From the NCBI GenBank assembly GCA_009778715.1, contig WRFR01000001.1, forward strand, positions 3,383-67,382: a stretch of 64,000 bases of DNA. The letters run 5' to 3'. The translations under genes and the position numbers were made by a program. This DNA is from Coriobacteriia bacterium (GTDB taxonomy: Bacteria; Actinomycetota; Coriobacteriia; WRKU01; WQUG01). The notes under the pieces are model-generated. The model was not told the origin of the DNA, made no database searches, and was given only the letters and a program-made list of their open reading frames with translations. This document shows positions 1 to 64,000 of the stretch, in pieces. Positions within the stretch are counted from its first letter, which is position 1. Each line of letters begins with the position of its first letter.

Positions 1-4
1 TACC

Positions 5-120
5 TGTCACGAAAAGGGGTGAAGCCAATACCAAAAAAGAGGGGTGGCGGAACTTTGTCCACCCTGCAAGAGGCGCGGTCCGGCAAGGCGGCCGAGGAGG
101 AGGGGGGACTTTGGCTCGAT
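5..120 (+). pseudogene. Chimeric remnant of the mgtA 5' end (leader end and first codons fused to codons ~127-150 of mgtA)
   Basis: nt 5-40 closely match the intact mgtA start region at 2629-2667 (tgtcacgaaa[a]ggggtgaagccaat.ccaaa.aaga). nt 48-108 match mgtA 3025-3085 (ggaactttgtccaccctgcaagag.cg.g.tccgg.aaggcggccgag). The frame then diverges (listed ORF 19-210 MKPIPKKRGGGTLSTLQEARSGKAAE...). The ATG equivalent is mutated to ATA. Confidence 0.5.
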
Positions 121-193
121 TTTGCGTTGAGCCGAGGCTTGCTCCCGCTTATAAATATTGACAGAGTCGTACAAGCCAAGGAGGTAAACGAGT

Positions 194-664
194 ATGAGTG
201 GAGTTTGTAGGAAATGCCAACAACCGACTGAGAACGCTTATATCTTTGGTGTGGTGAAAAAGCATATACAGTTTGAACCGAACCTCCCTCATACAACAAC
301 GATCACTCCTGTAGCGCTGGTGAAGATCTTCGCATGCGATAGCTGCGGATTTGGTAAAGCCAGGTCGATGGCAGAGAAGGAATATTTTCGGGCGAAGTCA
401 GGATCAAGCGTCGATTCGAGCGGTACGATCCCGGCAGAAGATATTATCTATCCTGAGAACAGCGGAGATATCGCTACCCAATCTTGGCAGAAAAACTCCC
501 GAGCGCTTTCCGGAAGCTCTCAGTATTATCGTTTGATACCTGAAAGCAGGCTTCGCAACGACAAGTACATCAAGTTCAAAAGGATATGGAATGGAAAAAA
601 GACCGGCTATATCCCTCTCAGAGAGTGGCTTGATAAGGTCGCCCCAACTGCCCCAGACGACTAG
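194..664 (+). CDS. Hypothetical protein with N-terminal CxxC...CxxC zinc-ribbon-like motif (156 aa)
   Basis: ORF preceded by a strong SD (caAGGAGGtaaacgagtATG). Contains CRKC...CDSC. Local GC is clearly below the backbone. No family recognised by eye. Confidence 0.45.
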   Translation: MSGVCRKCQQPTENAYIFGVVKKHIQFEPNLPHTTTITPVALVKIFACDSCGFGKARSMAEKEYFRAKSGSSVDSSGTIPAEDIIYPENSGDIATQSWQKNSRALSGSSQYYRLIPESRLRNDKYIKFKRIWNGKKTGYIPLREWLDKVAPTAPDD

Positions 665-739
665 CTACGGCGCAGGGCGCTGAACCGTATCGTTGCATGC
701 TTGTTTGTAAAAACCATTACAATATGTTATTCTTTTTGT

Positions 740-1783
740 ATGAAAGAGATTGTTACAAATATTGATATGCTTCGTGAAATTGCATTGGATCAGTATGGTT
801 ATGTTACTTTTGCTCAAGCTAGGGATGCCGGTGTTACGCAACCAGCGGTCGCAATGTTAACGCGCCGAGACAGACTGGATAAAGTTGCTCATGGGGTGTA
901 CCGCGTGCCTCAAGTACCGCCCACTCAACATGATCGGTATATGTTGGCGGTGTTATGGACGGGCGCGCCAGAGGCCTGCCTGAGCCACGATACTGCTCTT
1001 GAGGTTTACGAGGTAAGTGATATCAATCCGGCGAATATTCATGTTGCTGTTGCAAAACGGCGTCGCATAAACCGTGCGGGTGGAGAGGGCTATACGCTGC
1101 ATCATGCGGATCTGGCTCCGGAGCAGGTTACTTGGTGGGAGGGCATTCCAACCGTTAGACTGCCACTTGCGATTGCACAATGTATCGATGATGGTGTGCC
1201 TGCGTACCTCATTCGCCAGGCTTTAGAAAGGGCGCCACAAAAAGGTTTATTACTACCCGAAGAACAGATCAGCCTGATCGCACAGTTGGAAGCACGCAGC
1301 GGTAAAGCGGTTGAGGCGAAAAGTGATGTCGGAGGTGGTTGGTATAATAAGAACATGTCTATGGAACTTCAACAGAGAGCCCTTTCCCGTCCAAAGGATT
1401 TTGCTGATGCAGTGCGTCAGCTTGAGGCGGGTATGCCTGACTATGTTGTGATGGGCAATTTTCTGGATGAATTCTATCGTTTGCCACAATCAAAAAAGCA
1501 AGCTTCTCTTGATAAAGAACCGCCGGCATCCTCTGCACTTGAAAAGATGATGGCAGTAAACTATGCGGCTACTGCCGAAAAACTCGCACATGATTTTAAG
1601 CTGCAAGTTCCTGTATGGGTTAATAAGCCACGGTACTTTCTTGCTGAGGGTGAAGCGATATATGGGTATCGCCCGTACAAAGAGACGCGGGCTGACCTCG
1701 CAGAGATCCTTAGAGAAGAAGCGCCCGTCGAGTTCGCCCGGCGTAATCTTTTCGTTTCGGCTAATGCGCTAACAAGGGTCTAA
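740..1783 (+). CDS. AbiEi-like (type IV TA / abortive-infection antitoxin family) protein with ~180-aa extra C-terminal region
   Basis: The N-terminus (…REIALDQYGYVTFAQARDAGVTQPAVAMLTRRDRLDKVAHGVYRV…) matches the AbiEi wHTH pattern. It is followed by an AbiEi C-domain-like stretch (CLSHDTALEVYEV…VAVAKRRR…GIPTVRLPLAIAQCID). The listed ORF starts at TTG 701, and ATG 740 is the more plausible start. The stop overlaps or abuts the next gene (TAAgATG). Confidence 0.6.
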   Translation: MKEIVTNIDMLREIALDQYGYVTFAQARDAGVTQPAVAMLTRRDRLDKVAHGVYRVPQVPPTQHDRYMLAVLWTGAPEACLSHDTALEVYEVSDINPANIHVAVAKRRRINRAGGEGYTLHHADLAPEQVTWWEGIPTVRLPLAIAQCIDDGVPAYLIRQALERAPQKGLLLPEEQISLIAQLEARSGKAVEAKSDVGGGWYNKNMSMELQQRALSRPKDFADAVRQLEAGMPDYVVMGNFLDEFYRLPQSKKQASLDKEPPASSALEKMMAVNYAATAEKLAHDFKLQVPVWVNKPRYFLAEGEAIYGYRPYKETRADLAEILREEAPVEFARRNLFVSANALTRV

Positions 1784-1784
1784 G

Positions 1785-2345
1785 ATGAAAGAGGCATTTA
1801 CTCCGGAAGAGTTTCTTCAGCTTCTGTCGCAACTGTCAGTTTGCTTGGAGCACGAGGGGAAGAAGACCACCATTATCCTCTTTGGCGGCGGAGCGCTTTC
1901 TATGTACTATGGTGCGCGGTCCACGACTCATGATTTGGATGTATTGATTAATGGGGACGATCGCAGCAGCATTATTGAAGCCGTACGAAGAATTGCAGCG
2001 GATAATGACACGGTAGATGACTGGCTCAACGACGATGGCAAGAGTCTCATTACCGACGCGATAGTTGCTGATGCGCAAGATTTCATAACACTACCAGCAA
2101 TCACCATGAAAGTAGCATCCGCTGAAGCTCTGCTGGCCCTTAAGGCGGCAGCGCTCCGCTATCTCCCAGGTTCTCATGACCTGGAAGATGTGCGATTTCT
2201 GATCCAACGCCTGAAGGTTACGGATGTCGAAGAAGTCATCACGTTGGCGGAGAAATACCTGCCCCAAAGGCTTCTGCCGCTTTCTGCTTACAATGAAACA
2301 ATGCTGGATGTTTTGATTGAAGAGATCAACAAAGAGGGCAACTAA
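1785..2345 (+). CDS. Small nucleotidyltransferase, AbiEii/DUF1814-like N-terminal core (186 aa)
   Basis: Pol-beta-type NTase signature LFGGGALSMYYGARSTTHDLDVLI (GG[SG]x...R.T.D[LI]D). It sits immediately downstream of the AbiEi-like gene. It is shorter than canonical AbiEii (~250-300 aa). Confidence 0.55.
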   Translation: MKEAFTPEEFLQLLSQLSVCLEHEGKKTTIILFGGGALSMYYGARSTTHDLDVLINGDDRSSIIEAVRRIAADNDTVDDWLNDDGKSLITDAIVADAQDFITLPAITMKVASAEALLALKAAALRYLPGSHDLEDVRFLIQRLKVTDVEEVITLAEKYLPQRLLPLSAYNETMLDVLIEEINKEGN

Positions 2346-2642
2346 GAGGATAACTGATATTTCTTTTGCTGCTGGTGGGAGATACGTGTTATCGTGGTAA
2401 CGGTTTTTCGGGCGCTGCACTTGTGGCTGCGCTCTTCGCTCTCGACCTGAGGAGGTGACTTGCATGGACGCTGGACCTGCTGCTAAACAGACTGTTCGAT
2501 TGTGCTTGTGCGTAGTGCGCGCGAGTGACGTGTGTCCATGCCGCGCGCTCTAAGGTGAGATCCTTGCACTGAGCTGAAGTTCGTTCCGCTCTCTGCATTC
2601 CTGCGTTTCAAGCACCCCTGTACTTTTCATGTCACGAAAGGG

Positions 2643-5351
2643 GTGAAGCCAATGCCAAAGAAGAAGAATGCCGCGCTTGCCGGGGGCAATGTCAGCGCTG
2701 CTACGCGCGCGGCTCAGGAGCGTCTCATCGGGGGCGCGCAGATGACGACCGATCAGCTTTACGTCAAGTACAACGTAGCTGGTAGGTCCGGCCATGACAA
2801 CGCGGCCGCGGAAAGGGCGCGGGAGCGCTACGGGTCCAACGTGGTCGCGCGGGCCCACCGGTTCTCGCTGCTCAAGCAGCTTTTCAGCTCGTTTATCAAC
2901 CCGTTTACGGTCGTCTTGCTCGCCATCGCGATCGTCTCGTTTGTGACCGACTTCATACTTGCGGCGCCGGGCTCGAAGTCGTTGACGGAAGTCATCATCA
3001 TTGTGGTGTTGGTTACCATCAGCGGAACTTTGTCCACCCTGCAAGAGACGCGATCCGGTAAGGCGGCCGAGGCGCTCTCGGCCATGATCGAGACTACCAT
3101 CGCGGTCATGCGTAATTCAGACTCGGTCGAGCTGCCCATCGACCAGATCGTGGTCGGCGACGTGGTGCTGCTGGCCGCCGGTGACATGATCCCGGCCGAC
3201 ATGCGCGTGCTCCAGGCCAAGGATCTCTTCATCGGGCAGAGCTCGCTGACCGGCGAGTCAGAGCCAGTCGAGAAGTTCTCAGACTCGCTGGAGAAATCCA
3301 GCGCAAACCCGCTCGACGATAACAACCTTGTGTTCATGGGGAGCAACGTGGTTTCTGGTTCGGCCACCTGTATGGTGCTGGCGGTGGGCGGCGATACCTA
3401 CTTTGGCCAGATCGCCAAGACGGTGACGACCACCAAGACCAAGACCGGTTTTGAGGTCGGCGTCAACAAGGTCAGCTGGCTGCTGATCCGCTTCATGCTC
3501 GTGATGGTACCGATCGTGCTGTTTGTCAACGGCTTTACCAAGGGCGACTGGATGCAGGCGGTGCTGTTTGCGCTGTCGGTGGCCGTCGGCCTGACGCCGG
3601 AGATGCTGCCGATGATCGTGAGCGCCAACCTCGCGCGCGGCGCCGTGACGATGTCGCACAAGAAGGTCATCGTCAAGAACCTCGGCTCGATCCAGAACTT
3701 CGGCGGCATGGACTTTCTCTGCACGGACAAGACCGGCACGCTCACGCAGGACAAGATCACGTTGGAGTACTCGCTTGACGTTAACGGCAACCCGGACACG
3801 CGAGTGCTGCGCCACGGATTTTTGAACAGTTACTTCCAGACGGGGCTGCGCAACCTGCTTGACCAGGCGATCATCGATCACGGCCACGACGTCGATATCT
3901 CGCACTTGAAGGAAGAGTATCACAAGGTCGACGAGATCCCGTTTGACTTCCAGCGCCGGCGCATGTCGGTTGTGGTTGAAGACCAGAGTGGCAAGACCCA
4001 GATGATCACGAAGGGCGCTATCGAGGAGATGCTTGACTGTTCGGGCTACGTGGATCAGGGCGGCGGCAAGGTCGAGAAACTGACCGACGCGCTGCGCTCT
4101 CGTGTCATGACCACGGTCGAGAAGTACAACGCGCAGGGCATGCGCGTACTGGGCATCGCGCAGAAGACCAACCCGCGGCCAGCGGGGGAGTTCTCCGTGG
4201 CCGACGAGGCCGACATGGTGCTGATCGGCTATCTGGCGTTCCTGGATCCGCCCAAGGAGAGTTCCAAGGCGGCCATCGCGGCGCTCAGCGAGCACGGCGT
4301 AGGCATCAAGGTGCTGACCGGCGATAACGACGCCGTGACGCGCTCGGTCTGCTCGCAGTTGGGCATCGAGGTGTCGGGGCTGATGCTGGGGTCGCAAGTT
4401 GAGTCGATGAGCGACGACGAACTGAAGGCCGCGGTCGAGGGCGTGTCGGTGTTTGCCAAGCTCTCGCCAGCGCAGAAGCAGCGCATCGTGAGCGCGGTGC
4501 GCGCCAACGGGCACACCGTGGGCTACATGGGCGACGGCATCAACGACGCGTCTGCGATGAAGGCCTCCGACGTGGGAATCTCCGTGGACACGGCCGTTGA
4601 CATCGCCAAGGAATCAGCCAACATTATCCTGATGGAAAAGGACCTCATGGTGCTTGAGCAGGGTGTGGTGGAAGGCCGCAAGGTCTATGCCAACATCATC
4701 AAGTACATCAAGCTGACCTGCTCGTCGAACTTCGGCAACATGTTCTCTGTGCTGGCGGCAAGCATCTTCCTGCCATTTTTACCCTTGCTGCCGCTGCAGA
4801 TCCTTCTGCTGAATATGATCTACAACATCACCTGCACGTCATTCCCGTTTGATAACGTTGACGAGGAATTTCTGGCCAAGCCACGCAACTGGGACGCCTC
4901 GACGATATCTTCGTTCATGGCGTTCTTTGGGCCGACCAGCTCGGTGTTTGACATCACCACGTACTTGGTAGCGTTCTTCTGGCTGGCGCCGCTGGCCATG
5001 GGGGCCGGATATCACGCGCTGGGCGCCACGGGGCAGGCGGGCTTTATCGCGCAGTTCCACTCGATGTGGTTCATCGAGTCGCTGCTGACACAGACGATGG
5101 TGCTGCACACCCTGCGCACCGCGAAGATACCGTTCATCCAGAGCCGCGCGAGCCTGTCGCTGATCCTGTTCTCGATCGGCGGCATCCTGGTGGGCGGCGT
5201 ACTCCCGTATACGCCGCTGGCAGCGACGCTCGGTTTCGCCCGTCCGCCGCTGATCTTCTACGCGGTGCTGCTTGTGACGATCGTCGCGTACCTGATACTG
5301 GTGAGCGTGGTGAAGAAGTTCTACACCAAGCGCTATGGCGAGTTGTACTAG
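2643..5351 (+). CDS. mgtA: Mg2+-importing P-type ATPase MgtA
   Basis: 902 aa with the P-type ATPase motifs CTDKTGTLT (phosphorylation site) and GDGINDA. It has N- and C-terminal TM bundles. The listed start is GTG 2643. ATG 2652 with AAAGGGG upstream is the probable true start. The 5' UTR is about 300 nt. Confidence 0.9.
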   Translation: MKPMPKKKNAALAGGNVSAATRAAQERLIGGAQMTTDQLYVKYNVAGRSGHDNAAAERARERYGSNVVARAHRFSLLKQLFSSFINPFTVVLLAIAIVSFVTDFILAAPGSKSLTEVIIIVVLVTISGTLSTLQETRSGKAAEALSAMIETTIAVMRNSDSVELPIDQIVVGDVVLLAAGDMIPADMRVLQAKDLFIGQSSLTGESEPVEKFSDSLEKSSANPLDDNNLVFMGSNVVSGSATCMVLAVGGDTYFGQIAKTVTTTKTKTGFEVGVNKVSWLLIRFMLVMVPIVLFVNGFTKGDWMQAVLFALSVAVGLTPEMLPMIVSANLARGAVTMSHKKVIVKNLGSIQNFGGMDFLCTDKTGTLTQDKITLEYSLDVNGNPDTRVLRHGFLNSYFQTGLRNLLDQAIIDHGHDVDISHLKEEYHKVDEIPFDFQRRRMSVVVEDQSGKTQMITKGAIEEMLDCSGYVDQGGGKVEKLTDALRSRVMTTVEKYNAQGMRVLGIAQKTNPRPAGEFSVADEADMVLIGYLAFLDPPKESSKAAIAALSEHGVGIKVLTGDNDAVTRSVCSQLGIEVSGLMLGSQVESMSDDELKAAVEGVSVFAKLSPAQKQRIVSAVRANGHTVGYMGDGINDASAMKASDVGISVDTAVDIAKESANIILMEKDLMVLEQGVVEGRKVYANIIKYIKLTCSSNFGNMFSVLAASIFLPFLPLLPLQILLLNMIYNITCTSFPFDNVDEEFLAKPRNWDASTISSFMAFFGPTSSVFDITTYLVAFFWLAPLAMGAGYHALGATGQAGFIAQFHSMWFIESLLTQTMVLHTLRTAKIPFIQSRASLSLILFSIGGILVGGVLPYTPLAATLGFARPPLIFYAVLLVTIVAYLILVSVVKKFYTKRYGELY

Positions 5352-5378
5352 GCTCGGCCTCCTTCCGTCTGAGTTCGT

Positions 5379-5421
5379 TGCTGATGAGCTTACGTAGCGT
5401 TAGTACGCTACGCTCATCAGC
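5379..5421 (+). terminator. Stem-loop downstream of mgtA stop (10 bp + bulge + 6 bp stem), no clear U-tract
   Basis: gctgatgagcttacgtagcg-ttagta-cgctacgctcatcagc inverted repeat, 28 nt after the mgtA TAG. Confidence 0.3.
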
Positions 5422-5461
5422 GCCTGCTCAGACGAAATGATTCCGTCGCCTGATATCTGAT

Positions 5462-5491
5462 AGAATAATACTAGAATAAAGTTATTATTCT
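5462..5491 (+). promoter_or_regulatory. Palindromic operator-like site in AT-rich promoter region upstream of phd/parE
   Basis: AGAATAATA-ctagaataaagt-TATTATTCT inverted repeat. TAGAAT -10-like hexamers. Ends 12 nt before the phd ATG (SD GAGGAG). Confidence 0.4.
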
Positions 5492-5503
5492 GAGGAGATA
5501 AAG

Positions 5504-5773
5504 ATGTTGATCAAATCATCAACCGCTCTGCGCAGCGACTACAATGCTATATCGACTTTGGCGCAAGAGACGCAGGAACCTATCTATATCACCAAGAATG
5601 GCGAAGGTGATCTTGTGGTGATGAGCATAGAGGCGTTTGAGCTACGCGAAGAACTTGTTAAGCTGGAAGCCAGTTTGGAATATGCTGAACGGGCTCGCCA
5701 GCAAGGGGATGAAGGTTTCTCGATAGAGAATTCGCGCGCAAGCCTGGAAGTTATCTATGGAACCCAAGTTTGA
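5504..5773 (+). CDS. Phd/YefM-family type II antitoxin
   Basis: 89 aa. …EPIYITKNGEGDLVVMSIEAFE… is the characteristic Phd/YefM core. It overlaps the downstream toxin gene by 17 nt. Confidence 0.8.
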   Translation: MLIKSSTALRSDYNAISTLAQETQEPIYITKNGEGDLVVMSIEAFELREELVKLEASLEYAERARQQGDEGFSIENSRASLEVIYGTQV

Positions 5774-6086
5774 TCTCCGTATCCTGACATCCGCCCAGTA
5801 TGACCTGGAGAGGATCGCTCTGCTCCACTTCTCATACGTGGGACCAGAATCTGCGCGTAAGATAACGAATGCACTCTATGATGCAATGGAGCATCTGTGT
5901 CGGTTCCCGGATATGGGAGTTGTATTACCCGACAAGTCACTGCAATCTCTGGGTTATCGGGGGCTGATTGTAGGTCATTATCTTTGTGTATATCGCCACA
6001 TCGAGACAACGGTATTCGTTTACCGTGTATTTAATGCCCGCTCTGATTATCCGCAGTTATGGAGAACATTGCCTAAGGGGAAATGA
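5757..6086 (+). CDS. ParE/RelE-family type II toxin
   Basis: 109 aa basic protein with a RelE/ParE-like C-terminus (…GHYLCVYRHIETTVFVYRVFNARSDYPQ). Translationally coupled to phd. Confidence 0.75.
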   Translation: MEPKFDLRILTSAQYDLERIALLHFSYVGPESARKITNALYDAMEHLCRFPDMGVVLPDKSLQSLGYRGLIVGHYLCVYRHIETTVFVYRVFNARSDYPQLWRTLPKGK

Positions 6087-6101
6087 GTAAATGAGTAAAT
6101 T

Positions 6102-6168
6102 CTTTGCAAAGCTTGCTTGACATGGATTGCAAAGCTTACTATACTAAGAATGTAAAGCAGGCTTTGCA
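6102..6168 (+). promoter_or_regulatory. Near-consensus sigma-70-type promoter (TTGACA-17-TATACT) overlapped by three CTTTGCAAAG-type palindromic operator sites
   Basis: Perfect palindrome CTTTGCAAAG at 6102-6111. TTGACA at 6117-6122 and TATACT at 6140-6145. TTGCAAAGC repeated at 6127-6135. AAAGC-AG-GCTTT palindrome at 6155-6166. The site lies directly upstream of the XRE regulator gene. Confidence 0.5.
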
Positions 6169-6197
6169 TAGATAACGAAGGAACATCAATAGATATC

Positions 6198-6428
6198 GTG
6201 ATGAAGACACGGATCCAGGAGCTGCGTAAAGAGCGCAAGCTATCGCAGGAGGAACTGGCGACAGCGGTCGGCGTGACACGCCAGACGATCACGTCTCTTG
6301 AGACGGGGAAGTACACCGCTTCGCTCGTACTGGCTGCTAAGATCGCTCGCTATTTTGACCTGACGATCGAAGAGGTGTTTCTGATCGATACTGACGATAT
6401 GCCCGGAGCAGAGGCGGGCAGGAAATAG
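6198..6428 (+). CDS. XRE-family helix-turn-helix transcriptional regulator (76 aa)
   Basis: …LRKERKLSQEELATAVGVTRQTITSLETGKYTASLVLAAKIARYFDLTIEEVF is the canonical Cro/C1-type HTH_3. Confidence 0.8.
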   Translation: MMKTRIQELRKERKLSQEELATAVGVTRQTITSLETGKYTASLVLAAKIARYFDLTIEEVFLIDTDDMPGAEAGRK

Positions 6429-6440
6429 GGAGAGAACATC

Positions 6441-6950
6441 ATGGGAATGGCAGAGGGAGTACTTGCTTCCAGCACATTGAAATACAAACATCAAGTGAAA
6501 ATGCGCCTGGCTCTTATGATCGCCATGTTTATCTGGGGTGCGCTTGCGATCGTTATCTCATTCGTTGGTTCTAATGCAAAGACGGTCGCCTCACTGCAAG
6601 ATGCAGGAATTTCTGTTCATGTGCTCAGCGAGTCCATGCAAGGTTTCTATCGTGGATTCGGCGTCGGTTTTATGGGTGCTGCTGCGGTTTTTGTGATCAT
6701 TAACCTGTACTTGCTGATTAATAAAAAGGCGCAAGCGAATCGTCGTGTGCGTGATCTGGACGAACGCAATGTAGCGATCCAGCAACGGGCTACGTCGCTT
6801 ACTGCCGCGATCACGATCATTCTCGCTGCATTTGCCATAATAGTCGCTGGCGTATTTAACACTGCGGTAATGTTTACGTTGATCGCTGTAAACCTGATAA
6901 TGGGTGCAATCTATGGGTGTGCGTGGTTGATCTTGAGATCGCGCTCCTGA
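6441..6950 (+). CDS. Small 4-TM membrane protein (DUF2975/YoaS-like partner of XRE regulator)
   Basis: 169 aa with four hydrophobic helices. It is adjacent and co-oriented with the XRE gene, in the yozG/yoaS-type arrangement. Confidence 0.55.
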   Translation: MGMAEGVLASSTLKYKHQVKMRLALMIAMFIWGALAIVISFVGSNAKTVASLQDAGISVHVLSESMQGFYRGFGVGFMGAAAVFVIINLYLLINKKAQANRRVRDLDERNVAIQQRATSLTAAITIILAAFAIIVAGVFNTAVMFTLIAVNLIMGAIYGCAWLILRSRS

Positions 6951-6954
6951 TCAG

Positions 6955-6987
6955 GTGACAAAACTACCCCAGGGGTAACTCTGTCAG
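6955..6987. repeat. GTGACAAA…TGTCAG palindromic intergenic repeat, copy 1 (imperfect)
   Basis: aggtgacaaaactaccccaggggtaactctgtcag. It shares the aggtgacaaa…ccccagggg core with copy 2. Confidence 0.5.
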
Positions 6988-7048
6988 CGGATGACAAGAC
7001 GGCAGCAATGAGAGCGGGCGCAGGCCCGCTCTCGCTATACTGAAACGC

Positions 7049-7897
7049 ATGAAGAACAGGGATACATCACGCAATCGTGAGCCGATCGGGATATTTGATT
7101 CCGGGCTCGGAGGGCTCACGGTCATGCGCCAGATCGCCGATCTGCTCCCTGGTGAAAGCCTCATGTATCTGGGTGACACACTGCGCTGTCCCTATGGGCC
7201 GCGTCCGGCAGAAGAGGTGCGCGACTTCGCGCTGCAGGTCTGCCATTTCTTGCAGAATCAGGGTGTGAAGCTCATCGTTATCGCCTGCAATACGGCGACG
7301 GCGGTCGCTCTTGAGGCTGCGCAGGAGGAGTTCCCGGTTCCTATTATTGGGGTCATTGATCCCGGCGCGCGCGCGGCGGCACAGGCGACGCGCAATCGTC
7401 GCGTCGGCGTCATTGGCACGGAGGGCACGATCACTTCAGGCGCTTACGAGCGGGCTCTGCTGAGTAATGACGCAGGCCTGCAGGTGACCAGCGTGGCGAC
7501 GCCGGACTTTGTGCGCATCGTCGAGGAGGGCCTGAGCCATAATGGCGAAGGGGAGGTTTGGATCCCGGATGAGTTCTTCGACCTGGCGCACCGCCAACTC
7601 GACCCGCTCGTGGAAGCGGGAATCGACACGTTGGTGCTGGGTTGCACTCACTATCCGATACTTGCGCCCGCACTCCAGCGGGTAGTCGGCCCGGGAGTGA
7701 CGCTTATCAGCTCGGCCGAAGAGACCGCGCGCGAAGTAAAGGCAACGTTGGCGCGACGCGGCAACGCAGCGACATTTGGCCATGTCGTGTATTCATCCTG
7801 GCAGATGTTTACCACGGGCGACCCCGAGGTCTTCGCGCGGCTCGGCGCGCGTATCATGGACGATTCGCCGTTGCCTGTTTTGCCTGTCGATTTATAA
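7049..7897 (+). CDS. murI: Glutamate racemase
   Basis: IGIFDSGLGGLTV…CNTA…GCTHYP motifs. Confidence 0.9.
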   Translation: MKNRDTSRNREPIGIFDSGLGGLTVMRQIADLLPGESLMYLGDTLRCPYGPRPAEEVRDFALQVCHFLQNQGVKLIVIACNTATAVALEAAQEEFPVPIIGVIDPGARAAAQATRNRRVGVIGTEGTITSGAYERALLSNDAGLQVTSVATPDFVRIVEEGLSHNGEGEVWIPDEFFDLAHRQLDPLVEAGIDTLVLGCTHYPILAPALQRVVGPGVTLISSAEETAREVKATLARRGNAATFGHVVYSSWQMFTTGDPEVFARLGARIMDDSPLPVLPVDL

Positions 7898-7902
7898 TAG
7901 AG

Positions 7903-7931
7903 GTGACAAACACCCCAGGGGTGTTTGTCAC
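7903..7931. repeat. GTGACAAACACCCC-AGG-GGTGTTTGTCAC perfect palindromic repeat, copy 2
   Basis: 13-bp perfect arms. Sits between murI and rph. Confidence 0.6.
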
Positions 7932-7942
7932 AATAGGTGAGC

Positions 7943-7975
7943 GTGACAAAATGGTGCCTGTCCCCATTCTGTCAC
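7943..7975. repeat. GTGACAAAATGG…CCATTCTGTCAC palindromic repeat, copy 3
   Basis: 12-bp near-perfect arms with a 9-nt loop. Lies 11 nt after copy 2. Confidence 0.55.
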
Positions 7976-7996
7976 CACAGAAAGGAATATCTTTCA

Positions 7997-8719
7997 ATGA
8001 GTTCACGCAGTTATGATCGCACCGCCGACGCATTGCGTCCGGTTTCTATCGAGCGCAACGTCAGCAAGAACGCTTATGGTTCGGCGTTTATCCGCTGTGG
8101 CGACACGCACGTACTGTGTTCGGCCACGATCGAGGACAAAGTGCCAAGCTGGCGCAAGATGTCTGGTCAGGGCTGGGTGACCGCCGAGTACGCCATGCTT
8201 CCCACTGCGACAGGCGAGCGGACGCGCCGCGAGCGCAACGGCGCCAAAGGCCGCACACTTGAGATCGAGCGCCTGATCGCACGAAGCCTGCGCACGGTGA
8301 TCGATCTGGGCGGCCTGGGCGGCGAGGTCACGGTCACGGTCGACTGCGACGTGATCCAGGCCGACGGCGGCACGCGCACCGCTTCGATCACCGGCGCCTA
8401 TGTCGCGCTGCACGATGCGCTCCAGACCTGGAAGGAAGCCGGCATGATCTCAAGCATGCCGCTGACGGGACAAGTGGCGGCGATCAGTGTGGGCTTAGTC
8501 GACGGGGAAGCGCTGCTCGACCTTGACTACGAAGAGGACAGTCACGCTGAGGTTGACATGAACGTGGTCTGCGACGACCAGGGCAACTTCATCGAGCTCC
8601 AGGGCACAGGGGAGCGGGTCTCGTTCTCGCGCCACCAGCTCAACGGCTTCCTGAACCTGGCCGAGGCAGGCATCAAGGAACTGATGGCGATCCAGAAATC
8701 GGTGTTGGCCGGTGAGTGA
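7997..8719 (+). CDS. rph: Ribonuclease PH
   Basis: MSSRSYDRTADALRPVSIERNVSKNAYGSAFIRCGDTHVLC… The listed ORF starts at 7937. The internal ATG 7997 with aaAGGAat upstream matches the Rph N-terminus. Confidence 0.9.
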   Translation: MSSRSYDRTADALRPVSIERNVSKNAYGSAFIRCGDTHVLCSATIEDKVPSWRKMSGQGWVTAEYAMLPTATGERTRRERNGAKGRTLEIERLIARSLRTVIDLGGLGGEVTVTVDCDVIQADGGTRTASITGAYVALHDALQTWKEAGMISSMPLTGQVAAISVGLVDGEALLDLDYEEDSHAEVDMNVVCDDQGNFIELQGTGERVSFSRHQLNGFLNLAEAGIKELMAIQKSVLAGE

Positions 8720-9365
8720 CGCAAGGGGAGAGACGCCGACGATCGTCGTTGCGACTGGCAATGCACACAAGGTGGTCGAGATTGCCGCGGCATTGGGTGC
8801 TGCGGCAGACAGCCCACTGGCGGGGATAGGCTTCGATGCGGTCCATGAGCTCTACCCGGACTTCATTGATCCCGTTGAGGACGGAGCCACTTTTGAGGAC
8901 AACGCTGCCATCAAGGCGCACGCGGCGCACTATGTGTCGGGGTTACCTTCGCTGGCCGATGACTCCGGGCTTGTGGTCGATGCGCTGGATGGCGCGCCTG
9001 GCATCTACTCAGCGCGTTACTGTGGCGTCGAGCATGATGACGCGGGTAACAACGAGAAGCTCTTGCGGGAATTGGAGGGAGTGCCAGCGCAGCGGCGCCG
9101 CGCGCGCTTCGTCTCTTGTCTGGTTGTGGTGGGCCTGAACACGATCATAGATCGTCCAGGTTATGGCTACCTGACCGTGACGGGGACCTGTGAGGGTTCG
9201 ATCGGATTTGAGCCACAGGGCAATAATGGCTTTGGCTACGATCCGCTGTTTTTGCCGGACGCTACTCCGGGTCGCAGTATGGCTCAGCTCACTCTCGAAG
9301 AGAAGACGGCGATCTCACACCGCGGCGATGCGCTCCGCAAGCTGCTCGCCGTGTTACACTCGTAA
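8712..9365 (+). CDS. rdgB: Non-canonical purine NTP pyrophosphatase (RdgB/HAM1)
   Basis: TIVVATGNAHKVVEI…SGLVVDAL…GAPGIYSARY. Overlaps the rph stop. Confidence 0.85.
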   Translation: MSDARGETPTIVVATGNAHKVVEIAAALGAAADSPLAGIGFDAVHELYPDFIDPVEDGATFEDNAAIKAHAAHYVSGLPSLADDSGLVVDALDGAPGIYSARYCGVEHDDAGNNEKLLRELEGVPAQRRRARFVSCLVVVGLNTIIDRPGYGYLTVTGTCEGSIGFEPQGNNGFGYDPLFLPDATPGRSMAQLTLEEKTAISHRGDALRKLLAVLHS

Positions 9366-9379
9366 GCGTATTAAACGAT

Positions 9380-9485
9380 CGGGAGCTGCCAAAAGCGGCA
9401 GCTGAGAGGCGCGGGCTTACCGCGCGACCGAAACGACGGCGCCGGTAATGCGGCGCTTGCAGGGCTTCGCCCATCGTTTCCCCGA
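9380..9485 (+). ncRNA. Probable TPP (THI-box) riboswitch in thiT leader
   Basis: GGGAGCUGCC…GGCAGCUGAGAGG (conserved GCUGAGA) followed by …GCGCCGGUAAUGCGGCGC…GCAGGGC (CCGG-UAAUG-CCGG-like P5 and AGGG). It lies directly upstream of a ThiT-like gene and a thiamine pyrophosphokinase. The P1 pairing could not be resolved by eye. Confidence 0.55.
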
Positions 9486-9502
9486 AGAGATAAGGAGAAA
9501 CG

Positions 9503-10108
9503 ATGAGCGCTCGCAGCACTTCACTCAGAATCCACACCCTGGTCGAAGCAGGTCTCTGCATTGCGCTGTTCGCGGTACTGCAGTATCTCAATGTTCGCCT
9601 GCCGATCAATATCGCGGGGGGGACTATATCGTTTTCAATGGTGCCGATCGTGCTGTTTGCGTTGCTCTACGGCCCGGGCTGGGGCATGGTGGTCGGCGCG
9701 CTTTGCGGCCTGATCGACCTGATGCTGGAACCCTTTATCGTCAATGTCTTCCAGGTCTTTCTTGACTATCCACTGGCGTTTGCCTGTGTGGGGTTCTCTG
9801 GCCTGCTGGCGCCCCTTACGCGCCAGCTGTTGGCGCATGGCAAGAGGGCGCCGGCAGCGGCGTTCGCGTTCATCGCTACGCTGCTGGGGGTCTCCTGCCG
9901 CTTCGTCCCGCACTTCATCTCGGGTGTGATCTTCTTTGCGAGCAATGCGCCTAAAGGCCAGAACGTCTATCTTTATTCGGCGACCTACAACCTGAGCTAT
10001 CTGTTGCCAGCTGGATTTATCTGCGCGGTTATCTTGGCGGTTGTAGTACCAGTCATACTGCCGCTCCTGTCACAGCGCTACCAAGTCAAGGCAAACGCTA
10101 ATGTCTGA
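9503..10108 (+). CDS. thiT: Thiamine transporter ThiT (ECF S-component)
   Basis: 201-aa polytopic protein. …RFVPHFISGVIFFASNAPKGQNVYLYS resembles ThiT …HFIAGIIFWSQYAWKGW…AYS. SD AAGGAGAaacgATG. Confidence 0.7.
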   Translation: MSARSTSLRIHTLVEAGLCIALFAVLQYLNVRLPINIAGGTISFSMVPIVLFALLYGPGWGMVVGALCGLIDLMLEPFIVNVFQVFLDYPLAFACVGFSGLLAPLTRQLLAHGKRAPAAAFAFIATLLGVSCRFVPHFISGVIFFASNAPKGQNVYLYSATYNLSYLLPAGFICAVILAVVVPVILPLLSQRYQVKANANV

Positions 10109-10736
10109 GCCCCGTCAACAGAGCGCGCTTCTGGCCTGCGTGCTTGCAGGCGATACTGACCAGGAAGACCCGTGTGACTACGATCTCACGATCGCGGTCG
10201 ACGGAGGATTGGCGTGGTTTCGCGAGCGAGGGGTCGCTCCGGACTTGTTCCTGGGGGATGGGGACTCTGCCACGGAGGAAGACCAGGACTGGGCGCGCCA
10301 GCGGGGAACCGCATTCCAGTTGGTGTCTCCAGACAAAGACTACTCGGATTTTGACCTCGCGTTGGACGTCTGCGAGCAACGTGAAGCGACAACCGCTACG
10401 GTGATCGGAGCGATTGGGGGCCGACTTGACCAGCAGCTCGGTATCTTCGGATCACTGTTACGTCATCCTGCGCTTCAGACGACCGTGCGTGATACGCAGC
10501 AATTCATCACACCTGTCTTTGCCGGTCAAACCTATCAATGCGCAGAGCCCGTAACGACCTTCGGCGTCGTCGCGCTTGAGCCAGCCATCGTAACCGTGCG
10601 CAATGCCCGTTGGCCGCTTGACTCAGCGCGTCTTGAGCCGCTCAGCACCTGGGGCATCTCGAACGAACCACAGGGCGGGCAACCCCAGATTGTCGTTGAG
10701 ACAGGCGCCGCCCTTTTCATAGGGCAATACGCATAA
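10101..10736 (+). CDS. Thiamine pyrophosphokinase
   Basis: …LFLGDGDSATEE… (GDxDS) and AIGGRLDQQ (ALGGRxDH-like) motifs. Overlaps the thiT stop. Confidence 0.7.
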   Translation: MSEPRQQSALLACVLAGDTDQEDPCDYDLTIAVDGGLAWFRERGVAPDLFLGDGDSATEEDQDWARQRGTAFQLVSPDKDYSDFDLALDVCEQREATTATVIGAIGGRLDQQLGIFGSLLRHPALQTTVRDTQQFITPVFAGQTYQCAEPVTTFGVVALEPAIVTVRNARWPLDSARLEPLSTWGISNEPQGGQPQIVVETGAALFIGQYA

Positions 10737-10770
10737 AAAACGCCCGGTCGCACTGACCGGGCGTTTCGCT
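10737..10770. terminator. Bidirectional rho-independent terminator between thiN(+) and rpmB(-)
   Basis: aaaaACGCCCGGTCgcactgGACCGGGCGTttcgc: 11-bp GC-rich stem with A-run on one side and T-run on the other. Confidence 0.6.
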
Positions 10771-10807
10771 CTCCTCTAAAGCCAGAGGACGCGAGAGGGC
10801 GCCGTAA

Positions 10808-10999
10808 CTAATAGACCCGCTCTACTTTATCCGCTTTCAGGCACTTGGTGCAGACATTGATCTTCTGTACCTTGCCTTCGTGCAGAGCAGTGACTTTCTG
10901 GATATTGGGCTTGAAGGTCCGGTTAGTGACCCGATGCGAGTGGCTGATGTTGCGCCCCGCCGTGGGATGCTTCCCGCATATTGCGCAGACCTGTGACAT
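10808..10999 (-). CDS. rpmB: 50S ribosomal protein L28
   Basis: MSQVCAICGKHPTAGRNISHSHRVTNRTFKPNIQKV… SD AAGGAG 6 nt upstream of the start on the minus strand. Confidence 0.85.
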   Translation of the reverse strand: MSQVCAICGKHPTAGRNISHSHRVTNRTFKPNIQKVTALHEGKVQKINVCTKCLKADKVERVY

Positions 11000-11133
11000 A
11001 ATGAACTCCTTGATAGATTATATGGTTTGTTTGTTCGGGCGACTTTCCAGTCGCAAATAATCATGCTATCACAGCCCCGAACTGCTGACAAGCACGCCTC
11101 GCTTGCTTTATAATAACTGTTTGACTTCTGTCC

Positions 11134-11526
11134 GTGTCCGCAACCTTTGAAAGAGAGCAGATCATGCCTAATAACGTACCCGGTTTGATCCAGATATCGA
11201 ATGATGTCCTGGCCGATCTCTCGGGCTATTGTGCCCTTGAAGTGTATGGAGTGGTCGCTATGGCTGCGCCTACCTTAGTCGAAGGAGTGGTCCAACTGCT
11301 GCCTGCACAGAAACTGCGGCGCGGCGTGCGCATCACAACGATTGACCTTGACGGCGAGGGCATGACAGTTGTTGATGTGGACCTCTATGTCATCATCGAA
11401 TATGGCACTAACCTCGCTGAGGTCAGCAAGAACCTGGCAGAGCGCGTACGTTACGTGTTAACTTCCCAGGCATCGGTAACCGTGGGGCGTGTCGACGTTC
11501 ATGTTCTTGATGTGAAGGTTCGGTGA
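11134..11526 (+). CDS. Asp23/Gls24-family (alkaline shock) protein, YloU-like
   Basis: 130 aa. Its position upstream of the DAK2 protein matches yloU-yloV. Confidence 0.75.
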   Translation: MSATFEREQIMPNNVPGLIQISNDVLADLSGYCALEVYGVVAMAAPTLVEGVVQLLPAQKLRRGVRITTIDLDGEGMTVVDVDLYVIIEYGTNLAEVSKNLAERVRYVLTSQASVTVGRVDVHVLDVKVR

Positions 11527-13151
11527 TCAATCCTATGACCGTTCAGGTATCCCCACGGGAGGTCATCGCTGGTGCGTCGGCCGTCCTGAAGTCTCGCCAC
11601 GAGGAAGTCAACAAGCTTAATGTGTTTCCGGTGCCTGATGGCGACACAGGTACGAACATGAGTCTCACGCTCGAGTCAGTGGTCAGCGAGGTACTTACCC
11701 TGCCCGCCGACGCAACGCTTGAAGAGATCACGAGAGCGGCTACCCACGGGTCGCTCATGGGTGCGCGCGGCAACTCGGGCGTTATCCTGTCGCAGATCAT
11801 CCGCGGCATCTGCGAGGGGATCATTGCCTCGTTGGATGAAAACGCTGGCGCGGAGCGTATGGCGCAGGCTTTTGAGCATGCGAAGACCGTTGCCTACCAG
11901 GCAGTGCGCAAGCCGGTCGAGGGCACGATGCTCACGGTAGTGAGTGACATGGCTATGGCTGCGCGTCAGGCAGCTGAGCAAGAGCAGTCCTTTGACGACG
12001 CGCTCCAGACTGTCTCGTCCGCGGCACACGTCTCGGTTCAGCGTACTCCCGATCTGCTGCCAATACTTAAGGAGTCCGGGGTCGTTGATTCGGGCGGTTT
12101 TGGCCTTGCGATCATTTTCGACGCGGTGGTCAACATACTTCTGGGCAAAGAGCAGGCCGAGGCGCCCGCGTTTGTGCCCCGTGGTGTTCTTTCGGTCAAT
12201 CCGGTCGACGACTGGGATGATGATGAGTATCTCTACTGCACGGAGTTCCTGCTGTTTGGTGAGGGGATCGACCGCGAGGCTGTGCATGACTTCATCGCGA
12301 GCCAGGGCGGGTCAGAACTGGTGGTCGGCGACTATGGACAGTACAAGATCCACGTTCATACTGATGATCCTTCCAAAGTACTGGCGTATGCGCTCACTCA
12401 GGGCGAGATAGCCGAGGTCCACATCCATAACATGCGCCGCCAGCAGGCGGAGCGGGGCCAGGGGTCTGAACCCGCCACCCCGGTGGCTCCCAAAAAGATC
12501 GGAGTCATCGCCGTGTCAGCGGGCGAGGGGACCGGCAATATCCTGAAGTCCCTTGGCGTTGACGTTCTGGTGTCCGGTGGACAGACGATGAACCCTTCCA
12601 CACAGGACTTTGTCGCGGCGGCAAAAAGCGTTCCAGCTGAGTCTTACATTTTGCTCCCCAACAACAGCAACATCGTGATGGCGGCCAATACGGCAGCCGC
12701 CCTGATCGAGGCGCCTACGATCGTTGTGCCAACGACTTCGATCCCTGAAGCGTTCTCAGCGCTGTTGGCTTTCGACGAGGGCATGGACCTGGATACGCTT
12801 CAGGCAGAGATGAGTGAAGCAGCCAGTGAGGTCACGACCGCTGAGGTCACCACAGCTATAAAGGACGCCAAATCGTCGGTCGGCGACATCAAAGAGGGAG
12901 ATATTATCGGTATCATTGGCTCCAAGGATATCCGTGCCAAAGGCACGAGCATCCCCGAGGTCGCGCTGTCACTGCTTGAGACCCTGCCGCTGGAAGAAGC
13001 CAGCACAATCACCCTGTTGACCGGTGTTGATCTTGACGCGATGGATCTAGCCAGGCTTCGTACAATGCTGTCAGAGCAGCACCCGGAGCTTGAATGTGAT
13101 ATTCAGGATGGTGGGCAACCGCTCTATCCGTTGGTCATGGCGGTCGAATAG
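11523..13151 (+). CDS. fakA: DAK2-domain protein (YloV / fatty-acid kinase FakA-like)
   Basis: 542 aa. N-terminal Dak2-like (…DGDTGTNM…GARGNSGVILSQI…) plus the C-terminal domain typical of YloV/FakA. Followed by a DegV gene. Confidence 0.75.
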   Translation: MINPMTVQVSPREVIAGASAVLKSRHEEVNKLNVFPVPDGDTGTNMSLTLESVVSEVLTLPADATLEEITRAATHGSLMGARGNSGVILSQIIRGICEGIIASLDENAGAERMAQAFEHAKTVAYQAVRKPVEGTMLTVVSDMAMAARQAAEQEQSFDDALQTVSSAAHVSVQRTPDLLPILKESGVVDSGGFGLAIIFDAVVNILLGKEQAEAPAFVPRGVLSVNPVDDWDDDEYLYCTEFLLFGEGIDREAVHDFIASQGGSELVVGDYGQYKIHVHTDDPSKVLAYALTQGEIAEVHIHNMRRQQAERGQGSEPATPVAPKKIGVIAVSAGEGTGNILKSLGVDVLVSGGQTMNPSTQDFVAAAKSVPAESYILLPNNSNIVMAANTAAALIEAPTIVVPTTSIPEAFSALLAFDEGMDLDTLQAEMSEAASEVTTAEVTTAIKDAKSSVGDIKEGDIIGIIGSKDIRAKGTSIPEVALSLLETLPLEEASTITLLTGVDLDAMDLARLRTMLSEQHPELECDIQDGGQPLYPLVMAVE

Positions 13152-13193
13152 CGTCAAAACAAGAGCGAGCGATACAGGGACAGGTAATAATCT

Positions 13194-14075
13194 ATGGGAA
13201 AGATCTTTGTAAAGAACGATATGGCGATCGTGACTGACGGTTGCGGTGATATCACTCTCGAGGAAGCGCGCGACCGTTCGATCTGTGTGCTGGAAACACA
13301 TATCACCCTGGGAGACGGCACCCTAACCGACTCCGAGCATTTTACCGCCCGGGATTTCTGGGATTCGCTCTTTGAGAATACCGAGGTACTGCCCAAGACC
13401 GCGCTGGTCACTCCGGGAAGATTTCTTGATTGCTACAAGCAGGCGGCAGAGGCAGGCGCAAAACATATTCTGGCAATCATCATGTCATCAGCGTTGTCAG
13501 GAGGTTATGACGCGGCTTGTCAGGCAGCGGAGCAGTCACCTGTGCCGACGACGGTCATCGATTCCCGTGCGGTGACACGCGGAACAGCCATACAGGTACT
13601 GGCTGCGGCAGACCTTCGTGACGCAGGGGTTCCTTTTGACGATATCGTGGCGCAGGTCACGGCTGTTCGCGATTCGATGCATATCGACTTTCTGGTCGAT
13701 AACCTTGAGTTTCTGGTACGGGGCGGTCGTGCAGGCAAATCGGCGCAAATGCTGGCGTCTGTGCTCAACATAAAGCCAGTATTGCGTGTCTTCGAGGACG
13801 GCAGTATCGATGCCTATAAGAAATGTCGGGGCACGAAAAAGGCGATGGCAGAACTTGCAAAGCGCGCCGTTGAAGACACGCCAGGCGAGGGATGGCACTA
13901 TTCCCTGGCTATTACCAGCAAGCCCGAACTTGAGGCGGTAGCCAACGAGGCTTTGGGGCACGCTGGATTCAAGGCGAGCTATGATGGTCCTTTCCAGGTG
14001 GGCATCATCGTTGGCATCTACTGCGGGCCGGGCACTGTTGCCGTACTGACCTATCGTCTTCCCTGCCTGCCGTAG
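13194..14075 (+). CDS. DegV-family fatty-acid-binding protein (FakB-like)
   Basis: 293 aa. …IIMSSALSGGYDAACQAA… matches the DegV SSxLSGTY motif. Confidence 0.75.
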   Translation: MGKIFVKNDMAIVTDGCGDITLEEARDRSICVLETHITLGDGTLTDSEHFTARDFWDSLFENTEVLPKTALVTPGRFLDCYKQAAEAGAKHILAIIMSSALSGGYDAACQAAEQSPVPTTVIDSRAVTRGTAIQVLAAADLRDAGVPFDDIVAQVTAVRDSMHIDFLVDNLEFLVRGGRAGKSAQMLASVLNIKPVLRVFEDGSIDAYKKCRGTKKAMAELAKRAVEDTPGEGWHYSLAITSKPELEAVANEALGHAGFKASYDGPFQVGIIVGIYCGPGTVAVLTYRLPCLP

Positions 14076-14127
14076 GGGCTGCAGGACGGACCGGACCCGT
14101 TGGGGCCGAATTACCGAGGAAGGTTAC

Positions 14128-16254
14128 GTGACTGCCTCATCTGCAATATCAACAAGCAGCGTTAATCCCGCGGCGCGTATGCAGGCTTGGGCAGCGCCGG
14201 TCAGCAGTGCGCGCTACGTTGACGATGAGCGTGCGTCCCAGCTGGGAAAGCTCGGCATCACGCGCATCGGGCATCTGCTTTACCACAAACCACTACGCTA
14301 TCTTGACTTGACGCATGTCTCATCTTTGGCAGAAGTCCATTTAGGGGAAGCAACAGTCATTGGCCAGGTATATGCGGTTCGGGAGCGCCGTCCGCGCCCA
14401 AAGCTGTTAGTGACCGAAGTGACGTTGACTGATGGCACGGGTACGCTGATCGGCGTGTGGTGGAATCAACCCTGGGTCAAAAAGGCTTTTCAACCGGGCG
14501 AGACGGTAGCCTTTGCGGGTACGGTCAAACTGGAATATGGGCTCAATCGCATTGTGCAGCCCTTTTATGAGAAATTAACTTCTGCGGATGGTTCTTCGCA
14601 CGCACAAGAGCCGACCAACCTGGGCCGTATCCTGCCCGTACACCCTACGACTGAGGGATTCTCAGTCGGCTGGATGAGGCGTATCATCGCGGCGGCCGTC
14701 AACGATTACGCCGATGTCCCCGAATACCTACCGCAAGAAGTACTGGAAGCGCGGGGGTTTATGCCCTTTGCGCAAGCCTTGCGTCAACTACATTTTCCCG
14801 ATGACTTGCAAAGCGCCGAGCAGGCGCGCCGCCGCCTGGCCTATGGCGAGTTCTTCGACTTCCAGTTGCTGCTGGCGCGGCGGGGCTGGCGCATGCGCAA
14901 CGAGAGCGGGGGATGGGCGCATGAGATAGGTGGCCCTCTGCTTGCGCGTTTTCGTGCGGAGATGCCACTGACACTGACCGATGACCAGGCCTGCGCAACC
15001 ACCGAGATCCTGGCTGATCTCGGGCGTCCCGAAGCAATGAACCGCCTGCTTTTAGGTGATGTCGGCACGGGCAAGACGCTCGTGGCGACCTTCGCGTTGG
15101 TTGCCGTGGCAGACACAGGGACGCAAGCTGCGATGATGGCGCCTACAGAAGTGCTCGCGCAGCAGTACGCATACAAGGTAGGCCCTCAGCTCGATGCGCT
15201 GAGCATCAGCTGGGCGCTGCTGACCAGCTCGACGCCGCCGGTAGAGCGCACGCGGATCCAGGCGGGCCTCGCAGACGGGAGCATCACGGTCGCGTTCGGG
15301 ACTCACGCCCTGCTGGAAGAGGACATCAACTTTAAGGCGCTCACTCTGACCATCATTGATGAGCAGCATCGTTTTGGTGTCGAACAGCGCCAGGGCCTGC
15401 AAAAAAAGGCCCAGTCACCAGACGTTTTGATCATGACCGCAACGCCCATCCCGCGCACGCTTGCGTTGCTTGCGTATGGCGACCTTCTGATATCCTACCT
15501 GCGCACCCGGCCCATCGCCGGTGCTGGCGTGAGCACACAACTGATCGATGCGACCAGGCTGGGGGAAGCTTATGATGCGGTGCGCACCGCTGTTGCTGCG
15601 GGGCAGCAGGCCTACGTGGTCTGCGCACTGGTCGAGGAGTCGGAGACTTTGGATGCGCGCTCGGTCGAAGAGGAGGCAGCGCGGCTTAAGGCCGAAGTGT
15701 TTGAAGACCTTTCGGTCGAGATACTGACCGGCAAGATGCGCCCGGCGGACAAAGAGGCGACGATGGCGCGCTTCCGGGCAGGAGAAATCCAGGTCCTGGT
15801 GGCGACTACGGTCATCGAGGTCGGCGTGGATGTGTTAAACGCCACGGTCATGGTCGTATTGGACGCTGATCGCTTTGGCCTGGCACAGCTGCATCAGCTG
15901 CGCGGCCGGGTCGGACGTGGCGAGATTGCCGGGCAGGTCTGGCTTGTGGCGCGTCATGCAAATGCAGAGGCGCGCGAGCGCCTACAGGCACTGGTCGAGA
16001 TCGATGACGGCTTTCGCCTGGCCGAGCTTGACCTGGAGATGCGCGGGGCAGGTGAACTCCTGGGGAGTCGGCAGAGCGGTCTGGCGCGTTTTGCCTTAGG
16101 TGACGTACTGGAAGATCGCGATCTTGTCAATGCAGCGCATGAAGACGTAGGGCCTCTTGCCGCCGACCTGGCTTTTGCAGATACCGAGACGCTACTCTCT
16201 TTGCGTATTGCTGCTCTGGAGGAAGAACTTGCAGCGGACGGGCCGGTGAACTGA
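14128..16254 (+). CDS. recG: ATP-dependent DNA helicase RecG
   Basis: 708 aa. N-terminal wedge/OB, GDVGTGKT Walker A, DEQHRFGV, HQLRGRVGRG. Confidence 0.9.
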   Translation: MTASSAISTSSVNPAARMQAWAAPVSSARYVDDERASQLGKLGITRIGHLLYHKPLRYLDLTHVSSLAEVHLGEATVIGQVYAVRERRPRPKLLVTEVTLTDGTGTLIGVWWNQPWVKKAFQPGETVAFAGTVKLEYGLNRIVQPFYEKLTSADGSSHAQEPTNLGRILPVHPTTEGFSVGWMRRIIAAAVNDYADVPEYLPQEVLEARGFMPFAQALRQLHFPDDLQSAEQARRRLAYGEFFDFQLLLARRGWRMRNESGGWAHEIGGPLLARFRAEMPLTLTDDQACATTEILADLGRPEAMNRLLLGDVGTGKTLVATFALVAVADTGTQAAMMAPTEVLAQQYAYKVGPQLDALSISWALLTSSTPPVERTRIQAGLADGSITVAFGTHALLEEDINFKALTLTIIDEQHRFGVEQRQGLQKKAQSPDVLIMTATPIPRTLALLAYGDLLISYLRTRPIAGAGVSTQLIDATRLGEAYDAVRTAVAAGQQAYVVCALVEESETLDARSVEEEAARLKAEVFEDLSVEILTGKMRPADKEATMARFRAGEIQVLVATTVIEVGVDVLNATVMVVLDADRFGLAQLHQLRGRVGRGEIAGQVWLVARHANAEARERLQALVEIDDGFRLAELDLEMRGAGELLGSRQSGLARFALGDVLEDRDLVNAAHEDVGPLAADLAFADTETLLSLRIAALEEELAADGPVN

Positions 16255-16257
16255 CCT

Positions 16258-16824
16258 ATGCGTATCATCGCCGGTGACTATAAGGGCAGAAATCTGCAGG
16301 GGCCTTCAGGCAGTGCGGGCACTCGCCCTACCGCCGACCGAGTCCGCGAGGCGCTCTTCTCGCACGTGGAAGCGCGCCTGGGGAACCTCCAAGGGCTGCG
16401 GGTAGTAGACCTGTTTGCGGGCACCGGAGCGCTTGGGCTTGAAGCGCTCTCACGCGGCGCGGTACATGCGGTCTTTGTCGAGACGGACCATACGGTTGCA
16501 GGAATCTTGCGAAACAATATCGAGCATTGCGGAGCTGAAGAGCGTACGACGCTGAGGGTAGGCAATGCTTTCGTCCTGTCTGCTCGTCTGGCGCCGCTCG
16601 GCCCCTTTGATCTGGTTCTGCTCGACCCGCCCTATCGCACCCCTGCAGAAGAAGTGATGCGCCTATTGGAAGCCTTGCGCCAGGAAGGCGCGATCGCGTC
16701 AGGGACCTATGTCGTCTACGAGCATGAGCGCCGCACCCCACCGCTCTGGCCTGCGTGTTATGATGAGGTGCATCAGGCGCGCTATGGCAAGACTTACCTG
16801 AGCAGTGCCGTTGTTATCAGGTGA
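16258..16824 (+). CDS. rsmD: 16S rRNA (guanine966-N2)-methyltransferase RsmD
   Basis: MRIIAGDYKGRNL…RPTADRVREALFS…LDPPY. Confidence 0.85.
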   Translation: MRIIAGDYKGRNLQGPSGSAGTRPTADRVREALFSHVEARLGNLQGLRVVDLFAGTGALGLEALSRGAVHAVFVETDHTVAGILRNNIEHCGAEERTTLRVGNAFVLSARLAPLGPFDLVLLDPPYRTPAEEVMRLLEALRQEGAIASGTYVVYEHERRTPPLWPACYDEVHQARYGKTYLSSAVVIR

Positions 16825-16849
16825 CAAAGGGTCAGGTACTTTGTCACCT
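16819..16849. repeat. AGGTGACAAAG-ggtcaggta-CTTTGTCACCT palindromic repeat, copy 4 (contains rsmD stop codon)
   Basis: 11-bp perfect arms. The TGA of rsmD is the tga of gTGAcaaag. Confidence 0.55.
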
Positions 16850-16870
16850 GACAGAAAGTTGAGGCAGACT

Positions 16871-17353
16871 ATGACGACCGCCGTCGTACCCGGGACTTTT
16901 GACCCAATCACCTCAGGGCACCTCGATATCATCGAGCGTGCGGCTCATCTCTTTGATGAGGTGATCGTGGGTGTGGCAGCATCGGAGCACAAGAACGGCA
17001 CCGGGCCGCTCTTCACCGCGGATCAGCGTGTGGGCTTGATCCAGGAAGCGACCGCACACCTGAACAACATCAGAGTGGCTCCATTCGAAACGCTGCTCAT
17101 CGACTTTGTCCGTGCCCAGGGAGGCGATGTCATTGTCAAGGGTCTGCGCGCGATGACTGACTTTGAGCATGAATTCCAGATGGCGGCACTCAACGGGCGT
17201 ATGAACAGCGAGGTTGAGACGCTCTTCATCATGTCTGCGCCTGAGTTCATGTATCTGAGTTCGTCTGCGGTCAAGGAGATCGCGGCTTTGGGCGGGCCGG
17301 TAAATGGCCTGGTGCCGAACTGTGTTGAAAAGGCGCTCCGTAACGGTTTTTAA
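16871..17353 (+). CDS. coaD: Phosphopantetheine adenylyltransferase
   Basis: MTTAVVPGTFDPITSGHLDIIERA… (T/HxGH). The listed ORF begins at 16805. ATG 16871 fits the CoaD N-terminus. Confidence 0.9.
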   Translation: MTTAVVPGTFDPITSGHLDIIERAAHLFDEVIVGVAASEHKNGTGPLFTADQRVGLIQEATAHLNNIRVAPFETLLIDFVRAQGGDVIVKGLRAMTDFEHEFQMAALNGRMNSEVETLFIMSAPEFMYLSSSAVKEIAALGGPVNGLVPNCVEKALRNGF

Positions 17354-17476
17354 AACTAGGGTAACGCTTCTTAATATGCCGGTTCGATTTGCCGTATGAT
17401 ACTATACGCTTCTGTTCTTTATGTGCAGTGATGGCATATAGAGAATCCGAATCACCAGATTTGAAAGGTGTGGCAC

Positions 17477-17932
17477 ATGGATATTTTGCAGCTCATCGAT
17501 CGCATCGAGGAGGCTATCGACTCAGCAAAGTCGGTTCCCCTGAGCAGCAATAAAATGGTCGATCCTGATGCGATCTTCGACATCATCGATGAGATACGCA
17601 GCCAGTACCCTGAAGATTTGAAGCAGGCACGCTGGATTGTGAAGCAGCGCCAGGAGATGACCGAGGAAGCGGAGCGCGAGGCGAACCGAATCCTGGAGGA
17701 GGCACAGGAGCGCGCGCGTGGATTGGTCGCTGATACGGAGATCGTTCGTCAGGCGGAGACCCGCGCGGCAGAGATCATGGATGACGCTCGTGCCAACGAG
17801 CGTGAGATCCGCTTGGGCGCCGAGGACTATGCTGATGAGATGATGGCCAACCTTGAGGTCAACCTTGGCAAGATGCTCACCGCTGTCCAGCGCGGCCGCG
17901 ATCGCCTGCAGGGCAAACCCATCCAGCGCTAA
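17477..17932 (+). CDS. Hypothetical acidic coiled-coil protein (151 aa)
   Basis: Charged, helical sequence (…EEAEREANRILEEAQERARGLVADTEIVRQAETRAAEIMDDARANEREIRLGAEDYADEMM…) with no Cys. SD GAAAGG 8 nt upstream of ATG 17477. It occupies the slot before rpmF. Confidence 0.4.
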   Translation: MDILQLIDRIEEAIDSAKSVPLSSNKMVDPDAIFDIIDEIRSQYPEDLKQARWIVKQRQEMTEEAEREANRILEEAQERARGLVADTEIVRQAETRAAEIMDDARANEREIRLGAEDYADEMMANLEVNLGKMLTAVQRGRDRLQGKPIQR

Positions 17933-18036
17933 GACCAAGCGCGTAGCATACTGCTCAGTATAGTTCTGCTTACTGCGCGCAAGTTTGCTATACTGAGAAA
18001 CCGTCTGAAACATAAGAAAAGGAATCGAGTAATACC

Positions 18037-18210
18037 ATGGCAGTACCTAAGAGGAAAAAAGGACGCGCAAAAACGAACTCGCGTCGGAGCAGCCACAGCC
18101 TGGAAGCGGCGGCCACACAGGAATGTCCGCAGTGCCACGAGCCAAAGCTCCCGCATCAGGTGTGCCCGCATTGTGGAACCTACAATGGCAAGCAGGTCAT
18201 CGCGGTCTAG
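18037..18210 (+). CDS. rpmF: 50S ribosomal protein L32
   Basis: MAVPKRKKGRAKTNSRRSSHSLEAAATQECPQCHEPKLPHQVCPHCGTYNGKQVIAV (57 aa, below the ORF-track cut-off). Cys4 zinc ribbon. SD AAAAGGAAtcgagtaataccATG. Confidence 0.8.
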   Translation: MAVPKRKKGRAKTNSRRSSHSLEAAATQECPQCHEPKLPHQVCPHCGTYNGKQVIAV

Positions 18211-18258
18211 CGCCCGCTCTTTGAGAGCCTTGAGCCAACTGGCCTGCTCTTGTTTAAG

Positions 18259-18286
18259 CGTGACAAACACCCCGAGGTGATCGTCA
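18259..18286. repeat. GTGACAAACACCCC-gag-GTGATCGTCAC palindromic repeat, copy 5 (imperfect)
   Basis: Shares gtgacaaacacccc with copy 2. Lies between rpmF and plsX. Confidence 0.5.
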
Positions 18287-18301
18287 CATTAAGGATTACT
18301 A

Positions 18302-19357
18302 ATGAATATCACCGCACGTATCTCCGTCGACGGCCTCGGCGGAGATTTTGCACCTCAGGTCGTTTGCGAAGGGACGAGCCTTGCGCTGCAGCGTGATAAT
18401 GCGCTGCAGGTGATACTCACCGGCCCTCAGGACGCACTGGATGCCTTGGCGCAGTCTCTGCCAGCCGAGCAACGCGATCGTCTCCTCCTTCATCCCACTA
18501 CAGAAGCCATCACGATGGGCGAGCATCCTGCCAATGCGGTGCGCACGAAGAAGGACTCCTCGCTGGTGGTCGCGGCGCGCCTGGTCAAAGAGGGAGAGGC
18601 TGATGGCTTCTTCAGCGCGGGATCGACCGGCGCCTGCCTGGCGGCCGGTACGCTTATCGTCGGGCGTATTCCCGGGGTCATGCGACCAGCTATTGGGGTG
18701 ATCCTTCCCGGCGTCAGCCCAACGGTCTTGCTTGATACGGGCGCCAATGCCGATGTCAAACCTGAATATCTGGTACAGTTCGCGCAAATGGGTGCGACTT
18801 ATGCCCAGGCTGTCCTTGAGGTAGAAAAACCCCGGATAGCGCTGCTCAATATTGGCGAAGAAGATACGAAGGGCAGCAAGCTTGCCCAGGAAACTTTCCA
18901 GCTGCTGAGCGACGCAACCCCGGGTTTCATCGGCAACGTAGAAGGCCGTGATTTGCTGACCGGAGCAGCCGACGTCATCGTTGCTGATGGCTTCACCGGC
19001 AATGTCACGCTGAAGACCCTTGAGGGTTCAAGCAGCTTCGTCTTAGGGCAGCTCAAGAGCGCGCTCATGTCATCGACCACTTCAAAACTTGCGGCTCTGA
19101 TCTTGAAAAAGCAGTTTGCGGATCTGAAGGAACGCCTTAACCCTGACCGTTACGGTGGCGCGCCCCTGCTGGGGGTGAGCGGCCTGGTCTGCATCGGGCA
19201 CGGCTCTTCCTCTGCCGAAGCTATCGCAGCTGGCATTCTTACCACGGCAAAAGCAGTGCGTGGACAGGTGGTTGCAGATATTGCGCTCCAGGTAGCTCAG
19301 GCGCAGGAAGACCGATCGCGTGCGTCGCAGGACGCCCCTGAGGTTTCGGAGGCCTGA
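18302..19357 (+). CDS. plsX: Phosphate acyltransferase PlsX
   Basis: 351 aa. …VDGLGGDFAPQVV…GSTGA… PlsX fold. Conserved position before fabD/acpP. Confidence 0.9.
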   Translation: MNITARISVDGLGGDFAPQVVCEGTSLALQRDNALQVILTGPQDALDALAQSLPAEQRDRLLLHPTTEAITMGEHPANAVRTKKDSSLVVAARLVKEGEADGFFSAGSTGACLAAGTLIVGRIPGVMRPAIGVILPGVSPTVLLDTGANADVKPEYLVQFAQMGATYAQAVLEVEKPRIALLNIGEEDTKGSKLAQETFQLLSDATPGFIGNVEGRDLLTGAADVIVADGFTGNVTLKTLEGSSSFVLGQLKSALMSSTTSKLAALILKKQFADLKERLNPDRYGGAPLLGVSGLVCIGHGSSSAEAIAAGILTTAKAVRGQVVADIALQVAQAQEDRSRASQDAPEVSEA

Positions 19358-20296
19358 GTGGGACAGAAGAGTCTCGCGCTCATCTTCACCGGCTATGGCG
19401 CGCAGCATCAGGGCATGTTGCGTAACTTGCAGAACTTGCCTGATGTGAACCTCGAACTGACGCGCTTGCTCGACGCGGCGGAAGGGTTGAGTGAACTTCA
19501 GCTCACCAAAATCGCCGAGTCAGGCCCCGATAACCTGCTCGCCGAACCACGAGTCGCTTTTCCTTTGCTATTTATCGCTGATTATCTCTGGGCGCATTAC
19601 GCGCGAGGGGTCGGCATGCGTCCACAGGTCATGGCCGGCCATGATGTAGGAGAATACGCTGCTCTGGCCCATGCAGGCGTGCTGTCGACGACGTCGGCGC
19701 TCGACCTGGTGGTCAGACTCTCCCGACTTCTGGAAGAGGGCGCCCGTGACAGCGATGGGGCGACCTTGGTGATCCTGGGCCTTCCGGTCGCCGATGTCAG
19801 GAAATTTCTTGCTTCGAACTCTTCCCAGGGCCAGGTCTGGGTATCATGCGATAACAGTGCTGACCAGGTTATCATCGGTGGAGTGCAGAGCGTGCTTGAA
19901 GCGTTGATGCCTGGTCTGCAGAGTGTAGGGGCGCGCCAGGTGCTGCTCAGCCCACATCGTGGCGCCTTCAACACTCCGCTGGTCTCTAAAGCGGCGGATC
20001 GGTATCGTGGCATCCTCGGACAGACCGAACTTCGGGACGCGAAGATACCCGTGATCATGAACGCGACAGCACAGGTGGCCACAGGCAGCTCGGAGTTCCT
20101 TGAACCGTTGGCCTCACAGGTCACCCATACCATCCGATGGCGGGAGACCATGGATCACATTGCTGCACACGCGCCGGTCATCTGCGTCGAAAGTGGCCCC
20201 GGCAGCACGCTTTCTGACCTGAACGATACCGATGAGGGTATTGAGTATTACTCGCTCGCGCAAAGTGGTATCATCAAGCTCTTGAACAGACTATAA
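19358..20296 (+). CDS. FabD-like (malonyl-CoA:ACP transacylase fold) protein with substituted catalytic residues
   Basis: Aligns to FabD along its full length (LIFTGYGAQHQGM ~ FVFPGQGSQTVGM; MAGHDVGEYAAL ~ MAGHSLGEYSAL; LLSPHRGAFNTPLV ~ PVSVPSHCALM). Q11, the catalytic Ser and the catalytic His are replaced by Y, D and N respectively. Confidence 0.7.
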   Translation: MGQKSLALIFTGYGAQHQGMLRNLQNLPDVNLELTRLLDAAEGLSELQLTKIAESGPDNLLAEPRVAFPLLFIADYLWAHYARGVGMRPQVMAGHDVGEYAALAHAGVLSTTSALDLVVRLSRLLEEGARDSDGATLVILGLPVADVRKFLASNSSQGQVWVSCDNSADQVIIGGVQSVLEALMPGLQSVGARQVLLSPHRGAFNTPLVSKAADRYRGILGQTELRDAKIPVIMNATAQVATGSSEFLEPLASQVTHTIRWRETMDHIAAHAPVICVESGPGSTLSDLNDTDEGIEYYSLAQSGIIKLLNRL

Positions 20297-20373
20297 GCTC
20301 TGTGGTTTAATGCAAAAGAGCGATCGCTGTGAGGCGGCCGCTTACGAAACGAGTTGCGTGAAGGAGGTGCAGT

Positions 20374-20613
20374 ATGGAAAGAAGCGAAGTACTGAAGACT
20401 ATCACTTCGGTCGTCGCCGACCAACTGGGCGTCGAGGCGAGCGAGGTCAAAGAGTCATCTTCCTTTATTGAGGACTTCGGAGCTGATTCGCTCGACCTTG
20501 TGGAGCTGGTTATGGCATTCGAGGACGAATTCGGTGTCACTATCCCTGATGAGGATGTAGAGAATATCAAGACAGTAAGTGATGCGGCAGATTTTATCAC
20601 GGCGCACGCCTAA
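20374..20613 (+). CDS. acpP: Acyl carrier protein
   Basis: …DLGADSLDLVELVMAFEDEFG… with the DSLD phosphopantetheine attachment site. Confidence 0.9.
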   Translation: MERSEVLKTITSVVADQLGVEASEVKESSSFIEDFGADSLDLVELVMAFEDEFGVTIPDEDVENIKTVSDAADFITAHA

Positions 20614-20634
20614 GTCTTTCTTACAGACTATCGA

Positions 20635-20668
20635 GAGAACTCCTGCTTGTGTCAGGAGTTCTTTTATT
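20635..20668 (+). terminator. Rho-independent terminator after acpP
   Basis: GAACTCCTG-cttgtgt-CAGGAGTTC followed by TTTTATT. Confidence 0.65.
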
Positions 20669-20791
20669 AAAACGTGATCGGCGTCCGCTGGGCAGGCGTC
20701 ACAATACGAAGCGGGCTCTTGCCCGTGAGTTTTGTGAGAACAAACCCAGCGGGCGCCCAGCGCGTTTTATGTAGGATACAATAGATTAGCT

Positions 20792-21496
20792 ATGGCTATA
20801 CGTATATCAGAAAAAGAGATCGATGCGCGCTTGCAACGGGCAGAGGAGCTCCTCGGACATCACTTTGCGGATCGCGCCCTGCTCAGGCAGGCTCTCACGC
20901 ATGCTTCAGCGACCGAAGGGAGCCCTGAAGACGATTATGAACGCCTGGAGTTCCTTGGCGATGCGGTAGTTGGTTTCCTGATCGCAGACACCGTATTCGA
21001 ACAATATCCTGCGTTTCCCGAGGGAGACCTGACAAAGCTGCGGGTCGCGGTCATCAACGGAAGCTTTCTTACCGAAGTCATGCTGGAGCGCGGATTTGCA
21101 GAGCTCATCATATTCGGTGCAAGCGAGCAAGGCGTGGGGTCGCGCGGCCTGCCTTCAGCGCTGGAGGATATCTATGAGTCCTGTACGGCGGCGCTTTATC
21201 TCGATAGTGGCCTGAACGAGGCGAAGCGTTGGGTACTCGACACCCTCGGACCGTACCTGGATCCTGAGTTGTTGGCGACCGCGGCCAGCCCTAAGTCACG
21301 CCTGCAGGAGATCATGCAGGAACAGGGCCGACAGGTGAGCTACAGCATCGTGAATGTAGAAGGACCTGCGCATGCCCCCTGTTTTACTGCGGCAGCTTTG
21401 ATCGATGGCGCAGAAAAGGCTCAGGGGTCAGGCTCTTCGAAGAAAGAAGCTGAGAGCGCAGCAGCGGCGCTCGTTCTCGAGAGGCTCGTGGGATAG
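20792..21496 (+). CDS. rnc: Ribonuclease III
   Basis: …ERLEFLGDAV… RNase III signature plus a C-terminal dsRBD. Confidence 0.9.
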   Translation: MAIRISEKEIDARLQRAEELLGHHFADRALLRQALTHASATEGSPEDDYERLEFLGDAVVGFLIADTVFEQYPAFPEGDLTKLRVAVINGSFLTEVMLERGFAELIIFGASEQGVGSRGLPSALEDIYESCTAALYLDSGLNEAKRWVLDTLGPYLDPELLATAASPKSRLQEIMQEQGRQVSYSIVNVEGPAHAPCFTAAALIDGAEKAQGSGSSKKEAESAAAALVLERLVG

Positions 21497-21573
21497 AATA
21501 ATGAGCATGAGTAGTGCGGGAATAACGAGAGTCGTAGATCCCCTGTGTTGCGAGTGTCTGAGAGAGGCAGCTT

Positions 21574-24500
21574 GTGTATCTTAAGTCATTGACCCTTAAA
21601 GGCTTCAAGTCTTTTGCGGATCGAAGCCTGCTTGCGACTGAACCAGGCATCACGTGCATCGTGGGGCCTAATGGTTCGGGCAAGTCAAACATCAGCGACG
21701 CCGTGCTCTGGGTCTTAGGAGAGCAGAGCGCGAAGACCTTGCGCGGTCAGGCCATGGAAGACGTCATCTTTGCGGGTTCGAGCGCGCGTGCGGCGGTCGG
21801 GGTTGCAGAGGTCGATCTGGTACTTGATAACAGCGACGGCGTTCTACCTCTTGAATTCTCTGAAGTGACTATCACGCGCCGTATGTATCGTTCGGGCGAG
21901 AGCGAGTATCTCATTAACCAGAGCCCGACCCGCTTGCTCGATATCATCGATCTGCTGCACGATACTGGCCTGGGCCGTGATGCGCATTCGATCATCAGCC
22001 AGGGACATCTCGCCGAAGTCCTTGAAGCGCGCCCGGAGACACGACGCGCTCTCATAGAGGAAGCGGCGGGTACGCTCAAGCATAAGCGCCGCAAAGAGCG
22101 CGCGCTGCGCCGCCTGACGGGCCTTGATGAGAAGCTGCAGCGCGCCGCTGACATTGCCAAGGAGATCGATCGCCAACTGCGTCCGCTTGAGCGCCAGGCG
22201 TCGCGAACCAGCAAACATCAGGAGCTGACTGACGAGCTGCGCGACCTTGAAGTGGCGCTGGCGGTCGATGAGCTGCGGGGGCTGCAAAACGACTGGGACG
22301 CGCTTCTGAAGGAGGAAAAGGAGTCCGAGGCGGCTCTTGAGATCGCGCGCTATAAGCTGGAAGAACGAGAGCATGAACTCGACAAATTCCAGCACCTTCT
22401 GGAAGAAAAGGGGCTGTTTGTCGGCGACCTGGGCGAGCAGCGCCGCCGCATGCAGTCGATTCTTGAGCGCCTGGACGCCAGCATGCTGCTTCTGGAAGAG
22501 AAGGGGAAGAACCTCATCGCCCGGCTCTCTGAGCTGCGGATGAACCTGTCGCACGCGCAGACCCAGATACAGACGGCGCATACCAATCATGAGACGCTCG
22601 AGCGTGAGCGTACGGAGGCTGACGCAGAGCTTCAGGAGCTTTACAGCCAGCTGGCGGAACTTCAGCGTGTCTGCGAACAGGCGCGCAAAGCGCGCACCGC
22701 AGCCGATGAATCCTTTAGCAAACTATCAGGCGATCTGCGAACAAAACAGGCCAAAAGTGACGAAGCCCGAGTCAGGAAGCTCAAGTTGGAGCAGGAGCTC
22801 GCTTCGCTCACAACGCAGAAGGATCTTCTTTCAGGCCGTACCGAGGCGCTGGACGCAGAACTGGTGAACCTGCATGAGACCCTGGCATCACGCCGGGCGC
22901 AGGCAGGGACGATCGAAAGTGATTACCGCCGCCTCGAGCGTGAGATCAGCGCGGCCGAGCTTGACGTGGACAAACGGGTCCGGGTCAACGAGTCAAGGCG
23001 CAAGGAACTCGAGACGATCCGCAACGACCTGTATGCCGCCCGCGGCGAGCAGGGCGCGCTCGAAGAAATGGAGCGCGCGCTTATCTCGGCGACGCCAGCT
23101 CTTGAGCAGGTACTTGAAGGCGCGTCTGACATCGAGGGCTTTGAGTCCGCCGTGTCGGCGACGATCGCCGCAGAACCAGAACTTGAGACGCTCACTGAGC
23201 GCGTCCTGGGCGCTGACCTCTTCGGCGTGTTTGTACATGACCGCAAGGCGGCTGATGGTCTGGCAACCCAGCTTGCTGGTCACGAGCGCGGTGAGCTTTC
23301 CATCATCCCCCTGGAGGGGTCATCTGGCCCTGCGCGCCCGGAAACTCTGCCGTGCGGAAGCTATCTGCTCGACCATCTGACTTATGACGAACGTTTTCAG
23401 TCGGGGCTCTACCTGCTTCTTGGTGACGTAGTATTGGTCAAAAACGTGAAGGAAGCGACCAGGATCATAGCCGAGCCATCTGCTGGCTTGCGCGCGGTCA
23501 CTGAGGGAGGGATCCTGTTCTGGCCCACAGGCAAAGTCAGCCTGGGTCGGCCTATCGCAGATAACGAGGGCGTGCTGGCGCGTGTGCGCCGCATCAATGA
23601 ACTGGGAGACCTCCAGGCTCAACTAGAGGCCGACCTGGGGGAACGCGAGTCTGAGCTAGCCCTGGCAGAGGAAGCGCTCAGCTCGGCCCAGACTGACGCA
23701 CTTGAGCTCAACCAGCGCGCAGCGAACTTAAGTGGCCAGCGCGACTCGCTTCTGCAGGAACTGACCCGCATTGAGGATCAAACCACGAAGCTTGAAGCTG
23801 AGCGCGCGGCTTTGGGTGATCGCTTAAAAGAGGTCACAGGTGACTTAGAGATCCATACGCCGGAAGCAGAGGCAGTTGAGGCCGAGATCGAAAGTCTGGC
23901 CGAGACGATCGATATGCTGCGTGACCAGGCAAAAAACCAGGAAATTGACCGTGATACGAAGTTTCGTGATGAAACGGCGGCGACCGACAAGCTCTCGGTC
24001 TGCCAGGTGGCGATCGCTACTGTCAGCGAGCGCGTGAAGCATCTGACAGCGCGTTTTGGGGCCGCGTCAGAGGAAGTAGAGCGATTGGACGCGATGATCG
24101 AGCAGACTGCTGCGCTCGAGCGTGCGCTTGAGCTGCTGCGTGAGCGGGTCGAACCGCTGCATGGGCTCTTCCAGGCGCTGCAGGAGCGCGCGGACTACTG
24201 GGCTATCATGTTGCGTGACCGCGCGAATCTTGAGCAGAGCGACAGCGCCAGCCTGCGCACCACGATCCATGAGGCACAGTCCAATATGCGCGAGGCGCAA
24301 GCGGACTTGCATACTGACGAACAAGCGTTGGCCGACCTCAGAGTGCGTAAAGGCCAACTGGAGATTACGGTCAATACGGCGGTCGGAAAGATCGTCGATC
24401 AGTACGGCATGCCGCTTGAGCAGGCACTCGAACTGCCGGAGGTCGAGGATCGGTTGCAGGCTGAAGACCGGACTTTGACACTGCAACGCAAGATAACGCA

Positions 24501-25128
24501 TTTGGGAAGCATTAACCCCATTGCTCATGAGCAATATGAGAGCCTGAAATCACGCGGGGAGTTTATGGCAGAGCAGATCGCCGACCTGGATGGAGCACGC
24601 AAGGCCCTGACCAAGGTCATTACGACGATCGATCGCAAGATGCGCGAGCGCTTCCTGGAGACGTTCGAAGAAGTAGATAAGCACTTCCAGGGCATCTTCG
24701 CGAACCTGTTTCCGGGGGGCTCGGCGCAACTATTGCTCGACAATCCCGATGACCTGGATACGACTGGCGTCGACTTCGTGGTGCAACCGCGCGGCAAGAA
24801 GTTGAAGAAGATGACGCTTTTGTCCGGCGGGGAACAGGCGCTGGTGGCGATCGCCCTGCTCTTCGCGCTCAACGAAACCCGCCCCTCGCCATTCTATGTG
24901 CTCGATGAGGTCGAGGCCGCGCTTGATGACAGCAACCTGCGTCGCTTTGTCAACTTCGTGATCGCGCGCCGTCATGAGACCCAGTTCCTGATCGTGACCC
25001 ACCAGCGTCGTACGATGGAGGTTGCCGACATGCTGTATGGTGTGTCAATGCAGGCCGATGGCGTTTCAAAGCTGGTCAGCCAGAAGTTGGAACAGGCCTT
25101 GTCAGCTCTTGAGACCGCAAAAGGGTAA
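21574..25128 (+). CDS. smc: Chromosome partition protein SMC
   Basis: 1184 aa. N-terminal Walker A GPNGSGKSN, long coiled coils, hinge, C-terminal LSGGE…DE signature. Confidence 0.9.
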   Translation: MYLKSLTLKGFKSFADRSLLATEPGITCIVGPNGSGKSNISDAVLWVLGEQSAKTLRGQAMEDVIFAGSSARAAVGVAEVDLVLDNSDGVLPLEFSEVTITRRMYRSGESEYLINQSPTRLLDIIDLLHDTGLGRDAHSIISQGHLAEVLEARPETRRALIEEAAGTLKHKRRKERALRRLTGLDEKLQRAADIAKEIDRQLRPLERQASRTSKHQELTDELRDLEVALAVDELRGLQNDWDALLKEEKESEAALEIARYKLEEREHELDKFQHLLEEKGLFVGDLGEQRRRMQSILERLDASMLLLEEKGKNLIARLSELRMNLSHAQTQIQTAHTNHETLERERTEADAELQELYSQLAELQRVCEQARKARTAADESFSKLSGDLRTKQAKSDEARVRKLKLEQELASLTTQKDLLSGRTEALDAELVNLHETLASRRAQAGTIESDYRRLEREISAAELDVDKRVRVNESRRKELETIRNDLYAARGEQGALEEMERALISATPALEQVLEGASDIEGFESAVSATIAAEPELETLTERVLGADLFGVFVHDRKAADGLATQLAGHERGELSIIPLEGSSGPARPETLPCGSYLLDHLTYDERFQSGLYLLLGDVVLVKNVKEATRIIAEPSAGLRAVTEGGILFWPTGKVSLGRPIADNEGVLARVRRINELGDLQAQLEADLGERESELALAEEALSSAQTDALELNQRAANLSGQRDSLLQELTRIEDQTTKLEAERAALGDRLKEVTGDLEIHTPEAEAVEAEIESLAETIDMLRDQAKNQEIDRDTKFRDETAATDKLSVCQVAIATVSERVKHLTARFGAASEEVERLDAMIEQTAALERALELLRERVEPLHGLFQALQERADYWAIMLRDRANLEQSDSASLRTTIHEAQSNMREAQADLHTDEQALADLRVRKGQLEITVNTAVGKIVDQYGMPLEQALELPEVEDRLQAEDRTLTLQRKITHLGSINPIAHEQYESLKSRGEFMAEQIADLDGARKALTKVITTIDRKMRERFLETFEEVDKHFQGIFANLFPGGSAQLLLDNPDDLDTTGVDFVVQPRGKKLKKMTLLSGGEQALVAIALLFALNETRPSPFYVLDEVEAALDDSNLRRFVNFVIARRHETQFLIVTHQRRTMEVADMLYGVSMQADGVSKLVSQKLEQALSALETAKG

Positions 25129-25137
25129 GGGCGCCTT

Positions 25138-26073
25138 ATGAGTGAATTGAGCTGGCGCGAACGCCTGACCCGTGGGCTGTCGAAGTCCCGTGATCGCCTG
25201 TCCGGGCAGATCAACTCTCTTCTGGGGCATACTGCTGAGCTCGATGAGGACTTTTGGGAAGGCCTGGAAGAGAGCCTGGTCGGCGCTGACTTCGGCTTGA
25301 CAGCGACCGAGGATATCGTCAGTGAACTGCGCCGTGTCTCTGATGCCCGCGCCCTGCCGGATGCCACAGCGATCAAGGCTGAACTGGTCCGTTTGATTGC
25401 AGCCGAGTTCCCGACGGAGGGCGACCCCTTCCAGTTTGTACCGGTCACCGTTTTGCTGGTCGGCGTCAACGGCACGGGCAAGACGACTTCTGCGGGCAAA
25501 CTGGCAAAACAGGCAGTTGACGAGGGCAAGACCGTACTGCTGGGCAGCGCTGATACCTTCCGGGCCGCTGCCGCAGAACAACTTGACGTCTGGGCCCAGC
25601 GCGCCGACGTTGAGATCGTGCGACGCGAGCGGGGCAGCGACCCTGCCAGCGTGGCGTTTGAGACCGTTGAGCGTGCTGAAGCGCTCGACTGTGACCTGAC
25701 TATTATCGATACGGCTGGCCGCCTGCATAACTCGCCTGATCTGATGCGTGAGCTCGAGAAAGTGCAGCGGGTGACACGCGACCGGGCAAACGACCCTGTG
25801 TTCACCGTGCTGGTGCTTGACGCGACGACCGGGCAGAATGGCCTGACCCAGGCGCGCGAGTTCAACAAGATCCTGGCGCTCGACGCCCTGATACTGACCA
25901 AGCTGGATGGTACCGCCAAAGGCGGCATTGCGGTCGCTATCGCGCGCGAACTTCAGATTCCGCTTGTGCGCATCGGCGTGGGCGAGAGCATCGAAGATCT
26001 GCGGGCGTTTGACCCTGAGGAGTTCGCCTGGGCGCTGATTTCAGGCAACGGCGACGAAGGCGAGGGAGAGTAG
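25138..26073 (+). CDS. ftsY: Signal recognition particle receptor FtsY
   Basis: NG domain: VGVNGTGKTT, DTAGR, TKLDGTAKGG. Confidence 0.9.
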   Translation: MSELSWRERLTRGLSKSRDRLSGQINSLLGHTAELDEDFWEGLEESLVGADFGLTATEDIVSELRRVSDARALPDATAIKAELVRLIAAEFPTEGDPFQFVPVTVLLVGVNGTGKTTSAGKLAKQAVDEGKTVLLGSADTFRAAAAEQLDVWAQRADVEIVRRERGSDPASVAFETVERAEALDCDLTIIDTAGRLHNSPDLMRELEKVQRVTRDRANDPVFTVLVLDATTGQNGLTQAREFNKILALDALILTKLDGTAKGGIAVAIARELQIPLVRIGVGESIEDLRAFDPEEFAWALISGNGDEGEGE

Positions 26074-26076
26074 CCG

Positions 26077-27435
26077 ATGTTCGACAATCTTGCCAGCCGC
26101 TTGCAGGAGGTATTTGCCGGGCTGTCCAGCAAAGGGCGCCTGAGCGAAGAGGATGTTGATGGGGCGCTGCGCCAGATACGCCTGGCTTTGCTTGAGGCCG
26201 ACGTCAACTATCAGGTTGCTAAAGACTTTATAGCGCAGCTGCGCGAGCGCGCCATAGGCGCTGACGTCCTCTCGTCCCTTACTCCAGGGCAGATGGTCAT
26301 CAAACTGGTCTTAGATCAGCTCACCGAGCTTCTGGGAGGCAAGGCCACGCGCCTTGTTCTCTCCAACCGTATGCCGAACATCATCATGCTGGTCGGTCTG
26401 CAGGGTTCAGGCAAGACGACCGCAGCCGCCAAGCTGGCACTGCACTTGCGCAAGAAGGGCAAAAAGCCGCTGCTGGTTGCCGCTGATGTCTATCGCCCGG
26501 CCGCCATCGACCAGCTCCAGACCCTGGGCCGCGAACTCTCCATCCCCGTTTTTGTGGGGGAGGGTGGCATCGCGTCTGACCCGGTCGCGATTGCCCAGGC
26601 AGGCGTGCGCCGTGCTGTCGATGAGATGCGAGACCTGGTCATCATTGATACTGCAGGGCGCTTGCAGATCGACGAGGCCATGATGGCCGAGGCTGAGGCC
26701 ATCAAGAAGGCGACCCGCCCCGACCAGATCATCATGGTGCTCGACGCGATGACCGGCCAGGAGGCCGTCAACGTTGCCAAGGCCTTTTCTGAGCGTCTCG
26801 ACTTCGACGGCGTACTGCTCTCAAAGCTTGACGGTGATGCGCGCGGCGGCGCGGCGCTCTCGATTCGGACTGTAGCGGGCAAGCCGATACTTTTTGCCTC
26901 GACCGGGGAGAAACCCTCGGCACTTGAGGAGTTTCATCCTGATCGTATGGCCAAGCGCATCCTGGGGATGGGCGACATGGTTACGCTTATCGAGCAGGCC
27001 CAGGAGGCCGCGCTCGAAGAGGAGATTTCCGATGAGGACACCGAACGCCTGGCTGCAGGCAGGTTCACTTTTGACGACTTCCTGACCTCGATCAAGCAGA
27101 TGCGCAAGCTGGGGGGCCTGGGCGCTATCGCGAAGATGTTGCCCAAGGAAGCCCTGGGCGGCGCCGCGCTGGATGAGAGCAAGCTCGACGACGGCATGGT
27201 CAATCGCAGCGAAGCTATTATCTTCTCGATGACAGCGGCCGAGCGTGCGAACCCCAAACTTCTTAATGGCAGCCGCCGGGCGCGCATTGCGGCAGGCTGC
27301 GGCATGACGGTCATGGACGTGAATCGCCTTGTTAAGCAGTTTGAAGAGGCCCAGAAAGCCATGAAGCAGTATATGCCGAAGCTCGGCGCCAAAAAGAAGC
27401 GCCCCAAGAAGAAGAATAAAAAGAAAAAACGCTGA
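26077..27435 (+). CDS. ffh: Signal recognition particle protein Ffh
   Basis: GLQGSGKTT, DTAGR, SKLDGDARGG. Met-rich M-domain and a basic C-terminal tail. Confidence 0.9.
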   Translation: MFDNLASRLQEVFAGLSSKGRLSEEDVDGALRQIRLALLEADVNYQVAKDFIAQLRERAIGADVLSSLTPGQMVIKLVLDQLTELLGGKATRLVLSNRMPNIIMLVGLQGSGKTTAAAKLALHLRKKGKKPLLVAADVYRPAAIDQLQTLGRELSIPVFVGEGGIASDPVAIAQAGVRRAVDEMRDLVIIDTAGRLQIDEAMMAEAEAIKKATRPDQIIMVLDAMTGQEAVNVAKAFSERLDFDGVLLSKLDGDARGGAALSIRTVAGKPILFASTGEKPSALEEFHPDRMAKRILGMGDMVTLIEQAQEAALEEEISDEDTERLAAGRFTFDDFLTSIKQMRKLGGLGAIAKMLPKEALGGAALDESKLDDGMVNRSEAIIFSMTAAERANPKLLNGSRRARIAAGCGMTVMDVNRLVKQFEEAQKAMKQYMPKLGAKKKRPKKKNKKKKR

Positions 27436-27637
27436 TTCGCTTTCTCCATCATTGGGAGGGGCAGTGTAGCTGAGATTACAAAACTTACCACTGGGGTGCT
27501 TTGTCGCTTCGCGTACCGTTTGCATGATGTTACTGCGGTGTTGCTTGCGGCGGCTCTGTGCTATGGCGTAAGATAACTATTTGTATGTGATTGAAGCTCG
27601 GATGCCCGCTTGCATCCGCTGATCCGGAGGTGAACCC

Positions 27638-28177
27638 TTGTCAGTAAAGATCCGCCTATCGCGCCATGGCGCGAAGAAAGCTCCGTTCTACCGCGTGGTT
27701 GTGGCCGACGAGCGCAAGCCGCGCGACGGTCGTTTCATCGAGATCGTGGGGCGCTACAATCCGCGTCTGGAGCCTTCCGGCGTTGAACTCAACCTTGAAA
27801 GCATCGACGCGTGGCTGGCCAAGGGCGCTCAGCCGACCGAGGCCGCTGCAAAGTTGATCGCGATCGCTCGCGGCGAAAAGAAGCCGGTCGAAGCAGAGAA
27901 AAAGCCGACCAAACGCCAGGTAGCCAAACAGGAGGCAGAAGCTGCCGAAGCCGCAAAGGCTGCTGAGGCTGAAAAGACCGCTGCTGAAGAGGCCGCTCAG
28001 GCTGCCGAAGCTGAGAAAGCAACTGCAGAAGAGCCTGTTGCTGAGGAGGCGCCAGCCGAGGAGACTGCACCTGCTGCTGAGGACGCTCCGGTCGAGGAAG
28101 CTCCTGCTGAAGACGCTCCTGTTGAAGAGCCAGTTGAAAAGTCGGCTGACTCCGACGCTGCGGCTGAGGAGCAATAA
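27638..28177 (+). CDS. rpsP: 30S ribosomal protein S16 with ~100-aa Ala/Glu-rich C-terminal extension
   Basis: [43 protein letters not shown]… followed by [11 protein letters not shown]…APAEE low-complexity tail. Confidence 0.85.
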
Positions 28178-28428
28178 TGTCTGAATGTGCGGAGCGCATC
28201 GAAGCGCTGGTCACATTTCTTGCCACTTCACTGGTTGACAACCCCGATCAGGTCGCGATGGATTCTGATGAAGAAGGCGACCAGCTTAACATCACCATCC
28301 AGGTGGCAGAAGAAGATACGGGCAAAATAATCGGGCGAAGCGGGCGTACCATCAAGTCGATCAGGACTTTGGCTCGTGCTGCCGCAGGGGATTCCCCTCT
28401 GCTCGTTGAAGTTGATGTCAAGGACTAA
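28177..28428 (+). CDS. KH-domain RNA-binding protein (YlqC-like)
   Basis: 83 aa with …GKIIGRSGRTIKSIRTLARAA… (KH GxxG loop). Conserved position between rpsP and rimM. Confidence 0.8.
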   Translation: MSECAERIEALVTFLATSLVDNPDQVAMDSDEEGDQLNITIQVAEEDTGKIIGRSGRTIKSIRTLARAAAGDSPLLVEVDVKD

Positions 28429-28966
28429 GACAGACGCACCGTTTTTGCGCGTCGCTCTGGTACTGAGAACCAAAGGCGTAAACGGGGAGCTTCTGGTTCG
28501 GGCCGAACCAGAAGCTCCTTTGCTTCCTGGTGGACATGAGACTTACTATCTTGCACCACCATTACTGGATGATAAAATGCTTCATCTGAGTCACGCGGCG
28601 GCAACCCCGCAGGCCTTAGTGCTGCGCTTTGCCGAGATAGACGACCGCCAGAAGGCGCACGAGGTCGTCGGACGCGCGCTGTTGCTGCGTACGGAGGAAC
28701 TTACCGAAGCTGAGCTTGCGGCTGCTTTGGCCTGCTCGGATGGCTTCCCGGAACAGGGCTATGAGGTCTTCTCGGATGCCGGTGAAGCGCTCGGTATTCT
28801 GAATGATCGCATCGAGACGGGGGCGAATCTGGTTTGGGTCGTCGTTAGCTCGGAAGGCGGGGAGCTTCTCCTGCCGGTTATCGAGGATCTGCAGATATGC
28901 TGTGACGAAGAACAACGGCGCATTACGGTGCATCTGCTTGAAGGTCTCCGGGAGCTGAACCGCTGA
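28415..28966 (+). CDS. rimM: Ribosome maturation factor RimM
   Basis: …[18 protein letters not shown]… RimM N-terminal pattern plus a PRC barrel. The listed ORF starts at GTG 28376. ATG 28415 is more plausible. Confidence 0.8.
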
Positions 28967-29643
28967 TGCGAATCGACATCCTTACCCTGTTCCCAGGCAT
29001 GTTTCCTCCGGTGCTGGATGCCAGTATTCTGGGGCGTGCCCAGGCAAACAACATCCTTGAAGTACACTGTTTTGACCTGCGTGACTGGACCCATGACTTC
29101 CACCGCACCGTTGACGATGAGCCTTATGGCGGCGGTCCTGGCATGGTCATGCTGGTCGAACCGCTCGCGAATGCTATAGAGGATATCCAGGCTCGTGATC
29201 CACGCCCGGCGCATACGATCTTCTTCACGCCAGCCGGGACACCGCTCAAACAGGCGCGTGCCCATGAGCTATCAGAGGAATTTGAGCGCCTTCTGCTGGT
29301 CTGTGGCCATTATGAAGGTATCGACGAGCGTGCCTACGAGTGGGCTGATGAGGAGATCTCGATCGGCGACTACGTGTTGACCGGCGGAGAGCTGCCCGCA
29401 TTGGTGTTGATCGACGCAGTCGCCCGGCTTTTGCCTGGAGTTTTAGGGCATGAGGAAAGTGCTGTTGATGAGTCGTTTGTGGAGGGATTGTTAGAGTATC
29501 CCCAGTACACGCGCCCTGCTGAATTTCGTGGTATGGTGGTTCCTGATGTTTTACTCAGCGGCCATCATGCGAACATCGCGGCGTGGCGAAAAGCTAAAGC
29601 TCAGGAGCGTACTCGTTCACGCCGTCCTGACTTGCTTGATTAA
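28966..29643 (+). CDS. trmD: tRNA (guanine37-N1)-methyltransferase TrmD
   Basis: [13 protein letters not shown]…GGGPGMVM…[16 protein letters not shown]. Confidence 0.9.
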
Positions 29644-29651
29644 GGAGGACA

Positions 29652-30236
29652 GTGTTGGCGCCTGCCAATCAATATGGCGGCCCGCGTGCTGATGCGATGA
29701 GGCAACCAAGCCTGGCACGCTCGCTTTTCACTTATACGATCTGCATCATTATAGCGATCGGCTTGGCTGCGTTGGTTCGGGCTTTTCTTGTGGAACCTTA
29801 TCGAATCCCAACCGGATCGATGCTCCCGACGATCCAGCTTAATGACATGGTGGTAGCGAACAAGCTTGTTTTCAAGGTTGGGGTGAAACCCAAATACAAG
29901 GATGTAGTGGTGTTCAAGGATCCTACAGGCCAGTATTCGCAGTTGATAAAACGTGTCATTGCGGTAGGGGGACAGACCGTAGATCTGAGGGATGGCTCAG
30001 TATACGTTGATGGCCAGAAGCTTAACGAGCCTTATACTCATGGCAAACCGAGCGAGGCGTTAAGTCCGAATATCCAGTTTCCCTACCTGGTACCTGAAGG
30101 CAAGATTTGGGTCATGGGTGATAACCGTACCAACAGCGCCGACTCCCGCTTTTTCGGAGCTATCCCCGTAAGCTCGCTCTATGGCAGGGCGTGGTGGACG
30201 TACTGGCCGCTCTCGCATTTTGGCGCTCTCAGGTAA
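29652..30236 (+). CDS. lepB: Signal peptidase I
   Basis: N-terminal TM, catalytic GSMLPT (Ser box), and GDNRTNSADSR box. GTG/TTG start immediately after AAGGAGG. Confidence 0.85.
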   Translation: MLAPANQYGGPRADAMRQPSLARSLFTYTICIIIAIGLAALVRAFLVEPYRIPTGSMLPTIQLNDMVVANKLVFKVGVKPKYKDVVVFKDPTGQYSQLIKRVIAVGGQTVDLRDGSVYVDGQKLNEPYTHGKPSEALSPNIQFPYLVPEGKIWVMGDNRTNSADSRFFGAIPVSSLYGRAWWTYWPLSHFGALR

Positions 30237-30553
30237 GACAGGCTAAACACTGCCTAGCATTGTTCCTGCGAGGCTCACGGGCGACAGCCCGCATCGCCTC
30301 ACAGCGCCTAGCCGGACAGCGTTTATTTCCCGCCTTTATGAAATACGGCAAGTTGACGCGCCCTGAGCTGCGGGTTACTATTGGAACGTAAGATTGTTCA
30401 CGGAGTAAAGCTTCCGTACTGATATATTTGGTTGTGTATACTACACCTGTAAACTGAAGTCTCTTCCTGGGACAGTCTTTGTGCTATGCGAAACCGCAGG
30501 GCTCCGTAAAGACTATTAACGTCGCTGAAGCGACACCCGGAAGGAGGGAAGCC

Positions 30554-32092
30554 ATGAGTACCCGCATCGCTCTTGAAGTGATCATCGCGGTCGTTATCGG
30601 GCTTGCCCTCGGCTTTATCATCGATCACTATCTGATCAGCGCAAAAGCGCGCAAGGCCGCAGAGGAAGCAGAGAAGCTTGTTTCCCGTGCGGAAAAGGAA
30701 GCCGAGAGCCTGAAAAAAGAAGCGCTTCTTGAAGCAAAAGATGAGATCTACAAGCAGAAGTCAGAGGCAGAGGCAGAAGAGAAGACTCGTCGCAAAGAGA
30801 TCACCGCTCTCGAGAACCGCCTCGTACAACGCGAGGAAACCATCGACCGCCGCATGGAAAGTGTCGACAAACGAGAGCACCAGCTCAGCTCCCAGGCCGG
30901 GCAACTGGAACATCGCGAAGAGGAGCTGAAAGCAGCTTTCGTCGAGGTGACCGCACGACTGGAAAGTGTTGCCTCAATGACTGCTGAAGAAGCCAAGGTC
31001 GAACTGCTGAGATCGCTCGAAGATGAGGTCCAACGCGAGTCTGTCGCTTTGATACGCGACACTGAGACCCAGGCGAAAGAGGAAGCGGACCGTCGGGCAA
31101 GACGTATCGTGGGCATCGCGATCCAACGGGTCGCCGCTGACCATACCGCCGAAGCCACCGTCAGCGTCGTCCATATTCCTACTGACGAGATGAAAGGCCG
31201 CCTGATCGGCCGCGAGGGTCGTAATATCCGCGCTTTCGAGCAGATCACTGGTATCAACCTGATCATCGATGACACTCCCGAGACCGTGGTACTTTCAAGC
31301 TTCGATCCCGTGCGTCGTGAGATCGGCCGTATTGCGCTTGAATCGCTTATCGCGGATGGCCGCATCCATCCGGCGCGTATCGAAGAAGTCTTTGGCAAGG
31401 CCGAGAAGCTCGTCAACGAGCAGATCCAGCGTGATGGCGAGCAGGCCACTTTTGATGCAGGTGTCAACAGCCTGCATCCCGAGCTGGTCAGGACGTTAGG
31501 CCGCCTGCGTTTCCGTACCAGCTACGGTCAAAACGTACTCAATCACTCGCTTGAGGTTAGCTGGCTCGCGGGCGTGATGGCCGAAGAATTAGGGGCGGAC
31601 GTCGAGTTGGCGAAACGTGCCGGCCTGCTTCACGATCTGGGCAAGGCTATCGATCATGAGGTCGAAGGCCCCCACGCGCTGATAGGCGCTGAGTTGGCCA
31701 AACGTATGGGTGAAAATCCCGAGGTCGTTCACATCATCGAAGCGCACCACAATGACGTCGAGCCCCAGACGGTTGAGGCTGTGTTGGTCCAAGCGGCTGA
31801 CGCGATCAGCGCGTCACGTCCGGGCGCGCGTCGCGAAACGCTTGAAAGCTACGTCAAGCGGCTGGAGAAGCTTGAGGCAGTTGCCAATGCCCATGGCGGC
31901 GTCGAGAAGACCTACGCCATGCAGGCAGGCCGTGAGATCCGTATCATGGTCCAGCCGGACGAGGTCAGTGACGGCGACGCCGTGATCCTGGCGCGCGACA
32001 TCGCGAAAGAGATCGAAGAGCAGCTGGAATATCCGGGCCAGATCAAGATTATGGTCGTGCGTGAAAGCCGTGCGGTCGACTACGCGAAATAG
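30554..32092 (+). CDS. rny: Ribonuclease Y
   Basis: N-terminal TM ([19 protein letters not shown]), coiled coil, KH ([15 protein letters not shown]), and HD domain (…LLHDLGKA…). Start at ATG 30554 (SD GGAAGGAGGGaagccATG). The listed ORF begins at 30479. Confidence 0.85.
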
Positions 32093-32117
32093 TATGAGCG
32101 GATAGGTTCGCATTCCC

Positions 32118-33197
32118 ATGACGGATCATCCCACAAAGCCCTTGCTGGACTTCGTTTCTTCAGTTTCAGGAGATACCTACCTGAAAGTTGAGGAGGATCT
32201 TGGCGAGGGCTTTGTTCGTTTGAATGTCAGCGAAGCCGAACGTCGTCAGGCTAAGCATGATATTCGTAGTACCGAAGATATACTGATCGAACTTTTGCGC
32301 AACGCCCGCGATGCGGGAGCTACGCACCTCTACGTAGCCAGTTCCCTGGAAGAGGGTTCTCGGCATCTGACTGTCATAGATGATGGGCAAGGAGTGCCCG
32401 CGACGTTGCAACAACAAATCTTTGAACCACGGGTGACAAGCAAGCTTGCGACGATGGTGGTCGACGACTGGGGTGTGCATGGCCGCGGCATGGCGCTCTA
32501 CTCCATCGCTCAGAATACTGAGACCTGCCGCATGATCGCAAGTGGCGTCGGCCAGGGCGCTGCGCTGGACATCAGTGCTGATACGCGTACGTTGCGTGAA
32601 CGTGCGGACCAGAGCACCTGGCCTCAGATCAAGGCAAGCGATAAGGGTTTTACCGTCGAGAGCGGACCGCGCAATCTGATCCGAACTACCCTGGAGTTCT
32701 GCTGCCAGCATCCCCAGATGGAAGTCAGTTTTGGATCCCCGTCAGAGATTACGGCCACGTTGCGCGCTGCTGGCCTCGCGTTGACACGCGGTCACCCGGC
32801 AAACGAGGCTGATGTGCGCCAGATGCCGGTCTGGCTCTGGCCAGCCCAGGCTACCGATGGCGCCGAACTGTTCGAAGCGGCCCAGGCATTAGGCCTGGCG
32901 CTTTCAGAACGTAATGCCTACCGGGTGCTGCGCGGCGAGGTCGCGCCGCTCAAGTCACTTACCGAGCAGATGTACCGCCGGACTCAGAAGAGTACCCAGG
33001 AGGCAGATGTTGACATCTATCGTGACGCGCGTGGGCTTAAGGTCGACCCTTCTGACTTGCGGGACTTTCAGAATCAGGTAGAGAAGGCCTTTGATGAACT
33101 GGCGAACAAATATTATCTGACGCTTTCTGATGACATGAAGGTGCAGGTAACGAAGCGGGCTATCTCGATCCGTCTTCCATTCATGAAAGAGGAATAA
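32118..33197 (+). CDS. Stand-alone GHKL ATPase resembling the MutL N-terminal domain (359 aa, no C-terminal dimerisation/endonuclease domain)
   Basis: ILIELLRNARDAGATHLYV…LTVIDDGQGVP…EPRVTSKL…GVHGRGMALYSIA…GFTVES aligns with MutL motifs I-IV (ELVENAIDA / DNGxGI / RHATSKI / GFRGEAL / GTxV). Confidence 0.55.
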   Translation: MTDHPTKPLLDFVSSVSGDTYLKVEEDLGEGFVRLNVSEAERRQAKHDIRSTEDILIELLRNARDAGATHLYVASSLEEGSRHLTVIDDGQGVPATLQQQIFEPRVTSKLATMVVDDWGVHGRGMALYSIAQNTETCRMIASGVGQGAALDISADTRTLRERADQSTWPQIKASDKGFTVESGPRNLIRTTLEFCCQHPQMEVSFGSPSEITATLRAAGLALTRGHPANEADVRQMPVWLWPAQATDGAELFEAAQALGLALSERNAYRVLRGEVAPLKSLTEQMYRRTQKSTQEADVDIYRDARGLKVDPSDLRDFQNQVEKAFDELANKYYLTLSDDMKVQVTKRAISIRLPFMKEE

Positions 33198-33200
33198 CAG

Positions 33201-34535
33201 ATGCTGGGCGAGACGTATTACGTCAAAACCTTTGGGTGCCAGATGAACAAGTATGACAGTGAGCGGGTAGCCGGGCTGCTTGAGAATGCCGGGTTGCAGG
33301 CAGTCGGGACGCCCGACGATGCAGATGTCATCGTATTTCTGACCTGCTGTGTGCGTGAGGGCGCCGACGAGCGCCTCTATGGGCAGGTCGCCAGCCTTAA
33401 GCGCCTGAAGACGGCTGGAAAAACACCCCTGATCGCGGTGGGCGGCTGCATCGGGCAGCGTGACGGAGAAGAGCTGCAGAAAAGGATCCCACATATCGAT
33501 GTAGTGTTTGGCACACACAATCTTAATGACCTGGTGCCGCTCCTGGATCAGGTTGCCGAGGATCGGACTCCCCAGGTAGCGCGCCTTCAGGACAGCTCCG
33601 AGGCTGACTTCAAGCGCCTGGTACCCGAGCAGCGTGAGCATCCCTTTCATGCCTGGCTGCCGATATCGGTGGGCTGCAACAATTTCTGCAGCTACTGCAT
33701 CGTGCCTTATGTACGCGGACGCGAGGTGAGCAGGCCATTTGACGAGATCGTCGAAACGGCCCGGGAGCTCAAAGCCGATGGCGTCCGTGAGATCACACTG
33801 TTGGGACAAAACGTCAACTCATATGGGCGTGACCTTTACGGAGAGCCGCGCTTTGCTCAGGTGCTGGAAGCAGTGGCGTCAACGGGTATAAGCCGTCTGG
33901 GCTTTGCCACGAGCCATCCCAAGGATCTCTCTGATGAGACGATCAATACGATGGCTTCAACGCCCGCGGTGCTCCGTTATCTCCACTTGCCGGTCCAACA
34001 TGGCAATAACGAGATCCTGCGTGCCATGCGACGAGTCTATACGCGCGAACAGTATCTGGAGCGGGTGGAGTCATTGCGGGCAGCCATTCCGGATATCACA
34101 CTTTCGACCGATATCATCGTCGGTTTCCCCGGAGAGACCGAGGAGCAGTTCGAGGATACGTTGAGCTTAGTCCGCCAGGTGGGCTTTGACCAGGCTTTTA
34201 CCTTCATCTATTCGCCACGTGAGGCGACCTTAGCTGCGGGGTTCCCAGACCAGATTCCTCATGAGGTGGCCTTAGAGCGTTTCGAGCGTTTGGCTGCCTT
34301 GGTGCAGGTGAGCGCTGAGGCGCGCAATGCTGCATTGCTCGATACGACGGCATGCGTACTGCTGGAAGGTCCCTCAAAGCGCAACCCTGCATTGATGACC
34401 GGTCGTACGCGGGGCTATAAGCTCGTTCACGTCCCGGCACCTGAAGGGACCGATGCTGCAAAGCTGGTCGGACAGGAACTGCCGGTGCGTATCACGGGAA
34501 CGCAGGCCTTTTACTTGCAAGGCGTACTGGAATAG
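33201..34535 (+). CDS. miaB: tRNA-2-methylthio-N6-dimethylallyladenosine synthase MiaB
   Basis: UPF0004 N-domain (FGCQMN), radical-SAM CNNFCSYC, and TRAM C-terminus. Confidence 0.9.
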   Translation: MLGETYYVKTFGCQMNKYDSERVAGLLENAGLQAVGTPDDADVIVFLTCCVREGADERLYGQVASLKRLKTAGKTPLIAVGGCIGQRDGEELQKRIPHIDVVFGTHNLNDLVPLLDQVAEDRTPQVARLQDSSEADFKRLVPEQREHPFHAWLPISVGCNNFCSYCIVPYVRGREVSRPFDEIVETARELKADGVREITLLGQNVNSYGRDLYGEPRFAQVLEAVASTGISRLGFATSHPKDLSDETINTMASTPAVLRYLHLPVQHGNNEILRAMRRVYTREQYLERVESLRAAIPDITLSTDIIVGFPGETEEQFEDTLSLVRQVGFDQAFTFIYSPREATLAAGFPDQIPHEVALERFERLAALVQVSAEARNAALLDTTACVLLEGPSKRNPALMTGRTRGYKLVHVPAPEGTDAAKLVGQELPVRITGTQAFYLQGVLE

Positions 34536-34537
34536 TC

Positions 34538-35476
34538 ATGGAACCAACGCCTCGCCTCTATGCGGTCGTTGGCCCGACGGGAACGGGCAAGAGCGAGTTT
34601 GCACAACAACTGGCAGAACGCTTTGATGGTGTGGTACTTTCCGCTGATGCCCTGCAGGTCTATCGAGAGCTCAACATCGGGACAGCGAAGCTGACAGAAG
34701 AGGAGCGTCGTGTCCCACACTTCGGCCTCGATCTGCTGAGTGTGTCGCAACCGTATTCAGCAGCACTTTACCAAGAGTATGCGCGTGGCGTCATCGATGA
34801 ACACCTTACGCAGGGGCAATCCGTGGTCGTCTGCGGCGGTACCGGCCTCTACGTGCGGGCAGCACTTGATAAATTCGACTTTTCGGCGGGTGAGCAGGAA
34901 GGTAATCAGTTACGCGCTCATTATGAGGCGCTGGCGGCCGAACAAGGTGATGATGCGTTGTATCGTTTACTGGAAGAGCGTGACCCTGTTTCTGCCGCCC
35001 TGATACATCCCCATAACGTACGACGCGTCATTCGCGCACTTGAACTTTGTGGGCAGGGAGAGTCTTACGCCGAAGGAACTGCGGGCTTTAAAAGCTTTCA
35101 GAGTTATTACCCGGTGGTTACCTGGTTGGGCTTGCGTAAAGAGCGCGAGGCGCTCTATCATGACCTTGAAGCAAGGGTTGATGCCATGCTGAAAGTTGGA
35201 TTGATCGATGAGGTTCGTATGTTGCGCGAAAAAGGTTTGGCTGAATCGCTGACCGCTCGCCAGGCGATCGGCTACAAGGAACTTATGTCCTGGCTGGATG
35301 ATGAGTGTTCTTATGAGGACGCGGTTGCTGCAATCAAACAGAACACCCGCCGTTATGCCAAGCGCCAAATGACCTTCTTTAATGCTGATCCGCGTATTCA
35401 GTGGAGAGATATTGAAGTAACAAGCAACCTCGAATCTGATGGCTCAGAAACGCCTGCGCGTATCGAAGCGGCATAA
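34538..35476 (+). CDS. miaA: tRNA dimethylallyltransferase MiaA
   Basis: …VGPTGTGKSEFA… P-loop plus the MiaA fold. Confidence 0.9.
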   Translation: MEPTPRLYAVVGPTGTGKSEFAQQLAERFDGVVLSADALQVYRELNIGTAKLTEEERRVPHFGLDLLSVSQPYSAALYQEYARGVIDEHLTQGQSVVVCGGTGLYVRAALDKFDFSAGEQEGNQLRAHYEALAAEQGDDALYRLLEERDPVSAALIHPHNVRRVIRALELCGQGESYAEGTAGFKSFQSYYPVVTWLGLRKEREALYHDLEARVDAMLKVGLIDEVRMLREKGLAESLTARQAIGYKELMSWLDDECSYEDAVAAIKQNTRRYAKRQMTFFNADPRIQWRDIEVTSNLESDGSETPARIEAA

Positions 35477-35490
35477 GATATACTGGAAAA

Positions 35491-36318
35491 ATGATCGACG
35501 GTTCATATATGCGCATGTATTCATTTACGAAGATGGAAGGTCTGGGGAACGACTTCATTGTCATAGACGACCGCAATAAAATGATCGATTTTAATGACGA
35601 GACAGTTCGGTGGCTCTGTGATCGCCATTTTGGTATTGGCGCCGATGGGCTGATTCTGCTACGCCCTGTAGCCGATAACTCGGTAGATTTTGCCTGGAGA
35701 TTCTTTAACGCCGACGGTTCGATCGCAGAAATGTGCGGCAATGGTATTCGCTGCATTGGAGCCTACCTGGTCGAGCGTAACCTGGTCGACGAGAATAAGG
35801 AGACCGTGAGAATCCAGACCCAGACCAGAGCTGTCCAGATACGTTTACTGCGCAATAGCGCAGGGAGTTTTCAGGCGGCAGAAGTTGACATGGGCCAGGC
35901 AGCGGTTACCGCAGAGTCGTTGGCGCTCAATGGCTTGGAGTTCTTCTGCGTGTCTATGGGAAACCCTCACGCAGTGCTCTTTGTCCCCGATGTTAATGTG
36001 GCTCCTGTGGCAACGTTAGGCCCATGTATCGAGCAAGACGCTGCTTTCCCGGGAAAGACAAACGTGGAGTTCGCCAGCGTACAGGATCGTTCGACCTTGT
36101 ACTTGCGCGTATGGGAGCGTGGCGTCGGAGAGACTCTGGCATGCGGAACAGGAGCCTGTGCGGCAGTTGTAGCAGCATTCCTCAAAGGGTACTGCGACCC
36201 TCAGGTTACCGTATACTTACCCGGGGGAGCTTTACAGATCGCGATAGACCCCGCGACACTTCAGGTGATGATGACCGGACCTGCGCGGTCCGTTTTTGAA
36301 GGTAGTATCCTTATTTAG
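35491..36318 (+). CDS. dapF: Diaminopimelate epimerase
   Basis: …FTKMEGLGNDFIVID… and …CGNGIRC…ACGTGACA catalytic Cys motifs. The start may be one of the internal ATGs (35509 or 35515). Confidence 0.85.
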   Translation: MIDGSYMRMYSFTKMEGLGNDFIVIDDRNKMIDFNDETVRWLCDRHFGIGADGLILLRPVADNSVDFAWRFFNADGSIAEMCGNGIRCIGAYLVERNLVDENKETVRIQTQTRAVQIRLLRNSAGSFQAAEVDMGQAAVTAESLALNGLEFFCVSMGNPHAVLFVPDVNVAPVATLGPCIEQDAAFPGKTNVEFASVQDRSTLYLRVWERGVGETLACGTGACAAVVAAFLKGYCDPQVTVYLPGGALQIAIDPATLQVMMTGPARSVFEGSILI

Positions 36319-36341
36319 GGGATCGATGAGAAAGGAACATC

Positions 36342-37505
36342 ATGTCACATTTTGCCGCCCAACGCCTTGAGAATCTCCCGCCTTACCTGTTCGCGGAGAT
36401 CGATCGAAAAAAAGCAGAATTGGAAGCACAGGGTCACGATGTGATCTCGCTGGGTATCGGTGACCCAGATAAGCCGACCCCAGAGCATATCGTTGATGCG
36501 ATGGCAAAGGCAATCCGCAACCCCAAGAACCATCACTATCCTTCTTATGCGGGCTCACCTGCCTACCGGAAGGCTTGTGCGCAGTTCCTGAAGAACCGTT
36601 TCGGCGTTGAGGTTGACCCGGCAACTCAGGTGCTAGCCATGATCGGCTCAAAGGAGGGCATTGCGCACTTGTTTCCGGCATTTGTCGACCCAGGAGCCTA
36701 CACGCTTATTCCGGGCGTTGGTTATCCGGTATACTCCGGCGGCGCGATCCTTAACGATTCGCTTTCGCACTGGATGCCTATGACCGAGGAGAACGGTTTT
36801 CTGGCCGACTTCGAGTCAACGCCAGAAGATATCGTGGCTAAGGCGCAGATGATGATCATCAGCTATCCCAATAACCCGACGGGAGTAGCGGCTGATCCGG
36901 AGTACTTCGATCGCGCGATCGCTTATGCCAAGGCGCATAACTTGCTGCTGATACATGATAACGCCTACTGCGACGTTGCCTATGACGGATTCAGGCCTAC
37001 GAGCATCCTGGAGCGCCCGGGTGCGATGGACTGCTGCCTGGAGTTCTTCAGCACGTCGAAGTCCTACAATATGACAGGTTGGCGCTGTGCGTTTGTGGCG
37101 GGTAATCCTGAGGCTATCAAGACCTTTGGCGTTGTGAAGTCCAACATCGACTCAGGTATATTTACCGCAGTCCAGGATGCAGCAATCGAAGCCTTCACTG
37201 GCCCGCAAGACGAGATCGCAAATATGGTAGCGCTGTATCAGCACCGCCGTGATCTGGTCATGAGCACCCTTGACAAGATGGGTATCGAGTATGCCTATAC
37301 CAAGGGCACGATATTCATGTGGGCAAAAGTTCCGGCAGGCTACACTTCGGCTGAATATGCAGAGAAGGTACTCATGGAGGCTCATGTTATTGTGGCTGCT
37401 GGTACGGCCTACGGTCCCGATGGGGAGGGTTGGTTCCGGATGTCGCTTGCTTGTGAGGATGATCGTCTCGTTGAGGCCCTCGACCGGATGAGCAAACTAA
37501 GCTAA
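36342..37505 (+). CDS. Class I/II aminotransferase, probably LL-diaminopimelate aminotransferase (DapL-type)
   Basis: …LPPYLFAEIDRKKAEL…GIGDPDKPTP… and the PLP-Lys region SKSYNMTGWR. Adjacent to dapF. Confidence 0.65.
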   Translation: MSHFAAQRLENLPPYLFAEIDRKKAELEAQGHDVISLGIGDPDKPTPEHIVDAMAKAIRNPKNHHYPSYAGSPAYRKACAQFLKNRFGVEVDPATQVLAMIGSKEGIAHLFPAFVDPGAYTLIPGVGYPVYSGGAILNDSLSHWMPMTEENGFLADFESTPEDIVAKAQMMIISYPNNPTGVAADPEYFDRAIAYAKAHNLLLIHDNAYCDVAYDGFRPTSILERPGAMDCCLEFFSTSKSYNMTGWRCAFVAGNPEAIKTFGVVKSNIDSGIFTAVQDAAIEAFTGPQDEIANMVALYQHRRDLVMSTLDKMGIEYAYTKGTIFMWAKVPAGYTSAEYAEKVLMEAHVIVAAGTAYGPDGEGWFRMSLACEDDRLVEALDRMSKLS

Positions 37506-37539
37506 ATCTCCGCCTGGACGGTGTCTAAGCGAAGATTTA

Positions 37540-38673
37540 TTGCCAAAAGGGAGACCTACTCTGGGTAGTTATGAAGTAAAAAACGAGCGACTGCAAGCGT
37601 TGTTGATCGGTATTGATACGGGCGCGAAAAACCTGTGGTCAGCTGAGGATTCGCTCGATGAATTAGCGCGGCTGGCTGAGACTGCAGACCTTAAAGTGGT
37701 CGGCCGCCTCAGCCAGAAGCTCTCTGCCCCGCAAAACGTCACCTACCTGGGCAGCGGGAAACTCGAAGAATCAAAGCGTCTCAGCCAAGAGCTCGGCGCC
37801 GATGTGGTTTTATTCGACGATGAACTCAGTCCGCGCCAGGAATCGACCTTGGCTCGCGAGTTCGGAGATCGCCTTATGGTCGTTGATCGCACAGCTCTTA
37901 TTTTGAGCATTTTCGCTGATCATGCAACGTCACGTGAAGGTAAACTACAGGTAGAGCTTGCCCAGCTGGAGTACGAATTACCTCGTTTGCGCGGCAAGTG
38001 GTCACATCTGACAAAAGAAAAACTTGGGGGCGGAACTGGCGCGCGTTTTGGGTCGGGAGAATCGCAGCTGGAAAGCGACCGGAGAATGATCCGCAAGCGT
38101 ATTGCTATCCTGAAGAAGAAGATCGGGGCCGTTGAGCGCGAGCGCCTGACACAGCGAAGCAGAAGGCAAGCTTCGCGTATCTTTCGGATCGTGTTGGTCG
38201 GATATACTAATGCCGGGAAATCGACGCTTCTCAACCGTTTAAGCTCGGCAGAGGTGTTGGCCTATGACAAGCTGTTTGCCACGCTTGATGCAACGACACG
38301 CCGCATCGGTTTTGAAGGCGGGCGCCAGGCCACCTTGACCGACACGGTCGGATTTATCAACAAGCTTCCACATACCCTGGTTGCCTCGTTTAAGTCGACG
38401 CTTGATGAGGTTCGCGAGGCCGATCTTCTGCTCCATGTTGTCGATGCGGCCTCGCCGGTGTCGCGAGCGCAAATCGCCTCAGTGCAGGAAGTGCTTCTTG
38501 AGCTCGGTGCAGAAAAGAAACCTCAGTTGCTGGTGTTTAATAAGAGCGATGAGCTTGACCGGGATGGGCGCACGGCCCTGCTGTCACGCTGGCAGGGGAG
38601 CGTGGCAGTTTCTGCGTTGACAGGCGGTGGCATCAATGAGCTACGCCGCCGCTTGGAAGTATTAAGCTCTTAG
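37540..38673 (+). CDS. hflX: GTPase HflX
   Basis: …VGYTNAGKSTLLN…DTVGFI…NKSD… The N-domain aligns with E. coli HflX. The start codon is uncertain: the listed start 37540 is TTG, with no in-frame ATG nearby. Confidence 0.8.
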   Translation: MPKGRPTLGSYEVKNERLQALLIGIDTGAKNLWSAEDSLDELARLAETADLKVVGRLSQKLSAPQNVTYLGSGKLEESKRLSQELGADVVLFDDELSPRQESTLAREFGDRLMVVDRTALILSIFADHATSREGKLQVELAQLEYELPRLRGKWSHLTKEKLGGGTGARFGSGESQLESDRRMIRKRIAILKKKIGAVERERLTQRSRRQASRIFRIVLVGYTNAGKSTLLNRLSSAEVLAYDKLFATLDATTRRIGFEGGRQATLTDTVGFINKLPHTLVASFKSTLDEVREADLLLHVVDAASPVSRAQIASVQEVLLELGAEKKPQLLVFNKSDELDRDGRTALLSRWQGSVAVSALTGGGINELRRRLEVLSS

Positions 38674-39314
38674 CGGAATATCCGCAGAACGCCAATGACC
38701 TCGCCGGCAAGTTCGACAGCGCGCGAGTAGATGGGCTCATATCCCTCGTTTGCTGGTTGCAGGCGGATACGGTCCTGTTCCAGATAATAATATTTCACGG
38801 TAGCTTCATCATCGATGATTGCAACGACCATGTCTCCTGGTTGGGCGGTTTTCTGCGCGCGCACGATCACCAGATCCCCATCAAGAACACCGGCATCGAT
38901 CATCGAATCTCCATGAACACGCAACAGGAAACTCCCGTCAGCTCCTCCTTTGATCAGAGAAGCAGGGAGGGGGAGCGTCTCTTCGCGGTTTTCTTCGGCC
39001 AGGATAGGCGTGCCAGCAGCCACGCGCCCGATCAGGGGCAGATCAATGATCTCACCACGATCGTAAGACGTATCCGAAGGTGACGCTTCCTCACGCAGGA
39101 GAGAGAAGACCCGTGACTTGCCGTTGTCGCGTTGAAGGAAGCCCTTCTCGATCAGTTTGTTGATGTGGGTCTGGATCGTACCGGTCGAGCTGAGGCCAAC
39201 GCCCTTGCCAATCTCGCGCACGCTGGGGAATATGCCCTCTTTTTGGTAATAGCTCACGATGAAATCATAGATCATCTTTTGTTTGGGAGTGAGGTCAGTA
39301 TAGTCAACTGTCAT
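38670..39314 (-). CDS. lexA: SOS repressor LexA
   Basis: MTVDYTDLTPKQKMIYDFI…SVREIGKGVGLSSTGTIQTHINKLIEKGFLQRD plus the S24 peptidase domain (…AAGTPILAEEN…VHGDSMIDAG…). SD AAGGAG 7 nt upstream. Its stop overlaps the hflX stop tail-to-tail. Confidence 0.9.
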   Translation of the reverse strand: MTVDYTDLTPKQKMIYDFIVSYYQKEGIFPSVREIGKGVGLSSTGTIQTHINKLIEKGFLQRDNGKSRVFSLLREEASPSDTSYDRGEIIDLPLIGRVAAGTPILAEENREETLPLPASLIKGGADGSFLLRVHGDSMIDAGVLDGDLVIVRAQKTAQPGDMVVAIIDDEATVKYYYLEQDRIRLQPANEGYEPIYSRAVELAGEVIGVLRIFR

Positions 39315-39397
39315 GATAGAACTCCTTAGGATTCGGGTTGCTGATACCAGTATAAAACATCTGTCCGAAAAAAACAAACAAATGTACGAAATAACAC

Positions 39398-39446
39398 TTG
39401 ACAGCGAACGTTTGTACGCGATATTATAAATACGAACACATGTACG
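39398..39446 (+). promoter_or_regulatory. LexA-repressible promoter: TTGACA-17-ATATTA with two CGAAC-N4-GTACG SOS-box-like motifs
   Basis: TTGACA at 39398-39403. CGAACGTTTGTACG at 39405-39418 lies inside the spacer. ATATTA at 39421-39426. CGAACACATGTACG at 39433-39446 lies just downstream. All in the lexA-divergent intergenic region. Confidence 0.6.
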
Positions 39447-39510
39447 GTTGTCTTGTCAGCCCTGGCACTCATACTGGTAGCATACCAGCCAACGAGAAAA
39501 GGAGTTACCC

Positions 39511-39624
39511 ATGTCACGCATTATCGCCGGAGTAGCCGATACCTTCTACGAGCGTCCTCTCTATGCTTTCTCAGGCATTATAGCTTGTGCAGTAGTGATA
39601 GCGCTTCTACTTATGCCCCTCTGA
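39511..39624 (+). CDS. Small hydrophobic peptide (37 aa), candidate SOS-induced membrane peptide
   Basis: atgtcacgcattatcgcc… translates to MSRIIAGVADTFYERPLYAFSGIIACAVVIALLLMPL. SD AAAGGAGttacccATG. Immediately downstream of the LexA-box promoter. Below the ORF-track size cut-off. Confidence 0.4.
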   Translation: MSRIIAGVADTFYERPLYAFSGIIACAVVIALLLMPL

Positions 39625-39747
39625 TCTGGAACGAACACGCTGAGATAATTAGATGCTGACAAATTCCAGTAAATTTCTGGTTGACTTGATAATTCATACC
39701 ATTTATAGTAGGTTACATCGTTAGAACCACTATATATTGGGGGCTGT

Positions 39748-40191
39748 ATGAATTGTCCAGCCTGTGGATTCGCTGAGAGCAAAGTTATCGATTCGCGAAC
39801 CTCGGATTCTCAAGATGCTATCAGAAGGCGGCGTGAATGCCTTGAATGCGGCACACGATTCACTACCTACGAACGAATAGAAGAGCGCCCTCTTTTAGTA
39901 GTAAAACGCGACGGCTCTTCTGAGGCATTCGACTACAATAAACTGCGTCGCGGCATCATGACTGCCGTGGTCAAACGCCCGATCGGCGCTGACGCAATCG
40001 ACGCGCTCATCAATGACATTGTTACCAATCTTCAAAACTCCATGAAGTATGAGGTGAGCTCGAATGTGCTGGGTGACATGGTGCTCAGACGCCTGAAAGA
40101 ACTTGACGGGGTTGCCTATATCCGTTTCGCCTCAGTCTATAAGGATTTTCAGAACCTTGATGAGTTTACGCGCGAACTGGGGGAACTCTAA
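39748..40191 (+). CDS. nrdR: Transcriptional repressor NrdR
   Basis: MNCPACGFAESKVIDSRTSDSQDAIRRRRECLECGTRFTTYERIEE (zinc ribbon) plus an ATP-cone. Promoter TTGACT-17-TATAGT upstream. Confidence 0.9.
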   Translation: MNCPACGFAESKVIDSRTSDSQDAIRRRRECLECGTRFTTYERIEERPLLVVKRDGSSEAFDYNKLRRGIMTAVVKRPIGADAIDALINDIVTNLQNSMKYEVSSNVLGDMVLRRLKELDGVAYIRFASVYKDFQNLDEFTRELGEL

Positions 40192-40674
40192 ATGAGCAAC
40201 GGGCGTGATCTTGACGTTTCGGCGCACACCAGCGAACCTTTAGTGCTTCAGGTACGTCGATGCTGCACCAACGCCCAGGTCCCCGTTTTCGCCCATACCG
40301 GTGATGCCGGCCTGGATCTTTGTGCGGCTGAGGCTTGTGTCCTGCAACCTTTCGAACGCAAGCTTATCCCCACCGGTATCCAGGTTGCCCTGCCGGCTGG
40401 CTATGCTGGTTTTGTTATGCCGCGTAGTGGCAATGCGCTTAAACTTGGCTTATCTTTTCCCAACACACCAGGGCTGATCGATAGTGGGTATCGTGGTGAA
40501 CTCCAGGTGATCGCTATCAATCTTGACCCTGATACACCGCTTGCTTTCGAAGTCGGAGACCGTATCGCTCAGTTGGTCATACTTCCCGTACCCGCTCTCA
40601 CGGTTTGTGAGGTTGACGATCTTGACACGACCGAGCGGGGGGGATCCGGGTTCGGCAGTACGGGAGTAAAGTAA
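40192..40674 (+). CDS. dut: dUTP diphosphatase
   Basis: …TGDAGLDLCA…RSGNALK…GLIDSGYRGEL… dUTPase motifs. Confidence 0.85.
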   Translation: MSNGRDLDVSAHTSEPLVLQVRRCCTNAQVPVFAHTGDAGLDLCAAEACVLQPFERKLIPTGIQVALPAGYAGFVMPRSGNALKLGLSFPNTPGLIDSGYRGELQVIAINLDPDTPLAFEVGDRIAQLVILPVPALTVCEVDDLDTTERGGSGFGSTGVK

Positions 40675-40769
40675 AACCTTCCTCACTTCCACTTTCTATG
40701 TGACGCCCTGCGGTATCTCCAGTGGGGCGTCAAGTGTGTTTGCTATACTGAGAACAGCTAAAAGGAGTA

Positions 40770-41330
40770 TTGAGCATGTTCAAAAAGCCAAAATCACTAC
40801 GATTACGACTTCACCCTGATCCGATCTTGAAGCAACAGAGCACCGAGGTGACACCTGAGGAGCTGAAGGAGATGCGTGATCTAGTGATGGATATGGGACG
40901 TACCATGTATGAGAACGAGGGCTGTGGGCTGGCGGCGATCCAGGTCGGCGTCCCAAAACGCCTGTTAGTCTATGATGTCAGTGAAGAGCAGGATGATTTG
41001 TGCGCGCTGATCAATCCTCGTGTCGTTTCACGTTCCAAGAAATGCGAAACCGCCGATGAGGGTTGCCTGTCATTTCCTGACCTGTACGAGCCGATCGAAC
41101 GCGCGACCAGCGTGCGGGTAGAGGGGCTTGACGCCAAGGGCAAGCCGGTCAGCATAGACGCTGAGGACTTTCTTGCCCGGGTACTCCAGCATGAGATCGA
41201 TCACCTTGAGGGTCTGACGATGCTCAACCGAATGGATGATGAGCTGCGCCAGAAAGCGCTCCGCGAGTACTTTGGTCTGGAGTCAGGCGAGCAAAGCAAG
41301 GCGTCTGCCCATTCAGGACCTGAGCTCTGA
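40770..41330 (+). CDS. def: Peptide deformylase
   Basis: GCGLAAIQVG, EGCLSFPD, HEIDHLEG. Confidence 0.9.
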   Translation: MSMFKKPKSLRLRLHPDPILKQQSTEVTPEELKEMRDLVMDMGRTMYENEGCGLAAIQVGVPKRLLVYDVSEEQDDLCALINPRVVSRSKKCETADEGCLSFPDLYEPIERATSVRVEGLDAKGKPVSIDAEDFLARVLQHEIDHLEGLTMLNRMDDELRQKALREYFGLESGEQSKASAHSGPEL

Positions 41331-41362
41331 TCCGGGAAACCAGGGGACAGAGGATCCAGGAT

Positions 41363-42337
41363 ATGCGTTATGCCTTCTTTGGAACGCCACCGTTTTCGGC
41401 TCAATTACTGCAACTTCTGCTTGACGCTGGATTGCGCCCTGAGTTTGTAGTGACACAGCCCGACGCTGCGTCCCGTCGTGGCCACGAGCTCTGGCCCTCG
41501 GCGGTAGCTGAAGTTGCGACACAGGCGGGACTGCCTCTGGAAAAGCCGGATAGCTTCCGTGACCCAACGGGTAAACTCAGTTTCGAAACGCGGTTGCTCG
41601 TAGAGACACAAAATTTGGATTGTGTGATATTAGCGGCATATGGCAAGATCATCCCTTCATTTCTGTTAAGCGCACCCCGCCAGGGCTGGATCAATCTGCA
41701 CACCTCGCTGCTCCCACGCTGGCGCGGCGCGGCGCCTATTCAGCGCGCGATCCTGACGGGCGATGAGGCAACGGGCGTAAGCGTCATGCGCATGGCTGAT
41801 GGCCTGGATGTCGGCCCCTACTGCGCGCAGGCGCAGGTTCACATTGGCGACAAAGATCTAGCTCAGTTAGAAGATGTTCTGGCGACAAAGGGGGCTGAGT
41901 TGCTCCTTGCAGAGCTCCCAAAGATCATTGACGGCACAGCCACCTGGCAGAAGCAGGATGAGGCGCTCGCCACCTATGCCACGAAGATCGGCAAGCATGA
42001 ACTCGATCTCTCAGCAGAGCTTTCCGCAGAGGATAACGCCCGGCACGTGCGCGCGTCTTCGGACAGCGCTCACGCGTGTCTGACGCTTGTCTGCGGCAAC
42101 AGAGATATCTCGGTGCGAGCCTTGCACGCGAAGCTCTGGCCTCTTGCGGTCCAACAAGCGCACCGGACACCCGGCACGGCCATTGTTAAAAATGACCGCC
42201 TGGTGCTCATCTGTGCCTCTGCCAGCGCTTGCTGTGTCATCACACGCCTGCAGCCTGCGGGCAAGCGACCCCAGGATAGCGCCGATTTTTTGCATGGCCT
42301 GCATCTCAACGCGGAAGAGTCGCTCTTATGGCGGTAA
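41363..42337 (+). CDS. fmt: Methionyl-tRNA formyltransferase
   Basis: N-terminal formyl-transferase (…INLHTSLLPRWRGAAPIQRAI…) and C-terminal domain. Follows def. Confidence 0.85.
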   Translation: MRYAFFGTPPFSAQLLQLLLDAGLRPEFVVTQPDAASRRGHELWPSAVAEVATQAGLPLEKPDSFRDPTGKLSFETRLLVETQNLDCVILAAYGKIIPSFLLSAPRQGWINLHTSLLPRWRGAAPIQRAILTGDEATGVSVMRMADGLDVGPYCAQAQVHIGDKDLAQLEDVLATKGAELLLAELPKIIDGTATWQKQDEALATYATKIGKHELDLSAELSAEDNARHVRASSDSAHACLTLVCGNRDISVRALHAKLWPLAVQQAHRTPGTAIVKNDRLVLICASASACCVITRLQPAGKRPQDSADFLHGLHLNAEESLLWR

Positions 42338-43701
42338 GCGAAGCGCGCCTGGTCGCGCGTGAAACCTTGACGCGTGTTCGCGAGCGGGACGCGTTCGCGC
42401 ACGAATCGCTCAATCGAGTGCTCTCACGCCATCATGGTATCAGTGACCGCGACAGCGCCCTGGCCACGCGGCTCGCCTACGGGGCGATCGCCTGCTATGG
42501 AACACTGGAAGAGGTGGTCGATCGCCGCCTGCGCAATCCCAAAAAGACTGATCCGGTACTGCGCGATGCGCTCTTGCTCTCCACTTATGAACTCCTCTTC
42601 ACTGAAACACCCGTCTATGCCGTGGTGAGCGAGGGAGTTGCCTTGGCCAAGGAGCTCAAGGCACGCTATGCGTCACCGACCAATGCGATCCTGCGTCGTA
42701 TTGGGCGCGAGCGGGAACTATTCCCCTGGGGTGACCCCAAAGCCGACGTCGACGCGCATGCACGCCTCAGAGGGCATCCAGCATGGATGGCGGCCTTGCT
42801 GCGTGAACACTTCGGCTATGAGCAGGCAGACCTTATTATGCAAGCTGACAATGAGGTAGCGCCGCTGTATCTGGCGGTCATGGATCCGGTTTTCTCGGTT
42901 TCGGATGCCGTGGGGGTACTGAATCGTGTAGGCGCTGAGCCACAGATATTAGAATTGCCGGGTTCTGTACTCATCGGACAACCGGCGAAGATACACGAGC
43001 TGACCGACCTTGGCACACGCCGCCTGCTGGTCATGGACTATTGTGCCCAGCTCGCCGTTTACCTGGCGGGTCTGCGCCCAGGGCAGTGTTATCTCGAGAT
43101 CGGGGCGGGACGGGGGAGCAAGACTCTCCTCGCGGCAAGCCGTGCCCGCATGCAGGGCGCCCCTGCCCAGGTCATCGCGATAGACCTGTATCCGTTCAAG
43201 ACAGAAATCATCACGCGTGATGCGCTTAGCTTGGGCTACGATGAGGTCACCGCATTGTCGGCTGACGGTACTTGTCCGCTCATCCCCGTTCTGCAGGATG
43301 CAGGATTGCCGACTCAGGCGGATGTGGTTTTCCTTGACGCTCCTTGCTCTGGCCTGGGAACCTTGCGCAGACGTCCTGACAGGCGGTGGCGCTCCGACCC
43401 TACTGATGTTGACACCCTGGCGCAAAAAAACTTCCTGCTCTTGTCTCAAGCCGCTGAATTGCTCAGTAAACGTGGCACACTCATCTATTCAACGTGTACA
43501 ATGACAGCAGAGGAGAACTTCGAGGTGATCGAAAAGTTCCTGCATGCGGAAGCAGGCCGGGACTTCTCCTTGGTGCCATTCAGGCCTGAGGAGTTGCCTC
43601 GCTCACTGCGCTCCTTTATTGATAAAGAGGGCTGCTTTCAATCATATCCGCAGCCTAGTGGACCAGATGGCCATTTCATCGCACGACTGAAACGCTTCTG
43701 A
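42328..43701 (+). CDS. rsmB: 16S rRNA (cytosine967-C5)-methyltransferase RsmB/Sun
   Basis: NusB-like N-domain plus SAM-MTase (…DAPCSGLGTLRRRPD…, …LIYSTCT…). Confidence 0.85.
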   Translation: MAVSEARLVARETLTRVRERDAFAHESLNRVLSRHHGISDRDSALATRLAYGAIACYGTLEEVVDRRLRNPKKTDPVLRDALLLSTYELLFTETPVYAVVSEGVALAKELKARYASPTNAILRRIGRERELFPWGDPKADVDAHARLRGHPAWMAALLREHFGYEQADLIMQADNEVAPLYLAVMDPVFSVSDAVGVLNRVGAEPQILELPGSVLIGQPAKIHELTDLGTRRLLVMDYCAQLAVYLAGLRPGQCYLEIGAGRGSKTLLAASRARMQGAPAQVIAIDLYPFKTEIITRDALSLGYDEVTALSADGTCPLIPVLQDAGLPTQADVVFLDAPCSGLGTLRRRPDRRWRSDPTDVDTLAQKNFLLLSQAAELLSKRGTLIYSTCTMTAEENFEVIEKFLHAEAGRDFSLVPFRPEELPRSLRSFIDKEGCFQSYPQPSGPDGHFIARLKRF

Positions 43702-43733
43702 AGAGTTTCAGTCACAACGGGAAAGGATCGAAG

Positions 43734-44684
43734 ATGAACAGCACACGCGTAAACGAGATACTGACCGTTACCGAGCAGGCTGCGTTTGCAGCCGGAGAGT
43801 GGATCGGCAAAGGCGACAAGATGGCCGCTGATGGCGCCGCGACCGAGGCGATGCGTGCCGAATTGGGTAAGCTCCCGATCTCTGGGCGCGTGGTTATTGG
43901 GGAGGGTGAACGTGACGAGGCGCCGATGCTCTTCATTGGCGAGGAACTCGGCTTGGGTGGTGATGAGATCGATATCGCTGTCGATCCGCTGGAAGGCACT
44001 AACATGTGCGCCTATGCCCAACCTAACAGCATCTGCGTGATGGCTATTGCTCCTCGCGGAGCACTACTCTATGCGCCCGATACCTACATGTGGAAAGTCG
44101 CGACAGGGCCTGCGGCCAAGGATGCCATCGCGATAGACGCCAGCCCAGAAGAGAATTGCCACAACGTGGCGGCAGCCTTGGGAAAGCCGGTCAGTGAGCT
44201 GACGGTCTGCCTTCTGGCGCGTGAGCGCAACGATGAGATCATCGCTGGCGTGCGGGCAGCAGGCGCTCGCGTGCGGCTCATCGGTGATGGCGATGTTTTT
44301 GGCGTGATCCAGACAGCCATCGAAGATTCAGGCATCGATCTGTACCTGGGCAGTGGCGCCGCGCCGGAGGGCGTTCTGGCTGCGACCGCCATGCGTTGCA
44401 TTGGTGGTGGATTTGAAGGGCGCTTCTTCTTCCGCAACGACAGTGAGCGTGAGCGGGCGCTCAAGACCTCAGGTGTCGACATCGACGCTCCCTTGACCCT
44501 GGACATGTTGGTCCGAAGTGACGAGGCTGCTTTTATTGCAACCGGTGTGACCGATGGCGAGTTGCTCAAAGGCGTACGGGGCCACAGCCGTGCTCATTCT
44601 TTGATCATGGACAATCGGGATCATTCGGTACGTTTCATCGAATCAGTGTATCGCCATGCAGGTGAGGGGCAGTTTGAGCTCTGA
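43734..44684 (+). CDS. glpX: Fructose-1,6-bisphosphatase class II
   Basis: …VTEQAAFAAGEWIGKGDKMAADGAATEAMR…IGEGERDEAPML…DPLEGT… GlpX family. Confidence 0.85.
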   Translation: MNSTRVNEILTVTEQAAFAAGEWIGKGDKMAADGAATEAMRAELGKLPISGRVVIGEGERDEAPMLFIGEELGLGGDEIDIAVDPLEGTNMCAYAQPNSICVMAIAPRGALLYAPDTYMWKVATGPAAKDAIAIDASPEENCHNVAAALGKPVSELTVCLLARERNDEIIAGVRAAGARVRLIGDGDVFGVIQTAIEDSGIDLYLGSGAAPEGVLAATAMRCIGGGFEGRFFFRNDSERERALKTSGVDIDAPLTLDMLVRSDEAAFIATGVTDGELLKGVRGHSRAHSLIMDNRDHSVRFIESVYRHAGEGQFEL

Positions 44685-45792
44685 GCCGACTCAGGAACAA
44701 CCCGTTTCAAATTCCGACGCGGGTTTTGATGAGCGAGCAAAACTCCCGGCGCTGAAGCGTGTGCGCGAACCACGTCAAGCGCTTATTGATCCGGGATTTA
44801 TCCGCCTGGTCATTATCTGTGCGGTTGGAGTCCTGCTGGTTGCAGCTTCATTGAGCCTTTATGCCCTAACGGGCCTGAGCACGAAGACTCCTGCGTTGGT
44901 CGGACTTCAGGAGAACGCTGCCCGGGAGAATGTACGGAAACATCGGCTTAAACTTGCGATAGGGCAACGCCTGTATTCAAGTGAACCAAAAGGCACGATC
45001 CTGAGCCAGAACCCCCGGGCGGGGAGCAGGATACAAACGGGGAGCGCGGTCGTCGTGTCAGTTTCCGGCGGGACGGAGCAAGTGGTAGTCCCTGATCTCT
45101 ATGGCTTGTCGAAGGACGAAGCAGTCACGCGACTTGAGGACCTGGGCTTATTAGTGAGTGATATCAGCGAGGCCTCGCAAATGAGAGCGGGGACGGTTAT
45201 CTCGACCTCTCCAGGCGGAGGCACTCGTCTGCGCATTGGGGATACCGTAGTATTGCATGTCGCCAGTGCGACAGAGGTCATCACGCTGGTCGACTATGAC
45301 CTGAAGGGCCAGACGGTCGTCATCGCGCCCCAATATTGTGGAGGCCTTCCTGATAACGATGTCACCTATAACGTAGCACAACGCTTGTCAGCGCTTGTGC
45401 AAGCTGCCGGTGGCAAAGCGGTCATCACACGCGCGTCAACAGAAACGACCTTGACAGCCCAAGAGTCTGCTAAGCGCGCGAGCCAGGCCCACCCGACCGC
45501 ATCAGTAACCATTACGGTGAACGGCTCCAGCAGCGCCGTTCTTGCCGTATCAGCGCAACAGCAAGTGGGCTCACTTGGGAAGGCACTCTTCGAAGAGCTG
45601 AAATGGGTATCCTCGACAACGATATTTTTGAATACGACCGTGAGCAGCGCCGCGCCACAGCCCCGGAGCGCCTCGGTATCCCTGGGAAGGACAGACTCAA
45701 AAGCCAATCTGGCACTTTTTACTGATGACCTGTTCTGCGATAACGTGGCCCGTGCGTTGTATATGGGGTTGGGTAAAACCCTCGCAAAATAG
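44656..45792 (+). CDS. Membrane-anchored protein with two PASTA domains and a C-terminal Amidase_3-like domain (catalytic residues apparently substituted)
   Basis: One TM (LVIICAVGVLLVAASLSLYAL). Two PASTA-like repeats (…VVVSVSGG / …VVVPDLYGL…VVLHVAS). Then VVIAPQYCGG… and …FTDDLFCDNVARALYMGL resembling MurNAc-LAA, but with the GHGG His replaced by Tyr. Confidence 0.5.
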   Translation: MQVRGSLSSEPTQEQPVSNSDAGFDERAKLPALKRVREPRQALIDPGFIRLVIICAVGVLLVAASLSLYALTGLSTKTPALVGLQENAARENVRKHRLKLAIGQRLYSSEPKGTILSQNPRAGSRIQTGSAVVVSVSGGTEQVVVPDLYGLSKDEAVTRLEDLGLLVSDISEASQMRAGTVISTSPGGGTRLRIGDTVVLHVASATEVITLVDYDLKGQTVVIAPQYCGGLPDNDVTYNVAQRLSALVQAAGGKAVITRASTETTLTAQESAKRASQAHPTASVTITVNGSSSAVLAVSAQQQVGSLGKALFEELKWVSSTTIFLNTTVSSAAPQPRSASVSLGRTDSKANLALFTDDLFCDNVARALYMGLGKTLAK

Positions 45793-45892
45793 TTACGGCA
45801 CCCTGTCGCTGAGCTAGCGCCTCTTCCTATCCTCAAGTGCATCGACGGTAGAAGTGTGCTGGGTGTAGATTTGTTATACTGTGTAAGCACGT

Positions 45893-45969
<77 letters not shown>

Positions 45970-46058
45970 TTTTGGCGGCACTGAGCCGCCGTGACGAAAC
46001 CCTCAAGTAGGCAACTACGAATCGGCTTTCGTCACGACGCCTCAGCACTCGCCAAAAC
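45970..46058. repeat. Structured tRNA-adjacent element E1 with terminal inverted repeats TTTTGGCGG…CACTCGCCAAAAC
   Basis: ttttggcggcactgagccgcc-gtgacgaaa…tttcgtcac-…cactcgccaaaac has nested hairpins. It shares its ends with E2 at 49540-49645. Confidence 0.45.
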
Positions 46059-46107
46059 CAAGTTGATAGTCTTGGCATAATTTATCGGTGGGAGACGAGG
46101 AGCTATC

Positions 46108-46824
46108 ATGTCAACAAAAAATCCTGATTACACGTTGTATTACTGGCCGGTCCCGTTTCGAGGGCAGTTTTTGCGCGCCCTGCTCAGCTTTGCGGGCGCA
46201 AACTGGGAAGAAGGCGATCCTGGCCAGGGGGCGCAGATGATGAACGCTGCTCCGGATGAGCAACCGGTTCCTTTTATGGGCTTACCTTTGCTGATTGATC
46301 ACAAGAACGACTTCGCGCTCTCGCAGATGCCGGCGATTGCTTACTATCTGGGTGAGGAGTTTGGCCTTCTGCCTGACACCTCAGAAGGGCGTGCCCTGTG
46401 CCTGAAAGTCGCCAATGACGCCAATGATGTCATCGATGAGATCACGCTTCAGGGTGGCATGCTGATGTGGACCGATGAAAGCTGGCAGGCGTGGCTCCCA
46501 AATCTCTGTCGCTGGATGGACATGTGGGAGACCCTGGGCAAGCGCCATGGCCTGACAGAAGAGAGCGGCTACCTGCTTGGTACGCCCGGGCCGACCATCG
46601 CCGATATTGTTACGGCGACCTTGTGGGTGACAATGTGCGAGCGATTCCCGAAGATCGGTAAGATGCTGAAGGAGAATGCGCCTTGCACGACAGCGCTTGC
46701 GCACCGGATGTGGGCGATGCCTGCTCTGGCGAAGTTTGCTCAGGATGCAGACGAGCGCTACGGCGAATCCTATTGTGGCGGCCAGATCGAAGCATCACTG
46801 CGTGAGGTGGTCGGCGGCGAGTAA
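46108..46824 (+). CDS. Glutathione S-transferase-like protein
   Basis: 238 aa. The N-terminus YTLYYWPVPFRGQFLRALLSFAG is thioredoxin-like and GST-like, with a helical C-domain. Confidence 0.5.
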   Translation: MSTKNPDYTLYYWPVPFRGQFLRALLSFAGANWEEGDPGQGAQMMNAAPDEQPVPFMGLPLLIDHKNDFALSQMPAIAYYLGEEFGLLPDTSEGRALCLKVANDANDVIDEITLQGGMLMWTDESWQAWLPNLCRWMDMWETLGKRHGLTEESGYLLGTPGPTIADIVTATLWVTMCERFPKIGKMLKENAPCTTALAHRMWAMPALAKFAQDADERYGESYCGGQIEASLREVVGGE

Positions 46825-46932
46825 GCGCTGGGCGCGTTGTGTAACACGGCAGGTCGCATACTACCTTGTTTCGCTTCTTATTGCTTGCTATTATGGATGA
46901 ACGCGCATGCGTCCTCGGAACGCGTGCGAGAT

Positions 46933-47008
<76 letters not shown>

Positions 47009-47016
47009 TTTTGGCT

Positions 47017-47093
47017 GCGCCCATAGCTCAGCAGGATAGAGCGCGAGACTTCTAATCTTGAGGCCGGGGGTTCGACTCCCTCTGGGCGCACCA
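47017..47093 (+). tRNA. tRNA-Arg (anticodon TCT)
   Basis: gcgcccatagctcagcaggatagagcgcgagacTTCTAatcttgaggccgggggttcgactccctctgggcgcacca. CCA is encoded. Confidence 0.85.
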
Positions 47094-47122
47094 GCCTCAT
47101 ATAAAATTGTACGGAGTCGAAC

Positions 47123-47893
47123 CTACTCTCCATGCTCCCAGCGGTCTAGCCACCAACGCACTGAACGCTCCAGTTCTTTTACGAAATCTACAGCGTACTT
47201 CTGAAGGTATTCGTTTTGTGGATAATCGGCGATTTCAGGCTTAAAACCATGGGGAGCAAAGGTCGCTCCAAGAAGGCTGGCCTTACGTGCCAGCTCTTCA
47301 TCGGTAAGTCGATGATAACGATTCTTCTGCAACACATACGTGGTCTCGCGTGGGCGAGGGGAGACTTCGACCTTTGGGCGACCAAAAATCACGAGCGCAG
47401 CAGGCATCGCATAGCGAGGTAAGTTGAACAGGCGCGCATGTTCTTCGCCCTTTTCCAGAACATCTCCAACATAACAGCTTCCGATTCCCATTGACTCAGC
47501 AGCGATAACGGCGTTCTGCGCCGCAATGAATGCATCAGCAAAACAGAAAAGAAGGTTTCCTATACCAGGGTCATGCCAGTCGGCGTCCAGATCCTCAACA
47601 TGACTGTGATGATACAGGTCGACCCACTTCTGGTAGTCGGCGACAAAGAGCAGAACATAGGGAGCTTTTGCGATCATCGGCTGATTGTCACAGGTATGGG
47701 CCAAGCGGTCCTTGATCGCCTGATCATCGATCTCGATTAGTGAATACGCCATGAGGTTACAGGCGGTCGGCGCACGAAACGCTGCGTTTACTATAGTGTC
47801 CTTTTCCGCCTGGGTAAGTGGTTCCTGAAGGAAACTGCGCGTCGAAGCGCGCTGGTTTATGACCTCCAGGGTTGGATTGTTGATCTCACTCAT
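47123..47893 (-). CDS. Nitroreductase-family protein
   Basis: 256 aa. …RASTRSFLQEPLTQAEKDTIVNAAFRAPTACNLMAYSLIEI… is the nitroreductase fold. Confidence 0.8.
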   Translation of the reverse strand: MSEINNPTLEVINQRASTRSFLQEPLTQAEKDTIVNAAFRAPTACNLMAYSLIEIDDQAIKDRLAHTCDNQPMIAKAPYVLLFVADYQKWVDLYHHSHVEDLDADWHDPGIGNLLFCFADAFIAAQNAVIAAESMGIGSCYVGDVLEKGEEHARLFNLPRYAMPAALVIFGRPKVEVSPRPRETTYVLQKNRYHRLTDEELARKASLLGATFAPHGFKPEIADYPQNEYLQKYAVDFVKELERSVRWWLDRWEHGE

Positions 47894-47902
47894 AGTAATC
47901 AG

Positions 47903-48532
47903 CTAGTTATTGGTCGGGATATTACCGAACAGTGGCTGGAGGAGCGTGTCATTGTTGATCTTCCATATCGACGCCCCGTTATGGTCCTTGGCGATAACAA
48001 GGTTGACCGTGACCGTTGAGATCGTTTTGTTCGCGGTATTGCGAAAGGTCTTGATCATGAGGTTGATTGTCGCATCTGCACGTTCATCCGCTGTCATGTT
48101 CTTGAAGTTAGGGTCAGCCGCGAGCTGTTGTGAAAGTTCGTTCTGAAACGCCGTGTCGGCTGACATCTTCTCCATGTCAACACCTAAGAACTGCACTTCG
48201 ACCGTTGCGTTTTTTGCCGAAACGTCTTCTGAATCCGAGGTGATTTTATAGCTGCCAGCAGCCCCAAGTGCTTTGAGGAATGCTGTGGCGGTATCTTCGC
48301 TGATGCCCGTATTACCGAGGAGTTTTTTGGGGTCTTTTGCCCCTGTCAGCTTGGTTTGATTGGCATCTGTCCAATAGGACGCAAACTTGGTGAAATCGCC
48401 CGCCTGATACGCTCCCATCGCTGCAGATACCGTGTCTTTTGCACTTGTCATCGGCGCTTTTGTTCCACATCCGGCCATGAGGATAGTAGTAAGAATCAGG
48501 CAGATGGTCAATATAACAGCATGTTTTTTCAT
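47903..48532 (-). CDS. Lipoprotein (hypothetical)
   Basis: MKKHAVILTICLILTTILMAGCG (signal peptide plus lipobox LMAGC). SD AAGGAGGAG. Lies 10 nt upstream of the nitroreductase gene on the same strand. Confidence 0.6.
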   Translation of the reverse strand: MKKHAVILTICLILTTILMAGCGTKAPMTSAKDTVSAAMGAYQAGDFTKFASYWTDANQTKLTGAKDPKKLLGNTGISEDTATAFLKALGAAGSYKITSDSEDVSAKNATVEVQFLGVDMEKMSADTAFQNELSQQLAADPNFKNMTADERADATINLMIKTFRNTANKTISTVTVNLVIAKDHNGASIWKINNDTLLQPLFGNIPTNN

Positions 48533-48772
48533 AAGCTCCTCCTTATGTTGTAACAAACATTGCAAACAGCTTCACTATACCTGAATCGGAAGTGAGAGTA
48601 AAAGCCTCCTCTCCAGCTCCACAAGTCGAAAGCAGACTCTTGTAATCGACTAGTTTTGATCTTAATGAAGACCGCTCGCCCTATTGCTACTGGTTTACCC
48701 GCCGCGCTGTAGTAAACTCGCAACGGCGGCTTGTGTAAGACGCACAGACAAGTAGATACCGGAGGTTTGGCA

Positions 48773-49351
48773 GTGAAGGTCTATATCGTTTTTTCGCATC
48801 CGAATCATAATGGAATGGGTTATGCAGCCCTTCAATCAGCAAAAAAGGGTTTTGAGGATGCGGGGCACGAGGTTCGGGTCACTGACCTTTATCAGGAGAA
48901 AAACTTCAATCCAATTCTGTGCTATGACGACCCCTGTACGCTCTGTGAGATGCAAAATGACCTGATGACAAAGCCGTATCGAGACAATATCACCTGGGCC
49001 GATAAACTTGTCTTCATCTATCCGATCTGGTGGGGGAGCGGTCCCGCGATTTTTAAGGGCTTCATCGATGTGGTTTTTGCCTCCGGCTTTGCCTATAACT
49101 TCAAAGGCATCTGGCCTCACGGGCACCTGGGAGAGAAGACCGCCTGGGTCATCGTCACCCATGACACACCGTGGATCGTCGCGCGCTTTGTTCAGCGCGA
49201 TTACGGACGCATCATGCGGGGCCAAATACTGAGAACGATGTTCGGCATCAAAGGCGCCAAGCTCACGACGTTGCCGTTCCTGAAGCGCAGTACGCTGGAA
49301 CAGCGTAAGAAGATGCTTGCGAAAGTATATCGCATCGCACATAAAGCCTAG
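48773..49351 (+). CDS. Flavodoxin-like fold NAD(P)H-dependent oxidoreductase
   Basis: VKVYIVFSHPNHNGMGYAALQSAKKGFEDAGHEVRVTDLY… (Flavodoxin_2/NQO-like). GTG start 7 nt after GGAGG. The listed ORF starts at 48731. Confidence 0.65.
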   Translation: MKVYIVFSHPNHNGMGYAALQSAKKGFEDAGHEVRVTDLYQEKNFNPILCYDDPCTLCEMQNDLMTKPYRDNITWADKLVFIYPIWWGSGPAIFKGFIDVVFASGFAYNFKGIWPHGHLGEKTAWVIVTHDTPWIVARFVQRDYGRIMRGQILRTMFGIKGAKLTTLPFLKRSTLEQRKKMLAKVYRIAHKA

Positions 49352-49461
49352 CTGAAAATTTCTGGATTGCCGTGCTCGGCCTCTGGTCTCTCTCGCAATG
49401 ACAAGGGGCATTTTATCTCGCGGACTTCTGTGATATGATTGATAGCCGCTTGACTGGACAT

Positions 49462-49539
49462 GGTGGGTGTAGCTCAGCTGGTTAGAGTGCCTGACTGTGG
49501 CTCAGGAGGTCGAGGGTTCGAATCCCTTTACCCACCCCA
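49462..49539 (+). tRNA. tRNA-His (anticodon GTG) with extra 5' G-1
   Basis: g-gtgggtgtagctcagctggttagagtgcctgactGTGGCtcaggaggtcgagggttcgaatccctttacccacc-cca. G-1 pairs with C73. The listed ORF 49460-49681 is spurious. Confidence 0.85.
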
Positions 49540-49645
49540 AATCTTCGTTTGGGCGGCGATAAAGCGGTTTCCCGCAATGCTCACGGGCTATACAGCCCGT
49601 TTCGTATCACGGCGCGCCACTTTCTCACTCGCCAAAACGAAGATT
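49540..49645. repeat. Structured tRNA-adjacent element E2 with terminal inverted repeats AATCTTCGTTTGGGCGG…CACTCGCCAAAACGAAGATT
   Basis: 12-13-bp TIRs flank internal hairpins (gcggtttcccgc; cgggctatacagcccg). The ends are shared with E1 after tRNA-Pro. Confidence 0.45.
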
Positions 49646-49783
49646 AAACCTGGCAAGCGACCAATGCGGCGGAAGCCGTAAATACACATGTGGACTGATC
49701 GACGTTCTCAGGTGCCCTTAAAGGGGAGAAATGTTGGGAAGACGTTCGCAGAGGAGACAACCGAAAGGAAGGTGGCCAGTCGT

Positions 49784-50740
49784 ATGGCTCAGAAGATCAC
49801 TATGAAAAACCTGCTTGAGGCAGGCGTCCACTTTGGGCATCAGACCCGTCGTTGGAACCCCAAAATGAAACCCTATATCTTCACGCAGCGCGGGGATATC
49901 TATATTCTCGACCTGCAGAAGACAATGCAGTGTCTGCAAAAGGGTTATCGCTATGCGTTTAGCGTGGGCCAGCGCGGCGGAGAGGTTCTCTTCGTCGGAA
50001 CGAAGAAGCAGGCCCAGGAGTCACTTGAAGAGGCAGCGAAAAAGTGCGGCATGCCCTATGTGACACAACGTTGGCTCGGCGGGATGCTCACGAACTTCCA
50101 AACGATCCGCAGCCGTGTGACCGAAATGGAAAAGCTTGAAAAGATGAATGAGGACGGCTCGATGGCACAGCTGCCCAAAAAGGAGCAGATACTGAAGAAT
50201 AAGGAACTCGAGAAGCTGCACAGGAATCTCGATGGTATCCGTAATATGAAAAGCTTGCCTGCCGCAGTGTTCCTGGTCGATTCGACACGTGAGTACATTG
50301 CGGTGGCTGAGGCACGTCGCCTCAATATCCCGATCATCGCTCTTATCGATACAAACGCTGATCCTGATGAAGTCGATTTCCCGATCCCGGCTAATGATGA
50401 CGCGATCCGCTCTATCGCATTGATCGCCAATGTTATTTCAGCGGCCATCCTGGAAGGCAACGGCGGCGCTTCGGTGCAGTCCGCGCAACCTGAACAAACA
50501 GAGCCGGCTGAAACTCCTGCCCCGGCAGCAGTTAGCGCCCCCGTGGCCAGTGAAGCTTCCGCAGCCCCTGTCACAGAAGGCGCTGCTCCTGCAGCCGCAG
50601 AACCAGCAGCTGAGGCGGACCCTGAAGCCGTTGAGATTCCTGCGGAACCTGCGCTCGTAGCTGCCGAAGAAGAACCTATCCCTGAGACAGAAGAACCTGT
50701 CGTAGAATCTGTCCCCGAGACCCCAGCAGAGGAGGAATAA
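49784..50740 (+). CDS. rpsB: 30S ribosomal protein S2 with ~70-aa Ala/Pro/Glu-rich C-terminal extension
   Basis: MAQKITMKNLLEAGVHFGHQTRRWNPKM… The listed ORF starts at 49688. The acidic low-complexity tail is …AAPAAAEPAAEADPEAVEIPAEP…PAEEE. Confidence 0.9.
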   Translation: MAQKITMKNLLEAGVHFGHQTRRWNPKMKPYIFTQRGDIYILDLQKTMQCLQKGYRYAFSVGQRGGEVLFVGTKKQAQESLEEAAKKCGMPYVTQRWLGGMLTNFQTIRSRVTEMEKLEKMNEDGSMAQLPKKEQILKNKELEKLHRNLDGIRNMKSLPAAVFLVDSTREYIAVAEARRLNIPIIALIDTNADPDEVDFPIPANDDAIRSIALIANVISAAILEGNGGASVQSAQPEQTEPAETPAPAAVSAPVASEASAAPVTEGAAPAAAEPAAEADPEAVEIPAEPALVAAEEEPIPETEEPVVESVPETPAEEE

Positions 50741-51642
50741 TGGCAGAGATCACAGCAAAACTTGTCAAAGAGCTCCGTGAGATCACCGGAGCAGGCATGA
50801 TGGATTGTAAAAAGGCCCTGACGGAGACAGAAGGCGACGTAGAAAGCGCCATCGACAACCTCCGCACGCGTGGCTTGGCCGCTATCAGCAAGAAATCCGG
50901 GCGCGCCACCAACGAGGGCGCCATCGCGGTTGCGCTCGCAGATGACAGCAAAACTGTTGCGTTGCTCGAGCTTAACTGTGAGACCGACTTCGTGGCGACC
51001 AATGCCACATTCACCGGCTTCGCACAACAGTTGGCTGATATGGTGTTAGCCAATGACCCGGCCGATATCGACGCTTTGAAGGCCTTGACGGTCCCTGACA
51101 GTGGCATCAGCGTTGAACACCTCTTTGCTGACATGGTAAACAAGCTCGGCGAAAATATGCCTGTAGCGCGCTTTACGCGCATGGCCATCGATGGCACGGG
51201 CGCATTTGCCTACTACGTTCATGGGGGCGCGAAGATCGCAGTCGTCGTAGCATTCGGGCTTAGCAAGCAGGAAACGGCGAATAGCGATGTCTTCAAGATG
51301 TACGGCAAGGATATCGCCATGCAGGTCTGCGCAGCTGACCCGATCGCGCTCGATCGAGATTCATTCGATCCTGCGGTCGTCGATCATGAGTTGAGTATCT
51401 ACAAAGCCCAGGCCGCTGAGTCCGGAAAGCCTGAGAACATTCAGGAGAAAATGGCCGAGGGCCGACTGAATAAGTTCTATAAGGAGCAAGCGCTCGTAGA
51501 GCAAGCGTTTGTCAAGGACATGGACATCAGCGTCAAGGACTACACACAGCGCATCGGCAAAGAGCTCGACGACACGATCACGATCAAATCGTTCACACGC
51601 TACAACCTCGGGGAGACGGCGGCCTCTGCCGAAGAGGAGTAA
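50740..51642 (+). CDS. tsf: Elongation factor Ts
   Basis: MAEITAKLVKELREITGAGMMDCKKALTE… EF-Ts N-terminal UBA-like domain and dimerisation domain. Confidence 0.9.
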   Translation: MAEITAKLVKELREITGAGMMDCKKALTETEGDVESAIDNLRTRGLAAISKKSGRATNEGAIAVALADDSKTVALLELNCETDFVATNATFTGFAQQLADMVLANDPADIDALKALTVPDSGISVEHLFADMVNKLGENMPVARFTRMAIDGTGAFAYYVHGGAKIAVVVAFGLSKQETANSDVFKMYGKDIAMQVCAADPIALDRDSFDPAVVDHELSIYKAQAAESGKPENIQEKMAEGRLNKFYKEQALVEQAFVKDMDISVKDYTQRIGKELDDTITIKSFTRYNLGETAASAEEE

Positions 51643-51751
51643 CCGTTGCCTGACACCACTGTGTAAGTTATGAGAGCCGGTCCGAGGGGCCGGCTCTTTT
51701 CTGCTATGCTAGTTTCAAGAGTTCCGATCACAGGATAAAGGTGATGTTTCG

Positions 51752-52471
51752 TTGGTAGAGGAACAGGGTTTCAAGCGCGTTTTACTCAAATTATCGGGCG
51801 AAGCGCTCATGGGGCGCGAAGGCTATGGCATCGACCCTTTGGTCGTCAAATCATTGTCGCGCCAGATAACAGACGTCGTTCGTGCGGGGCATGAGATCTG
51901 TATCGTCGTCGGCGGCGGCAACATTTTTCGTGGCCTCGCCGCTTCAGCAGAAGGCATGGACCGCGCTACCGGTGATTACATGGGCATGCTCGCCACGGTC
52001 TTAAATGCGCTTGCTCTCCAGGATGGGCTTGAGCGAGAAGGAAGTTTCACCCGCGTCATGTCAGCGATAACGATGCAGCAGATCGCTGAACCCTATATCC
52101 GGCGCCGCGCAATACGGCACATGGAAAAGGGCCGCGTGGTCATCTTCGCTGCGGGCACAGGTAACCCCTTCTTCACCACGGACACCACAGCTGCGCTTCG
52201 AGCGCTTGAGATCGATGCCGAGTGCGTGATGAAAGCCACCCGAGTGGATGGCGTTTATGACAAGGATCCTCACAAGTTCGACGATGCGGTCAAGTTTGAT
52301 CATCTAACCTATCTTGAGGTCTTAAGCAAAGGCCTGAAAGTAATGGACTCGACGGCGATCTCGCTGTGTATGGACAACAAGCTGCCGATCGTCGTATTCA
52401 ATATGGAGACTGAGGGCAACATCGCCCGTGCGGTGACCGGCGAGCCGGTCGGGACCCGAGTGGAGGCATAA
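51752..52471 (+). CDS. pyrH: UMP kinase
   Basis: …[12 protein letters not shown]…[10 protein letters not shown]… aspartokinase-fold UMP kinase. Confidence 0.9.
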
Positions 52472-52474
52472 GCT

Positions 52475-53041
52475 ATGGCTATTACTATTGATGAGATCAT
52501 TGAGCGGACCGAGGGGCACATGAAGCGCACTGAGCAGGTCCTCGAAGAGCAATTTGCCGGGGTGCGCACGGGTCGCGCCACGACTTCCTTGTTCGAGAAG
52601 ATAGTGGTGGAGGCCTATGGTTCCGAAATGCCTCTGAGCCAGATGGCTAATATCAAAGCAACAGACGCGCAGACCGTCGTCATCGAACCCTGGGACAAGA
52701 GCGTGATGTCGCATATCGATAAGGCTATCCAGGCTTCTGACCTCGGTCTGACTCCCTCTAATGACGGGACCGTGTTACGGGTATCCTTTCCGGCTCTGAC
52801 CGAGGAGCGCCGCAAGGAGCTCGCAAAGTTGTGCCGGGGCTATGCCGAGGACGGCAGGATCGCCGTACGCAATGTACGCCAGAAAGCTAACCGTGCGCTG
52901 GAGGACATGAAAGGCGAAGAAGGCGTTTCTGAGGATGATATCCACCGATCCTCTGAGCAAGTCCAGAAGTTGACCGACGGCGCCATTGATGAGATCGCAA
53001 AGCTTCTTGAGAAAAAAGAAGCTGAGATCATGGCCATCTAG
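52475..53041 (+). CDS. frr: Ribosome recycling factor
   Basis: 188 aa. …GVRTGRATTSLFEKIVVEAYGS…R(D/N)VRQ… RRF motifs. Confidence 0.9.
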   Translation: MAITIDEIIERTEGHMKRTEQVLEEQFAGVRTGRATTSLFEKIVVEAYGSEMPLSQMANIKATDAQTVVIEPWDKSVMSHIDKAIQASDLGLTPSNDGTVLRVSFPALTEERRKELAKLCRGYAEDGRIAVRNVRQKANRALEDMKGEEGVSEDDIHRSSEQVQKLTDGAIDEIAKLLEKKEAEIMAI

Positions 53042-53044
53042 GCC

Positions 53045-53845
53045 TTGCTAATCAGTCAGGCGTTTCTTTTGAATAAGGCAGGACTCGAAGAATACTTCTC
53101 TTCACCACGCGCACATGAGCTTTTGTCTGAGCTGTCTATGATACGCGAGGACGTGCCGCGCCATATCGCTATCATTATGGATGGGAACGGGCGTTGGGCA
53201 AAACGCCAGGGAAAACCACGCCTGGCGGGACACAAAGCTGGAGTGGCCGCAGTCCGCGAGGCGATCGGCGCCTGCGTCGAGCTCGAGGTAGACTACCTGA
53301 CGATCTATTCATTTTCCAGTGAGAACTGGTCGCGTCCTCGCGACGAGGTCCGCGGGATTATGTCGCTGTTCGTGGAAGTACTTGCCAAAGAGGTGCGCGA
53401 GCTCAATGAGCAAAACGTGCGCGTACAGATCATCGGTGATATGAGCGCCGTACCCGTAAAGACGCGGCGCGCGTTCAATGACTGCTGCGCGTCAACAGCG
53501 CAAAATACCGGGCTGACGTTGGTGGTGGCGCTGAACTACGGTGGCCGTGGTGACATTGTGGCGGCGGTGCGCCGTTGCATGGAAGACAGCGTTTCTGGCA
53601 ATATGAAACCCGCATCGCTTAACCAGGAAGCTTTCGCTGCACGTCTTTCGACGGCGGGCATTCCGGATCCAGACTTGCTGATTCGCACGAGCGGAGAGCA
53701 ACGCCTCTCGAACTTTCTGCTTTGGGAAGCCGCCTACGCTGAGCTCTATTTCACCGATGAACTGTGGCCAGATTTCTCGCGTGAAAGCCTGCTGCAGGCT
53801 TTGGTCGAGTATCAGGGGCGCAGCAGGCGCTATGGAGGGGTCTGA
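53045..53845 (+). CDS. uppS: Undecaprenyl-diphosphate synthase
   Basis: HIAIIMDGNGRWA, …IYSFSSENWSRP…, and RTSGEQRLSNFLLWEAAYAELYF. The start is uncertain: the listed 53045 is TTG, and the first in-frame ATG is 53138. Confidence 0.85.
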   Translation: MLISQAFLLNKAGLEEYFSSPRAHELLSELSMIREDVPRHIAIIMDGNGRWAKRQGKPRLAGHKAGVAAVREAIGACVELEVDYLTIYSFSSENWSRPRDEVRGIMSLFVEVLAKEVRELNEQNVRVQIIGDMSAVPVKTRRAFNDCCASTAQNTGLTLVVALNYGGRGDIVAAVRRCMEDSVSGNMKPASLNQEAFAARLSTAGIPDPDLLIRTSGEQRLSNFLLWEAAYAELYFTDELWPDFSRESLLQALVEYQGRSRRYGGV

Positions 53846-53851
53846 TCATAT

Positions 53852-54568
53852 ATGGCTTATGAGATCAAGGAAGAAGCGCCTGCCGGCATCAAAAAAGATG
53901 GATTGATGACCCGGGTGATCACGTCGGCGGTGTTCGCACTGGTCTGGTTGGTCGGCGTCTGCGTACCAACGCGGTTCTTCGTCTTGCCTGTCCTTTGTGC
54001 GATCGTGGCAGGTATCGGCGTGTTTGAGTATATGCAATTGACAAAAGATCAAAGCCCGGCCTGGGTAGGCGCTGTATCGGGCGTGTTATACCTGGTGCTC
54101 CCTTTGGCATGTCTGTTGCTGCTGCGCACCATGAGCGGAATCGGGCTAGGCCTGGCTGTCACGCTCACTCTCTCGGTTTGGGGAGCCGATACAGCCGCCT
54201 ATATCTTCGGATCGTTGTTTGGCCGACATAAGCTTGTCCCAAAGATCTCACCGAAGAAATCCTGGGAAGGCGCAATTTCAGGCGTGGTCCTCTCGATGAT
54301 CTTGTGGACGGTGGTTCCGCGATTTTTCTTCTCCGGCGGCTTGGGTTGGATCCTCGGCCCGGTGCTCGGCCTGCTGGTCGCGGTCGCGGGCCTGGGTGGA
54401 GATTTGTTTGAATCTCATTTGAAGCGACGCGCAGGCGTTAAGGATTCTGGCACACTCTTGCCCGGTCATGGCGGCATCCTCGATCGCTTCGATTCTTTGT
54501 TATTAGCGGCTCCCGTTTCCATGATATCGATCTGCGCAGTGCTTCTTATCACCTATATGCGCGGGTGA
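53852..54568 (+). CDS. cdsA: Phosphatidate cytidylyltransferase
   Basis: Polytopic membrane protein with the C-terminal CDS signature …SxxKRxxGVKDSGxLLPGHGGILDRFDS. Confidence 0.85.
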   Translation: MAYEIKEEAPAGIKKDGLMTRVITSAVFALVWLVGVCVPTRFFVLPVLCAIVAGIGVFEYMQLTKDQSPAWVGAVSGVLYLVLPLACLLLLRTMSGIGLGLAVTLTLSVWGADTAAYIFGSLFGRHKLVPKISPKKSWEGAISGVVLSMILWTVVPRFFFSGGLGWILGPVLGLLVAVAGLGGDLFESHLKRRAGVKDSGTLLPGHGGILDRFDSLLLAAPVSMISICAVLLITYMRG

Positions 54569-55749
54569 TCGTGGTGAGCCAGCGGCGCAAAATCGCGATC
54601 CTGGGGAGCACGGGATCTATCGGGCGCCAAGCCCTTGAAGTAGTTGCGGCTCATCCCGACCAACTTGAAGTCGTACTCATTTCCGCTCATCGCTCGGCGG
54701 AGCTTGTAGCGAAACAGGCTACCCAGTTTAAGGTCCCGGTCGCGGTGTTGACCGGCGCTGATCCGGTGGCACTGCCGACCGATCTTCCGCATGGCTTGCG
54801 GTTGTACCTGGGGTCAGAAGCGCTCGCTGAGGCGATCGCTACTTCCAGCGCTGACCTGGTGCTTAATGCGCTGGTGGGCGCTGCGGGTCTGAGGGCGACG
54901 CTGGCAACCCTTGAGGCGGGCGCCACGCTTGCCCTGGCCAATAAGGAGTCACTGGTTATTGGAGGGGAGTTGCCGCAAATCTCCGAGGCGCTTGCAGCTC
55001 GCCCGCTTGGCTCATGTATCATCCCGGTGGACTCAGAGCATTCCGCCATCTTCCAGTGCCTGCTGGGAGAAGACGACGACGCGCTTAAACGTATCTGGCT
55101 GACCGCGTCAGGCGGACCGTTCTACGGCTGTAACCGTAGCGAGTTGGCGACCAAGATGGCCGCTGATGCCCTGCGCCACCCTACCTGGACGATGGGTCCA
55201 AAGATCACGATCGATTCGGCTACCCTGATGAATAAGGGCCTTGAGATCATCGAGGCGCATCACTTGTTCAATTGCCCCTACGACGCCATCACGCCGGTCA
55301 TCCACCGGCAGTCGATCATACATTCAGCGGTCGCGCTCAAAGATGGAGCGGTCAAGGCGCAGTTGGGCATGCCGGATATGCGCGTACCTATACAGTTGGC
55401 GTTCAGCCTCCCGCAACGCTGGCATGCGTCGCCTGAATCGCCTGCGGACCTGGATCTCTTCAGCGTGGCGGATCTGACGTTTGCCGAGCCTGACCTTGAA
55501 GCTTTCGCTTGCCTGGCATTGGCCCAGGAAGCAGGCCGAGCGGGCGGCAGCGCGCCAGTAGTGCTCAACGCGGCTAATGAGGTCGCTAATGAGGCGTTTC
55601 GCGAGGATCGCTGCGGTTTTCTTGATATCGAAGCGCTCGTGCGCGATGCGCTTGATCACTTCCCGGCGGCCCCACTCGAATCTGTTGATTGTCTGGAGGA
55701 GATTGACGCTTCTGTACGCCGCCACGTAGGCTTGAAACTGGTTCTCTGA
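54565..55749 (+). CDS. dxr: 1-deoxy-D-xylulose 5-phosphate reductoisomerase
   Basis: KIAILGSTGSIGRQALEV…LANKESLV…DSEHSAIFQCL… GTG start overlapping the cdsA stop. Confidence 0.9.
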   Translation: MIVVSQRRKIAILGSTGSIGRQALEVVAAHPDQLEVVLISAHRSAELVAKQATQFKVPVAVLTGADPVALPTDLPHGLRLYLGSEALAEAIATSSADLVLNALVGAAGLRATLATLEAGATLALANKESLVIGGELPQISEALAARPLGSCIIPVDSEHSAIFQCLLGEDDDALKRIWLTASGGPFYGCNRSELATKMAADALRHPTWTMGPKITIDSATLMNKGLEIIEAHHLFNCPYDAITPVIHRQSIIHSAVALKDGAVKAQLGMPDMRVPIQLAFSLPQRWHASPESPADLDLFSVADLTFAEPDLEAFACLALAQEAGRAGGSAPVVLNAANEVANEAFREDRCGFLDIEALVRDALDHFPAAPLESVDCLEEIDASVRRHVGLKLVL

Positions 55750-55779
55750 GAGCAATCCCTTATCCCTGAAAGGATCCGG

Positions 55780-57057
55780 ATGCCATTCGCACTGCAAGCG
55801 ATAATCTGGGGTGTGATCACCCTTTCGATAGTTGTGTTCCTCCATGAAGGGGGACACTTCCTGGCTGCCCGGGCGTTTGGACTGCGGGTCCATGAGTTCA
55901 TGTTTGGCCTGCCTGGCCCGAAGCTCAGCTTTAAACGGGGCGATACTCGCTACGGGGTCACGGCCATTCCTTTTGGTGGCTACACAAAGATCGCCGGTAT
56001 GGATGGCGACATCCATAATAAACATCTGTCGGCAGTATTGACTCTGATCACGCGAGCGGCGCAACCCTTGTCTGCTACCCAGGTCGCCCAATCGTGTGAT
56101 ATCGATGAGGACGAAGCAGAGATCGTGCTCAACACACTGGTCGACTGGTTTGCGCTCGATTATGACGAGCAACACAAAACCTGGCGCTCGGTGTTCGCGC
56201 CTGAGCTCGCTGACGATCCCGACGCTCTGTTCAGCAAGGCGCAGGAGCACACGTACCTGGCCTTGCCGTTCTGGAAGCGCGCAGTGATCTTGTTGGCGGG
56301 TATCGTGGTAAACATCGTGTTCGCTTTGCTGGTGTTTACGGTAGTACTATCTGTCTGGGGCCAGTCGGTCGCGCTCAATAAGATCGACCCGGTCAAAGGC
56401 GGACCGGCCATCGAGGCCGGGTTGTCGAGCGGTGACAGGATAGTACGCATCGACGGCAAACAAATTTCAACGTTTGATGACATCACTGCTGCCGTTGCGC
56501 ATCTACATCCTGGCGAGACGATCAAGGTATACTACTTTCTTAACGGCACTCCCTTGAATAATAAATCGATGCCGTTTTCTACGACGCTCACATTGGGCAA
56601 GAACCCCAGCAACGCTAAACTCGGCTATCTGGGTATCGAGGCCATCCCTGAGCAACAACGGCTCTCGGTCCCACGCGCCGCGGGGCAATCGTTTACCTAT
56701 GTGAAAATGACCGTCCAGGGTATCCTGGGCTTCTTCACACCGGGGAAATTCAGCCAATCAGTCAACAATGCCGCTTCGATCGTTGGTATTTCGGTCATCG
56801 CAGCCGATGCGGCAAAAGCAGGGGGAGTGGATTATACCTGGCTGGTCGCGGCCATCTCTTTGTCGCTAGGTCTGATGAACCTGTTGCCGATACCGCCGCT
56901 TGACGGAGGCAAGGTCGTGGTGGAGGCCGTCGAAAAGATCCGCCGCAAACCGCTCTCGCTGAAGGCCAACGCAGCGATCTCTGCCGCAGGCTTGCTGCTG
57001 CTGATGACTTTCATGGTCTATGTAATGGGCCACGATATCTTCCGACTGGTGAAGTAG
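55780..57057 (+). CDS. rseP: RIP zinc metalloprotease RseP (site-2 protease)
   Basis: HEGGHFLAAR (HExxH), PDZ domain, and LLPIPPLDGG (LDG motif). Confidence 0.85.
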   Translation: MPFALQAIIWGVITLSIVVFLHEGGHFLAARAFGLRVHEFMFGLPGPKLSFKRGDTRYGVTAIPFGGYTKIAGMDGDIHNKHLSAVLTLITRAAQPLSATQVAQSCDIDEDEAEIVLNTLVDWFALDYDEQHKTWRSVFAPELADDPDALFSKAQEHTYLALPFWKRAVILLAGIVVNIVFALLVFTVVLSVWGQSVALNKIDPVKGGPAIEAGLSSGDRIVRIDGKQISTFDDITAAVAHLHPGETIKVYYFLNGTPLNNKSMPFSTTLTLGKNPSNAKLGYLGIEAIPEQQRLSVPRAAGQSFTYVKMTVQGILGFFTPGKFSQSVNNAASIVGISVIAADAAKAGGVDYTWLVAAISLSLGLMNLLPIPPLDGGKVVVEAVEKIRRKPLSLKANAAISAAGLLLLMTFMVYVMGHDIFRLVK

Positions 57058-57071
57058 AGAGCGGGGCTACC

Positions 57072-58124
57072 GTGGCAGTAATACGCAGACAGAGCCGCGT
57101 GATAGACGTGGGGGGTGTTTCGATTGGCGGGGCGACGCCGATCGTTGTCCAGTCGATGCTGTCGACTGACACGCGTGACGTGGCCGCCTCCTGCGAACAG
57201 CTTCAGCGTCTTGTGGATGCGGGCTGTGAGTTGGTGCGGGTAGCGATACCCCATAACGACGCCCTTGAGGGCTTTGAAGCGATCACAGCCGCTTCGCCCG
57301 TGCCGATCATCGCGGATATCCATTTCGACTACAAGTTGGCGCTGGGCGCTCTGGAGCGCGGCGCGGCGAAGCTCCGCATCAACCCGGGCAATATGGCCCG
57401 GATGGCTGATGTTGACGCCGTCATTGACGCGGCGGGGGAGAAGGGTGTTCCTATACGGATCGGCGTCAATGCGGGTTCGCTCGCGAAAGCCTATGATGAA
57501 CGTAGCGATATGTCGCTTCCGGAAAAACTCGCCGAGAGCGCTCTGTCCTATGCCCGCCATTTTGAAGAACGAGGCTTTACTGACATCGCAGTGAGCGTGA
57601 AAGCGTCCTCGGTACCGGTGACCGTGGCTGCCTACCGCGCCCTGGCCGTACGCTGCGATTACCCGCTGCACATCGGCGTGACGGAAGCGGGCACCTACGA
57701 ACGCGGCACGGTCAAGAGCGCTGTTGGCCTCGGCATCCTTCTCGCCGAGGGCATCGGAGACACCCTGCGCGTCTCGCTGACCGCTGACCCCGAAAAGGAA
57801 GTCGGCGTTGCCTGGCGCATCCTTGAGGCGCTCGACTTGCGCCGCCATGGCGCAGAACTCATCAGCTGCCCAACCTGCGGGCGCTGCGAGATCGATCTCT
57901 TCAGTATTGTGGCCGAGGTCGAGGAGCGCCTGAAAAGCGTTGACCGTGATGTGAAAGTAGCGGTCATGGGCTGTGTAGTCAACGGCCCTGGCGAAGCGCG
58001 CGAGGCTGACTTTGGCATCGCGGGCGGTCGTGGCATGGGCATGCTCTTTGCACATGGCCAGACTCTGCGCAAAGTCCCTGAAACAGAGCTGGTCGATGCC
58101 CTCTTTGCGGAAATCTCGAAATAA
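57072..58124 (+). CDS. ispG: 4-hydroxy-3-methylbut-2-enyl diphosphate synthase IspG
   Basis: …IGGATPIVVQSM…RINPGN… and CPTCGRCEIDL…GCVVNGPGE, the [4Fe-4S] Cys triad. Confidence 0.9.
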   Translation: MAVIRRQSRVIDVGGVSIGGATPIVVQSMLSTDTRDVAASCEQLQRLVDAGCELVRVAIPHNDALEGFEAITAASPVPIIADIHFDYKLALGALERGAAKLRINPGNMARMADVDAVIDAAGEKGVPIRIGVNAGSLAKAYDERSDMSLPEKLAESALSYARHFEERGFTDIAVSVKASSVPVTVAAYRALAVRCDYPLHIGVTEAGTYERGTVKSAVGLGILLAEGIGDTLRVSLTADPEKEVGVAWRILEALDLRRHGAELISCPTCGRCEIDLFSIVAEVEERLKSVDRDVKVAVMGCVVNGPGEAREADFGIAGGRGMGMLFAHGQTLRKVPETELVDALFAEISK

Positions 58125-58158
58125 GCCTTAGGAAATCGGAGAAGAAACGAGAAACCTT

Positions 58159-59418
58159 ATGCAAAATCGCTGCCCTCACGTACTTTCGATGGATGAACTC
58201 TATGCGCCGACGCTCAAAGAAACACCGGTAGAAGCTGAGCTCATCAGCCATCAGCTGATGCTGCGCGCAGGCATGATCCGCAAAACCGCTTCGGGCATCT
58301 ACTCATACCTGCCACTGGGGTGGCGCGTCATCAAAAAGATCGAACAAATAGTGCGCGAGGAGATGGACGCGATCGGCTGCCAGGAGGTGTCGTTGCCGGT
58401 GCTGCAACCGGCCGAGCTCTGGCAGGAGAGCGGACGTTGGCCGGTCTATGGTCCTGAGCTCATGCGCCTGACCGATCGCCATGAACGTGAGTTCTGCCTT
58501 GGACCTACTCATGAGGAGATCATCACGGCACTCGTGCGCAGCGAGCTGCGCAGCTACAAGCAATTACCACTCACGCTCTACCAGATCAACCTGAAGTTCC
58601 GTGATGAGATGCGCCCGCGTTTCGGGCTCATGCGCGGACGTGAATTCATCATGAAAGACGCCTATTCCTTCGGCACAGACCAGGCAGCGTTGGATGCAGA
58701 CTACGCGGCGCAGGAAGGCGCCTACCGCAAGATTTGCGAGCGCATGAAGATGGATTACCGCATCGTGGACGCCGACTCCGGTGAGATCGGCGGCAGCGTT
58801 TCTGCCGAGTTTATGGCCCTGGCTGAGGCAGGTGAGTCAGAGATCGTCTACTGTGAGTGCGGCTTTGCGGCTGATACCGAAGTCTGCGAGCAGGAGTCGT
58901 GTCCTCAGTGCGGCGCGCCCCTGCAGCATGCGCGTGGTATCGAGATAGGGCAGATCTTCCAACTGGGAACAAAGTATTCCGAGGCAATGGGAGCCACGTT
59001 CCAGGATGAAGATGGCACCGATAAGCCCTTTGTCATGGGATGCTATGGTATCGGTGTCTCGCGCATAGCAGCGGCGCTGATCGAGCAGAAACATGATGAG
59101 CGTGGTTGCATCTGGCCAAAGTCAGTGGCGCCCGCAGAGGTCGCGGTCCTGGCCCTGGATGGTGTTGGTGAAGTAGCTGAGACGGCCGCCACTTTGGCAC
59201 ATAAGCTGGCCGAGGCTGACGTCGAGGTGGTCTTAGATGCGCGCCCAGAACGGCCGGGCGTCAAGTTTGCTGAAGCCGATCTGATCGGCTGGCCACAGCA
59301 GCTCATCGTGGGTAAGCGCGGCCTGGCTGCCGGCATCGTCGAGATCAAGGATCGCGCTACGGGTGAAACTCACGATGCGCCTCTCGATGAAGCCGTCGGT
59401 TACCTGGTCGAATCGTAA
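58159..59418 (+). CDS. proS: Prolyl-tRNA synthetase (bacterial type, INS editing domain absent, Cys-rich insert instead)
   Basis: …LKETPVEAELISHQLMLRAGMIRK…FRDEMRPRFGLMRGREFIMKDAYSF… aligns with E. coli ProRS. About 180 aa between motifs 2 and 3 are replaced by CECGFAADTEVCEQESCPQCG. Confidence 0.85.
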   Translation: MQNRCPHVLSMDELYAPTLKETPVEAELISHQLMLRAGMIRKTASGIYSYLPLGWRVIKKIEQIVREEMDAIGCQEVSLPVLQPAELWQESGRWPVYGPELMRLTDRHEREFCLGPTHEEIITALVRSELRSYKQLPLTLYQINLKFRDEMRPRFGLMRGREFIMKDAYSFGTDQAALDADYAAQEGAYRKICERMKMDYRIVDADSGEIGGSVSAEFMALAEAGESEIVYCECGFAADTEVCEQESCPQCGAPLQHARGIEIGQIFQLGTKYSEAMGATFQDEDGTDKPFVMGCYGIGVSRIAAALIEQKHDERGCIWPKSVAPAEVAVLALDGVGEVAETAATLAHKLAEADVEVVLDARPERPGVKFAEADLIGWPQQLIVGKRGLAAGIVEIKDRATGETHDAPLDEAVGYLVES

Positions 59419-59436
59419 AGGGATCAGGGCTCTCGC

Positions 59437-60516
59437 ATGAAGGTGCTTGAAGTATCCGGCAGAGCTGCAGGCGGCATGGGAACACACGTGAGGCTCCTGT
59501 GCGAACTTCTGGCGGATGCCGGAGTCAAAGTAACGCTCGCGCAACCGGAAACCAATACCTCGATAGGGCGCGCGGACATCCCGGAAGTCGCGCTTGCGAT
59601 ATCGAGCCGCCCAACGCCTGGCGACCAGAAGACGATCTCAACGCTCAAGGAGCTTACGGCGGGTTATGATGCGGTGCAGGCGCATGGGCTGCGTGCGGGC
59701 GCCCTGGCAGCGTTGGCACTCCGTAAGATCACGCCTCGGGGGCGGCCCCGGCTCATCGTCACGCTACATAACCAGATCAGCGGCTCGGGTTCGACCCGCT
59801 TGATCGGAAACTACCTGCTTACAACCATCTGCAAGAACGCCGACATCGTGTTGGGGGTAAGCCCCGACCTGGTTGGAGAGGCAAAGCGCCGGGGTGCGCG
59901 AAACGTTGCGCTTGCCCTGATCGCCGCACAGGAGGCGCCGACGACAGACAAGGACCGTGACACGATTCGCCATGACTTGCATATCGATACCCCCCTCTGT
60001 TTCGTCACGCTCGCGCGCCTGGCGCCTCAGAAAGGGCTCAATATTCTCATTAAGGCCGCTCAACAGATGGAGCTTTCAGACTACACCTGGCTCATTGCGG
60101 GCGTCGGTCCGCTGCGTGCTGAGCTCGAGACCGCCGCACAGGGGCTGCCGATTCGTTTTCTCGGGCACTACCGCGAGATCGGTGAGCTGCTCCTGGCAGC
60201 TGACGCAGTGGTCTCCACCTCGATCTGGGAAGGACAGCCAGTCGCCTTGCAGGAGGCCCTCAGGGCAGGCTGTCCCATCATTGCGACCGATGTGGGGGGC
60301 ACCGCTGCGGTAACAGGCGAGGCTGCACTTCTGGTGGAACCGAATCCCGCGTCGATCGCTGCTGCGCTGGATAAGTTCAGCCAGGACGCTGACTTGCGCA
60401 CCCAACTTCACAACGCCGCGCTCAGGCGGGCGCAGGAATTACCGACGCCTGCGCAGATGCTCACCCAGGTCCTTGAAGCACTATCAGGAAGGCAAAATGG
60501 AGGGACAGAGGGATGA
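59437..60516 (+). CDS. GT4-family (group 1) glycosyltransferase
   Basis: 359 aa. GT-B fold with the C-terminal …WEGQPVALQEALRAGCPIIATDVGG… motif (E-x7-E region). Confidence 0.75.
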   Translation: MKVLEVSGRAAGGMGTHVRLLCELLADAGVKVTLAQPETNTSIGRADIPEVALAISSRPTPGDQKTISTLKELTAGYDAVQAHGLRAGALAALALRKITPRGRPRLIVTLHNQISGSGSTRLIGNYLLTTICKNADIVLGVSPDLVGEAKRRGARNVALALIAAQEAPTTDKDRDTIRHDLHIDTPLCFVTLARLAPQKGLNILIKAAQQMELSDYTWLIAGVGPLRAELETAAQGLPIRFLGHYREIGELLLAADAVVSTSIWEGQPVALQEALRAGCPIIATDVGGTAAVTGEAALLVEPNPASIAAALDKFSQDADLRTQLHNAALRRAQELPTPAQMLTQVLEALSGRQNGGTEG

Positions 60517-60657
60517 CAACCGTTGAAGTGTGTTGAATAGGGCGAAGGGTGACAGACGCCAACACGCTATGTTACACTTGTTGTGCACTAACCAAATGAT
60601 TTTCTGAGGAAAGTGGGCTAAGGCCCGCTTTTTTTACACTTAAGGGAGAGGTGAACG

Positions 60658-61827
60658 ATGGCAGAAAGCGACCTGATGCAGGCGCTCCGCGATATCGCGG
60701 TCGAGCGAGGGATCGATGAAGTCGAGCTTTTGACGCGCCTCGAGGAGCATCTCGCTCCCGTTTATGAGCGGGTGTTGCGCCTGGCTTATGACGCTCGTGT
60801 CATGATTGATCGTGAGACCGGCGCCATTTATGTATTCGAGCTGGTCCCTACCAATGAGGATACGGCGGAGACCGACGAAGAACTTGAGTTTGAAGAGGTC
60901 GACGTAACGCCTCAGGAAGTGTCGCGTATCGCGGCCCATCAGGCGAAGTCGATCATCAACTCTATGGTCCGCGAGGCCCGGCGGGAAAAGGTCTTCAAGG
61001 AGTATCAGGGCCGCGTGGGCGAGATGATCACCGGCCTTGTCCAGCAGACTAATCGCAAATTCACGATCATGAAGCTCGACAATGACGTTGAAGCAGAGCT
61101 CCCGCGCCGTGAGCAACCTGACAATGAGCACTACCACTTCAATGAACGTATCAAGTGCATCATCGCCGAAGTGCGTGATACTGACAAGTCGCACGAGTCG
61201 GGCATCGTCTTATCCCGTAAGCATCCGCAGCTTATCAAACGCCTTTTCGAGATCGAGGTGCCCGAGGTTTATGATGGCATCGTTGAGTTCAAAAGCATCG
61301 CGCGTGAAGCTGGCGTGCGCTCGAAAGTGGCTGTATCCAGTCGCGAGCCGGGCCTTGACCCGGTGGGCGCCTGCGTAGGGCCAGGTGGCTCGCGTGTACG
61401 TAACGTAGTCTCTGACCTGCGAGGAGAGCGTATCGACATCATCCCCTGGAATGACGATCCGGCAACTTATGTGGCCAATGCGCTTTCACCCGCCAAGGTA
61501 GAGCGCGTCATTATCGACCCTGAGACTCATACCGCCAATGTCATCGTTGCCGACAGCCAACTCTCGCTTGCGATCGGCAAGGAGGGCCAAAACGCGCGCC
61601 TGGCAGCCCAGTTGACGGGCTGGCGCATCGACGTGAAGAACATGGCCATGGCGACCGACCAGGGCCTGATCTCACTTCTGCCCCAGATCGAAGAAGCCGA
61701 GGAGGCAGGCGAGCGTATCTGCGCTGCAGTGACCGCCGATGGCGTACGTTGTCGCAACCATGCGCGCCCTGGCTCGATCTACTGCGGTGTCCATGAGAAA
61801 GCTGCAGCCAAAGGAACACGGGGGTAA
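60658..61827 (+). CDS. nusA: Transcription termination/antitermination factor NusA with Cys/His-containing C-terminal tail
   Basis: NTD, S1 and KH1-KH2 (…GKEGQNARLAAQLTGWRIDVKN…), then a ~60-aa tail: …ICAAVTADGVRCRNHARPGSIYCGVHEK. Confidence 0.9.
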   Translation: MAESDLMQALRDIAVERGIDEVELLTRLEEHLAPVYERVLRLAYDARVMIDRETGAIYVFELVPTNEDTAETDEELEFEEVDVTPQEVSRIAAHQAKSIINSMVREARREKVFKEYQGRVGEMITGLVQQTNRKFTIMKLDNDVEAELPRREQPDNEHYHFNERIKCIIAEVRDTDKSHESGIVLSRKHPQLIKRLFEIEVPEVYDGIVEFKSIAREAGVRSKVAVSSREPGLDPVGACVGPGGSRVRNVVSDLRGERIDIIPWNDDPATYVANALSPAKVERVIIDPETHTANVIVADSQLSLAIGKEGQNARLAAQLTGWRIDVKNMAMATDQGLISLLPQIEEAEEAGERICAAVTADGVRCRNHARPGSIYCGVHEKAAAKGTRG

Positions 61828-61834
61828 GCGCCGA

Positions 61835-62131
61835 GTGGTTCAGACACGGAAAACACCTGAACGCAGCTGCGTGGCCTGTCGCCATAAGGGCGACAAGAGC
61901 GATCTGCTGCGCATCGTGAGAAGCCCGGAGGGTGTCGTCGCTCTCGATACGAGCAGCCGTGCGCCTGGCCGTGGCGCCTATGTCTGTCAGAACGCTCGCT
62001 GCCTGGAGGCAGCATTAGCGTCGAATAAACTTGCACGCGCTTTGCGCGTTGACCTGACCGCGCAAGACTGCGAAGCGCTGCGGCGCATGTTTGCCGAATG
62101 GGAAGGAGCGTGCGCCCATGGCGGGAACTAA
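61835..62131 (+). CDS. YlxR/RnpM-family (DUF448) protein
   Basis: …[47 protein letters not shown]… A GTG at 61835 lies right after the nusA stop. The alternative ATG 61793 would overlap nusA by 35 nt. The 3' end overlaps the infB start. Confidence 0.6.
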
Positions 62132-64000
62132 GGTTCACGAACTCGCAAAGGAGTTCGGCATGTCGAGCAACGAACTTCTTGAGCACCTTAAGGAACTGAA
62201 CATACCAGCCAAAAGCCATGCGACGAGCCTAGTGGATGCCTACGTCGACCTCATCCGTGAGCATCTTGCGCCCTTATTGGCGGAGCGTCAGGCTGAGATC
62301 GAGAAAGCGCATGCTGCCGAGGAAGCCAAGGAACAGGCTCGCCTGGCAGCCGAAGAAGAGAAGCGGCAGGCCGAGCTTAAAGAACGCCAGGCACGCGAGG
62401 CTGAGCTGCGTCGCGAGCATGAAGAAGAGCGTGCAGCACGAGAGGCTGAGTCGGCACGTGAGGCTGCTGAACAAGAGCGTCAGGAAACGCTGGAAGCTAC
62501 TATACCTGAGGCCATAGCTGAGCCTGAAGAAACGCCGCCGGAAGCACCTCAACGCACACGGGGCGCTCACGCGAAAAAACTCCAAAAGGATGCCGTCACT
62601 CAGGAGCGCGAGAGTAAGCGCAAAAGCCTTGAGGAGACGATCGCGGCAGAAACCGCTCGCCTGGAGGCTGCTGCAGTTGCTAAACGTGAGGCTGAGGAAG
62701 CTGAGCGCTACCGTAATATGGCGATCGAGGCCGAGAAACTTGAGACCGAGAAGGTGCTCGCGCAGATGCGCGCCGAGATAGAGGCGGCTCAGCGTGAGAA
62801 TCAGGCTAAAAAGAAAAAGAAAGAAAAGGACCGCGAGGACGCAGACAAAAGCGAGCAGGAATCGACTGGCGCCACTAAGTCGAAAAAGAAGGCGGGCGCG
62901 CCGTCAGCAGAATCCACTGCAGATGGCGTGGTATTCGTTGAAGAGGGGGTCACGGTAGGTGACTTTGCTACGGCATTGGGCACTTCGAGTAATGACCTCA
63001 TCAAGACGCTCTTCATGCTCGGGACCCCACTTACCGTCAACCAGCCGCTTTCCAATGAGCTTATCGAGCTTCTGGCCGATGACCTGGGCCGCGAAATCGA
63101 GATCCGTGATCCCGAGACTGAAATGACCTGGACCTTCAAGGATGCGGCAGAAGATATGCTCCCCCGCAGCCCCGTGGTCACCGTTATGGGGCATGTCGAT
63201 CATGGTAAGACCTCCCTGCTTGATGCGATCCGGGAAACTGGTGTCGCAGAGGCAGAGGCGGGCGGGATCACCCAGCATATCGGCGCTTCAGTCGTCGAGA
63301 AGAACGGACGTCGGATCACCTTCATCGATACGCCGGGACATGAGGCGTTCACGGCGATGCGCGCACGCGGCGCGAACATCACCGATATCGTCATCCTGGT
63401 CGTAGCTGCCGACGATGGCGTAATGCCGCAGACGATCGAAGCGATCAATCACGCCAAAGCGGCGGACGTACCGATCGTAGTCGCGGTCAACAAGATCGAC
63501 AAGGACAACGCAAACCCTGACACGGTGCGCCAGATGCTCACCGAATACGAAGTCATCCCTGAGGAATGGGGTGGCAAGAATATCTTCGTCAACATCAGCG
63601 CAAAGAAGCGCATCGGCATCGATGACCTGCTTGAGATGGTGCTGCTTCAGGCGGATATGCTTGAGCTGCAAGCCAATCCAAACGCCCCGGCCTTCGGCAC
63701 GGTCATCGAGGCCAAGCTCGATAAAGGCCGTGGCCCAGTCGCTACCGTACTGGTGCAGCGCGGCACACTGCATACGGGTGATGCGCTGGTCGCAGGTACC
63801 GCCTTTGGCCACGTACGCGCCCTGCTTGATGATAAGGGCCGCTCGATCAAGTCAGCGGGACCTTCGGAACCTGCGGAGATCATCGGGCTTCAGACGGTCC
63901 CGTCTTCCGGCGACGAGTTCTGTGTCTTCACTGACGAACGCGCGGCGCGCAGCCTGGCTGACGAGCGCGCCATGAAGCAACGCCTGCGCGCGCAGGAGAG
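62118..64000 (+). CDS. infB: Translation initiation factor IF-2 (5' part; continues beyond window)
   Basis: [30 protein letters not shown]… followed by a charged linker, then the G domain ([32 protein letters not shown]). SD GGAAGGAG. No stop before 64000. Confidence 0.9.

What the first reader, a model, noticed from the sequence alone, without database searches (positions are those of the whole stretch)
11523..20613. Catalytically substituted FabD-like gene in the plsX-acpP cluster together with FakA/FakB: signature of exogenous fatty-acid dependence?
Seen: the FabD-like ORF (19358-20296) aligns along its full length with malonyl-CoA:ACP transacylase. The oxyanion Gln is replaced by Tyr (GQGSQ > GYGAQ). 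The nucleophilic Ser is replaced by Asp (GHSLGE > GHDVGE). The catalytic His is replaced by Asn (AFHS > AFNT). No fabH or fabG lies between plsX and acpP. In the same window, a DAK2/YloV-type protein (FakA-like) and a DegV protein (FakB-like) sit upstream. Established: FakA/FakB phosphorylate exogenous fatty acids, and PlsX interconverts acyl-phosphate and acyl-ACP. Inference: the organism may rely on host or environmental fatty acids, with FabD retained as a pseudoenzyme.
Basis: partly seen in the sequence, partly recalled or inferred. Interest (0 to 1): 0.6.

Follow-up and report, generated by a model that had tools for sequence, protein, structure and literature searches.

The report
Dead FabD retained beside PlsX and ACP
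An uncultured termite-gut Coriobacteriia bacterium has deleted the fatty-acid-synthesis genes from its plsX-acpP cluster but still keeps, under purifying selection, a well-folded FabD copy that has lost every catalytic residue, so the protein probably now does a non-enzymatic job that nobody has described.

Summary
ORF 19358-20296 is a full-length FabD-fold protein (pLDDT 94.9, TM 0.9 to solved FabDs). It has also lost the ACP/CoA-contact residues K279 and K286/R287.

They are substituted in all 10 orthologues from termite-gut Coriobacteriia MAGs.

The nearest canonical relatives (36-39% identity) carry plsX-fabH-fabK-fabD-fabG-acpP-fabK-fabF-rnc. This clade carries only plsX-fabD*-acpP-rnc, and six-frame searches find no remnants of the missing genes.

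fabD* is not decaying. dN/dS is 0.15-0.25, it abuts or overlaps plsX, and it sits in the same reduced locus in at least three deeper Coriobacteriia lineages. In most of those the nucleophile position is Gly, which argues against a new Asp-based chemistry.

Constraint has moved from the catalytic motifs to other segments, including the C-terminal helix.

Best reading: a FabD-derived pseudoenzyme kept for a non-catalytic role, probably tied to PlsX/ACP handling of scavenged fatty acids. Genome-wide absence of FASII, and the actual function, could not be tested here. NCBI names the protein "ACP S-malonyltransferase", which is a misannotation.

The parts
11523..13151 (+). FakA-like fatty acid kinase catalytic subunit (YloV type; DGDTG motif present)
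   Evidence: Pfam Dak2 + FakA-like_M + FakA-like_C. NCBIfam TIGR03599 YloV 538.7 bits against cut-off 396. The FakA_VfrB equivalog model is not reached (404.7 against 975). Identity to clade orthologues is 76-84%.
13194..14075 (+). DegV-family protein (FakB-like fatty-acid-binding subunit)
   Evidence: Pfam DegV 194 bits. TIGR00762 213.5 bits against 99.7. FakB1 equivalog not reached (95.8 against 350). It is fast-evolving: 70-72% identity within the clade and 32-33% to the deeper lineages.
18037..18210 (+). rpmF (ribosomal protein L32), first recognisable gene of the rpmF-plsX-fabD*-acpP run
   Evidence: ORF found. TIGR01031 85.4 bits against 22.6. It occupies the same position in L003, L009, L010 and L012-L014.
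18302..19357 (+). PlsX, acyl-ACP:phosphate acyltransferase
   Evidence: Pfam FA_synthesis 344 bits. TIGR00182 337 bits against 243. dN/dS is 0.07-0.17.
19358..20296 (+). fabD*: FabD-fold protein of 312 aa without any of the malonyl-transacylase catalytic residues. It has a GTG start preceded by GGAGG, directly abutting the plsX stop codon.
   Evidence: The AlphaFold model has pLDDT 94.9 and pTM 0.93. Foldseek gives TM about 0.90 to 3ezo, 3tqe and 6u0j. dN/dS is 0.15-0.25.
19394..19396 (+). Codon TAT = Tyr13, at the oxyanion-hole Gln11 position of E. coli FabD
   Evidence: Tyr is invariant in the 10 clade members. It is Tyr, Phe or Leu in the other degenerate lineages, and Gln in all 211 canonical FabDs.
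19643..19645 (+). Codon GAT = Asp96, at the nucleophile Ser92 position
   Evidence: The residue is Gly (GGC) in clade member P0009/L003 and Gly in most sister lineages. This is consistent with a path AGY(Ser) -> GGY(Gly) -> GAY(Asp).
19718..19720 (+). Codon for Leu121, at the malonyl-carboxylate-binding Arg117 position
   Evidence: Leu is present in all 10 clade members. The position is Arg, Tyr, Leu, Met or Ile in the other degenerate lineages.
19970..19972 (+). Codon AAC = Asn205, at the catalytic His201 position
   Evidence: Asn is present in all 10 clade members, one step from CAY(His).
20243..20293 (+). C-terminal helix EYYSLAQSGIIKLLNRL (residues 296-312), a segment that has gained constraint relative to canonical FabDs
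   Evidence: It is almost invariant in the clade. The pattern P..Q..G....R is shared by all degenerate lineages. Of all 11-residue windows, this has the largest excess of conservation over canonical FabDs (+0.24).
20374..20613 (+). acpP, acyl carrier protein with a canonical DSLD phosphopantetheine site
   Evidence: Pfam PP-binding. TIGR00517 93 bits against 70. dN/dS is 0-0.06 and identity within the clade is 84-100%.
20711..20726 (+). Terminator-like GC hairpin followed by a T-run, between acpP and rnc; a possible operon end
   Evidence: This is a consensus match only, and the number of such sites is not above the shuffled expectation.

Best explanation
fabD* is the vertical descendant of the Coriobacteriia fabD gene, still in its original position between plsX and acpP.

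What happened (shown):
- In an ancestor of these lineages, fabH, both fabK copies, fabG and fabF were cleanly deleted from the cluster.
- FabD lost its Ser-His dyad, the oxyanion Gln, the malonyl-binding Arg, and the basic residues that dock ACP regions 1 and 2 and stack on the CoA adenine. It therefore cannot work as a malonyl-CoA:ACP transacylase.
- The protein stays folded and under purifying selection. It is translationally coupled to PlsX. It has acquired new conserved segments: helix 31-46, segment 176-191, segment 216-231 and the C-terminal helix 296-312.

Most likely mechanism (inferred):
- fabD* is a non-catalytic accessory protein of the PlsX/ACP module, which is all that remains of the lipid-building machinery in this cluster.
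- FakA and DegV make acyl-phosphate from scavenged fatty acids. PlsX converts it to acyl-ACP for PlsC.
- FabD*, made in stoichiometry with PlsX, binds PlsX and/or ACP through its retained region-3 ACP patch (Arg193, Leu196) and its new conserved surfaces. In that role it would stabilise, localise or bias the exchange.

My probabilities:
- Dead for malonyl transfer and under purifying selection: about 0.9.
- The lineage lacks FASII and scavenges fatty acids: about 0.65.
- The retained role is specifically a PlsX/ACP-linked non-catalytic one: about 0.3.
For: Catalytic residues are replaced.
- Alignments to solved FabDs and to E. coli FabD show this.
- The same positions do not vary in the 211 canonical FabDs.
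- The NCBIfam fabD model scores 159 bits against a cut-off of 260.9.

The fold is retained.
- pLDDT is 94.9.
- TM is about 0.9 to FabD structures, including the FabD-AcpP complex 6u0j.

The gene is an orthologue and FASII was lost in place.
- Canonical relatives L006, L007 and L008 carry plsX-fabH-fabK-fabD-fabG-acpP-fabK-fabF-rnc.
- Clade loci L001, L003, L005, L009, L010 and L011 carry plsX-fabD*-acpP-rnc.
- tblastn with the L006 Fab proteins finds nothing else in the window.
- Trp78 and Trp161 are shared with the canonical Coriobacteriia FabDs, which marks common descent.

Selection.
- dN/dS is 0.15-0.25 for fabD*, against 0.07-0.17 for plsX and 0.04-0.16 for rnc.
- The least saturated pairs give 0.16 (dS 0.76) and 0.245 (dS 0.63).

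Long retention.
- The same reduced locus with a degenerate FabD occurs in deeper lineages L012, L013 and L014, at only 32-37% identity to the window protein.
- All seven degenerate sub-groups share the derived residues Asp133 ([ST]DG motif) and Pro185, which the canonical relatives lack.

No new chemistry at the old site.
- The nucleophile position is Gly in P0009 and in most sister lineages.
- Positions 117, 121, 160 and 201 differ between sub-groups.

Shift of constraint.
- Constraint has moved away from the catalytic and CoA/ACP-binding motifs and towards other segments, most strongly the C-terminus.

Coupling to plsX.
- The junction is a 0-nt gap or a 4- or 8-nt overlap in 6 of 8 loci, and GGAGG precedes the GTG in the window.

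ACP contact residues.
- According to the E. coli FabD-AcpP study (bioRxiv 10.1101/2020.05.15.098798), K189/R190/L192 form region 3, K279 forms region 1, and R287 forms region 2 and also stacks on the CoA adenine.
- Here region 3 is kept as Arg193/Leu196, while K279 is Ser and K286/R287 are Asp/Thr.
Against: - No interaction, ligand or activity data exist. The PlsX/ACP-partner role is inferred only from gene order, translational coupling and conservation patterns.
- Two of the three canonical ACP-docking patches are lost, so binding of ACP in the canonical mode may be weak or absent.
- plsX-fabD-acpP linkage is ancestral. Adjacency after the deletions could therefore be historical rather than functional.
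- fabD* is the fastest-evolving gene of the neighbourhood, together with degV.
- Whole-genome absence of FASII was not tested.
- dS is near saturation for most pairs, so most of the dN/dS values are only rough.
- The conservation comparison sets a single class (Coriobacteriia) against FabDs from all bacteria. Only the relative pattern along the sequence is meaningful.
Confidence: 0.6

Rival explanations
1. FabD* is still an enzyme with a new chemistry or substrate. For example, it could be a long-chain acyl transferase or hydrolase that uses Asp96 as nucleophile in a pocket made hydrophobic by R117L, Q11Y and Q63F, acting on acyl-phosphate or acyl-ACP.
For: - Pocket residues Tyr13, Asp96 (9 of 10), Leu121, Leu125, Cys164 and Asn205 are essentially invariant within the termite clade.
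- Asp recurs at the nucleophile position in a second sub-group (P0114, P0369, P0370).
- Loss of Arg117 fits non-carboxylated acyl groups. This point rests on my own knowledge of AT-domain specificity.
Against: - The nucleophile position is Gly in clade member P0009/L003 and in most sister lineages.
- His201 is Asn, so there is no general base.
- Positions 117, 121, 160 and 201 are not conserved between sub-groups that share the same locus.
- Relative constraint on all the catalytic-motif segments has dropped.
Confidence: 0.12
2. fabD* is a functionless remnant that simply has not been deleted yet. Alternatively, it is kept only because its DNA carries signals needed for acpP expression.
For: - It is the least conserved protein of the neighbourhood, at 62-81% identity within the clade against 74-100% for plsX, acpP and rnc.
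- All catalytic residues are gone.
- Its dN/dS is somewhat higher than that of its neighbours.
Against: - dN/dS of 0.15-0.25 is far below 1.
- The full-length ORF (304-320 aa) is intact in about 25 distinct 90%-identity clusters across 7 sub-groups, which are only 30-37% identical to each other.
- The same genomes deleted five neighbouring fab genes cleanly.
- New residues conserved across the family have appeared: Asp133, Pro185 and the C-terminal motif.
- The fold prediction is confident.
Confidence: 0.08
3. The organism still makes fatty acids with genes located elsewhere: a relocated or acquired FASII set with a canonical fabD, or an actinobacterial type-I FAS. On this reading fabD* is a diverged paralogue-like leftover unrelated to scavenging.
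For: - Only 64 kb of the genome was examined.
- fabZ and accABCD are not part of the ancestral cluster in the canonical relatives, so parts of the pathway normally lie elsewhere.
Against: - fabH, fabG, fabF and both fabK copies were removed from their ancestral position in every lineage that carries fabD*.
- The reduced state has been stable across deep divergences.
- No second FabD-like sequence is in the window.
- This is indirect evidence only.
Confidence: 0.2
4. FabD* was retained for a moonlighting structural role outside lipid metabolism, for example in ribosome biogenesis.
For: - FabD-fold proteins occur as components of ribosome-assembly intermediates. Examples are human mitochondrial MCAT in 8csp chain 8 and a trypanosomal 'acyl transferase-like protein' in 7pua chain Fg. 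Both are listed among the hits, and 8csp_8 also.
- fabD* lies in a run with rpmF, near rsmD and rnc, and upstream of ffh-rpsP-rimM-trmD.
Against: - This neighbourhood is ancestral and is shared with FASII-proficient bacteria, so it adds no specific support.
- No sequence feature links FabD* to RNA or ribosomal proteins.
Confidence: 0.05

Closest known systems
FabD, malonyl-CoA:ACP transacylase (TIGR00128; E. coli 1mla/2g2z/6u0j)
   Same: - Full-length homology, with E = 1e-30 to 3tqe.
- The same two-subdomain fold, TM about 0.9.
- The orthologous gene position between plsX and acpP (searches compared with 12-14).
- The G-H-x-x-G-E scaffold, the GA[RK] ACP region-3 patch and the E-x-G-P-G motif are all kept.
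   Different: - Ser92 -> Asp, His201 -> Asn, Gln11 -> Tyr and Arg117 -> Leu.
- Gln63, Met121, Met132 and Asn160 are changed.
- Lys279 and Lys286/Arg287 are lost.
- The score is 100 bits below the family's curated cut-off.
- Family-specific conserved residues have been gained: Asp133, Pro185 and the C-terminal helix.
FakA/FakB-PlsX route for incorporating exogenous fatty acids in Gram-positive bacteria
   Same: - FakA-like, DegV, PlsX and ACP are all present and under constraint.
- Morvan et al. 2016 (PMC5059476) proposed that FabD and PlsX compete for ACP, and that weaker FabD favours use of exogenous fatty acids. Loss of FabD's ACP and CoA contacts here goes in the same direction.
   Different: - In the characterised organisms (S. 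aureus, Streptococcus, Enterococcus) the route coexists with a working FASII and an active FabD.
- Neither the FakA nor the FakB equivalog model is reached here.
- PlsY and PlsC were not seen in the window.
Fatty-acid auxotrophy through loss of the fab operon in host-associated bacteria (for example urinary-tract Lactobacillus; bioRxiv 10.64898/2026.04.23.720460)
   Same: A gut- or host-associated lineage has lost the clustered fab genes (searches compared with 12-14; for the Lactobacillus precedent).
   Different: - In that study the operon is scored simply as present or absent. In the passages I read, no retained, catalytically dead FabD under selection is reported.
- Here one gene of the operon survives as a pseudoenzyme.
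FabD-fold proteins used structurally: MCAT in human mitoribosomal small-subunit assembly intermediates (8csp) and the acyl-transferase-like protein of trypanosomal mitoribosome assembly (7pua)
   Same: They have the same fold, and they show that this fold can serve as a structural module in a large complex.
   Different: - They are eukaryotic organellar proteins.
- No link to PlsX or to fatty-acid scavenging is known.
- Homology is distant (23% identity to 8csp_8).
- Whether their roles are non-catalytic is from my memory and was not tested here.

Membership tests
FabD / ACP S-malonyltransferase (TIGR00128 equivalog) | Whole-protein score at or above the curated NCBIfam cut-off | tested here: not met
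   The score is 159 bits against a cut-off of 260.9.
FabD / ACP S-malonyltransferase (TIGR00128 equivalog) | Ser92-His201 catalytic dyad (GHSxG and xFHS motifs) | tested here: not met
   The residues are Asp96 and Asn205. Ser and His are present in all 211 canonical sequences, but that is by construction, because they were part of the rule that defined the set.
FabD / ACP S-malonyltransferase (TIGR00128 equivalog) | Arg117 binding the malonyl carboxylate, and Gln11 of the oxyanion hole | tested here: not met
   The residues are Leu121 and Tyr13.
FabD / ACP S-malonyltransferase (TIGR00128 equivalog) | Basic ACP/CoA contact residues K189/R190, K279 and K286/R287 (E. coli numbering; bioRxiv 10.1101/2020.05.15.098798) | tested here: inconclusive
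   Region 3 is kept (Arg193, Leu196). K279 is Ser283, and K286/R287 are Asp/Thr. Binding itself was not measured.
FabD / ACP S-malonyltransferase (TIGR00128 equivalog) | Malonyl-CoA:ACP transacylase activity | not testable with these tools
   This needs an enzyme assay or complementation of a fabD(Ts) strain.
Acyl_transf_1 superfamily (Pfam PF00698), FabD/AT fold | Pfam gathering score reached, and the alpha/beta-hydrolase-like core plus ferredoxin-like subdomain fold present | tested here: met
   The Pfam score is 77.2 bits against 32.7. The AlphaFold model has pLDDT 94.9. Foldseek gives TM 0.88-0.91 to many FabDs.
Pseudoenzyme (catalytically dead homologue retained by selection) | Loss of essential catalytic residues together with evidence of purifying selection and conservation across species | tested here: met
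   Residue loss is shown. dN/dS is 0.15-0.25. Intact orthologues occur in the same locus in lineages only 32-37% identical. Absence of every activity cannot be shown by computation.
Fatty acid kinase FakA (NF038248) / YloV subfamily (TIGR03599) | Dak2 + FakA-like_M + FakA-like_C architecture and curated score | tested here: inconclusive
   The architecture is present and the YloV subfamily cut-off is met (538.7 against 396). The FakA_VfrB equivalog cut-off is not met (404.7 against 975).
FakB / DegV fatty-acid-binding protein | DegV domain model, and FakB equivalog model | tested here: inconclusive
   The TIGR00762 domain cut-off is met (213.5 against 99.7). The FakB1 equivalog cut-off is not met (95.8 against 350).
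PlsX phosphate acyltransferase (TIGR00182) | Curated equivalog score | tested here: met
   The score is 337.1 bits against 243.4.
FASII-deficient fatty-acid auxotroph | Absence of FabH/F, FabG, FabZ, an enoyl reductase and Acc genome-wide; growth dependent on exogenous fatty acids | not testable with these tools
   Only the local cluster and the 64-kb window could be examined.

The most novel reading that the evidence does not exclude
FabD has a hidden non-catalytic function that becomes visible only when FASII is lost. On this reading FabD* is an obligatory structural partner of PlsX and/or ACP. It would bind through its region-3 patch and the newly constrained C-terminal helix, and it would enable or direct acyl-phosphate -> acyl-ACP flux for phospholipid synthesis from scavenged fatty acids. 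That would make a PlsX-FabD-ACP assembly a general but overlooked feature of Gram-positive lipid metabolism.
Probability: 0.2. Interest if true: 0.75.

Novelty: new variant of a known kind. Interest (0 to 1): 0.55.

Why it matters
- A dead FabD kept under selection in several deep lineages after the rest of FASII was removed implies a function for the FabD fold beyond malonyl transfer. A search of the held full-text library for 'FabD' together with 'pseudoenzyme' returned no paper.
- If that function is coupled to PlsX and ACP, it bears on how bacteria build membranes purely from scavenged fatty acids, and therefore on how they bypass FASII-targeted antibiotics. The competition between FabD and PlsX for ACP has already been proposed as the deciding factor in that bypass (PMC5059476).
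- There is also a practical point. NCBI's pipeline names these proteins "ACP S-malonyltransferase", so metabolic reconstructions of these gut MAGs would wrongly score a FASII step as present.

Tried and rejected
1. Asp96 as a new catalytic nucleophile. I rejected this as the main reading. The position is Gly in clade member P0009 and in most sister lineages, and the other pocket residues vary between sub-groups.

2. Decaying pseudogene. Rejected on dN/dS, intact ORFs and gained conserved residues.

3. Single origin or repeated origin of the degenerate family.
   - NJ trees of PlsX+ACP+Rnc and of FabD gave the same uninformative three-way unrooted topology.
   - Single origin is favoured only by the shared derived Asp133 and Pro185.

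4. Cultured or named carriers.
   - The exhaustive search of 1.84 billion representative proteins found only 8 degenerate stand-alone cluster representatives among the best 150 hits.
   - Two further profile searches added a few more.
   - Every one that carries a name is an uncultured Coriobacteriia or 'Actinomycetes' MAG.
   - The word pre-filter of those profile searches missed known members, so the negative result is soft.

5. The genome-collection scan found only one GTDB representative, WQYT01 Emb289P4bin29.

6. Literature searches for an inactive FabD, or for fatty-acid-synthesis loss in Coriobacteriia, found nothing specific.

7. The afdb50 fold library was not available.

8. The promoter/terminator scan was not above the shuffled expectation.

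9. Rfam found only 4 tRNAs in the window.

10. The p154 protein gave no family or PDB match.

Its length (309 aa) and the motif positions (Q11, S92, R117, H201) agree with the accepted numbering. The substitutions are also seen independently against PDB sequences.

Full report
**What is at the coordinates**

The region 11134-21496 reads, all on the + strand:
- Asp23, 11134-11526
- FakA/YloV-type kinase, 11523-13151
- DegV, 13194-14075
- RecG, 14128-16254
- RsmD, 16258-16824
- CoaD, about 16877-17353
- an uncharacterised 154-aa protein, 17468-17932
- rpmF, 18037-18210
- PlsX, 18302-19357
- the FabD-like ORF, 19358-20296
- ACP, 20374-20613
- RNase III, 20792-21496
- then SMC, FtsY and Ffh

These calls rest. 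PlsX, ACP, DegV (domain model) and YloV (subfamily model) pass their curated cut-offs. The FabD-like protein passes Pfam Acyl_transf_1 (77 bits against 32.7) but not the NCBIfam fabD equivalog (159 bits against 260.9).

**The substitutions are real**

phmmer against PDB sequences aligns the protein end to end with solved FabDs (3tqe, E = 1e-30). The printed alignments show:
- GYGAQ opposite GQGSQ
- GHDVGE opposite GHSLGE
- AFNTP opposite the His motif
- Leu opposite the malonyl-binding Arg

MAFFT alignments with E. coli FabD give Q11→Y13, S92→D96, R117→L121 and H201→N205. They also give Q63→F, M121→L, N160→C, K279→S and K286/R287→D/T. Its length and motif numbering agree with the standard numbering.

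R117 and H201 were, with Q11 and S92, part of the rule that defined the canonical set.

The AlphaFold model is confident (mean pLDDT 94.9, pTM 0.93). It superposes on FabD structures with TM about 0.9, including the FabD-AcpP complex 6u0j. So this is a well-folded FabD scaffold with the chemistry removed.

**Who carries it**

- The identical protein is NCBI MCL2881295.1, named "ACP S-malonyltransferase [Coriobacteriia bacterium]".
- Ten 90%-identity clusters (62-100% identity) share Tyr13, Leu121 and Asn205. Nine of the ten have Asp96, and one (P0009) has Gly.
- The only GTDB species representative found is WQYT01, isolate Emb289P4bin29. This is a MAG from the P4 gut compartment of the humus-feeding termite Embiratermes neotenicus (PMC7024585).
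- An exhaustive HMMER search of 1.84 billion representative proteins collapses the clade into a single 50%-identity cluster.

**Comparative context: the key result**

The nearest canonical relatives are P0011, P0012 and P0013 (36-39% identity), from Coriobacteriia/Actinobacteria MAGs. They have GQGSQ, GHSLGE, Arg and His.

- Their cluster is coaD - p152 - yceD - rpmF - plsX - fabH - fabK - fabD - fabG - acpP - fabK - fabF - rnc - smc.
- Every locus of the termite clade is rpmF - plsX - fabD* - acpP - rnc - smc, with Asp23-FakA-DegV-RecG-RsmD-CoaD upstream.
- tblastn with the relatives' FabH, FabK, FabG and FabF proteins finds nothing in any frame of the 64-kb window. The intergenic gaps are 0, 77 and 178 nt, so the deletions are clean.
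- Pfam scans of about 60 further ORFs of the window show ordinary housekeeping genes and no FASII, Acc, PlsY or PlsC gene.

**Retained, not decaying**

| Gene | Pairwise dN/dS (Nei-Gojobori) |
|---|---|
| fabD* | 0.15-0.25 |
| plsX | 0.07-0.17 |
| rnc | 0.04-0.16 |
| acpP | 0-0.06 |

 The least saturated fabD* pairs give 0.16 (dS 0.76) and 0.245 (dS 0.63).

fabD* and degV are the fastest-evolving genes of the neighbourhood, but both are clearly constrained.

In 6 of 8 loci the fabD* start abuts or overlaps the plsX stop (0, -4 or -8 nt). In the window a GGAGG precedes the GTG.

**A wider degenerate family**

The profile search also recovered other stand-alone FabD-like proteins without the catalytic set: P0098, P0102, P0103, P0107, P0114, P0162 and P0178. 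Later searches added P0252-P0257 and P0369-P0371. One of them is again a Coriobacteriia MAG protein, MBK5211716.1.

Three that could be placed on contigs (L012, L013, L014) sit in the same reduced locus, rpmF-plsX-fabD*-acpP-rnc. They have the same upstream Asp23-FakA-DegV-RecG block. These organisms are as distant from the window organism as the canonical relatives are (PlsX 53-62%, SMC 53-57%).

Across the seven sub-groups:
- The nucleophile is Gly in most, Asp in two, and Ser in one (P0098).
- Position 117 is Arg, Tyr, Leu, Met or Ile.
- Position 201 is Asn, His, Tyr or Gly.
- All share Tyr/Phe/Leu at position 11 and a hydrophobic or small non-Gln residue at position 63.
- All share the derived residues Asp133 ([ST]DG motif) and Pro185, which the canonical Coriobacteriia FabDs lack.

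Codon states fit single-step paths AGY(Ser) → GGY(Gly) → GAY(Asp) and CAY(His) → AAY(Asn).

NJ trees could not decide between one and several origins. The shared derived residues favour one origin.

**What this says about function**

The old active site is not conserved between sub-groups, and Gly is tolerated at the nucleophile position. A common new chemistry at that site is therefore unlikely.

Relative to canonical FabDs, constraint falls at every catalytic or substrate-binding segment:
- residues 6-21
- residues 91-101
- residues 156-176
- residues 191-211
- residues 281-296, the K286/R287 segment

It rises elsewhere:
- helix 31-46
- residues 101-116
- residues 176-191
- residues 216-231
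- most strongly the C-terminal helix 296-312, EYYSLAQSGIIKLLNRL

Three ACP-contact regions were defined for E. coli FabD (bioRxiv 10.1101/2020.05.15.098798).
- Region 3 (K189/R190/L192) survives as Arg193/Leu196.
- Region 1 (K279) is lost.
- Region 2 (R287, which also stacks on the CoA adenine) is lost.

ACP itself keeps the canonical DSLD...E helix II and is the most constrained gene of the cluster.

I conclude that FabD* is a pseudoenzyme with a non-catalytic role. The most economical candidate is an accessory role in the PlsX/ACP module that handles FakA/DegV-activated fatty acids. This last step is inference from gene order, translational coupling and conservation only. Morvan et al. proposed that FabD and PlsX compete for ACP during FASII bypass in S. 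aureus (PMC5059476). That gives a rationale for why FabD's malonyl, CoA and canonical ACP contacts would be selected away once FASII is gone.

**What remains open**

- Genome-wide absence of FASII or FAS-I, and real fatty-acid dependence, could not be tested.
- FakA and DegV upstream are ancestral synteny, not a specific signature.
- No interaction or ligand data exist.

**Novelty**

A search of the held full-text library for 'FabD' together with 'pseudoenzyme' returned no paper, and the other searches on inactive FabD or on fatty-acid-synthesis loss in Coriobacteriia found nothing specific. Loss of the fab operon with fatty-acid auxotrophy is known in other host-associated bacteria (bioRxiv 10.64898/2026.04.23.720460). 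I therefore rate this as a new variant of a known kind: a FabD-derived pseudoenzyme of unknown role in a FASII-reduced lineage. It is currently misannotated as an active enzyme.

Noticed in passing
window 17468-17932 (+): A 154-aa, probably coiled-coil protein with no Pfam, NCBIfam (only sub-threshold FliH/DivIVA/ATP-synthase-b-like hits) or PDB match. It is nevertheless the most conserved gene of the neighbourhood: 97% identity across the termite clade and 71-81% to distant Coriobacteriia. It always lies between coaD and (yceD-)rpmF.
   Followed up: partly
window 17933-18036; compare L006 1084-1632, L008 508-1056, L012 8079-8609: The yceD (DUF177) gene lies between p154 and rpmF in the canonical relatives and in the deeper degenerate lineages. 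It is absent from the window and from L003, L005 and L009, and tblastn finds no remnant. So the termite clade lost yceD as well as the fab genes.
   Followed up: partly
window 19358-20296; NCBI MCL2881295.1, MCL2655359.1, MCL2332935.1, MBK5211716.1: Public annotation names these catalytically dead proteins 'ACP S-malonyltransferase'. Pathway reconstructions would therefore wrongly credit these MAGs with a FabD step.
   Followed up: yes
window 701-2345 (+): An AbiEi-like antitoxin (701-1783) and an AbiEii/DUF6036-like nucleotidyltransferase (1785-2345) form a type IV toxin-antitoxin pair. They lie in the lowest-GC part of the window (GC 0.49 in 1-2000).
   Followed up: no
window 27638-28177 (+) and 49688-50740 (+): The ribosomal protein S16 ORF is 179 aa, and only its first 67 residues match the S16 model. 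The S2 ORF is 350 aa, with the S2 domain at residues 42-257. Both carry long extensions, if the ORF starts and ends are right.
   Followed up: no
window 44656-45792 (+): A 378-aa protein in which Pfam finds only PASTA repeats and no kinase or transpeptidase domain.
   Followed up: no
window 13194-14075 (+) compared with L012-L014: DegV (the FakB-like protein) is as fast-evolving as fabD*. It is 32-33% identical between the window and the deeper lineages, where FakA is 55-61%. This suggests shifting fatty-acid specificity.
   Followed up: no
L006 1986-5149: In one canonical relative, an acetyl-CoA-synthetase-like (ADP-forming; CoA_binding/Succ_CoA_lig/ATP-grasp_5) gene and a DRTGG/AAA_26 gene are inserted between rpmF and plsX. 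They are absent from the window.
   Followed up: no

What the first reader, a model, noticed from the sequence alone, without database searches (positions are those of the whole stretch)
32118..33197. Orphan MutL-N-terminal-domain-like GHKL ATPase between rny and miaB-miaA
Seen: the 359-aa protein has the Bergerat ATP-binding motifs in MutL-specific form (E-LLRN-A-DAGA; IDDGQGV; E-P-RVTSKL cf. MutL RHATSKI; GVHGRGMAL cf. GFRGEAL). It lacks the about 200-aa C-terminal dimerisation/endonuclease domain, and no mutS lies nearby. Established: in many Gram-positives mutS-mutL lie next to miaA. Inference: it may be a domesticated or truncated MutL ATPase module, a possible regulator or partner of another nuclease, or a remnant of a lost MutSL system.
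Basis: partly seen in the sequence, partly recalled or inferred. Interest (0 to 1): 0.6.

Follow-up and report, generated by a model that had tools for sequence, protein, structure and literature searches.

The report
RNase Y-linked MutL-like ATPase family
The gene encodes an intact, strongly conserved ATP-binding protein whose ATP pocket resembles that of the DNA-repair protein MutL; it is not a broken MutL but an uncharacterised family that, in Coriobacteriia and related deep-branching actinobacteria, always sits directly behind the gene for the RNA-cutting enzyme RNase Y.

Summary

It is not a remnant. It belongs to a sharply delimited family (more than 3,400 90%-clusters; at least 595 species genomes) in Coriobacteriia and related deep-branching Actinomycetota, with every catalytic residue invariant.

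The main new fact is synteny. In 83 of 83 loci with upstream DNA the gene directly follows rny (median gap 18 nt). In about 70 loci it is followed by spoVS, then miaB and miaA. It therefore occupies the slot that ymdB holds next to rny in Bacillus.

My best reading is an ATP-driven switch or partner of RNase Y, possibly also SpoVS. This rests on gene order only. A repair role is unlikely but not excluded, because the literature reports that Coriobacteriia lack both MutS-MutL and NucS.

The parts
30479..32092 (+). rny (RNase Y: N-terminal membrane/coiled-coil region, KH and HD domains). It is the invariable upstream neighbour of the GHKL gene.
   Evidence: ORF. Homologous neighbours carry Pfam RNase_Y_N/KH/HD. 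rny lies directly upstream in 83/83 loci, median gap 18 nt.
32118..33197 (+). The GHKL ATPase gene (359 aa, pI 5.3, 39.9 kDa), identical to NCBI MCL2881307.1 'ATP-binding protein [Coriobacteriia bacterium]'.
32118..32183 (+). N-terminal arm (aa 1-22). It has low model confidence and is a candidate dimerisation strap like those of GHL ATPases (inference).
   Evidence: pLDDT below 50 for aa 1-7 and 9-22. F12 is nearly invariant.
32184..32588 (+). Bergerat-fold (GHKL) ATP-binding domain, aa 23-157. It includes a highly conserved beta-hairpin and helix (aa 24-49) before the N-box helix.
32277..32315 (+). Motif I / N-box, D-I-L-I-E58-L-L-R-N62-A-R-D65-A. E58 is the presumed general base and N62 the Mg2+ ligand. 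The form E-L-x-x-N-x-x-D-A is that of MutL, Hsp90, MORC and TopoVI-B.
   Evidence: E58, R61, N62 and D65 are invariant in A3. Aligned to MutL K-E-L-V-E-N-S-L-D-A.
32379..32399 (+). Motif II / G1 box, D88-D-G90-Q-G92-V-P94 (adenine contact).
   Evidence: D88, G90, G92 and P94 are invariant.
32421..32447 (+). ATP-lid segment F102-E-P-R105-V-T-S-K109-L. 'IFEP' resembles the histidine-kinase F-box; 'RVTSKL' resembles MutL 'RHATSKI'.
   Evidence: F102 and R105-K109 are invariant. Alignments.
32472..32504 (+). Motif III / G2 box, G119-V-H-G-R-G-M-A-L-Y-S129 (phosphate-binding glycine loop). Compare MutL G-F-R-G-E-A-L-A-S and GyrB G-L-H-G-V-G.
   Evidence: G119, H121-L127 and S129 are invariant. Alignments.
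32589..32795 (+). Middle alpha/beta domain (aa 158-226). It carries the invariant loop E161-[R/K]162-x-D164-Q165-S and invariant G183, N186, F194 and G206. The topology beta-beta-alpha-beta-alpha may be a minimal transducer-like element (unproven).
32853..32933 (+). Helix-turn-helix-like element (aa 246-272, A-E-L-F-E-A-A-Q-A-L-G-L-A-L-S263-E-R265-N-A-Y-R269-V-L).
   Evidence: S263, R265 and R269 are invariant across the family. Helices 248-257 and 264-271. A sub-threshold Pfam PF24410 (wHTH-HSP90_Na-assoc) hit falls on the same region of homologue P0021, 20.6 bits against a 23-bit cut-off. The region is acidic, so DNA binding is doubtful.
33012..33194 (+). C-terminal alpha/beta domain (aa 299-359): a long helix plus a four-stranded sheet, tethered by a linker of variable length.
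33201..34535 (+). miaB (tRNA methylthiotransferase), a downstream operon partner.
   Evidence: Pfam UPF0004/Radical_SAM/TRAM on homologous neighbours. No terminator-like site between rny, the GHKL gene and miaB.
34538..35476 (+). miaA (tRNA dimethylallyltransferase).
   Evidence: Pfam IPPT on homologous neighbours.

Best explanation
The gene encodes a functional member of an uncharacterised GHKL ATPase family. The family is confined to Coriobacteriia and neighbouring deep-branching Actinomycetota such as 'Ca. Humimicrobiaceae'.

Domain layout, from the N terminus:
- a flexible arm;
- a Bergerat-fold ATP-binding domain whose four motifs have the MutL/GHL form, with a glutamate general base four residues before the Mg-binding asparagine, N-x-x-D-A, a T-S-K lid and G-x-x-G-x-G;
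- a small alpha/beta domain with an invariant E-[R/K]-x-D-Q-S loop;
- a helical helix-turn-helix-like module;
- a variable linker;

Shown: the fold, the intact ATP site, family-wide constraint, and obligate co-location (very probably co-transcription) with rny, usually also spoVS, miaB and miaA.

Inferred: like other GHL-type ATPases it binds and hydrolyses ATP, probably with nucleotide-dependent dimerisation through the N-terminal arm. It uses that cycle to control or assist RNase Y, possibly together with the Alba-like protein SpoVS, in RNA processing or decay. It fills the genomic slot that the phosphoesterase YmdB fills next to rny in Firmicutes. The logic would parallel MutL-type ATPases that license a separate endonuclease, but acting on RNA.
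For: - Constraint: more than 3,412 90%-clusters, 224 50%-clusters at E<=1e-30 and at least 595 species genomes. All ATP-site residues are invariant at ~30% overall identity.
- Linkage: rny is directly upstream in 83/83 loci, median gap 18 nt and often 1 nt. This also holds in the most divergent AT-rich branch. spoVS is directly downstream in about 70 loci.
- Operon: no terminator-like site between rny, the GHKL gene and miaB in the window, with gaps of 25 and 3 nt.
- Precedents: GHKL-S5 ATPases recurrently partner with endonucleases (PMC2292703). B. subtilis rny is co-transcribed with the adjacent ymdB (PMC3542257).
Against: - The functional link to RNase Y rests on gene order alone. No fusion, interaction or expression data were found.
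- The surrounding region is a long housekeeping superoperon (ffh-rpsP-rimM-trmD-lepB-rny-...-miaB-miaA-hflX), so conserved order could partly reflect operon inertia.
- The protein is acidic (pI 5.3) and has no basic domain, so direct RNA binding is not indicated.
- The window's own clade lacks spoVS at this position, so SpoVS cannot be an obligatory cis-encoded partner.
- No transducer-type lysine could be identified, so ATP hydrolysis, as opposed to binding or phosphotransfer, is unproven.
Confidence: 0.42

Rival explanations
1. It is a protein kinase or partner-switching type GHKL, like SpoIIAB/RsbW or a histidine-kinase catalytic domain. It would phosphorylate a partner such as SpoVS, RNase Y or another protein, rather than act as a hydrolytic clamp.
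For: - Histidine-kinase models score almost as well as MutL: RstB 30.2 bits against MutL 33, and 31/31 family members hit both. hhalign against EnvZ gives 80%.
- The 'IFEP' segment resembles the kinase F-box.
- NCBI names some members 'sensor histidine kinase'.
Against: - No DHp/HisKA domain or membrane sensor is present.
- The only nearby conserved histidine, H47, is glutamine in most divergent members.
- The N-box has the GHL form E-L-x-x-N-x-x-D-A, not the kinase N-L-x-x-N-A-x-K.
- The lid carries MutL-like T-S-K.
- No STAS or receiver-domain gene is a conserved neighbour.
Confidence: 0.2
2. It is a housekeeping GHKL ATPase, for example a chaperone-like or assembly factor, whose position after rny is operon history without a mechanistic link to RNase Y.
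For: - The region is a long, conserved translation/RNA superoperon.
- Other genes (GNAT, phosphoglucomutase, PHP, AMMECR1/Memo-like) are inserted in the cluster in some lineages, so the cluster tolerates unrelated passengers.
- The protein is acidic, which suits a protein-binding role.
Against: - The rny-GHKL adjacency is kept in 83/83 loci, while the downstream order varies (spoVS lost, miaB moved upstream in L032/L046/L048).
- One- to ten-nucleotide gaps suggest translational coupling specifically with rny.
Confidence: 0.22
3. It is a highly diverged MutL N-terminal-domain derivative that still works on DNA. It could, for example, be part of an unknown mismatch- or damage-repair route in lineages that have neither MutS-MutL nor NucS.
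For: - MutL is the nearest known family by every method.
- All analysed Coriobacteriia lack MutS-MutL and NucS (PMC5290159).
- mutL lies next to miaA-hfq-hflX in E. coli, and this gene lies near miaB-miaA-hflX.
- An HTH-like element has invariant S/R/R residues.
- One submitter annotated a homologue as 'DNA mismatch repair protein'.
Against: - Homology is limited to about 80-100 residues of the ATP pocket, at 33 bits against a 180-bit cut-off.
- No transducer, no C-terminal domain and no endonuclease motif were found.
- No MutS-like or nuclease-for-DNA partner is in the conserved neighbourhood. The constant neighbours are RNA enzymes.
- The HTH-like region is acidic.
Confidence: 0.07
4. It is a decaying paralogue or pseudogene remnant of mutL.
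For: None beyond the short length relative to full-length MutL.
Against: - The reading frame is intact, and full-length orthologues occur in at least 595 species.
- There are 47 invariant columns at ~30% identity, including every ATP-site residue.
- The family is sharply delimited.
Confidence: 0.01

Closest known systems
MutL / MLH / PMS N-terminal ATPase domain (TIGR00585; PDB 1b63, 5x9y, 9n2k, 4p7a)
   Same: Both have a Bergerat fold. The four ATP-binding motifs are in nearly the same form: ELLRNARDAGAT against ELVENSLDAGAT, DDGQG against DNGCG, RVTSKL against RHATSKI, and HGRGMALYSI against GFRGEALASI. Both have a helix-loop-N-box arrangement before motif I. MutL is the best hit by sequence profile and by fold. 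The overall size is similar to the 40-kDa MutL N-terminal fragment.
   Different: Homology is detectable only for about 80-100 residues, and scores are far below family cut-offs (33 against 180 bits). The second half is not recognisably the S5-fold transducer, and no counterpart of Lys307 was found. There is no C-terminal dimerisation/endonuclease domain and no MutS partner. The constant neighbours are RNase Y and SpoVS, not repair genes.
Histidine-kinase catalytic (CA) domains and SpoIIAB/RsbW anti-sigma Ser kinases
   Same: They share the same fold, with comparable profile scores and close local superposition (SpoIIAB rmsd 1.8 A). The lid contains an 'IFEP' F-box-like segment.
   Different: There is no DHp/HisKA domain, no conserved phospho-acceptor histidine and no sensor or transmembrane region. 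No response regulator or STAS partner lies nearby. The N-box and lid carry GHL/MutL signatures, and there is an extra 200-residue C-terminal region.
YmdB (metallophosphoesterase encoded directly downstream of rny in Bacillus and other Firmicutes)
   Same: It occupies the same genomic position: directly after rny, co-transcribed, and followed by spoVS (the Bacillus order rny-ymdB-spoVS ... miaB(ymcB)-ymcA is from my own knowledge; rny-ymdB adjacency and polarity are in PMC3542257). This suggests an analogous accessory role to RNase Y.
   Different: The fold and chemistry are unrelated: a calcineurin-like phosphodiesterase against a GHKL ATPase. Whether Coriobacteriia lack ymdB was not tested.
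MORC / paraMORC GHKL-S5 ATPases of restriction-modification and defence systems (Iyer, Abhiman & Aravind 2008, PMC2292703)
   Same: These are stand-alone prokaryotic GHKL ATPases with MutL-like motifs and family-specific C-terminal extensions, genomically coupled to an endonuclease. The wHTH-with-Hsp90-like-ATPase theme gives a sub-threshold PF24410 hit.
   Different: Here the neighbourhood is housekeeping and vertically inherited, not sporadic or mobile. There were no PADLOC hits, no recognisable S5 domain and no MORC GhXhhpXXRhl motif. The linked nuclease is an endoribonuclease.

Membership tests
GHKL (Bergerat-fold) ATPase superfamily | Bergerat fold with motifs I-IV (N-box E/N, DxGxG, GxxGxG, G-T/S) | tested here: met
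MutL / MLH / PMS | ATP-binding motifs in MutL-specific form | tested here: met
MutL / MLH / PMS | Whole-protein score above the curated family cut-off (TIGR00585, 180 bits) | tested here: not met
   33 bits for the window protein. The best E-value among 31 family members is 1.4e-12, with the match confined to profile positions 23-104 of 555.
MutL / MLH / PMS | Second (transducer, ribosomal-S5-domain-2-like) domain supplying a conserved lysine (E. coli K307) to the gamma-phosphate | tested here: inconclusive
MutL / MLH / PMS | C-terminal dimerisation domain (MutL_C), with the DQHA(X)2E(X)4E endonuclease motif in most bacteria | tested here: not met
   No Pfam hit on aa 160-359. No PDB sequence hit and no structural hit. 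The motif is absent from the sequence.
MutL / MLH / PMS | Works with MutS (co-occurrence in the genome) | not testable with these tools
   No mutS lies in the 64-kb window or in any of 84 related loci. The literature states that all analysed Coriobacteriia lack MutS-MutL and NucS (PMC5290159). The rest of this genome could not be searched.
Two-component sensor histidine kinase (the name given by some NCBI records) | DHp/HisKA dimerisation domain with a conserved phospho-acceptor histidine upstream of the CA domain | tested here: not met
   No HisKA or HisKA_3 hit at E<=10. H47, the only conserved histidine near the N terminus, is glutamine in divergent members.
SpoIIAB/RsbW-type anti-sigma Ser kinases | A ~145-aa single-domain GHKL encoded beside a STAS-domain antagonist and a sigma factor | tested here: not met
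   The protein has 200 extra residues. No STAS or sigma gene is among the conserved neighbours. Kinase activity itself is not testable here.
MORC / paraMORC GHKL-S5 ATPases | GHKL plus S5 domain, sporadic distribution, neighbourhood of restriction/defence genes | tested here: not met
   No PADLOC match. The neighbourhood is housekeeping and vertically conserved. No S5-fold hit.

The most novel reading that the evidence does not exclude
This would be the ATPase subunit of a previously unrecognised RNase Y machine in Coriobacteriia and related deep-branching Actinomycetota. A MutL-like, ATP-gated dimeric clamp would license or target a separate endonuclease, as MutL does for MutH or for its own C-terminal nuclease, but here the nuclease is the mRNA-decay endoribonuclease RNase Y, with Alba-like SpoVS as a possible third component. 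A still more radical version, which I rate at about 5%, is that it contributes to replication fidelity in a class that lacks both MutS-MutL and NucS.
Probability: 0.2. Interest if true: 0.8.

Novelty: new variant of a known kind. Interest (0 to 1): 0.5.

Why it matters
- RNase Y is the central mRNA-decay endonuclease of Gram-positive bacteria, and its regulation is only partly understood (the Y-complex, YmdB). An obligately linked ATPase in a whole class, which includes common human gut genera (Collinsella, Eggerthella, Atopobium), would be a new type of RNase Y accessory factor. It would also be the first GHKL ATPase tied to RNA decay.
- The family is a clean test case for how the MutL-type ATP switch has been re-used outside DNA repair.
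- Coriobacteriia are reported to have no known mismatch-repair system, so a MutL-like ATPase conserved throughout the class deserves a direct mutation-rate test, even though the context argues against a repair role.
- Current database names for the family conflict ('sensor histidine kinase', 'DNA mismatch repair protein', 'ATP-binding protein') and should be replaced by a family-specific model.

Tried and rejected
- Truncated or decaying MutL: rejected because of full-length conservation, invariant catalytic residues and sub-threshold MutL scores.
- Histidine kinase with H47 as phospho-acceptor: rejected because H47 is Q in divergent members and no DHp domain exists.
- Defence-system GHKL (MORC-like): no PADLOC hit, and the context is housekeeping.
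- Gene fusions with RNase Y or SpoVS as Rosetta-stone evidence: none found. The long homologues (430-465 aa) only have an expanded low-complexity linker or inserts. P0229 and P0020 look like frameshift or assembly artefacts.
- DNA/RNA-binding signature: per-domain pI values are neutral to acidic, so there is no support.
- spoVS elsewhere in the window: none.
- Rfam scan of the window: only four tRNAs far from the gene.
- Literature searches for RNase Y with GHKL or with Coriobacteriia returned nothing.
- The afdb50 fold library was unavailable.

Full report
OBSERVATION. The ORF at 32118..33197 on the + strand (ATG start, 359 aa) is present exactly as described. It starts 25 nt after the stop of rny (30479..32092) and ends 3 nt before miaB (33201..34535), which is followed by miaA (34538..35476), dapF, an aminotransferase and hflX. 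Upstream lie ftsY, ffh, rpsP, a KH protein, rimM, trmD and lepB. No promoter- or terminator-like signal above background separates rny, the ORF and miaB. A terminator-like hairpin appears only after dapF.

IS IT A GHKL PROTEIN, AND IS IT MutL-LIKE? Pfam HATPase_c (30.6 bits, aa 50-129) and HATPase_c_3 (26.4 bits) both pass their gathering cut-offs. In NCBIfam the best hit is MutL TIGR00585 (33 bits, E 3e-8), but the curated cut-off is 180 bits, and the RstB histidine-kinase model follows at 30.2 bits. All 31 aligned family members hit both MutL and RstB models, with MutL slightly ahead (best 1.4e-12 against 1.6e-10).

Against PDB sequences, the single protein and the family profile both put MutL N-terminal domains first: Aquifex MutL at 1.1e-7 and MLH1 at 5e-4, with the first kinase at 1.5e-3. 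Only residues 49-154 align. hhalign of a 25-sequence profile spanning the whole family gives the following:
- E. coli MutL: 95.4% probability, E 1.7e-8, 30% identity over aa 54-132 against MutL 25-104.
- EnvZ: 80.1%.
- GyrB: 20.7%.

The protein belongs to a large, sharply bounded family. More than 3,412 90%-identity clusters match at E<=1e-3, nearly all 345-390 aa. There are 224 50%-identity clusters at E<=1e-30, and at least 595 species-representative genomes encode it. Named members are Coriobacteriia (Collinsella, Atopobium, Eggerthellales, Anaerosomatales and many MAGs). A divergent AT-rich branch comes from 'Actinobacteria bacterium' MAGs, including Ca. Humimicrobiaceae.

Across both branches (~30% identity), 47 columns are invariant:
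- E58, R61, N62, D65 (motif I).
- D88, G90, G92, P94 (motif II).
- F102, R105-K109 (lid).
- G119, H121-L127, S129 (motif III).
- G147 (motif IV).
- An N-terminal hairpin-helix element (G29, G31, L35, E39, R43-A45, D48, I49, E53).
- A post-GHKL loop: E161-[R/K]-x-D164-Q165.
- G183, N186, F194, G206.
- S263, R265, R269, in a helix-turn-helix-like element.

H47 is glutamine in divergent members, and no HisKA domain exists, so the NCBI label 'sensor histidine kinase' is not supported.

THE CONTEXT IS THE KEY FINDING. In 80 genome loci and several metagenome contigs the gene always follows rny: 83 of 83 loci with upstream DNA, median gap 18 nt, and often 1 nt in Collinsella. In about 70 loci the next gene is spoVS (Pfam PF04232), followed by miaB and miaA. 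The most divergent AT-rich members have the same rny-GHKL-spoVS-miaB-miaA order. Lineage-specific passengers occur:
- a GNAT gene between rny and the GHKL gene;
- a phosphoglucomutase before spoVS;
- a PHP-domain gene before miaB;
- an AMMECR1/Memo-like gene between miaB and miaA.

The rny-GHKL pair itself is never broken. The window's own clade lacks spoVS here; it includes several MAGs whose isolate or sample labels look like termite-gut sources, which is my reading of the labels and was not checked. The arrangement mirrors the Firmicute cluster rny-ymdB-spoVS ... miaB(ymcB)-ymcA (Bacillus order from my own knowledge; rny-ymdB adjacency and polarity are in PMC3542257). The GHKL gene sits in the ymdB slot.

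MECHANISM (INFERENCE). Every residue needed for ATP binding is invariant, as is the glutamate that acts as general base in GHL ATPases, so the protein is most likely an active ATPase. GHL ATPases (MutL, GyrB, Hsp90, MORC) act as nucleotide-gated dimeric clamps in which an N-terminal arm and a second domain close over the ATP lid. Here the disordered but conserved N-terminal arm, the highly conserved hairpin-helix before motif I, and the invariant E-[R/K]-x-D-Q-S loop just after the GHKL domain are candidates for these roles.

The C-terminal part is made of a helical HTH-like module, a linker that varies from about 20 to about 100 residues, and a small alpha/beta domain. It would then be the partner-binding end. 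The protein is acidic and has no basic domain, which favours protein-protein contacts over direct nucleic-acid binding. Prokaryotic GHKL-S5 ATPases repeatedly work with endonucleases (PMC2292703), and here the invariant neighbour is an endoribonuclease. I therefore propose an ATP-driven regulator or partner of RNase Y, possibly with SpoVS. Confidence is about 0.4, because only gene order supports the functional link.

RIVALS.
- Kinase or partner-switch GHKL (0.2). Supported by near-equal kinase scores and the SpoIIAB superposition. Weakened by GHL-type motifs and by the absence of DHp, STAS or receiver partners.
- Housekeeping ATPase unrelated to RNase Y (0.22). The superoperon tolerates passengers, but the specific rny adjacency is uniquely stable.
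- DNA-repair role (0.07). Castaneda-Garcia et al. report that all analysed Coriobacteriia lack MutS-MutL and NucS (PMC5290159). E. coli has amiB-mutL-miaA-hfq-hflX, which echoes GHKL-miaB-miaA...hflX here. Against this, no repair partner is linked and the MutL-specific domains are missing.
- Pseudogene or remnant (0.01): refuted.

NOVELTY AND SCORE. No family-specific Pfam or NCBIfam model exists, database names conflict, and full-text searches found no paper linking RNase Y with a GHKL protein or with Coriobacteriia. I classify the gene as a new variant of a known kind: a new GHKL family with its own architecture and an unprecedented, class-wide coupling to RNase Y. Interest is 0.5. The family and its synteny are solid and testable in cultivable gut Coriobacteriia, but the function is inferred only from context.

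LIMITS.
- Only 64 kb of this genome could be inspected, and nucS and ymdB were not searched for.
- Multimer prediction and the AFDB fold library were unavailable.

Noticed in passing
window 33197-33201; compare L033 7056-7457, L053 7068-7460, L084 2576-2839: Most relatives carry a spoVS gene (Alba-like, PF04232) directly after the GHKL gene. The window and its closest clade (L082, L001, L009, L073) go straight from the GHKL gene to miaB, and no spoVS exists anywhere in the 64-kb window.
   Followed up: yes
L033 7471-8316 and 9667-11052: In many environmental Coriobacteriia the cluster also holds a PHP-domain phosphoesterase between spoVS and miaB, and a fused Memo/AMMECR1-like gene between miaB and miaA. 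Both are absent from the window.
   Followed up: partly
L007 5436-5927; L030 3477-5192: There are lineage-specific insertions in the cluster: a 163-aa GNAT acetyltransferase-like ORF between rny and the GHKL gene (also the ~600-nt gaps in L002, L006, L015, L023, L024 and L031), and a phosphoglucomutase-like gene between the GHKL gene and spoVS (L030, L063, L066).
   Followed up: partly
L032, L046, L048, L058, L064, L072, L076: In these loci the miaB-like hit lies about 4-5 kb upstream of rny instead of downstream. It could be a rearranged cluster or a second radical-SAM paralogue; I did not resolve which.
   Followed up: no
window 30479-30553: The longest rny ORF starts at a TTG and adds about 25 residues ([25 protein letters not shown]) before '[14 protein letters not shown]', where the membrane helix begins. 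The true start is probably the internal ATG.
   Followed up: no
database records P0004, P0011, P0351 ('sensor histidine kinase'); P0319 ('DNA mismatch repair protein'); P0001 ('ATP-binding protein'): Public annotations of the same family conflict. None reflects a family-specific model.
   Followed up: yes
P0020 (509 aa), P0229 (517 aa): These two homologues look like assembly or frameshift artefacts (internal segment duplications; an RNase Y C-terminus run into the GHKL ORF through garbled sequence). They are not real fusions.
   Followed up: partly
window 701-1783: This ORF has an AbiEi antitoxin-type N-terminal domain (PF13338) in a lower-GC stretch (0.49 against about 0.57) at the window's start. 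It is possibly a mobile or toxin-antitoxin element.
   Followed up: no
window 45893-49536: There are four tRNA genes (Rfam RF00005), and rpsB follows at 49688. No other Rfam family occurs in the window.
   Followed up: no
window 38670-39377 (-) and 39748-40191 (+): lexA and nrdR lie just downstream of hflX, so an SOS regulator is present in this lineage even though MutSL and NucS are reported absent from the class.
   Followed up: no

Follow-up and report, generated by a model that had tools for sequence, protein, structure and literature searches.

A 37-Residue Membrane Peptide Encoded Next to lexA in Termite-Gut Coriobacteriia: A Candidate SOS Cell-Division Inhibitor

Introduction

What is the function of the short open reading frame (ORF) found between lexA and nrdR in an uncultured termite-gut Coriobacteriia bacterium, and is it part of the response to DNA damage? 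In Gram-positive bacteria and Actinobacteria, the gene divergent from lexA codes for an SOS cell-division inhibitor (YneA, SosA, ChiZ/Rv2719c, or DivS), and the position next to lexA predicts such inhibitors (PMC6851548). SOS division inhibitors are poorly conserved and are found taxon by taxon, each new one representing a different way of stalling the divisome. The DNA analyzed here, hereafter the window, is a 64,000-nucleotide stretch. Its initial annotation proposed that a 37-codon ORF facing away from lexA encodes an SOS-induced, toxin-like membrane peptide. It overlooked the strongest clue to function, the position next to lexA.

The lexA-nrdR locus

The ORF lies between lexA, on the reverse strand, and the nrdR and dut genes, on the forward strand.

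38670-39314, - strand: lexA, 214 aa, the true start being the ATG at 39314
39322-39327, - strand: ribosome-binding site of lexA, AAGGAG, read from the sequence
39349-39377, - strand: putative lexA promoter, with the -10 TATACT (39349-39354), a weak -35 TTGTTT (39372-39377), and a 17-nt spacer
39511-39624, + strand: 37-aa peptide gene, encoding MSRIIAGVADTFYERPLYAFSGIIACAVVIALLLMPL
39681-39709, + strand: nrdR's own promoter, TTGACT-17-TATAGT, scoring 10/12 in the promoter scan and kept in relatives
39748-40191, + strand: nrdR, 147 aa, with Zn_ribbon_NrdR and ATP-cone domains (Pfam)
40192-40674, + strand: dut, encoding a dUTPase (Pfam, 1.9e-30), directly after nrdR

The lexA product carries the LexA_DNA_bind (2.8e-17) and Peptidase_S24 (1.2e-31) domains of Pfam, and its start codon is located where homology with relatives begins. 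The -10 of its putative promoter (CAGTATA when read on the + strand) is invariant in eight aligned loci and is present in two others (L088 and L089), while the -35 matches the consensus at three of six positions only, so that this promoter is not listed by a consensus promoter scan.

In every locus reaching that far, nrdR comes after the peptide gene. Scanning of the window and of three related loci (L081, L084, and L087) detected no terminator-like site between the peptide stop codon and the nrdR promoter, and in L083 the stop codon is separated from the nrdR -35 by 4 nt only. As no terminator-like site separates the two genes, transcription starting at P1, the promoter of the peptide gene described below, probably reads through into nrdR as well. 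Co-transcription of the peptide gene with nrdR-dut is likely.

A conserved protein-coding gene

Ten distinct versions of the peptide, nine besides the present one, were found in termite-gut and related metagenomes, all of exactly 37 codons, in lineages of which the LexA proteins are 71-97% identical. The lexA-peptide-nrdR arrangement is the same in all nine related loci, which answers the question of conservation beside lexA raised by the initial annotation. In the alignment of the ORF, the variable columns are distributed as 12/3/30 over the three codon positions, and pN/pS amounts to 0.17 in the peptide frame, versus 1.7 and 5.5 in the other frames. Given this codon pattern and this ratio, the comparison of sequences identifies a genuine protein-coding gene under purifying selection. 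Its synonymous sites are nearly saturated (pS 0.59), and the flank 3' of the ORF is unconserved and as short as 4 nt.

A HMMER search against 1.84 billion representative sequences returned two true relatives, both of 37 aa, and one spurious repeat protein. Judged from this search, the family is narrow, consisting of two 50%-identity clusters among these representatives. A 558-aa protein (P0012) placed in the same 90% cluster was rejected as a clustering artefact; it looks unrelated and, by eye, resembles a ThDP enzyme. Matches to known families in Pfam, NCBIfam, PADLOC, PHROGs, and the PDB were either nonexistent or weak and confined to the membrane helix. The expectation that standard annotation would miss this ORF proved half right: the exact peptide and its relatives are called in public predicted-protein sets (JGI/IMG, ENA, and NCBI), where they have neither name nor family.

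Promoter and LexA-type boxes

Five elements are spread from the lexA promoter to the start of the peptide gene's leader.

39354-39367, within the lexA promoter spacer: LexA-like 'box -1', AAAACATCTGTCCG, weak (9.4 bits)
39375-39388, over the lexA promoter -35: LexA-like 'box 0', CAAACAAATGTACG, one mismatch to CGAAC-N4-GTWCG (22.6 bits)
39398-39427, + strand: P1, promoter of the peptide gene, with the -35 TTGACA (39398-39403) and the -10 TATTAT (39422-39427) or ATATTA (39421-39426)
39405-39418, inside the P1 spacer: LexA box 1, CGAACGTTTGTACG, exact match to CGAAC-N4-GTWCG (19.9 bits)
39433-39446, at the expected P1 start (about +1): LexA box 2, CGAACACATGTACG, exact match to CGAAC-N4-GTWCG (23.0 bits)

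The P1 spacer measures 17 nt to ATATTA or 18 nt to TATTAT, the latter reading scoring 11/12 in the promoter scan. A counterpart of P1 was detected by the scan in L081, L084, and L087, and can be seen in L088 and L089. Conservation is high in the -35 and in box 2: CTTGACA is 100% identical in eight loci (mean pairwise identity of 1.00 for the -35), and the 16-nt block TACGAACANNTGTRCG, corresponding to box 2, which begins 6 nt past the P1 -10, reaches 0.91, versus 0.44 for a nearby spacer. Boxes 1 and 2 are conserved in all ten lineages, the orthologues of box 1 reading CG[AGT]AC-N3-TGT[AG]CG. Box 0 is near-invariant across all related loci, and the orthologue of box -1 is perfect in L083 (GAACACTTGTTC) and reads GAACACTTGTTT in L089.

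The raw count of GAAC-N4-GTAC sites is not unusual, since two matches are found in 64 kb where 0.92 are expected, and 22 of 100 shuffled sequences reach two. The significance of the pair comes from the two sites lying 28 nt apart in one promoter, from their weight-matrix scores, and from the conservation of all elements in nine related loci. With the matrix, 20-23 bits are reached at these sites only, and no other position of the window exceeds 11.4 bits; the score itself is circular, as the matrix was trained on these sites and their orthologues. The boxes belong to the Gram-positive/actinobacterial type CGAAC-N4-GTTCG, which also precedes lexA in loci from Eggerthella, Bifidobacterium, Actinomyces, and Propionibacteriaceae, with right half-sites that read GTAC or GTGC here, not GTTC. 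The search for further SOS boxes called for by the initial annotation gave, within the 64-kb window, no additional weight-matrix site above chance and no second SOS gene to support this box variant; neither recA nor uvrA or a similar gene was present among the ORFs scanned.

Read from its sequence, P1 has an architecture built for LexA repression, its spacer and its start site each carrying a box. At this level, the LexA-box control put forward in the initial annotation holds. Binding of LexA to these boxes and induction by DNA damage are putative. That annotation also considered that the boxes might regulate lexA only. On sequence evidence, boxes 1 and 2 do not serve lexA alone, because lexA is equipped with a separate, conserved -10 and with two separate sites at a distance of 50-90 nt. 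The boxes are shared out between lexA and the divergent gene in the same way in Mycobacterium tuberculosis, where one of four SOS boxes serves lexA and three serve Rv2719c (PMC3381160).

Leader of the peptide gene

The leader contains a Shine-Dalgarno sequence and three further elements.

39446-39470, + strand: possible 7-bp stem, 39446-39452 with 39464-39470, enclosing an 11-nt loop that starts with the conserved TTGTCAG
39454-39475, + strand: conserved two-part element TGTCAG-N10-CATACT, a candidate second, LexA-independent promoter of the PafBC / RecA-NDp type
39474-39488, + strand: small hairpin CTGGTA-GCA-TACCAG, present in the minimum-free-energy fold and partly conserved among relatives
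39498-39504, + strand: Shine-Dalgarno sequence AAAGGAG, 6 nt before the ATG, read from the sequence

Promoter, both boxes, Shine-Dalgarno sequence, and 37-codon ORF are thus all where the initial annotation had placed them, except that the gap between AAAGGAG and ATG had been counted as 7 nt instead of 6. All relatives keep the Shine-Dalgarno sequence, in the form GAAAGGA(G) or GAGGAGG, and it is unpaired in the predicted fold. This fold (39434-39540) is no more structured than those of shuffled sequences (z = 0.36), and the consensus fold energy of the leader is only -2.5 kcal/mol. No conserved structure or hidden Shine-Dalgarno sequence was found in the leader, with the exception of the short covarying stem. 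In the latter, 76% of the cells are paired, versus 65% in shuffles (reached by 1 of 500) and 27-51% in slid controls, with a covariation score of 0.377 versus 0.214 (1 of 500). These nine sequences give moderate confidence that the stem is real. Rfam returned for the intergenic region a single, sub-threshold match to STAXI (17 bits for a gathering score of 40.5).

The two-part element has the geometry of the published PafBC / RecA-NDp promoter, tGTCgg(N10)tA(N3)T (PMC8635444), its GTC triplet and spacing being kept in eight loci, although its -10 starts with C and not T. Mean pairwise identity in these loci is 0.96 for TGTCAG and 0.92 for CATACT, versus 0.44 for the spacer, the length of which is always 10 nt. 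Better matches occupy the same slot in four other loci (L030, L053, L061, and L012). The element has degenerated in L088 and is missing from L089-L092, it is overlapped by the covarying stem, and no WYL regulator of the PafBC type was found in the 64-kb window (W[YF]L motif, ORFs of at least 150 aa). The conserved element hints at a possible second, PafBC-type promoter.

Membrane helix and N-terminal motif

Residues 16 to 37, approximately, form a hydrophobic stretch (Kyte-Doolittle 2.2-2.7) devoid of charged residues, the hydrophobic segment proper covering about residues 19-37. AlphaFold2, run on the single sequence, predicts one continuous helix over residues 2-34 (pLDDT 82), which adds little. 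Both agree with the single transmembrane helix previously announced. Neither a polar nor a charged face is present on this helix (muH 0.13-0.15). The best-conserved part of the peptide is its non-membrane N-terminus, with the motif IAGVADxFYERPLYxF: column entropy averages 0.38 over residues 1-20 and 0.72 over residues 21-37. Y13, E14, R15, P16, and L17 are invariant.

The N-terminal segment, of about 19 residues, is probably cytoplasmic. In the topology that we infer from this model, the uncharged C-terminal transmembrane helix would end the protein, leaving no extracellular domain. At most two or three residues lie beyond the helix, and the peptide contains no extracellular C-terminal domain, no LysM, and no Pfam match.

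The lexA-nrdR slot in other Actinobacteria

In Actinobacteria, the gene occupying this slot lies upstream of nrdR, an arrangement that was confirmed in 12 loci. In all 12 of these other loci where lexA faces nrdR, the gap of 550-1440 nt contains GAAC-N4-GTNC boxes, and in 11 a gene for a single-pass membrane protein follows the boxes; the remaining ORF (L030) is N-masked and unreadable. A LysM domain was recognized by sequence motif at the C-terminus of eight slot proteins, seven of the Bifidobacterium type (L065, L067, L071, L076, L077, L079, and L080) and that of L012, and was confirmed by Pfam in all three proteins scanned (L065, L067, and L012).

Comparison with known systems

ChiZ (Rv2719c) of M. 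tuberculosis and the actinobacterial LysM slot proteins are encoded in exactly the slot of the peptide, between lexA, from which their genes diverge, and nrdR, which follows them. They also have in common with it a wider neighbourhood (miaB, miaA, dapF, hflX, and lexA), several SOS boxes split with lexA (PMC3381160), a single membrane helix, and a possible second promoter of the RecA-NDp type. Co-transcription with nrdR, likely for the peptide gene, takes place for Rv2719c within a Rv2719c-nrdR-Rv2717c operon under LexA control (PMC4181829). However, ChiZ-type proteins count about 100-190 aa and possess an extracellular LysM domain, whereas the peptide is limited to 37 aa, with no LysM, no extracellular part, and no sequence similarity to them.

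YneA, from Bacillus and Listeria, shares the position divergent from lexA, the repression by LexA, and the single-pass membrane nature (PMC13396833; PMC6851548). Its transmembrane helix binds TM7 of FtsW, but this helix alone localizes without inhibiting, the LysM domain being required (PMC13396833). YneA consists of an N-terminal helix and an extracellular C-terminus, while the helix of the peptide is C-terminal, and the two are not homologous. SosA (Staphylococcus) and DivS (Corynebacterium glutamicum), both SOS-induced, are likewise small, lexA-adjacent, single-pass proteins without LysM (PMC6851548). Neither has homologues outside the narrow taxon to which it is confined (PMC6851548), and the peptide family presents the same rapid turnover at the lexA slot. 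SosA has 77 aa and an extracellular C-terminal part that is functionally important and serves as a handle for proteolysis by CtpA (PMC6851548), where the peptide has at most two or three residues past its helix.

Closest in design is SidA from Caulobacter crescentus, an SOS-induced protein of 29 aa that blocks division via FtsW/FtsI/FtsN (PMC4211646). Both are essentially one membrane helix of less than 40 aa, a likeness of description in which SOS control of the peptide is read from its boxes. SidA differs in coming from a Gram-negative alphaproteobacterium and in being unlinked to lexA, and the peptide has an additional conserved non-membrane N-terminal motif. The TisB/IstR-1 and DinQ/AgrB systems of Escherichia coli also involve LexA-controlled single-helix peptides, of 27-29 aa (PMC3567139), but with antisense RNA antitoxins, mRNAs that are processed and structured, and helices that are charged or amphipathic. 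No such feature is seen for the peptide gene.

Within the Coriobacteriia, the protein of about 103 aa divergent from lexA in Eggerthella (L004; P0004-P0009) occupies the same lexA-nrdR slot, behind three LexA boxes. Its only membrane helix is located at the extreme C-terminus, which is the tail-anchored layout of the peptide. It is three times longer, itself unnamed and uncharacterized, and profile-profile alignment of the two families with hhalign detected no homology (probability of 1%).

Possible functions

The position is that of the known inhibitors, and the promoter and box architecture is conserved. By analogy with these inhibitors, the peptide may be a LexA-repressed SOS cell-division inhibitor in the lexA-X-nrdR slot, a reading that has about an even chance of being correct. 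Rather than a membrane toxin, it is probably the damage-induced division brake in an unusually small form. In an undamaged cell, LexA bound to box 1, in the spacer, and to box 2, at the start site, would block RNA polymerase at P1. After DNA damage, RecA-stimulated self-cleavage of LexA would free P1, and the unstructured leader and strong Shine-Dalgarno sequence would allow immediate translation. The peptide would then insert into the membrane and delay septation until repair is complete, the most likely route being the binding of a late divisome component, such as FtsW/FtsI, in the plane of the membrane, like SidA or the YneA transmembrane helix. Transcripts from P1 would probably continue into nrdR-dut, as in the Rv2719c-nrdR operon of M. 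tuberculosis. We infer induction, membrane topology, target, and effect on division.

Four observations stand against this reading. Homology of the peptide to an inhibitor, or to any family, was not detected. Gram-positive inhibitors are described with an extracellular C-terminal part (PMC6851548), of which the peptide has essentially none, so that any inhibition of division must act differently, in the membrane or from the cytoplasmic side. Conservation is strongest at the N-terminus, outside the membrane, in a segment that would be dispensable if the peptide did no more than bind FtsW within the membrane. Lastly, the right half-sites of the boxes are GTAC or GTGC in place of GTTC, and the window offers no second SOS gene that would confirm this variant.

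The same N-terminal motif also suits a small membrane protein that is induced by damage but has a different role: it could modulate a membrane enzyme, transporter, or protease or act as its adaptor, tether a cytoplasmic partner bound by the N-terminus, or mainly serve the expression of nrdR-dut. A motif located outside the helix and more constrained than it (entropy of 0.38 vs. 0.72) fits a specific protein-protein contact, and the absence of an extracellular domain and the likely co-transcription with nrdR-dut point in the same direction. Nevertheless, the positional base rate favors division control (PMC6851548), nrdR can be expressed independently of the peptide gene from its own conserved promoter, and amino-acid conservation extends across all 37 codons, unlike in a mere leader or spacer ORF. 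Such another role is possible, albeit not probable. The toxin likeness suggested by the initial annotation (TisB, DinQ, HokE) implies a peptide that depolarizes or permeabilizes the membrane and lowers ATP, leading to dormancy or persistence. It draws on the very small size and hydrophobicity of a peptide encoded behind LexA-type boxes, and on the presence of such peptides in E. coli SOS regulons, for example DinQ, a toxic single-transmembrane peptide controlled by LexA (PMC3567139). Known SOS type I toxins, however, have antisense RNAs and translationally inert primary transcripts; DinQ, which has the antisense agrA/agrB, is translated solely from the processed +44 mRNA (PMC3567139). At the present locus, a scan limited to the sigma-70-type consensus found no promoter-like site on the - strand within the ORF or near it in any of four loci (the window, L081, L084, and L087), the downstream flank is unconserved, down to 4 nt, and synonymous sites are unconstrained (pS 0.59). 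Adding to this the leader, which is no more structured than shuffles and leaves the Shine-Dalgarno sequence open, the helix without charged or polar face, the better conservation of the non-membrane N-terminus, and the location in a division-inhibitor slot, the toxin is not favored and appears unlikely.

The shortness of the ORF, and the stem with some covariation in the same leader, could suggest that this ORF arose by chance among the promoters between lexA and nrdR, or that what is conserved is an RNA element and not a protein. This is very improbable considering the 12/3/30 pattern and the pN/pS of 0.17, seen in the peptide frame only, the invariant length of 37 codons and the Shine-Dalgarno sequence conserved in ten lineages, and the merely sub-threshold STAXI match in Rfam.

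Significance of a possible miniature checkpoint

The candidate division inhibitor combines the position and regulatory logic of ChiZ and YneA, minus the extracellular domain that those need. A bolder version of this reading, which we regard as speculative and rather doubtful, is that the peptide, among the lexA-linked SOS checkpoint effectors known from bacteria of the Gram-positive type, is the smallest, acting in an unprecedented mode from the membrane or cytoplasmic face through IAGVADxFYERPLYxF, under dual LexA and PafBC/WYL-type control. If true, the motif might retain a cytoplasmic partner at the membrane, for example one from the divisome or from DNA repair, and the dual control would extend damage promoters of the sigma-adaptation type to Coriobacteriia.

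If the peptide blocks division, it would set the minimum that suffices for a checkpoint of the Gram-positive type, and it could be synthesized to probe FtsW/FtsI or a cytoplasmic partner, within the practical limits set by a narrow family and an uncultured host. A crude survey of the first divergent ORF at 61 lexA loci was informative for Actinobacteria and one Clostridia locus only, and noisy in high-GC Myxococcota and Chloroflexi. The lexA-X-nrdR slot is usable for finding unannotated checkpoint genes in metagenomes.

Layout of the lexA-nrdR Region

The 37-codon gene lying between lexA and nrdR encodes a putative lexA-linked SOS membrane effector, unusual in its minimal size and in the absence of an extracellular domain; its mode of regulation and its placement follow the standard actinobacterial pattern, in a host that is uncultured. 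The features of the region are as follows.

Features between lexA and dut (window coordinates)
38670-39314, - strand: lexA (Pfam LexA_DNA_bind and Peptidase_S24)
39349-39354, - strand: -10 TATACT of the putative lexA promoter, read from the sequence, invariant in 8 aligned loci
39354-39367: box -1, AAAACATCTGTCCG, LexA-like, weaker, over the putative lexA promoter
39375-39388: box 0, CAAACAAATGTACG, LexA-like, over the putative lexA promoter
39398-39403, + strand: -35 TTGACA of P1, the peptide gene promoter; 18-nt spacer, then -10 TATTAT (consensus scan, 11/12)
39405-39418: box 1, CGAACGTTTGTACG, filling the P1 spacer
39433-39446: box 2, CGAACACATGTACG, beginning 6 nt past the P1 -10, at the expected transcription start
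39454-39475, + strand: TGTCAG-N10-CATACT, conserved, between box 2 and the SD
39498-39504, + strand: SD AAAGGAG, 6 nt ahead of ATG 39511
39511-39624, + strand: peptide ORF, 37 codons
39681-39709, + strand: TTGACT-17-TATAGT, nrdR's own promoter (consensus scan)
39748-40191, + strand: nrdR, downstream of the peptide gene
40192-40674, + strand: dut, next after nrdR

The ORF and the two boxes, in the P1 spacer and past the -10, lie where the initial annotation had placed them. Of the promoter it had read as TTGACA-17-ATATTA, the -35 stands; the top-scoring -10 is TATTAT, although the 17-nt reading is also possible. The SD and ATG were correctly identified, but 6 nt separate them and not 7. The true lexA start is ATG 39314, with AAGGAG 8 nt upstream and homology to relatives beginning at the same ATG, and the TTG 39377 start of a mechanical ORF list was therefore rejected. 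Between the nrdR -10 and start codon, two conserved AT-rich near-palindromes, ACCATTTATAGTAGGT and CCACTATATATTGGGG (39699-39745), resemble what we take to be the NrdR-box consensus, acaCwAtATaTwGtgt, which would suggest nrdR self-repression. For STAXI RNA, Rfam gave only 17.3 bits at 39591-39719, where the gathering score is 40.5 (E = 0.17), and this weak match was regarded as chance.

A Narrowly Distributed Membrane Peptide

In eight closely related versions, variable alignment columns fall 12, 3, and 30 at the three codon positions, and pN/pS summed over pairs is 0.17 (pS 0.59, pN 0.10), versus 1.7 and 5.5 in the two other frames. This excludes a non-coding or chance ORF, and the peptide gene is almost certainly a real protein-coding gene; its SD and start codon are conserved among relatives.

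The LexA-based scan, covering one genome per species, returned just two close relatives (LexA identity 91% and 85%; next best 51%), both termite-gut MAGs carrying the 37-codon ORF and one labelled Coriobacteriia. The peptide-based metagenome scan added five loci, all from termite-gut-style metagenomes. Among 1.84 billion cluster representatives, HMMER found only two related clusters, both of 37 aa (78% and 62% identity), a third match being spurious. The 62% member, at L088, has the order aminotransferase, hflX, lexA, peptide, with a 71% identical LexA, and keeps the same -35, box 1, -10, box 2, and SD; in the 78% member, nrdR lies 90 nt downstream of the peptide gene. Conservation next to lexA, proposed as a check on the initial annotation, thus extends to ten distinct sequences, every one exactly 37 residues long. 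The expectation that standard annotation would miss the ORF holds only in that it is nameless there, since public predicted-protein sets already list the exact peptide. Family, profile, and structure-database searches detected no homology to any known protein or family; the peptide family is new, unnamed, and very narrow. The 90%-identity cluster of the 37-aa peptides also lists a 558-aa protein (P0012), which has nothing in common with them and was taken as a database clustering artefact; by eye, it resembles a ThDP enzyme. In the P0001 lineage (L089-L092), an insertion with the direct repeat cttgctttgggcggcaatcaagcgg, located some 130-300 nt ahead of the peptide ATG, moves the lexA start about 130 nt further from the lexA promoter.

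As initially described, the peptide is hydrophobic with a single predicted transmembrane helix: residues ~19-37 reach 2.7 on the Kyte-Doolittle scale, lack charged or strongly polar residues, and show a low hydrophobic moment (0.13-0.15), while residues 3-15 are moderately amphipathic (0.47). Single-sequence AF2 gives one helix (residues 2-34, pLDDT 82). Seventeen positions (M1, A6, G7, V8, A9, Y13, E14, R15, P16, L17, F20, I24, V28, A31, L32, M35, P36) are invariant in all ten, and column entropy averages 0.38 over residues 1-20 versus 0.72 over residues 21-37. The predicted layout is a conserved non-membrane N-terminus, then a membrane anchor that reaches to within 2-3 residues of the C-terminus; R15 and K/T11 beside the helix suggest an N-in orientation.

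LexA Sites and Their Assignment

GAAC-N4-GTAC matches twice in the 64 kb versus 0.92 expected, and at least twice in 22 of 100 shuffles, so that the pair is unremarkable by count alone, and its weight is carried by placement and conservation. With a weight matrix built from orthologous sites, and hence circular for the three intergenic positions themselves, these score 20-23 bits; the rest of the window holds no site above 11.4 bits, and shuffles give about 10 matches at a 9-bit threshold. On the lexA side, the putative promoter has a weak -35 (TTGTTT), and the counterpart of box -1 in one relative is a perfect GAACACTTGTTC. Boxes -1 and 0 were also listed by a scan as a '- strand terminator-like hairpin', which is their mutual complementarity.

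Since boxes 1 and 2 lie at P1 and the putative lexA promoter has two sites of its own, the region appears to hold two back-to-back promoters with two operators apiece. That the boxes might serve lexA alone, which the initial annotation had considered, disagrees with boxes 1 and 2 being placed to block P1, not the lexA promoter. The peptide gene is very probably LexA-controlled, with LexA binding and induction predicted from the sites. The M. tuberculosis lexA/Rv2719c intergenic region has the same number of sites, namely four SOS boxes, one lexA's and three Rv2719c's (PMC3381160).

Occupants of the Same Position Elsewhere

lexA faces nrdR in 12 other scanned loci, from Eggerthella, an Actinomycetota MAG, Actinomyces, Propionibacteriaceae, and Bifidobacterium (one Bifidobacterium-type contig is mislabelled Parabacteroides). 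All 12 gaps (550-1440 nt) contain one to three GAAC-N4-GTNC boxes, and in 11 the gene behind the boxes encodes a single-pass membrane protein; the ORF of L030 (Actinomyces) is N-masked and unreadable. A membrane helix with a C-terminal LysM was recognized by sequence motif in seven Bifidobacterium-type loci (L065, L067, L071, L076, L077, L079, L080) and in L012 (the Actinomycetota MAG), and Pfam LysM in all three scanned (L065, L067, L012; 1.6e-8 to 3.6e-9). The Propionibacteriaceae protein (L053, L061; ~90 aa, MTAILVERIAD...) has a C-terminal helix, no Pfam match, and, like DivS, no LysM. In Eggerthella, a ~103-aa protein (L004 1495-2052; P0004-P0009) with its sole helix at the extreme C-terminus follows three LexA boxes; unnamed, without Pfam domain, and in just 6 clusters among 5.8 billion proteins, it is a candidate for another uncharacterised SOS effector family. 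In a cruder survey of lexA loci, Microbacteriaceae and one Clostridia locus likewise had helix-plus-LysM genes running divergently from lexA.

The SOS division inhibitors YneA, ChiZ/Rv2719c, DivS, and SosA are recognizable by their adjacency to lexA and share a single membrane helix but little or no sequence (PMC6851548), and LexA controls the Rv2719c-nrdR-Rv2717c operon (PMC4181829). The order miaB-miaA-dapF-(aminotransferase)-hflX-lexA found here fits the M. tuberculosis chiZ neighbourhood. From the content of the 12 loci and this literature, the 37-aa gene is, by analogy, the chiZ/divS-slot occupant in this lineage.

Possible Function

Given a real gene of observed architecture, conservation, and position, a division-checkpoint function may be proposed by analogy, at what we judge to be even chances, with target, topology, and phenotype presumed. 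LexA on boxes 1 and 2 would occlude P1, and damage, through LexA cleavage, would free it. As the SD is open and the leader unstructured (39434-39540: z = 0.36; consensus fold energy -2.5 kcal/mol), translation should be immediate, and the peptide would insert in the membrane and delay septation. The best precedents are SidA, a 29-aa SOS-induced inner-membrane protein acting via FtsW/FtsI/FtsN (PMC4211646), and the transmembrane helix of YneA, which binds FtsW TM7, AF3 models suggesting FtsW as the target of several SOS inhibitors (PMC13396833). Because no terminator-like site was found between the peptide gene and nrdR in scans of the window, L081, L084, and L087, and the peptide stop codon of L083 (another relative) is just 4 nt from the nrdR -35, P1 transcripts probably run on into nrdR-dut.

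An extracellular C-terminal part is common to the characterised Gram-positive inhibitors: that of SosA matters for function (PMC6851548), and the YneA helix alone localises without inhibiting (PMC13396833). The peptide, in contrast, has none and is best conserved at its N-terminus, so any inhibition of division by it would take a different route, either inside the membrane, as with SidA, or through tethering of a cytoplasmic partner at the membrane. Another membrane role, as modulator or adaptor, is possible but less probable than the checkpoint. The initial annotation was right about LexA control and membrane location, but its toxin analogy is improbable. DinQ and other SOS type I toxins have antisense RNAs and primary transcripts untranslated until processed (PMC3567139), whereas here the SD is open, sigma-70-type consensus scans of the window and three relatives found no - strand promoter-like site, no conserved flank could encode an sRNA, synonymous sites are near saturation, and the helix is uniformly apolar.

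A Second Conserved Element in the Leader

Pairwise identity over the eight closest loci averages 0.96 in TGTCAG, 0.92 in CATACT, and 0.44 in the spacer, always of 10 nt; L088 has a degenerate copy of the element (putative promoter P2), and the L089 lineage has none. Its geometry is that of actinobacterial PafBC/RecA-NDp promoters, except that the first -10 base is C: the RecA-independent PafBC damage promoter is tGTCgg(N10)tA(N3)T, with GTC strictly conserved (PMC8635444), or, in another published form, tTGTCRgtg-8nt-TannnT (PMC5656591). Near-perfect motifs adjoin the LexA boxes and precede the slot genes in L030 (TGTCGG-N10-TAGCGT), L053 and L061 (TGTCAGTG-N8-TAGCGT and TGTCGGTG-N8-TAGCGT), and L012 (TGTCAC-N10-TACGGT). 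In M. tuberculosis, RecA_NDp is credited with most Rv2719c induction (PMC3381160). From the geometry of the element, the peptide gene may be under dual control, like Rv2719c and recA of M. tuberculosis. The 64-kb window contains no WYL gene and has 4 matches to the pattern versus 1.44 expected; a perfect TGTCGG-N10-TATAAT at 1327-1348, inside an ORF (701-1783) with an AbiEi_4 antitoxin-like domain, may, at that expectation, be chance.

A 7-bp stem of 39446-39452 with 39464-39470 encloses TTGTCAG, with 76% of cells pairing versus 65% in shuffles (1/500) and 27-51% in slid controls. As this covarying stem overlaps the TGTCAG element, an RNA hairpin could be an alternative or additional explanation of its conservation.
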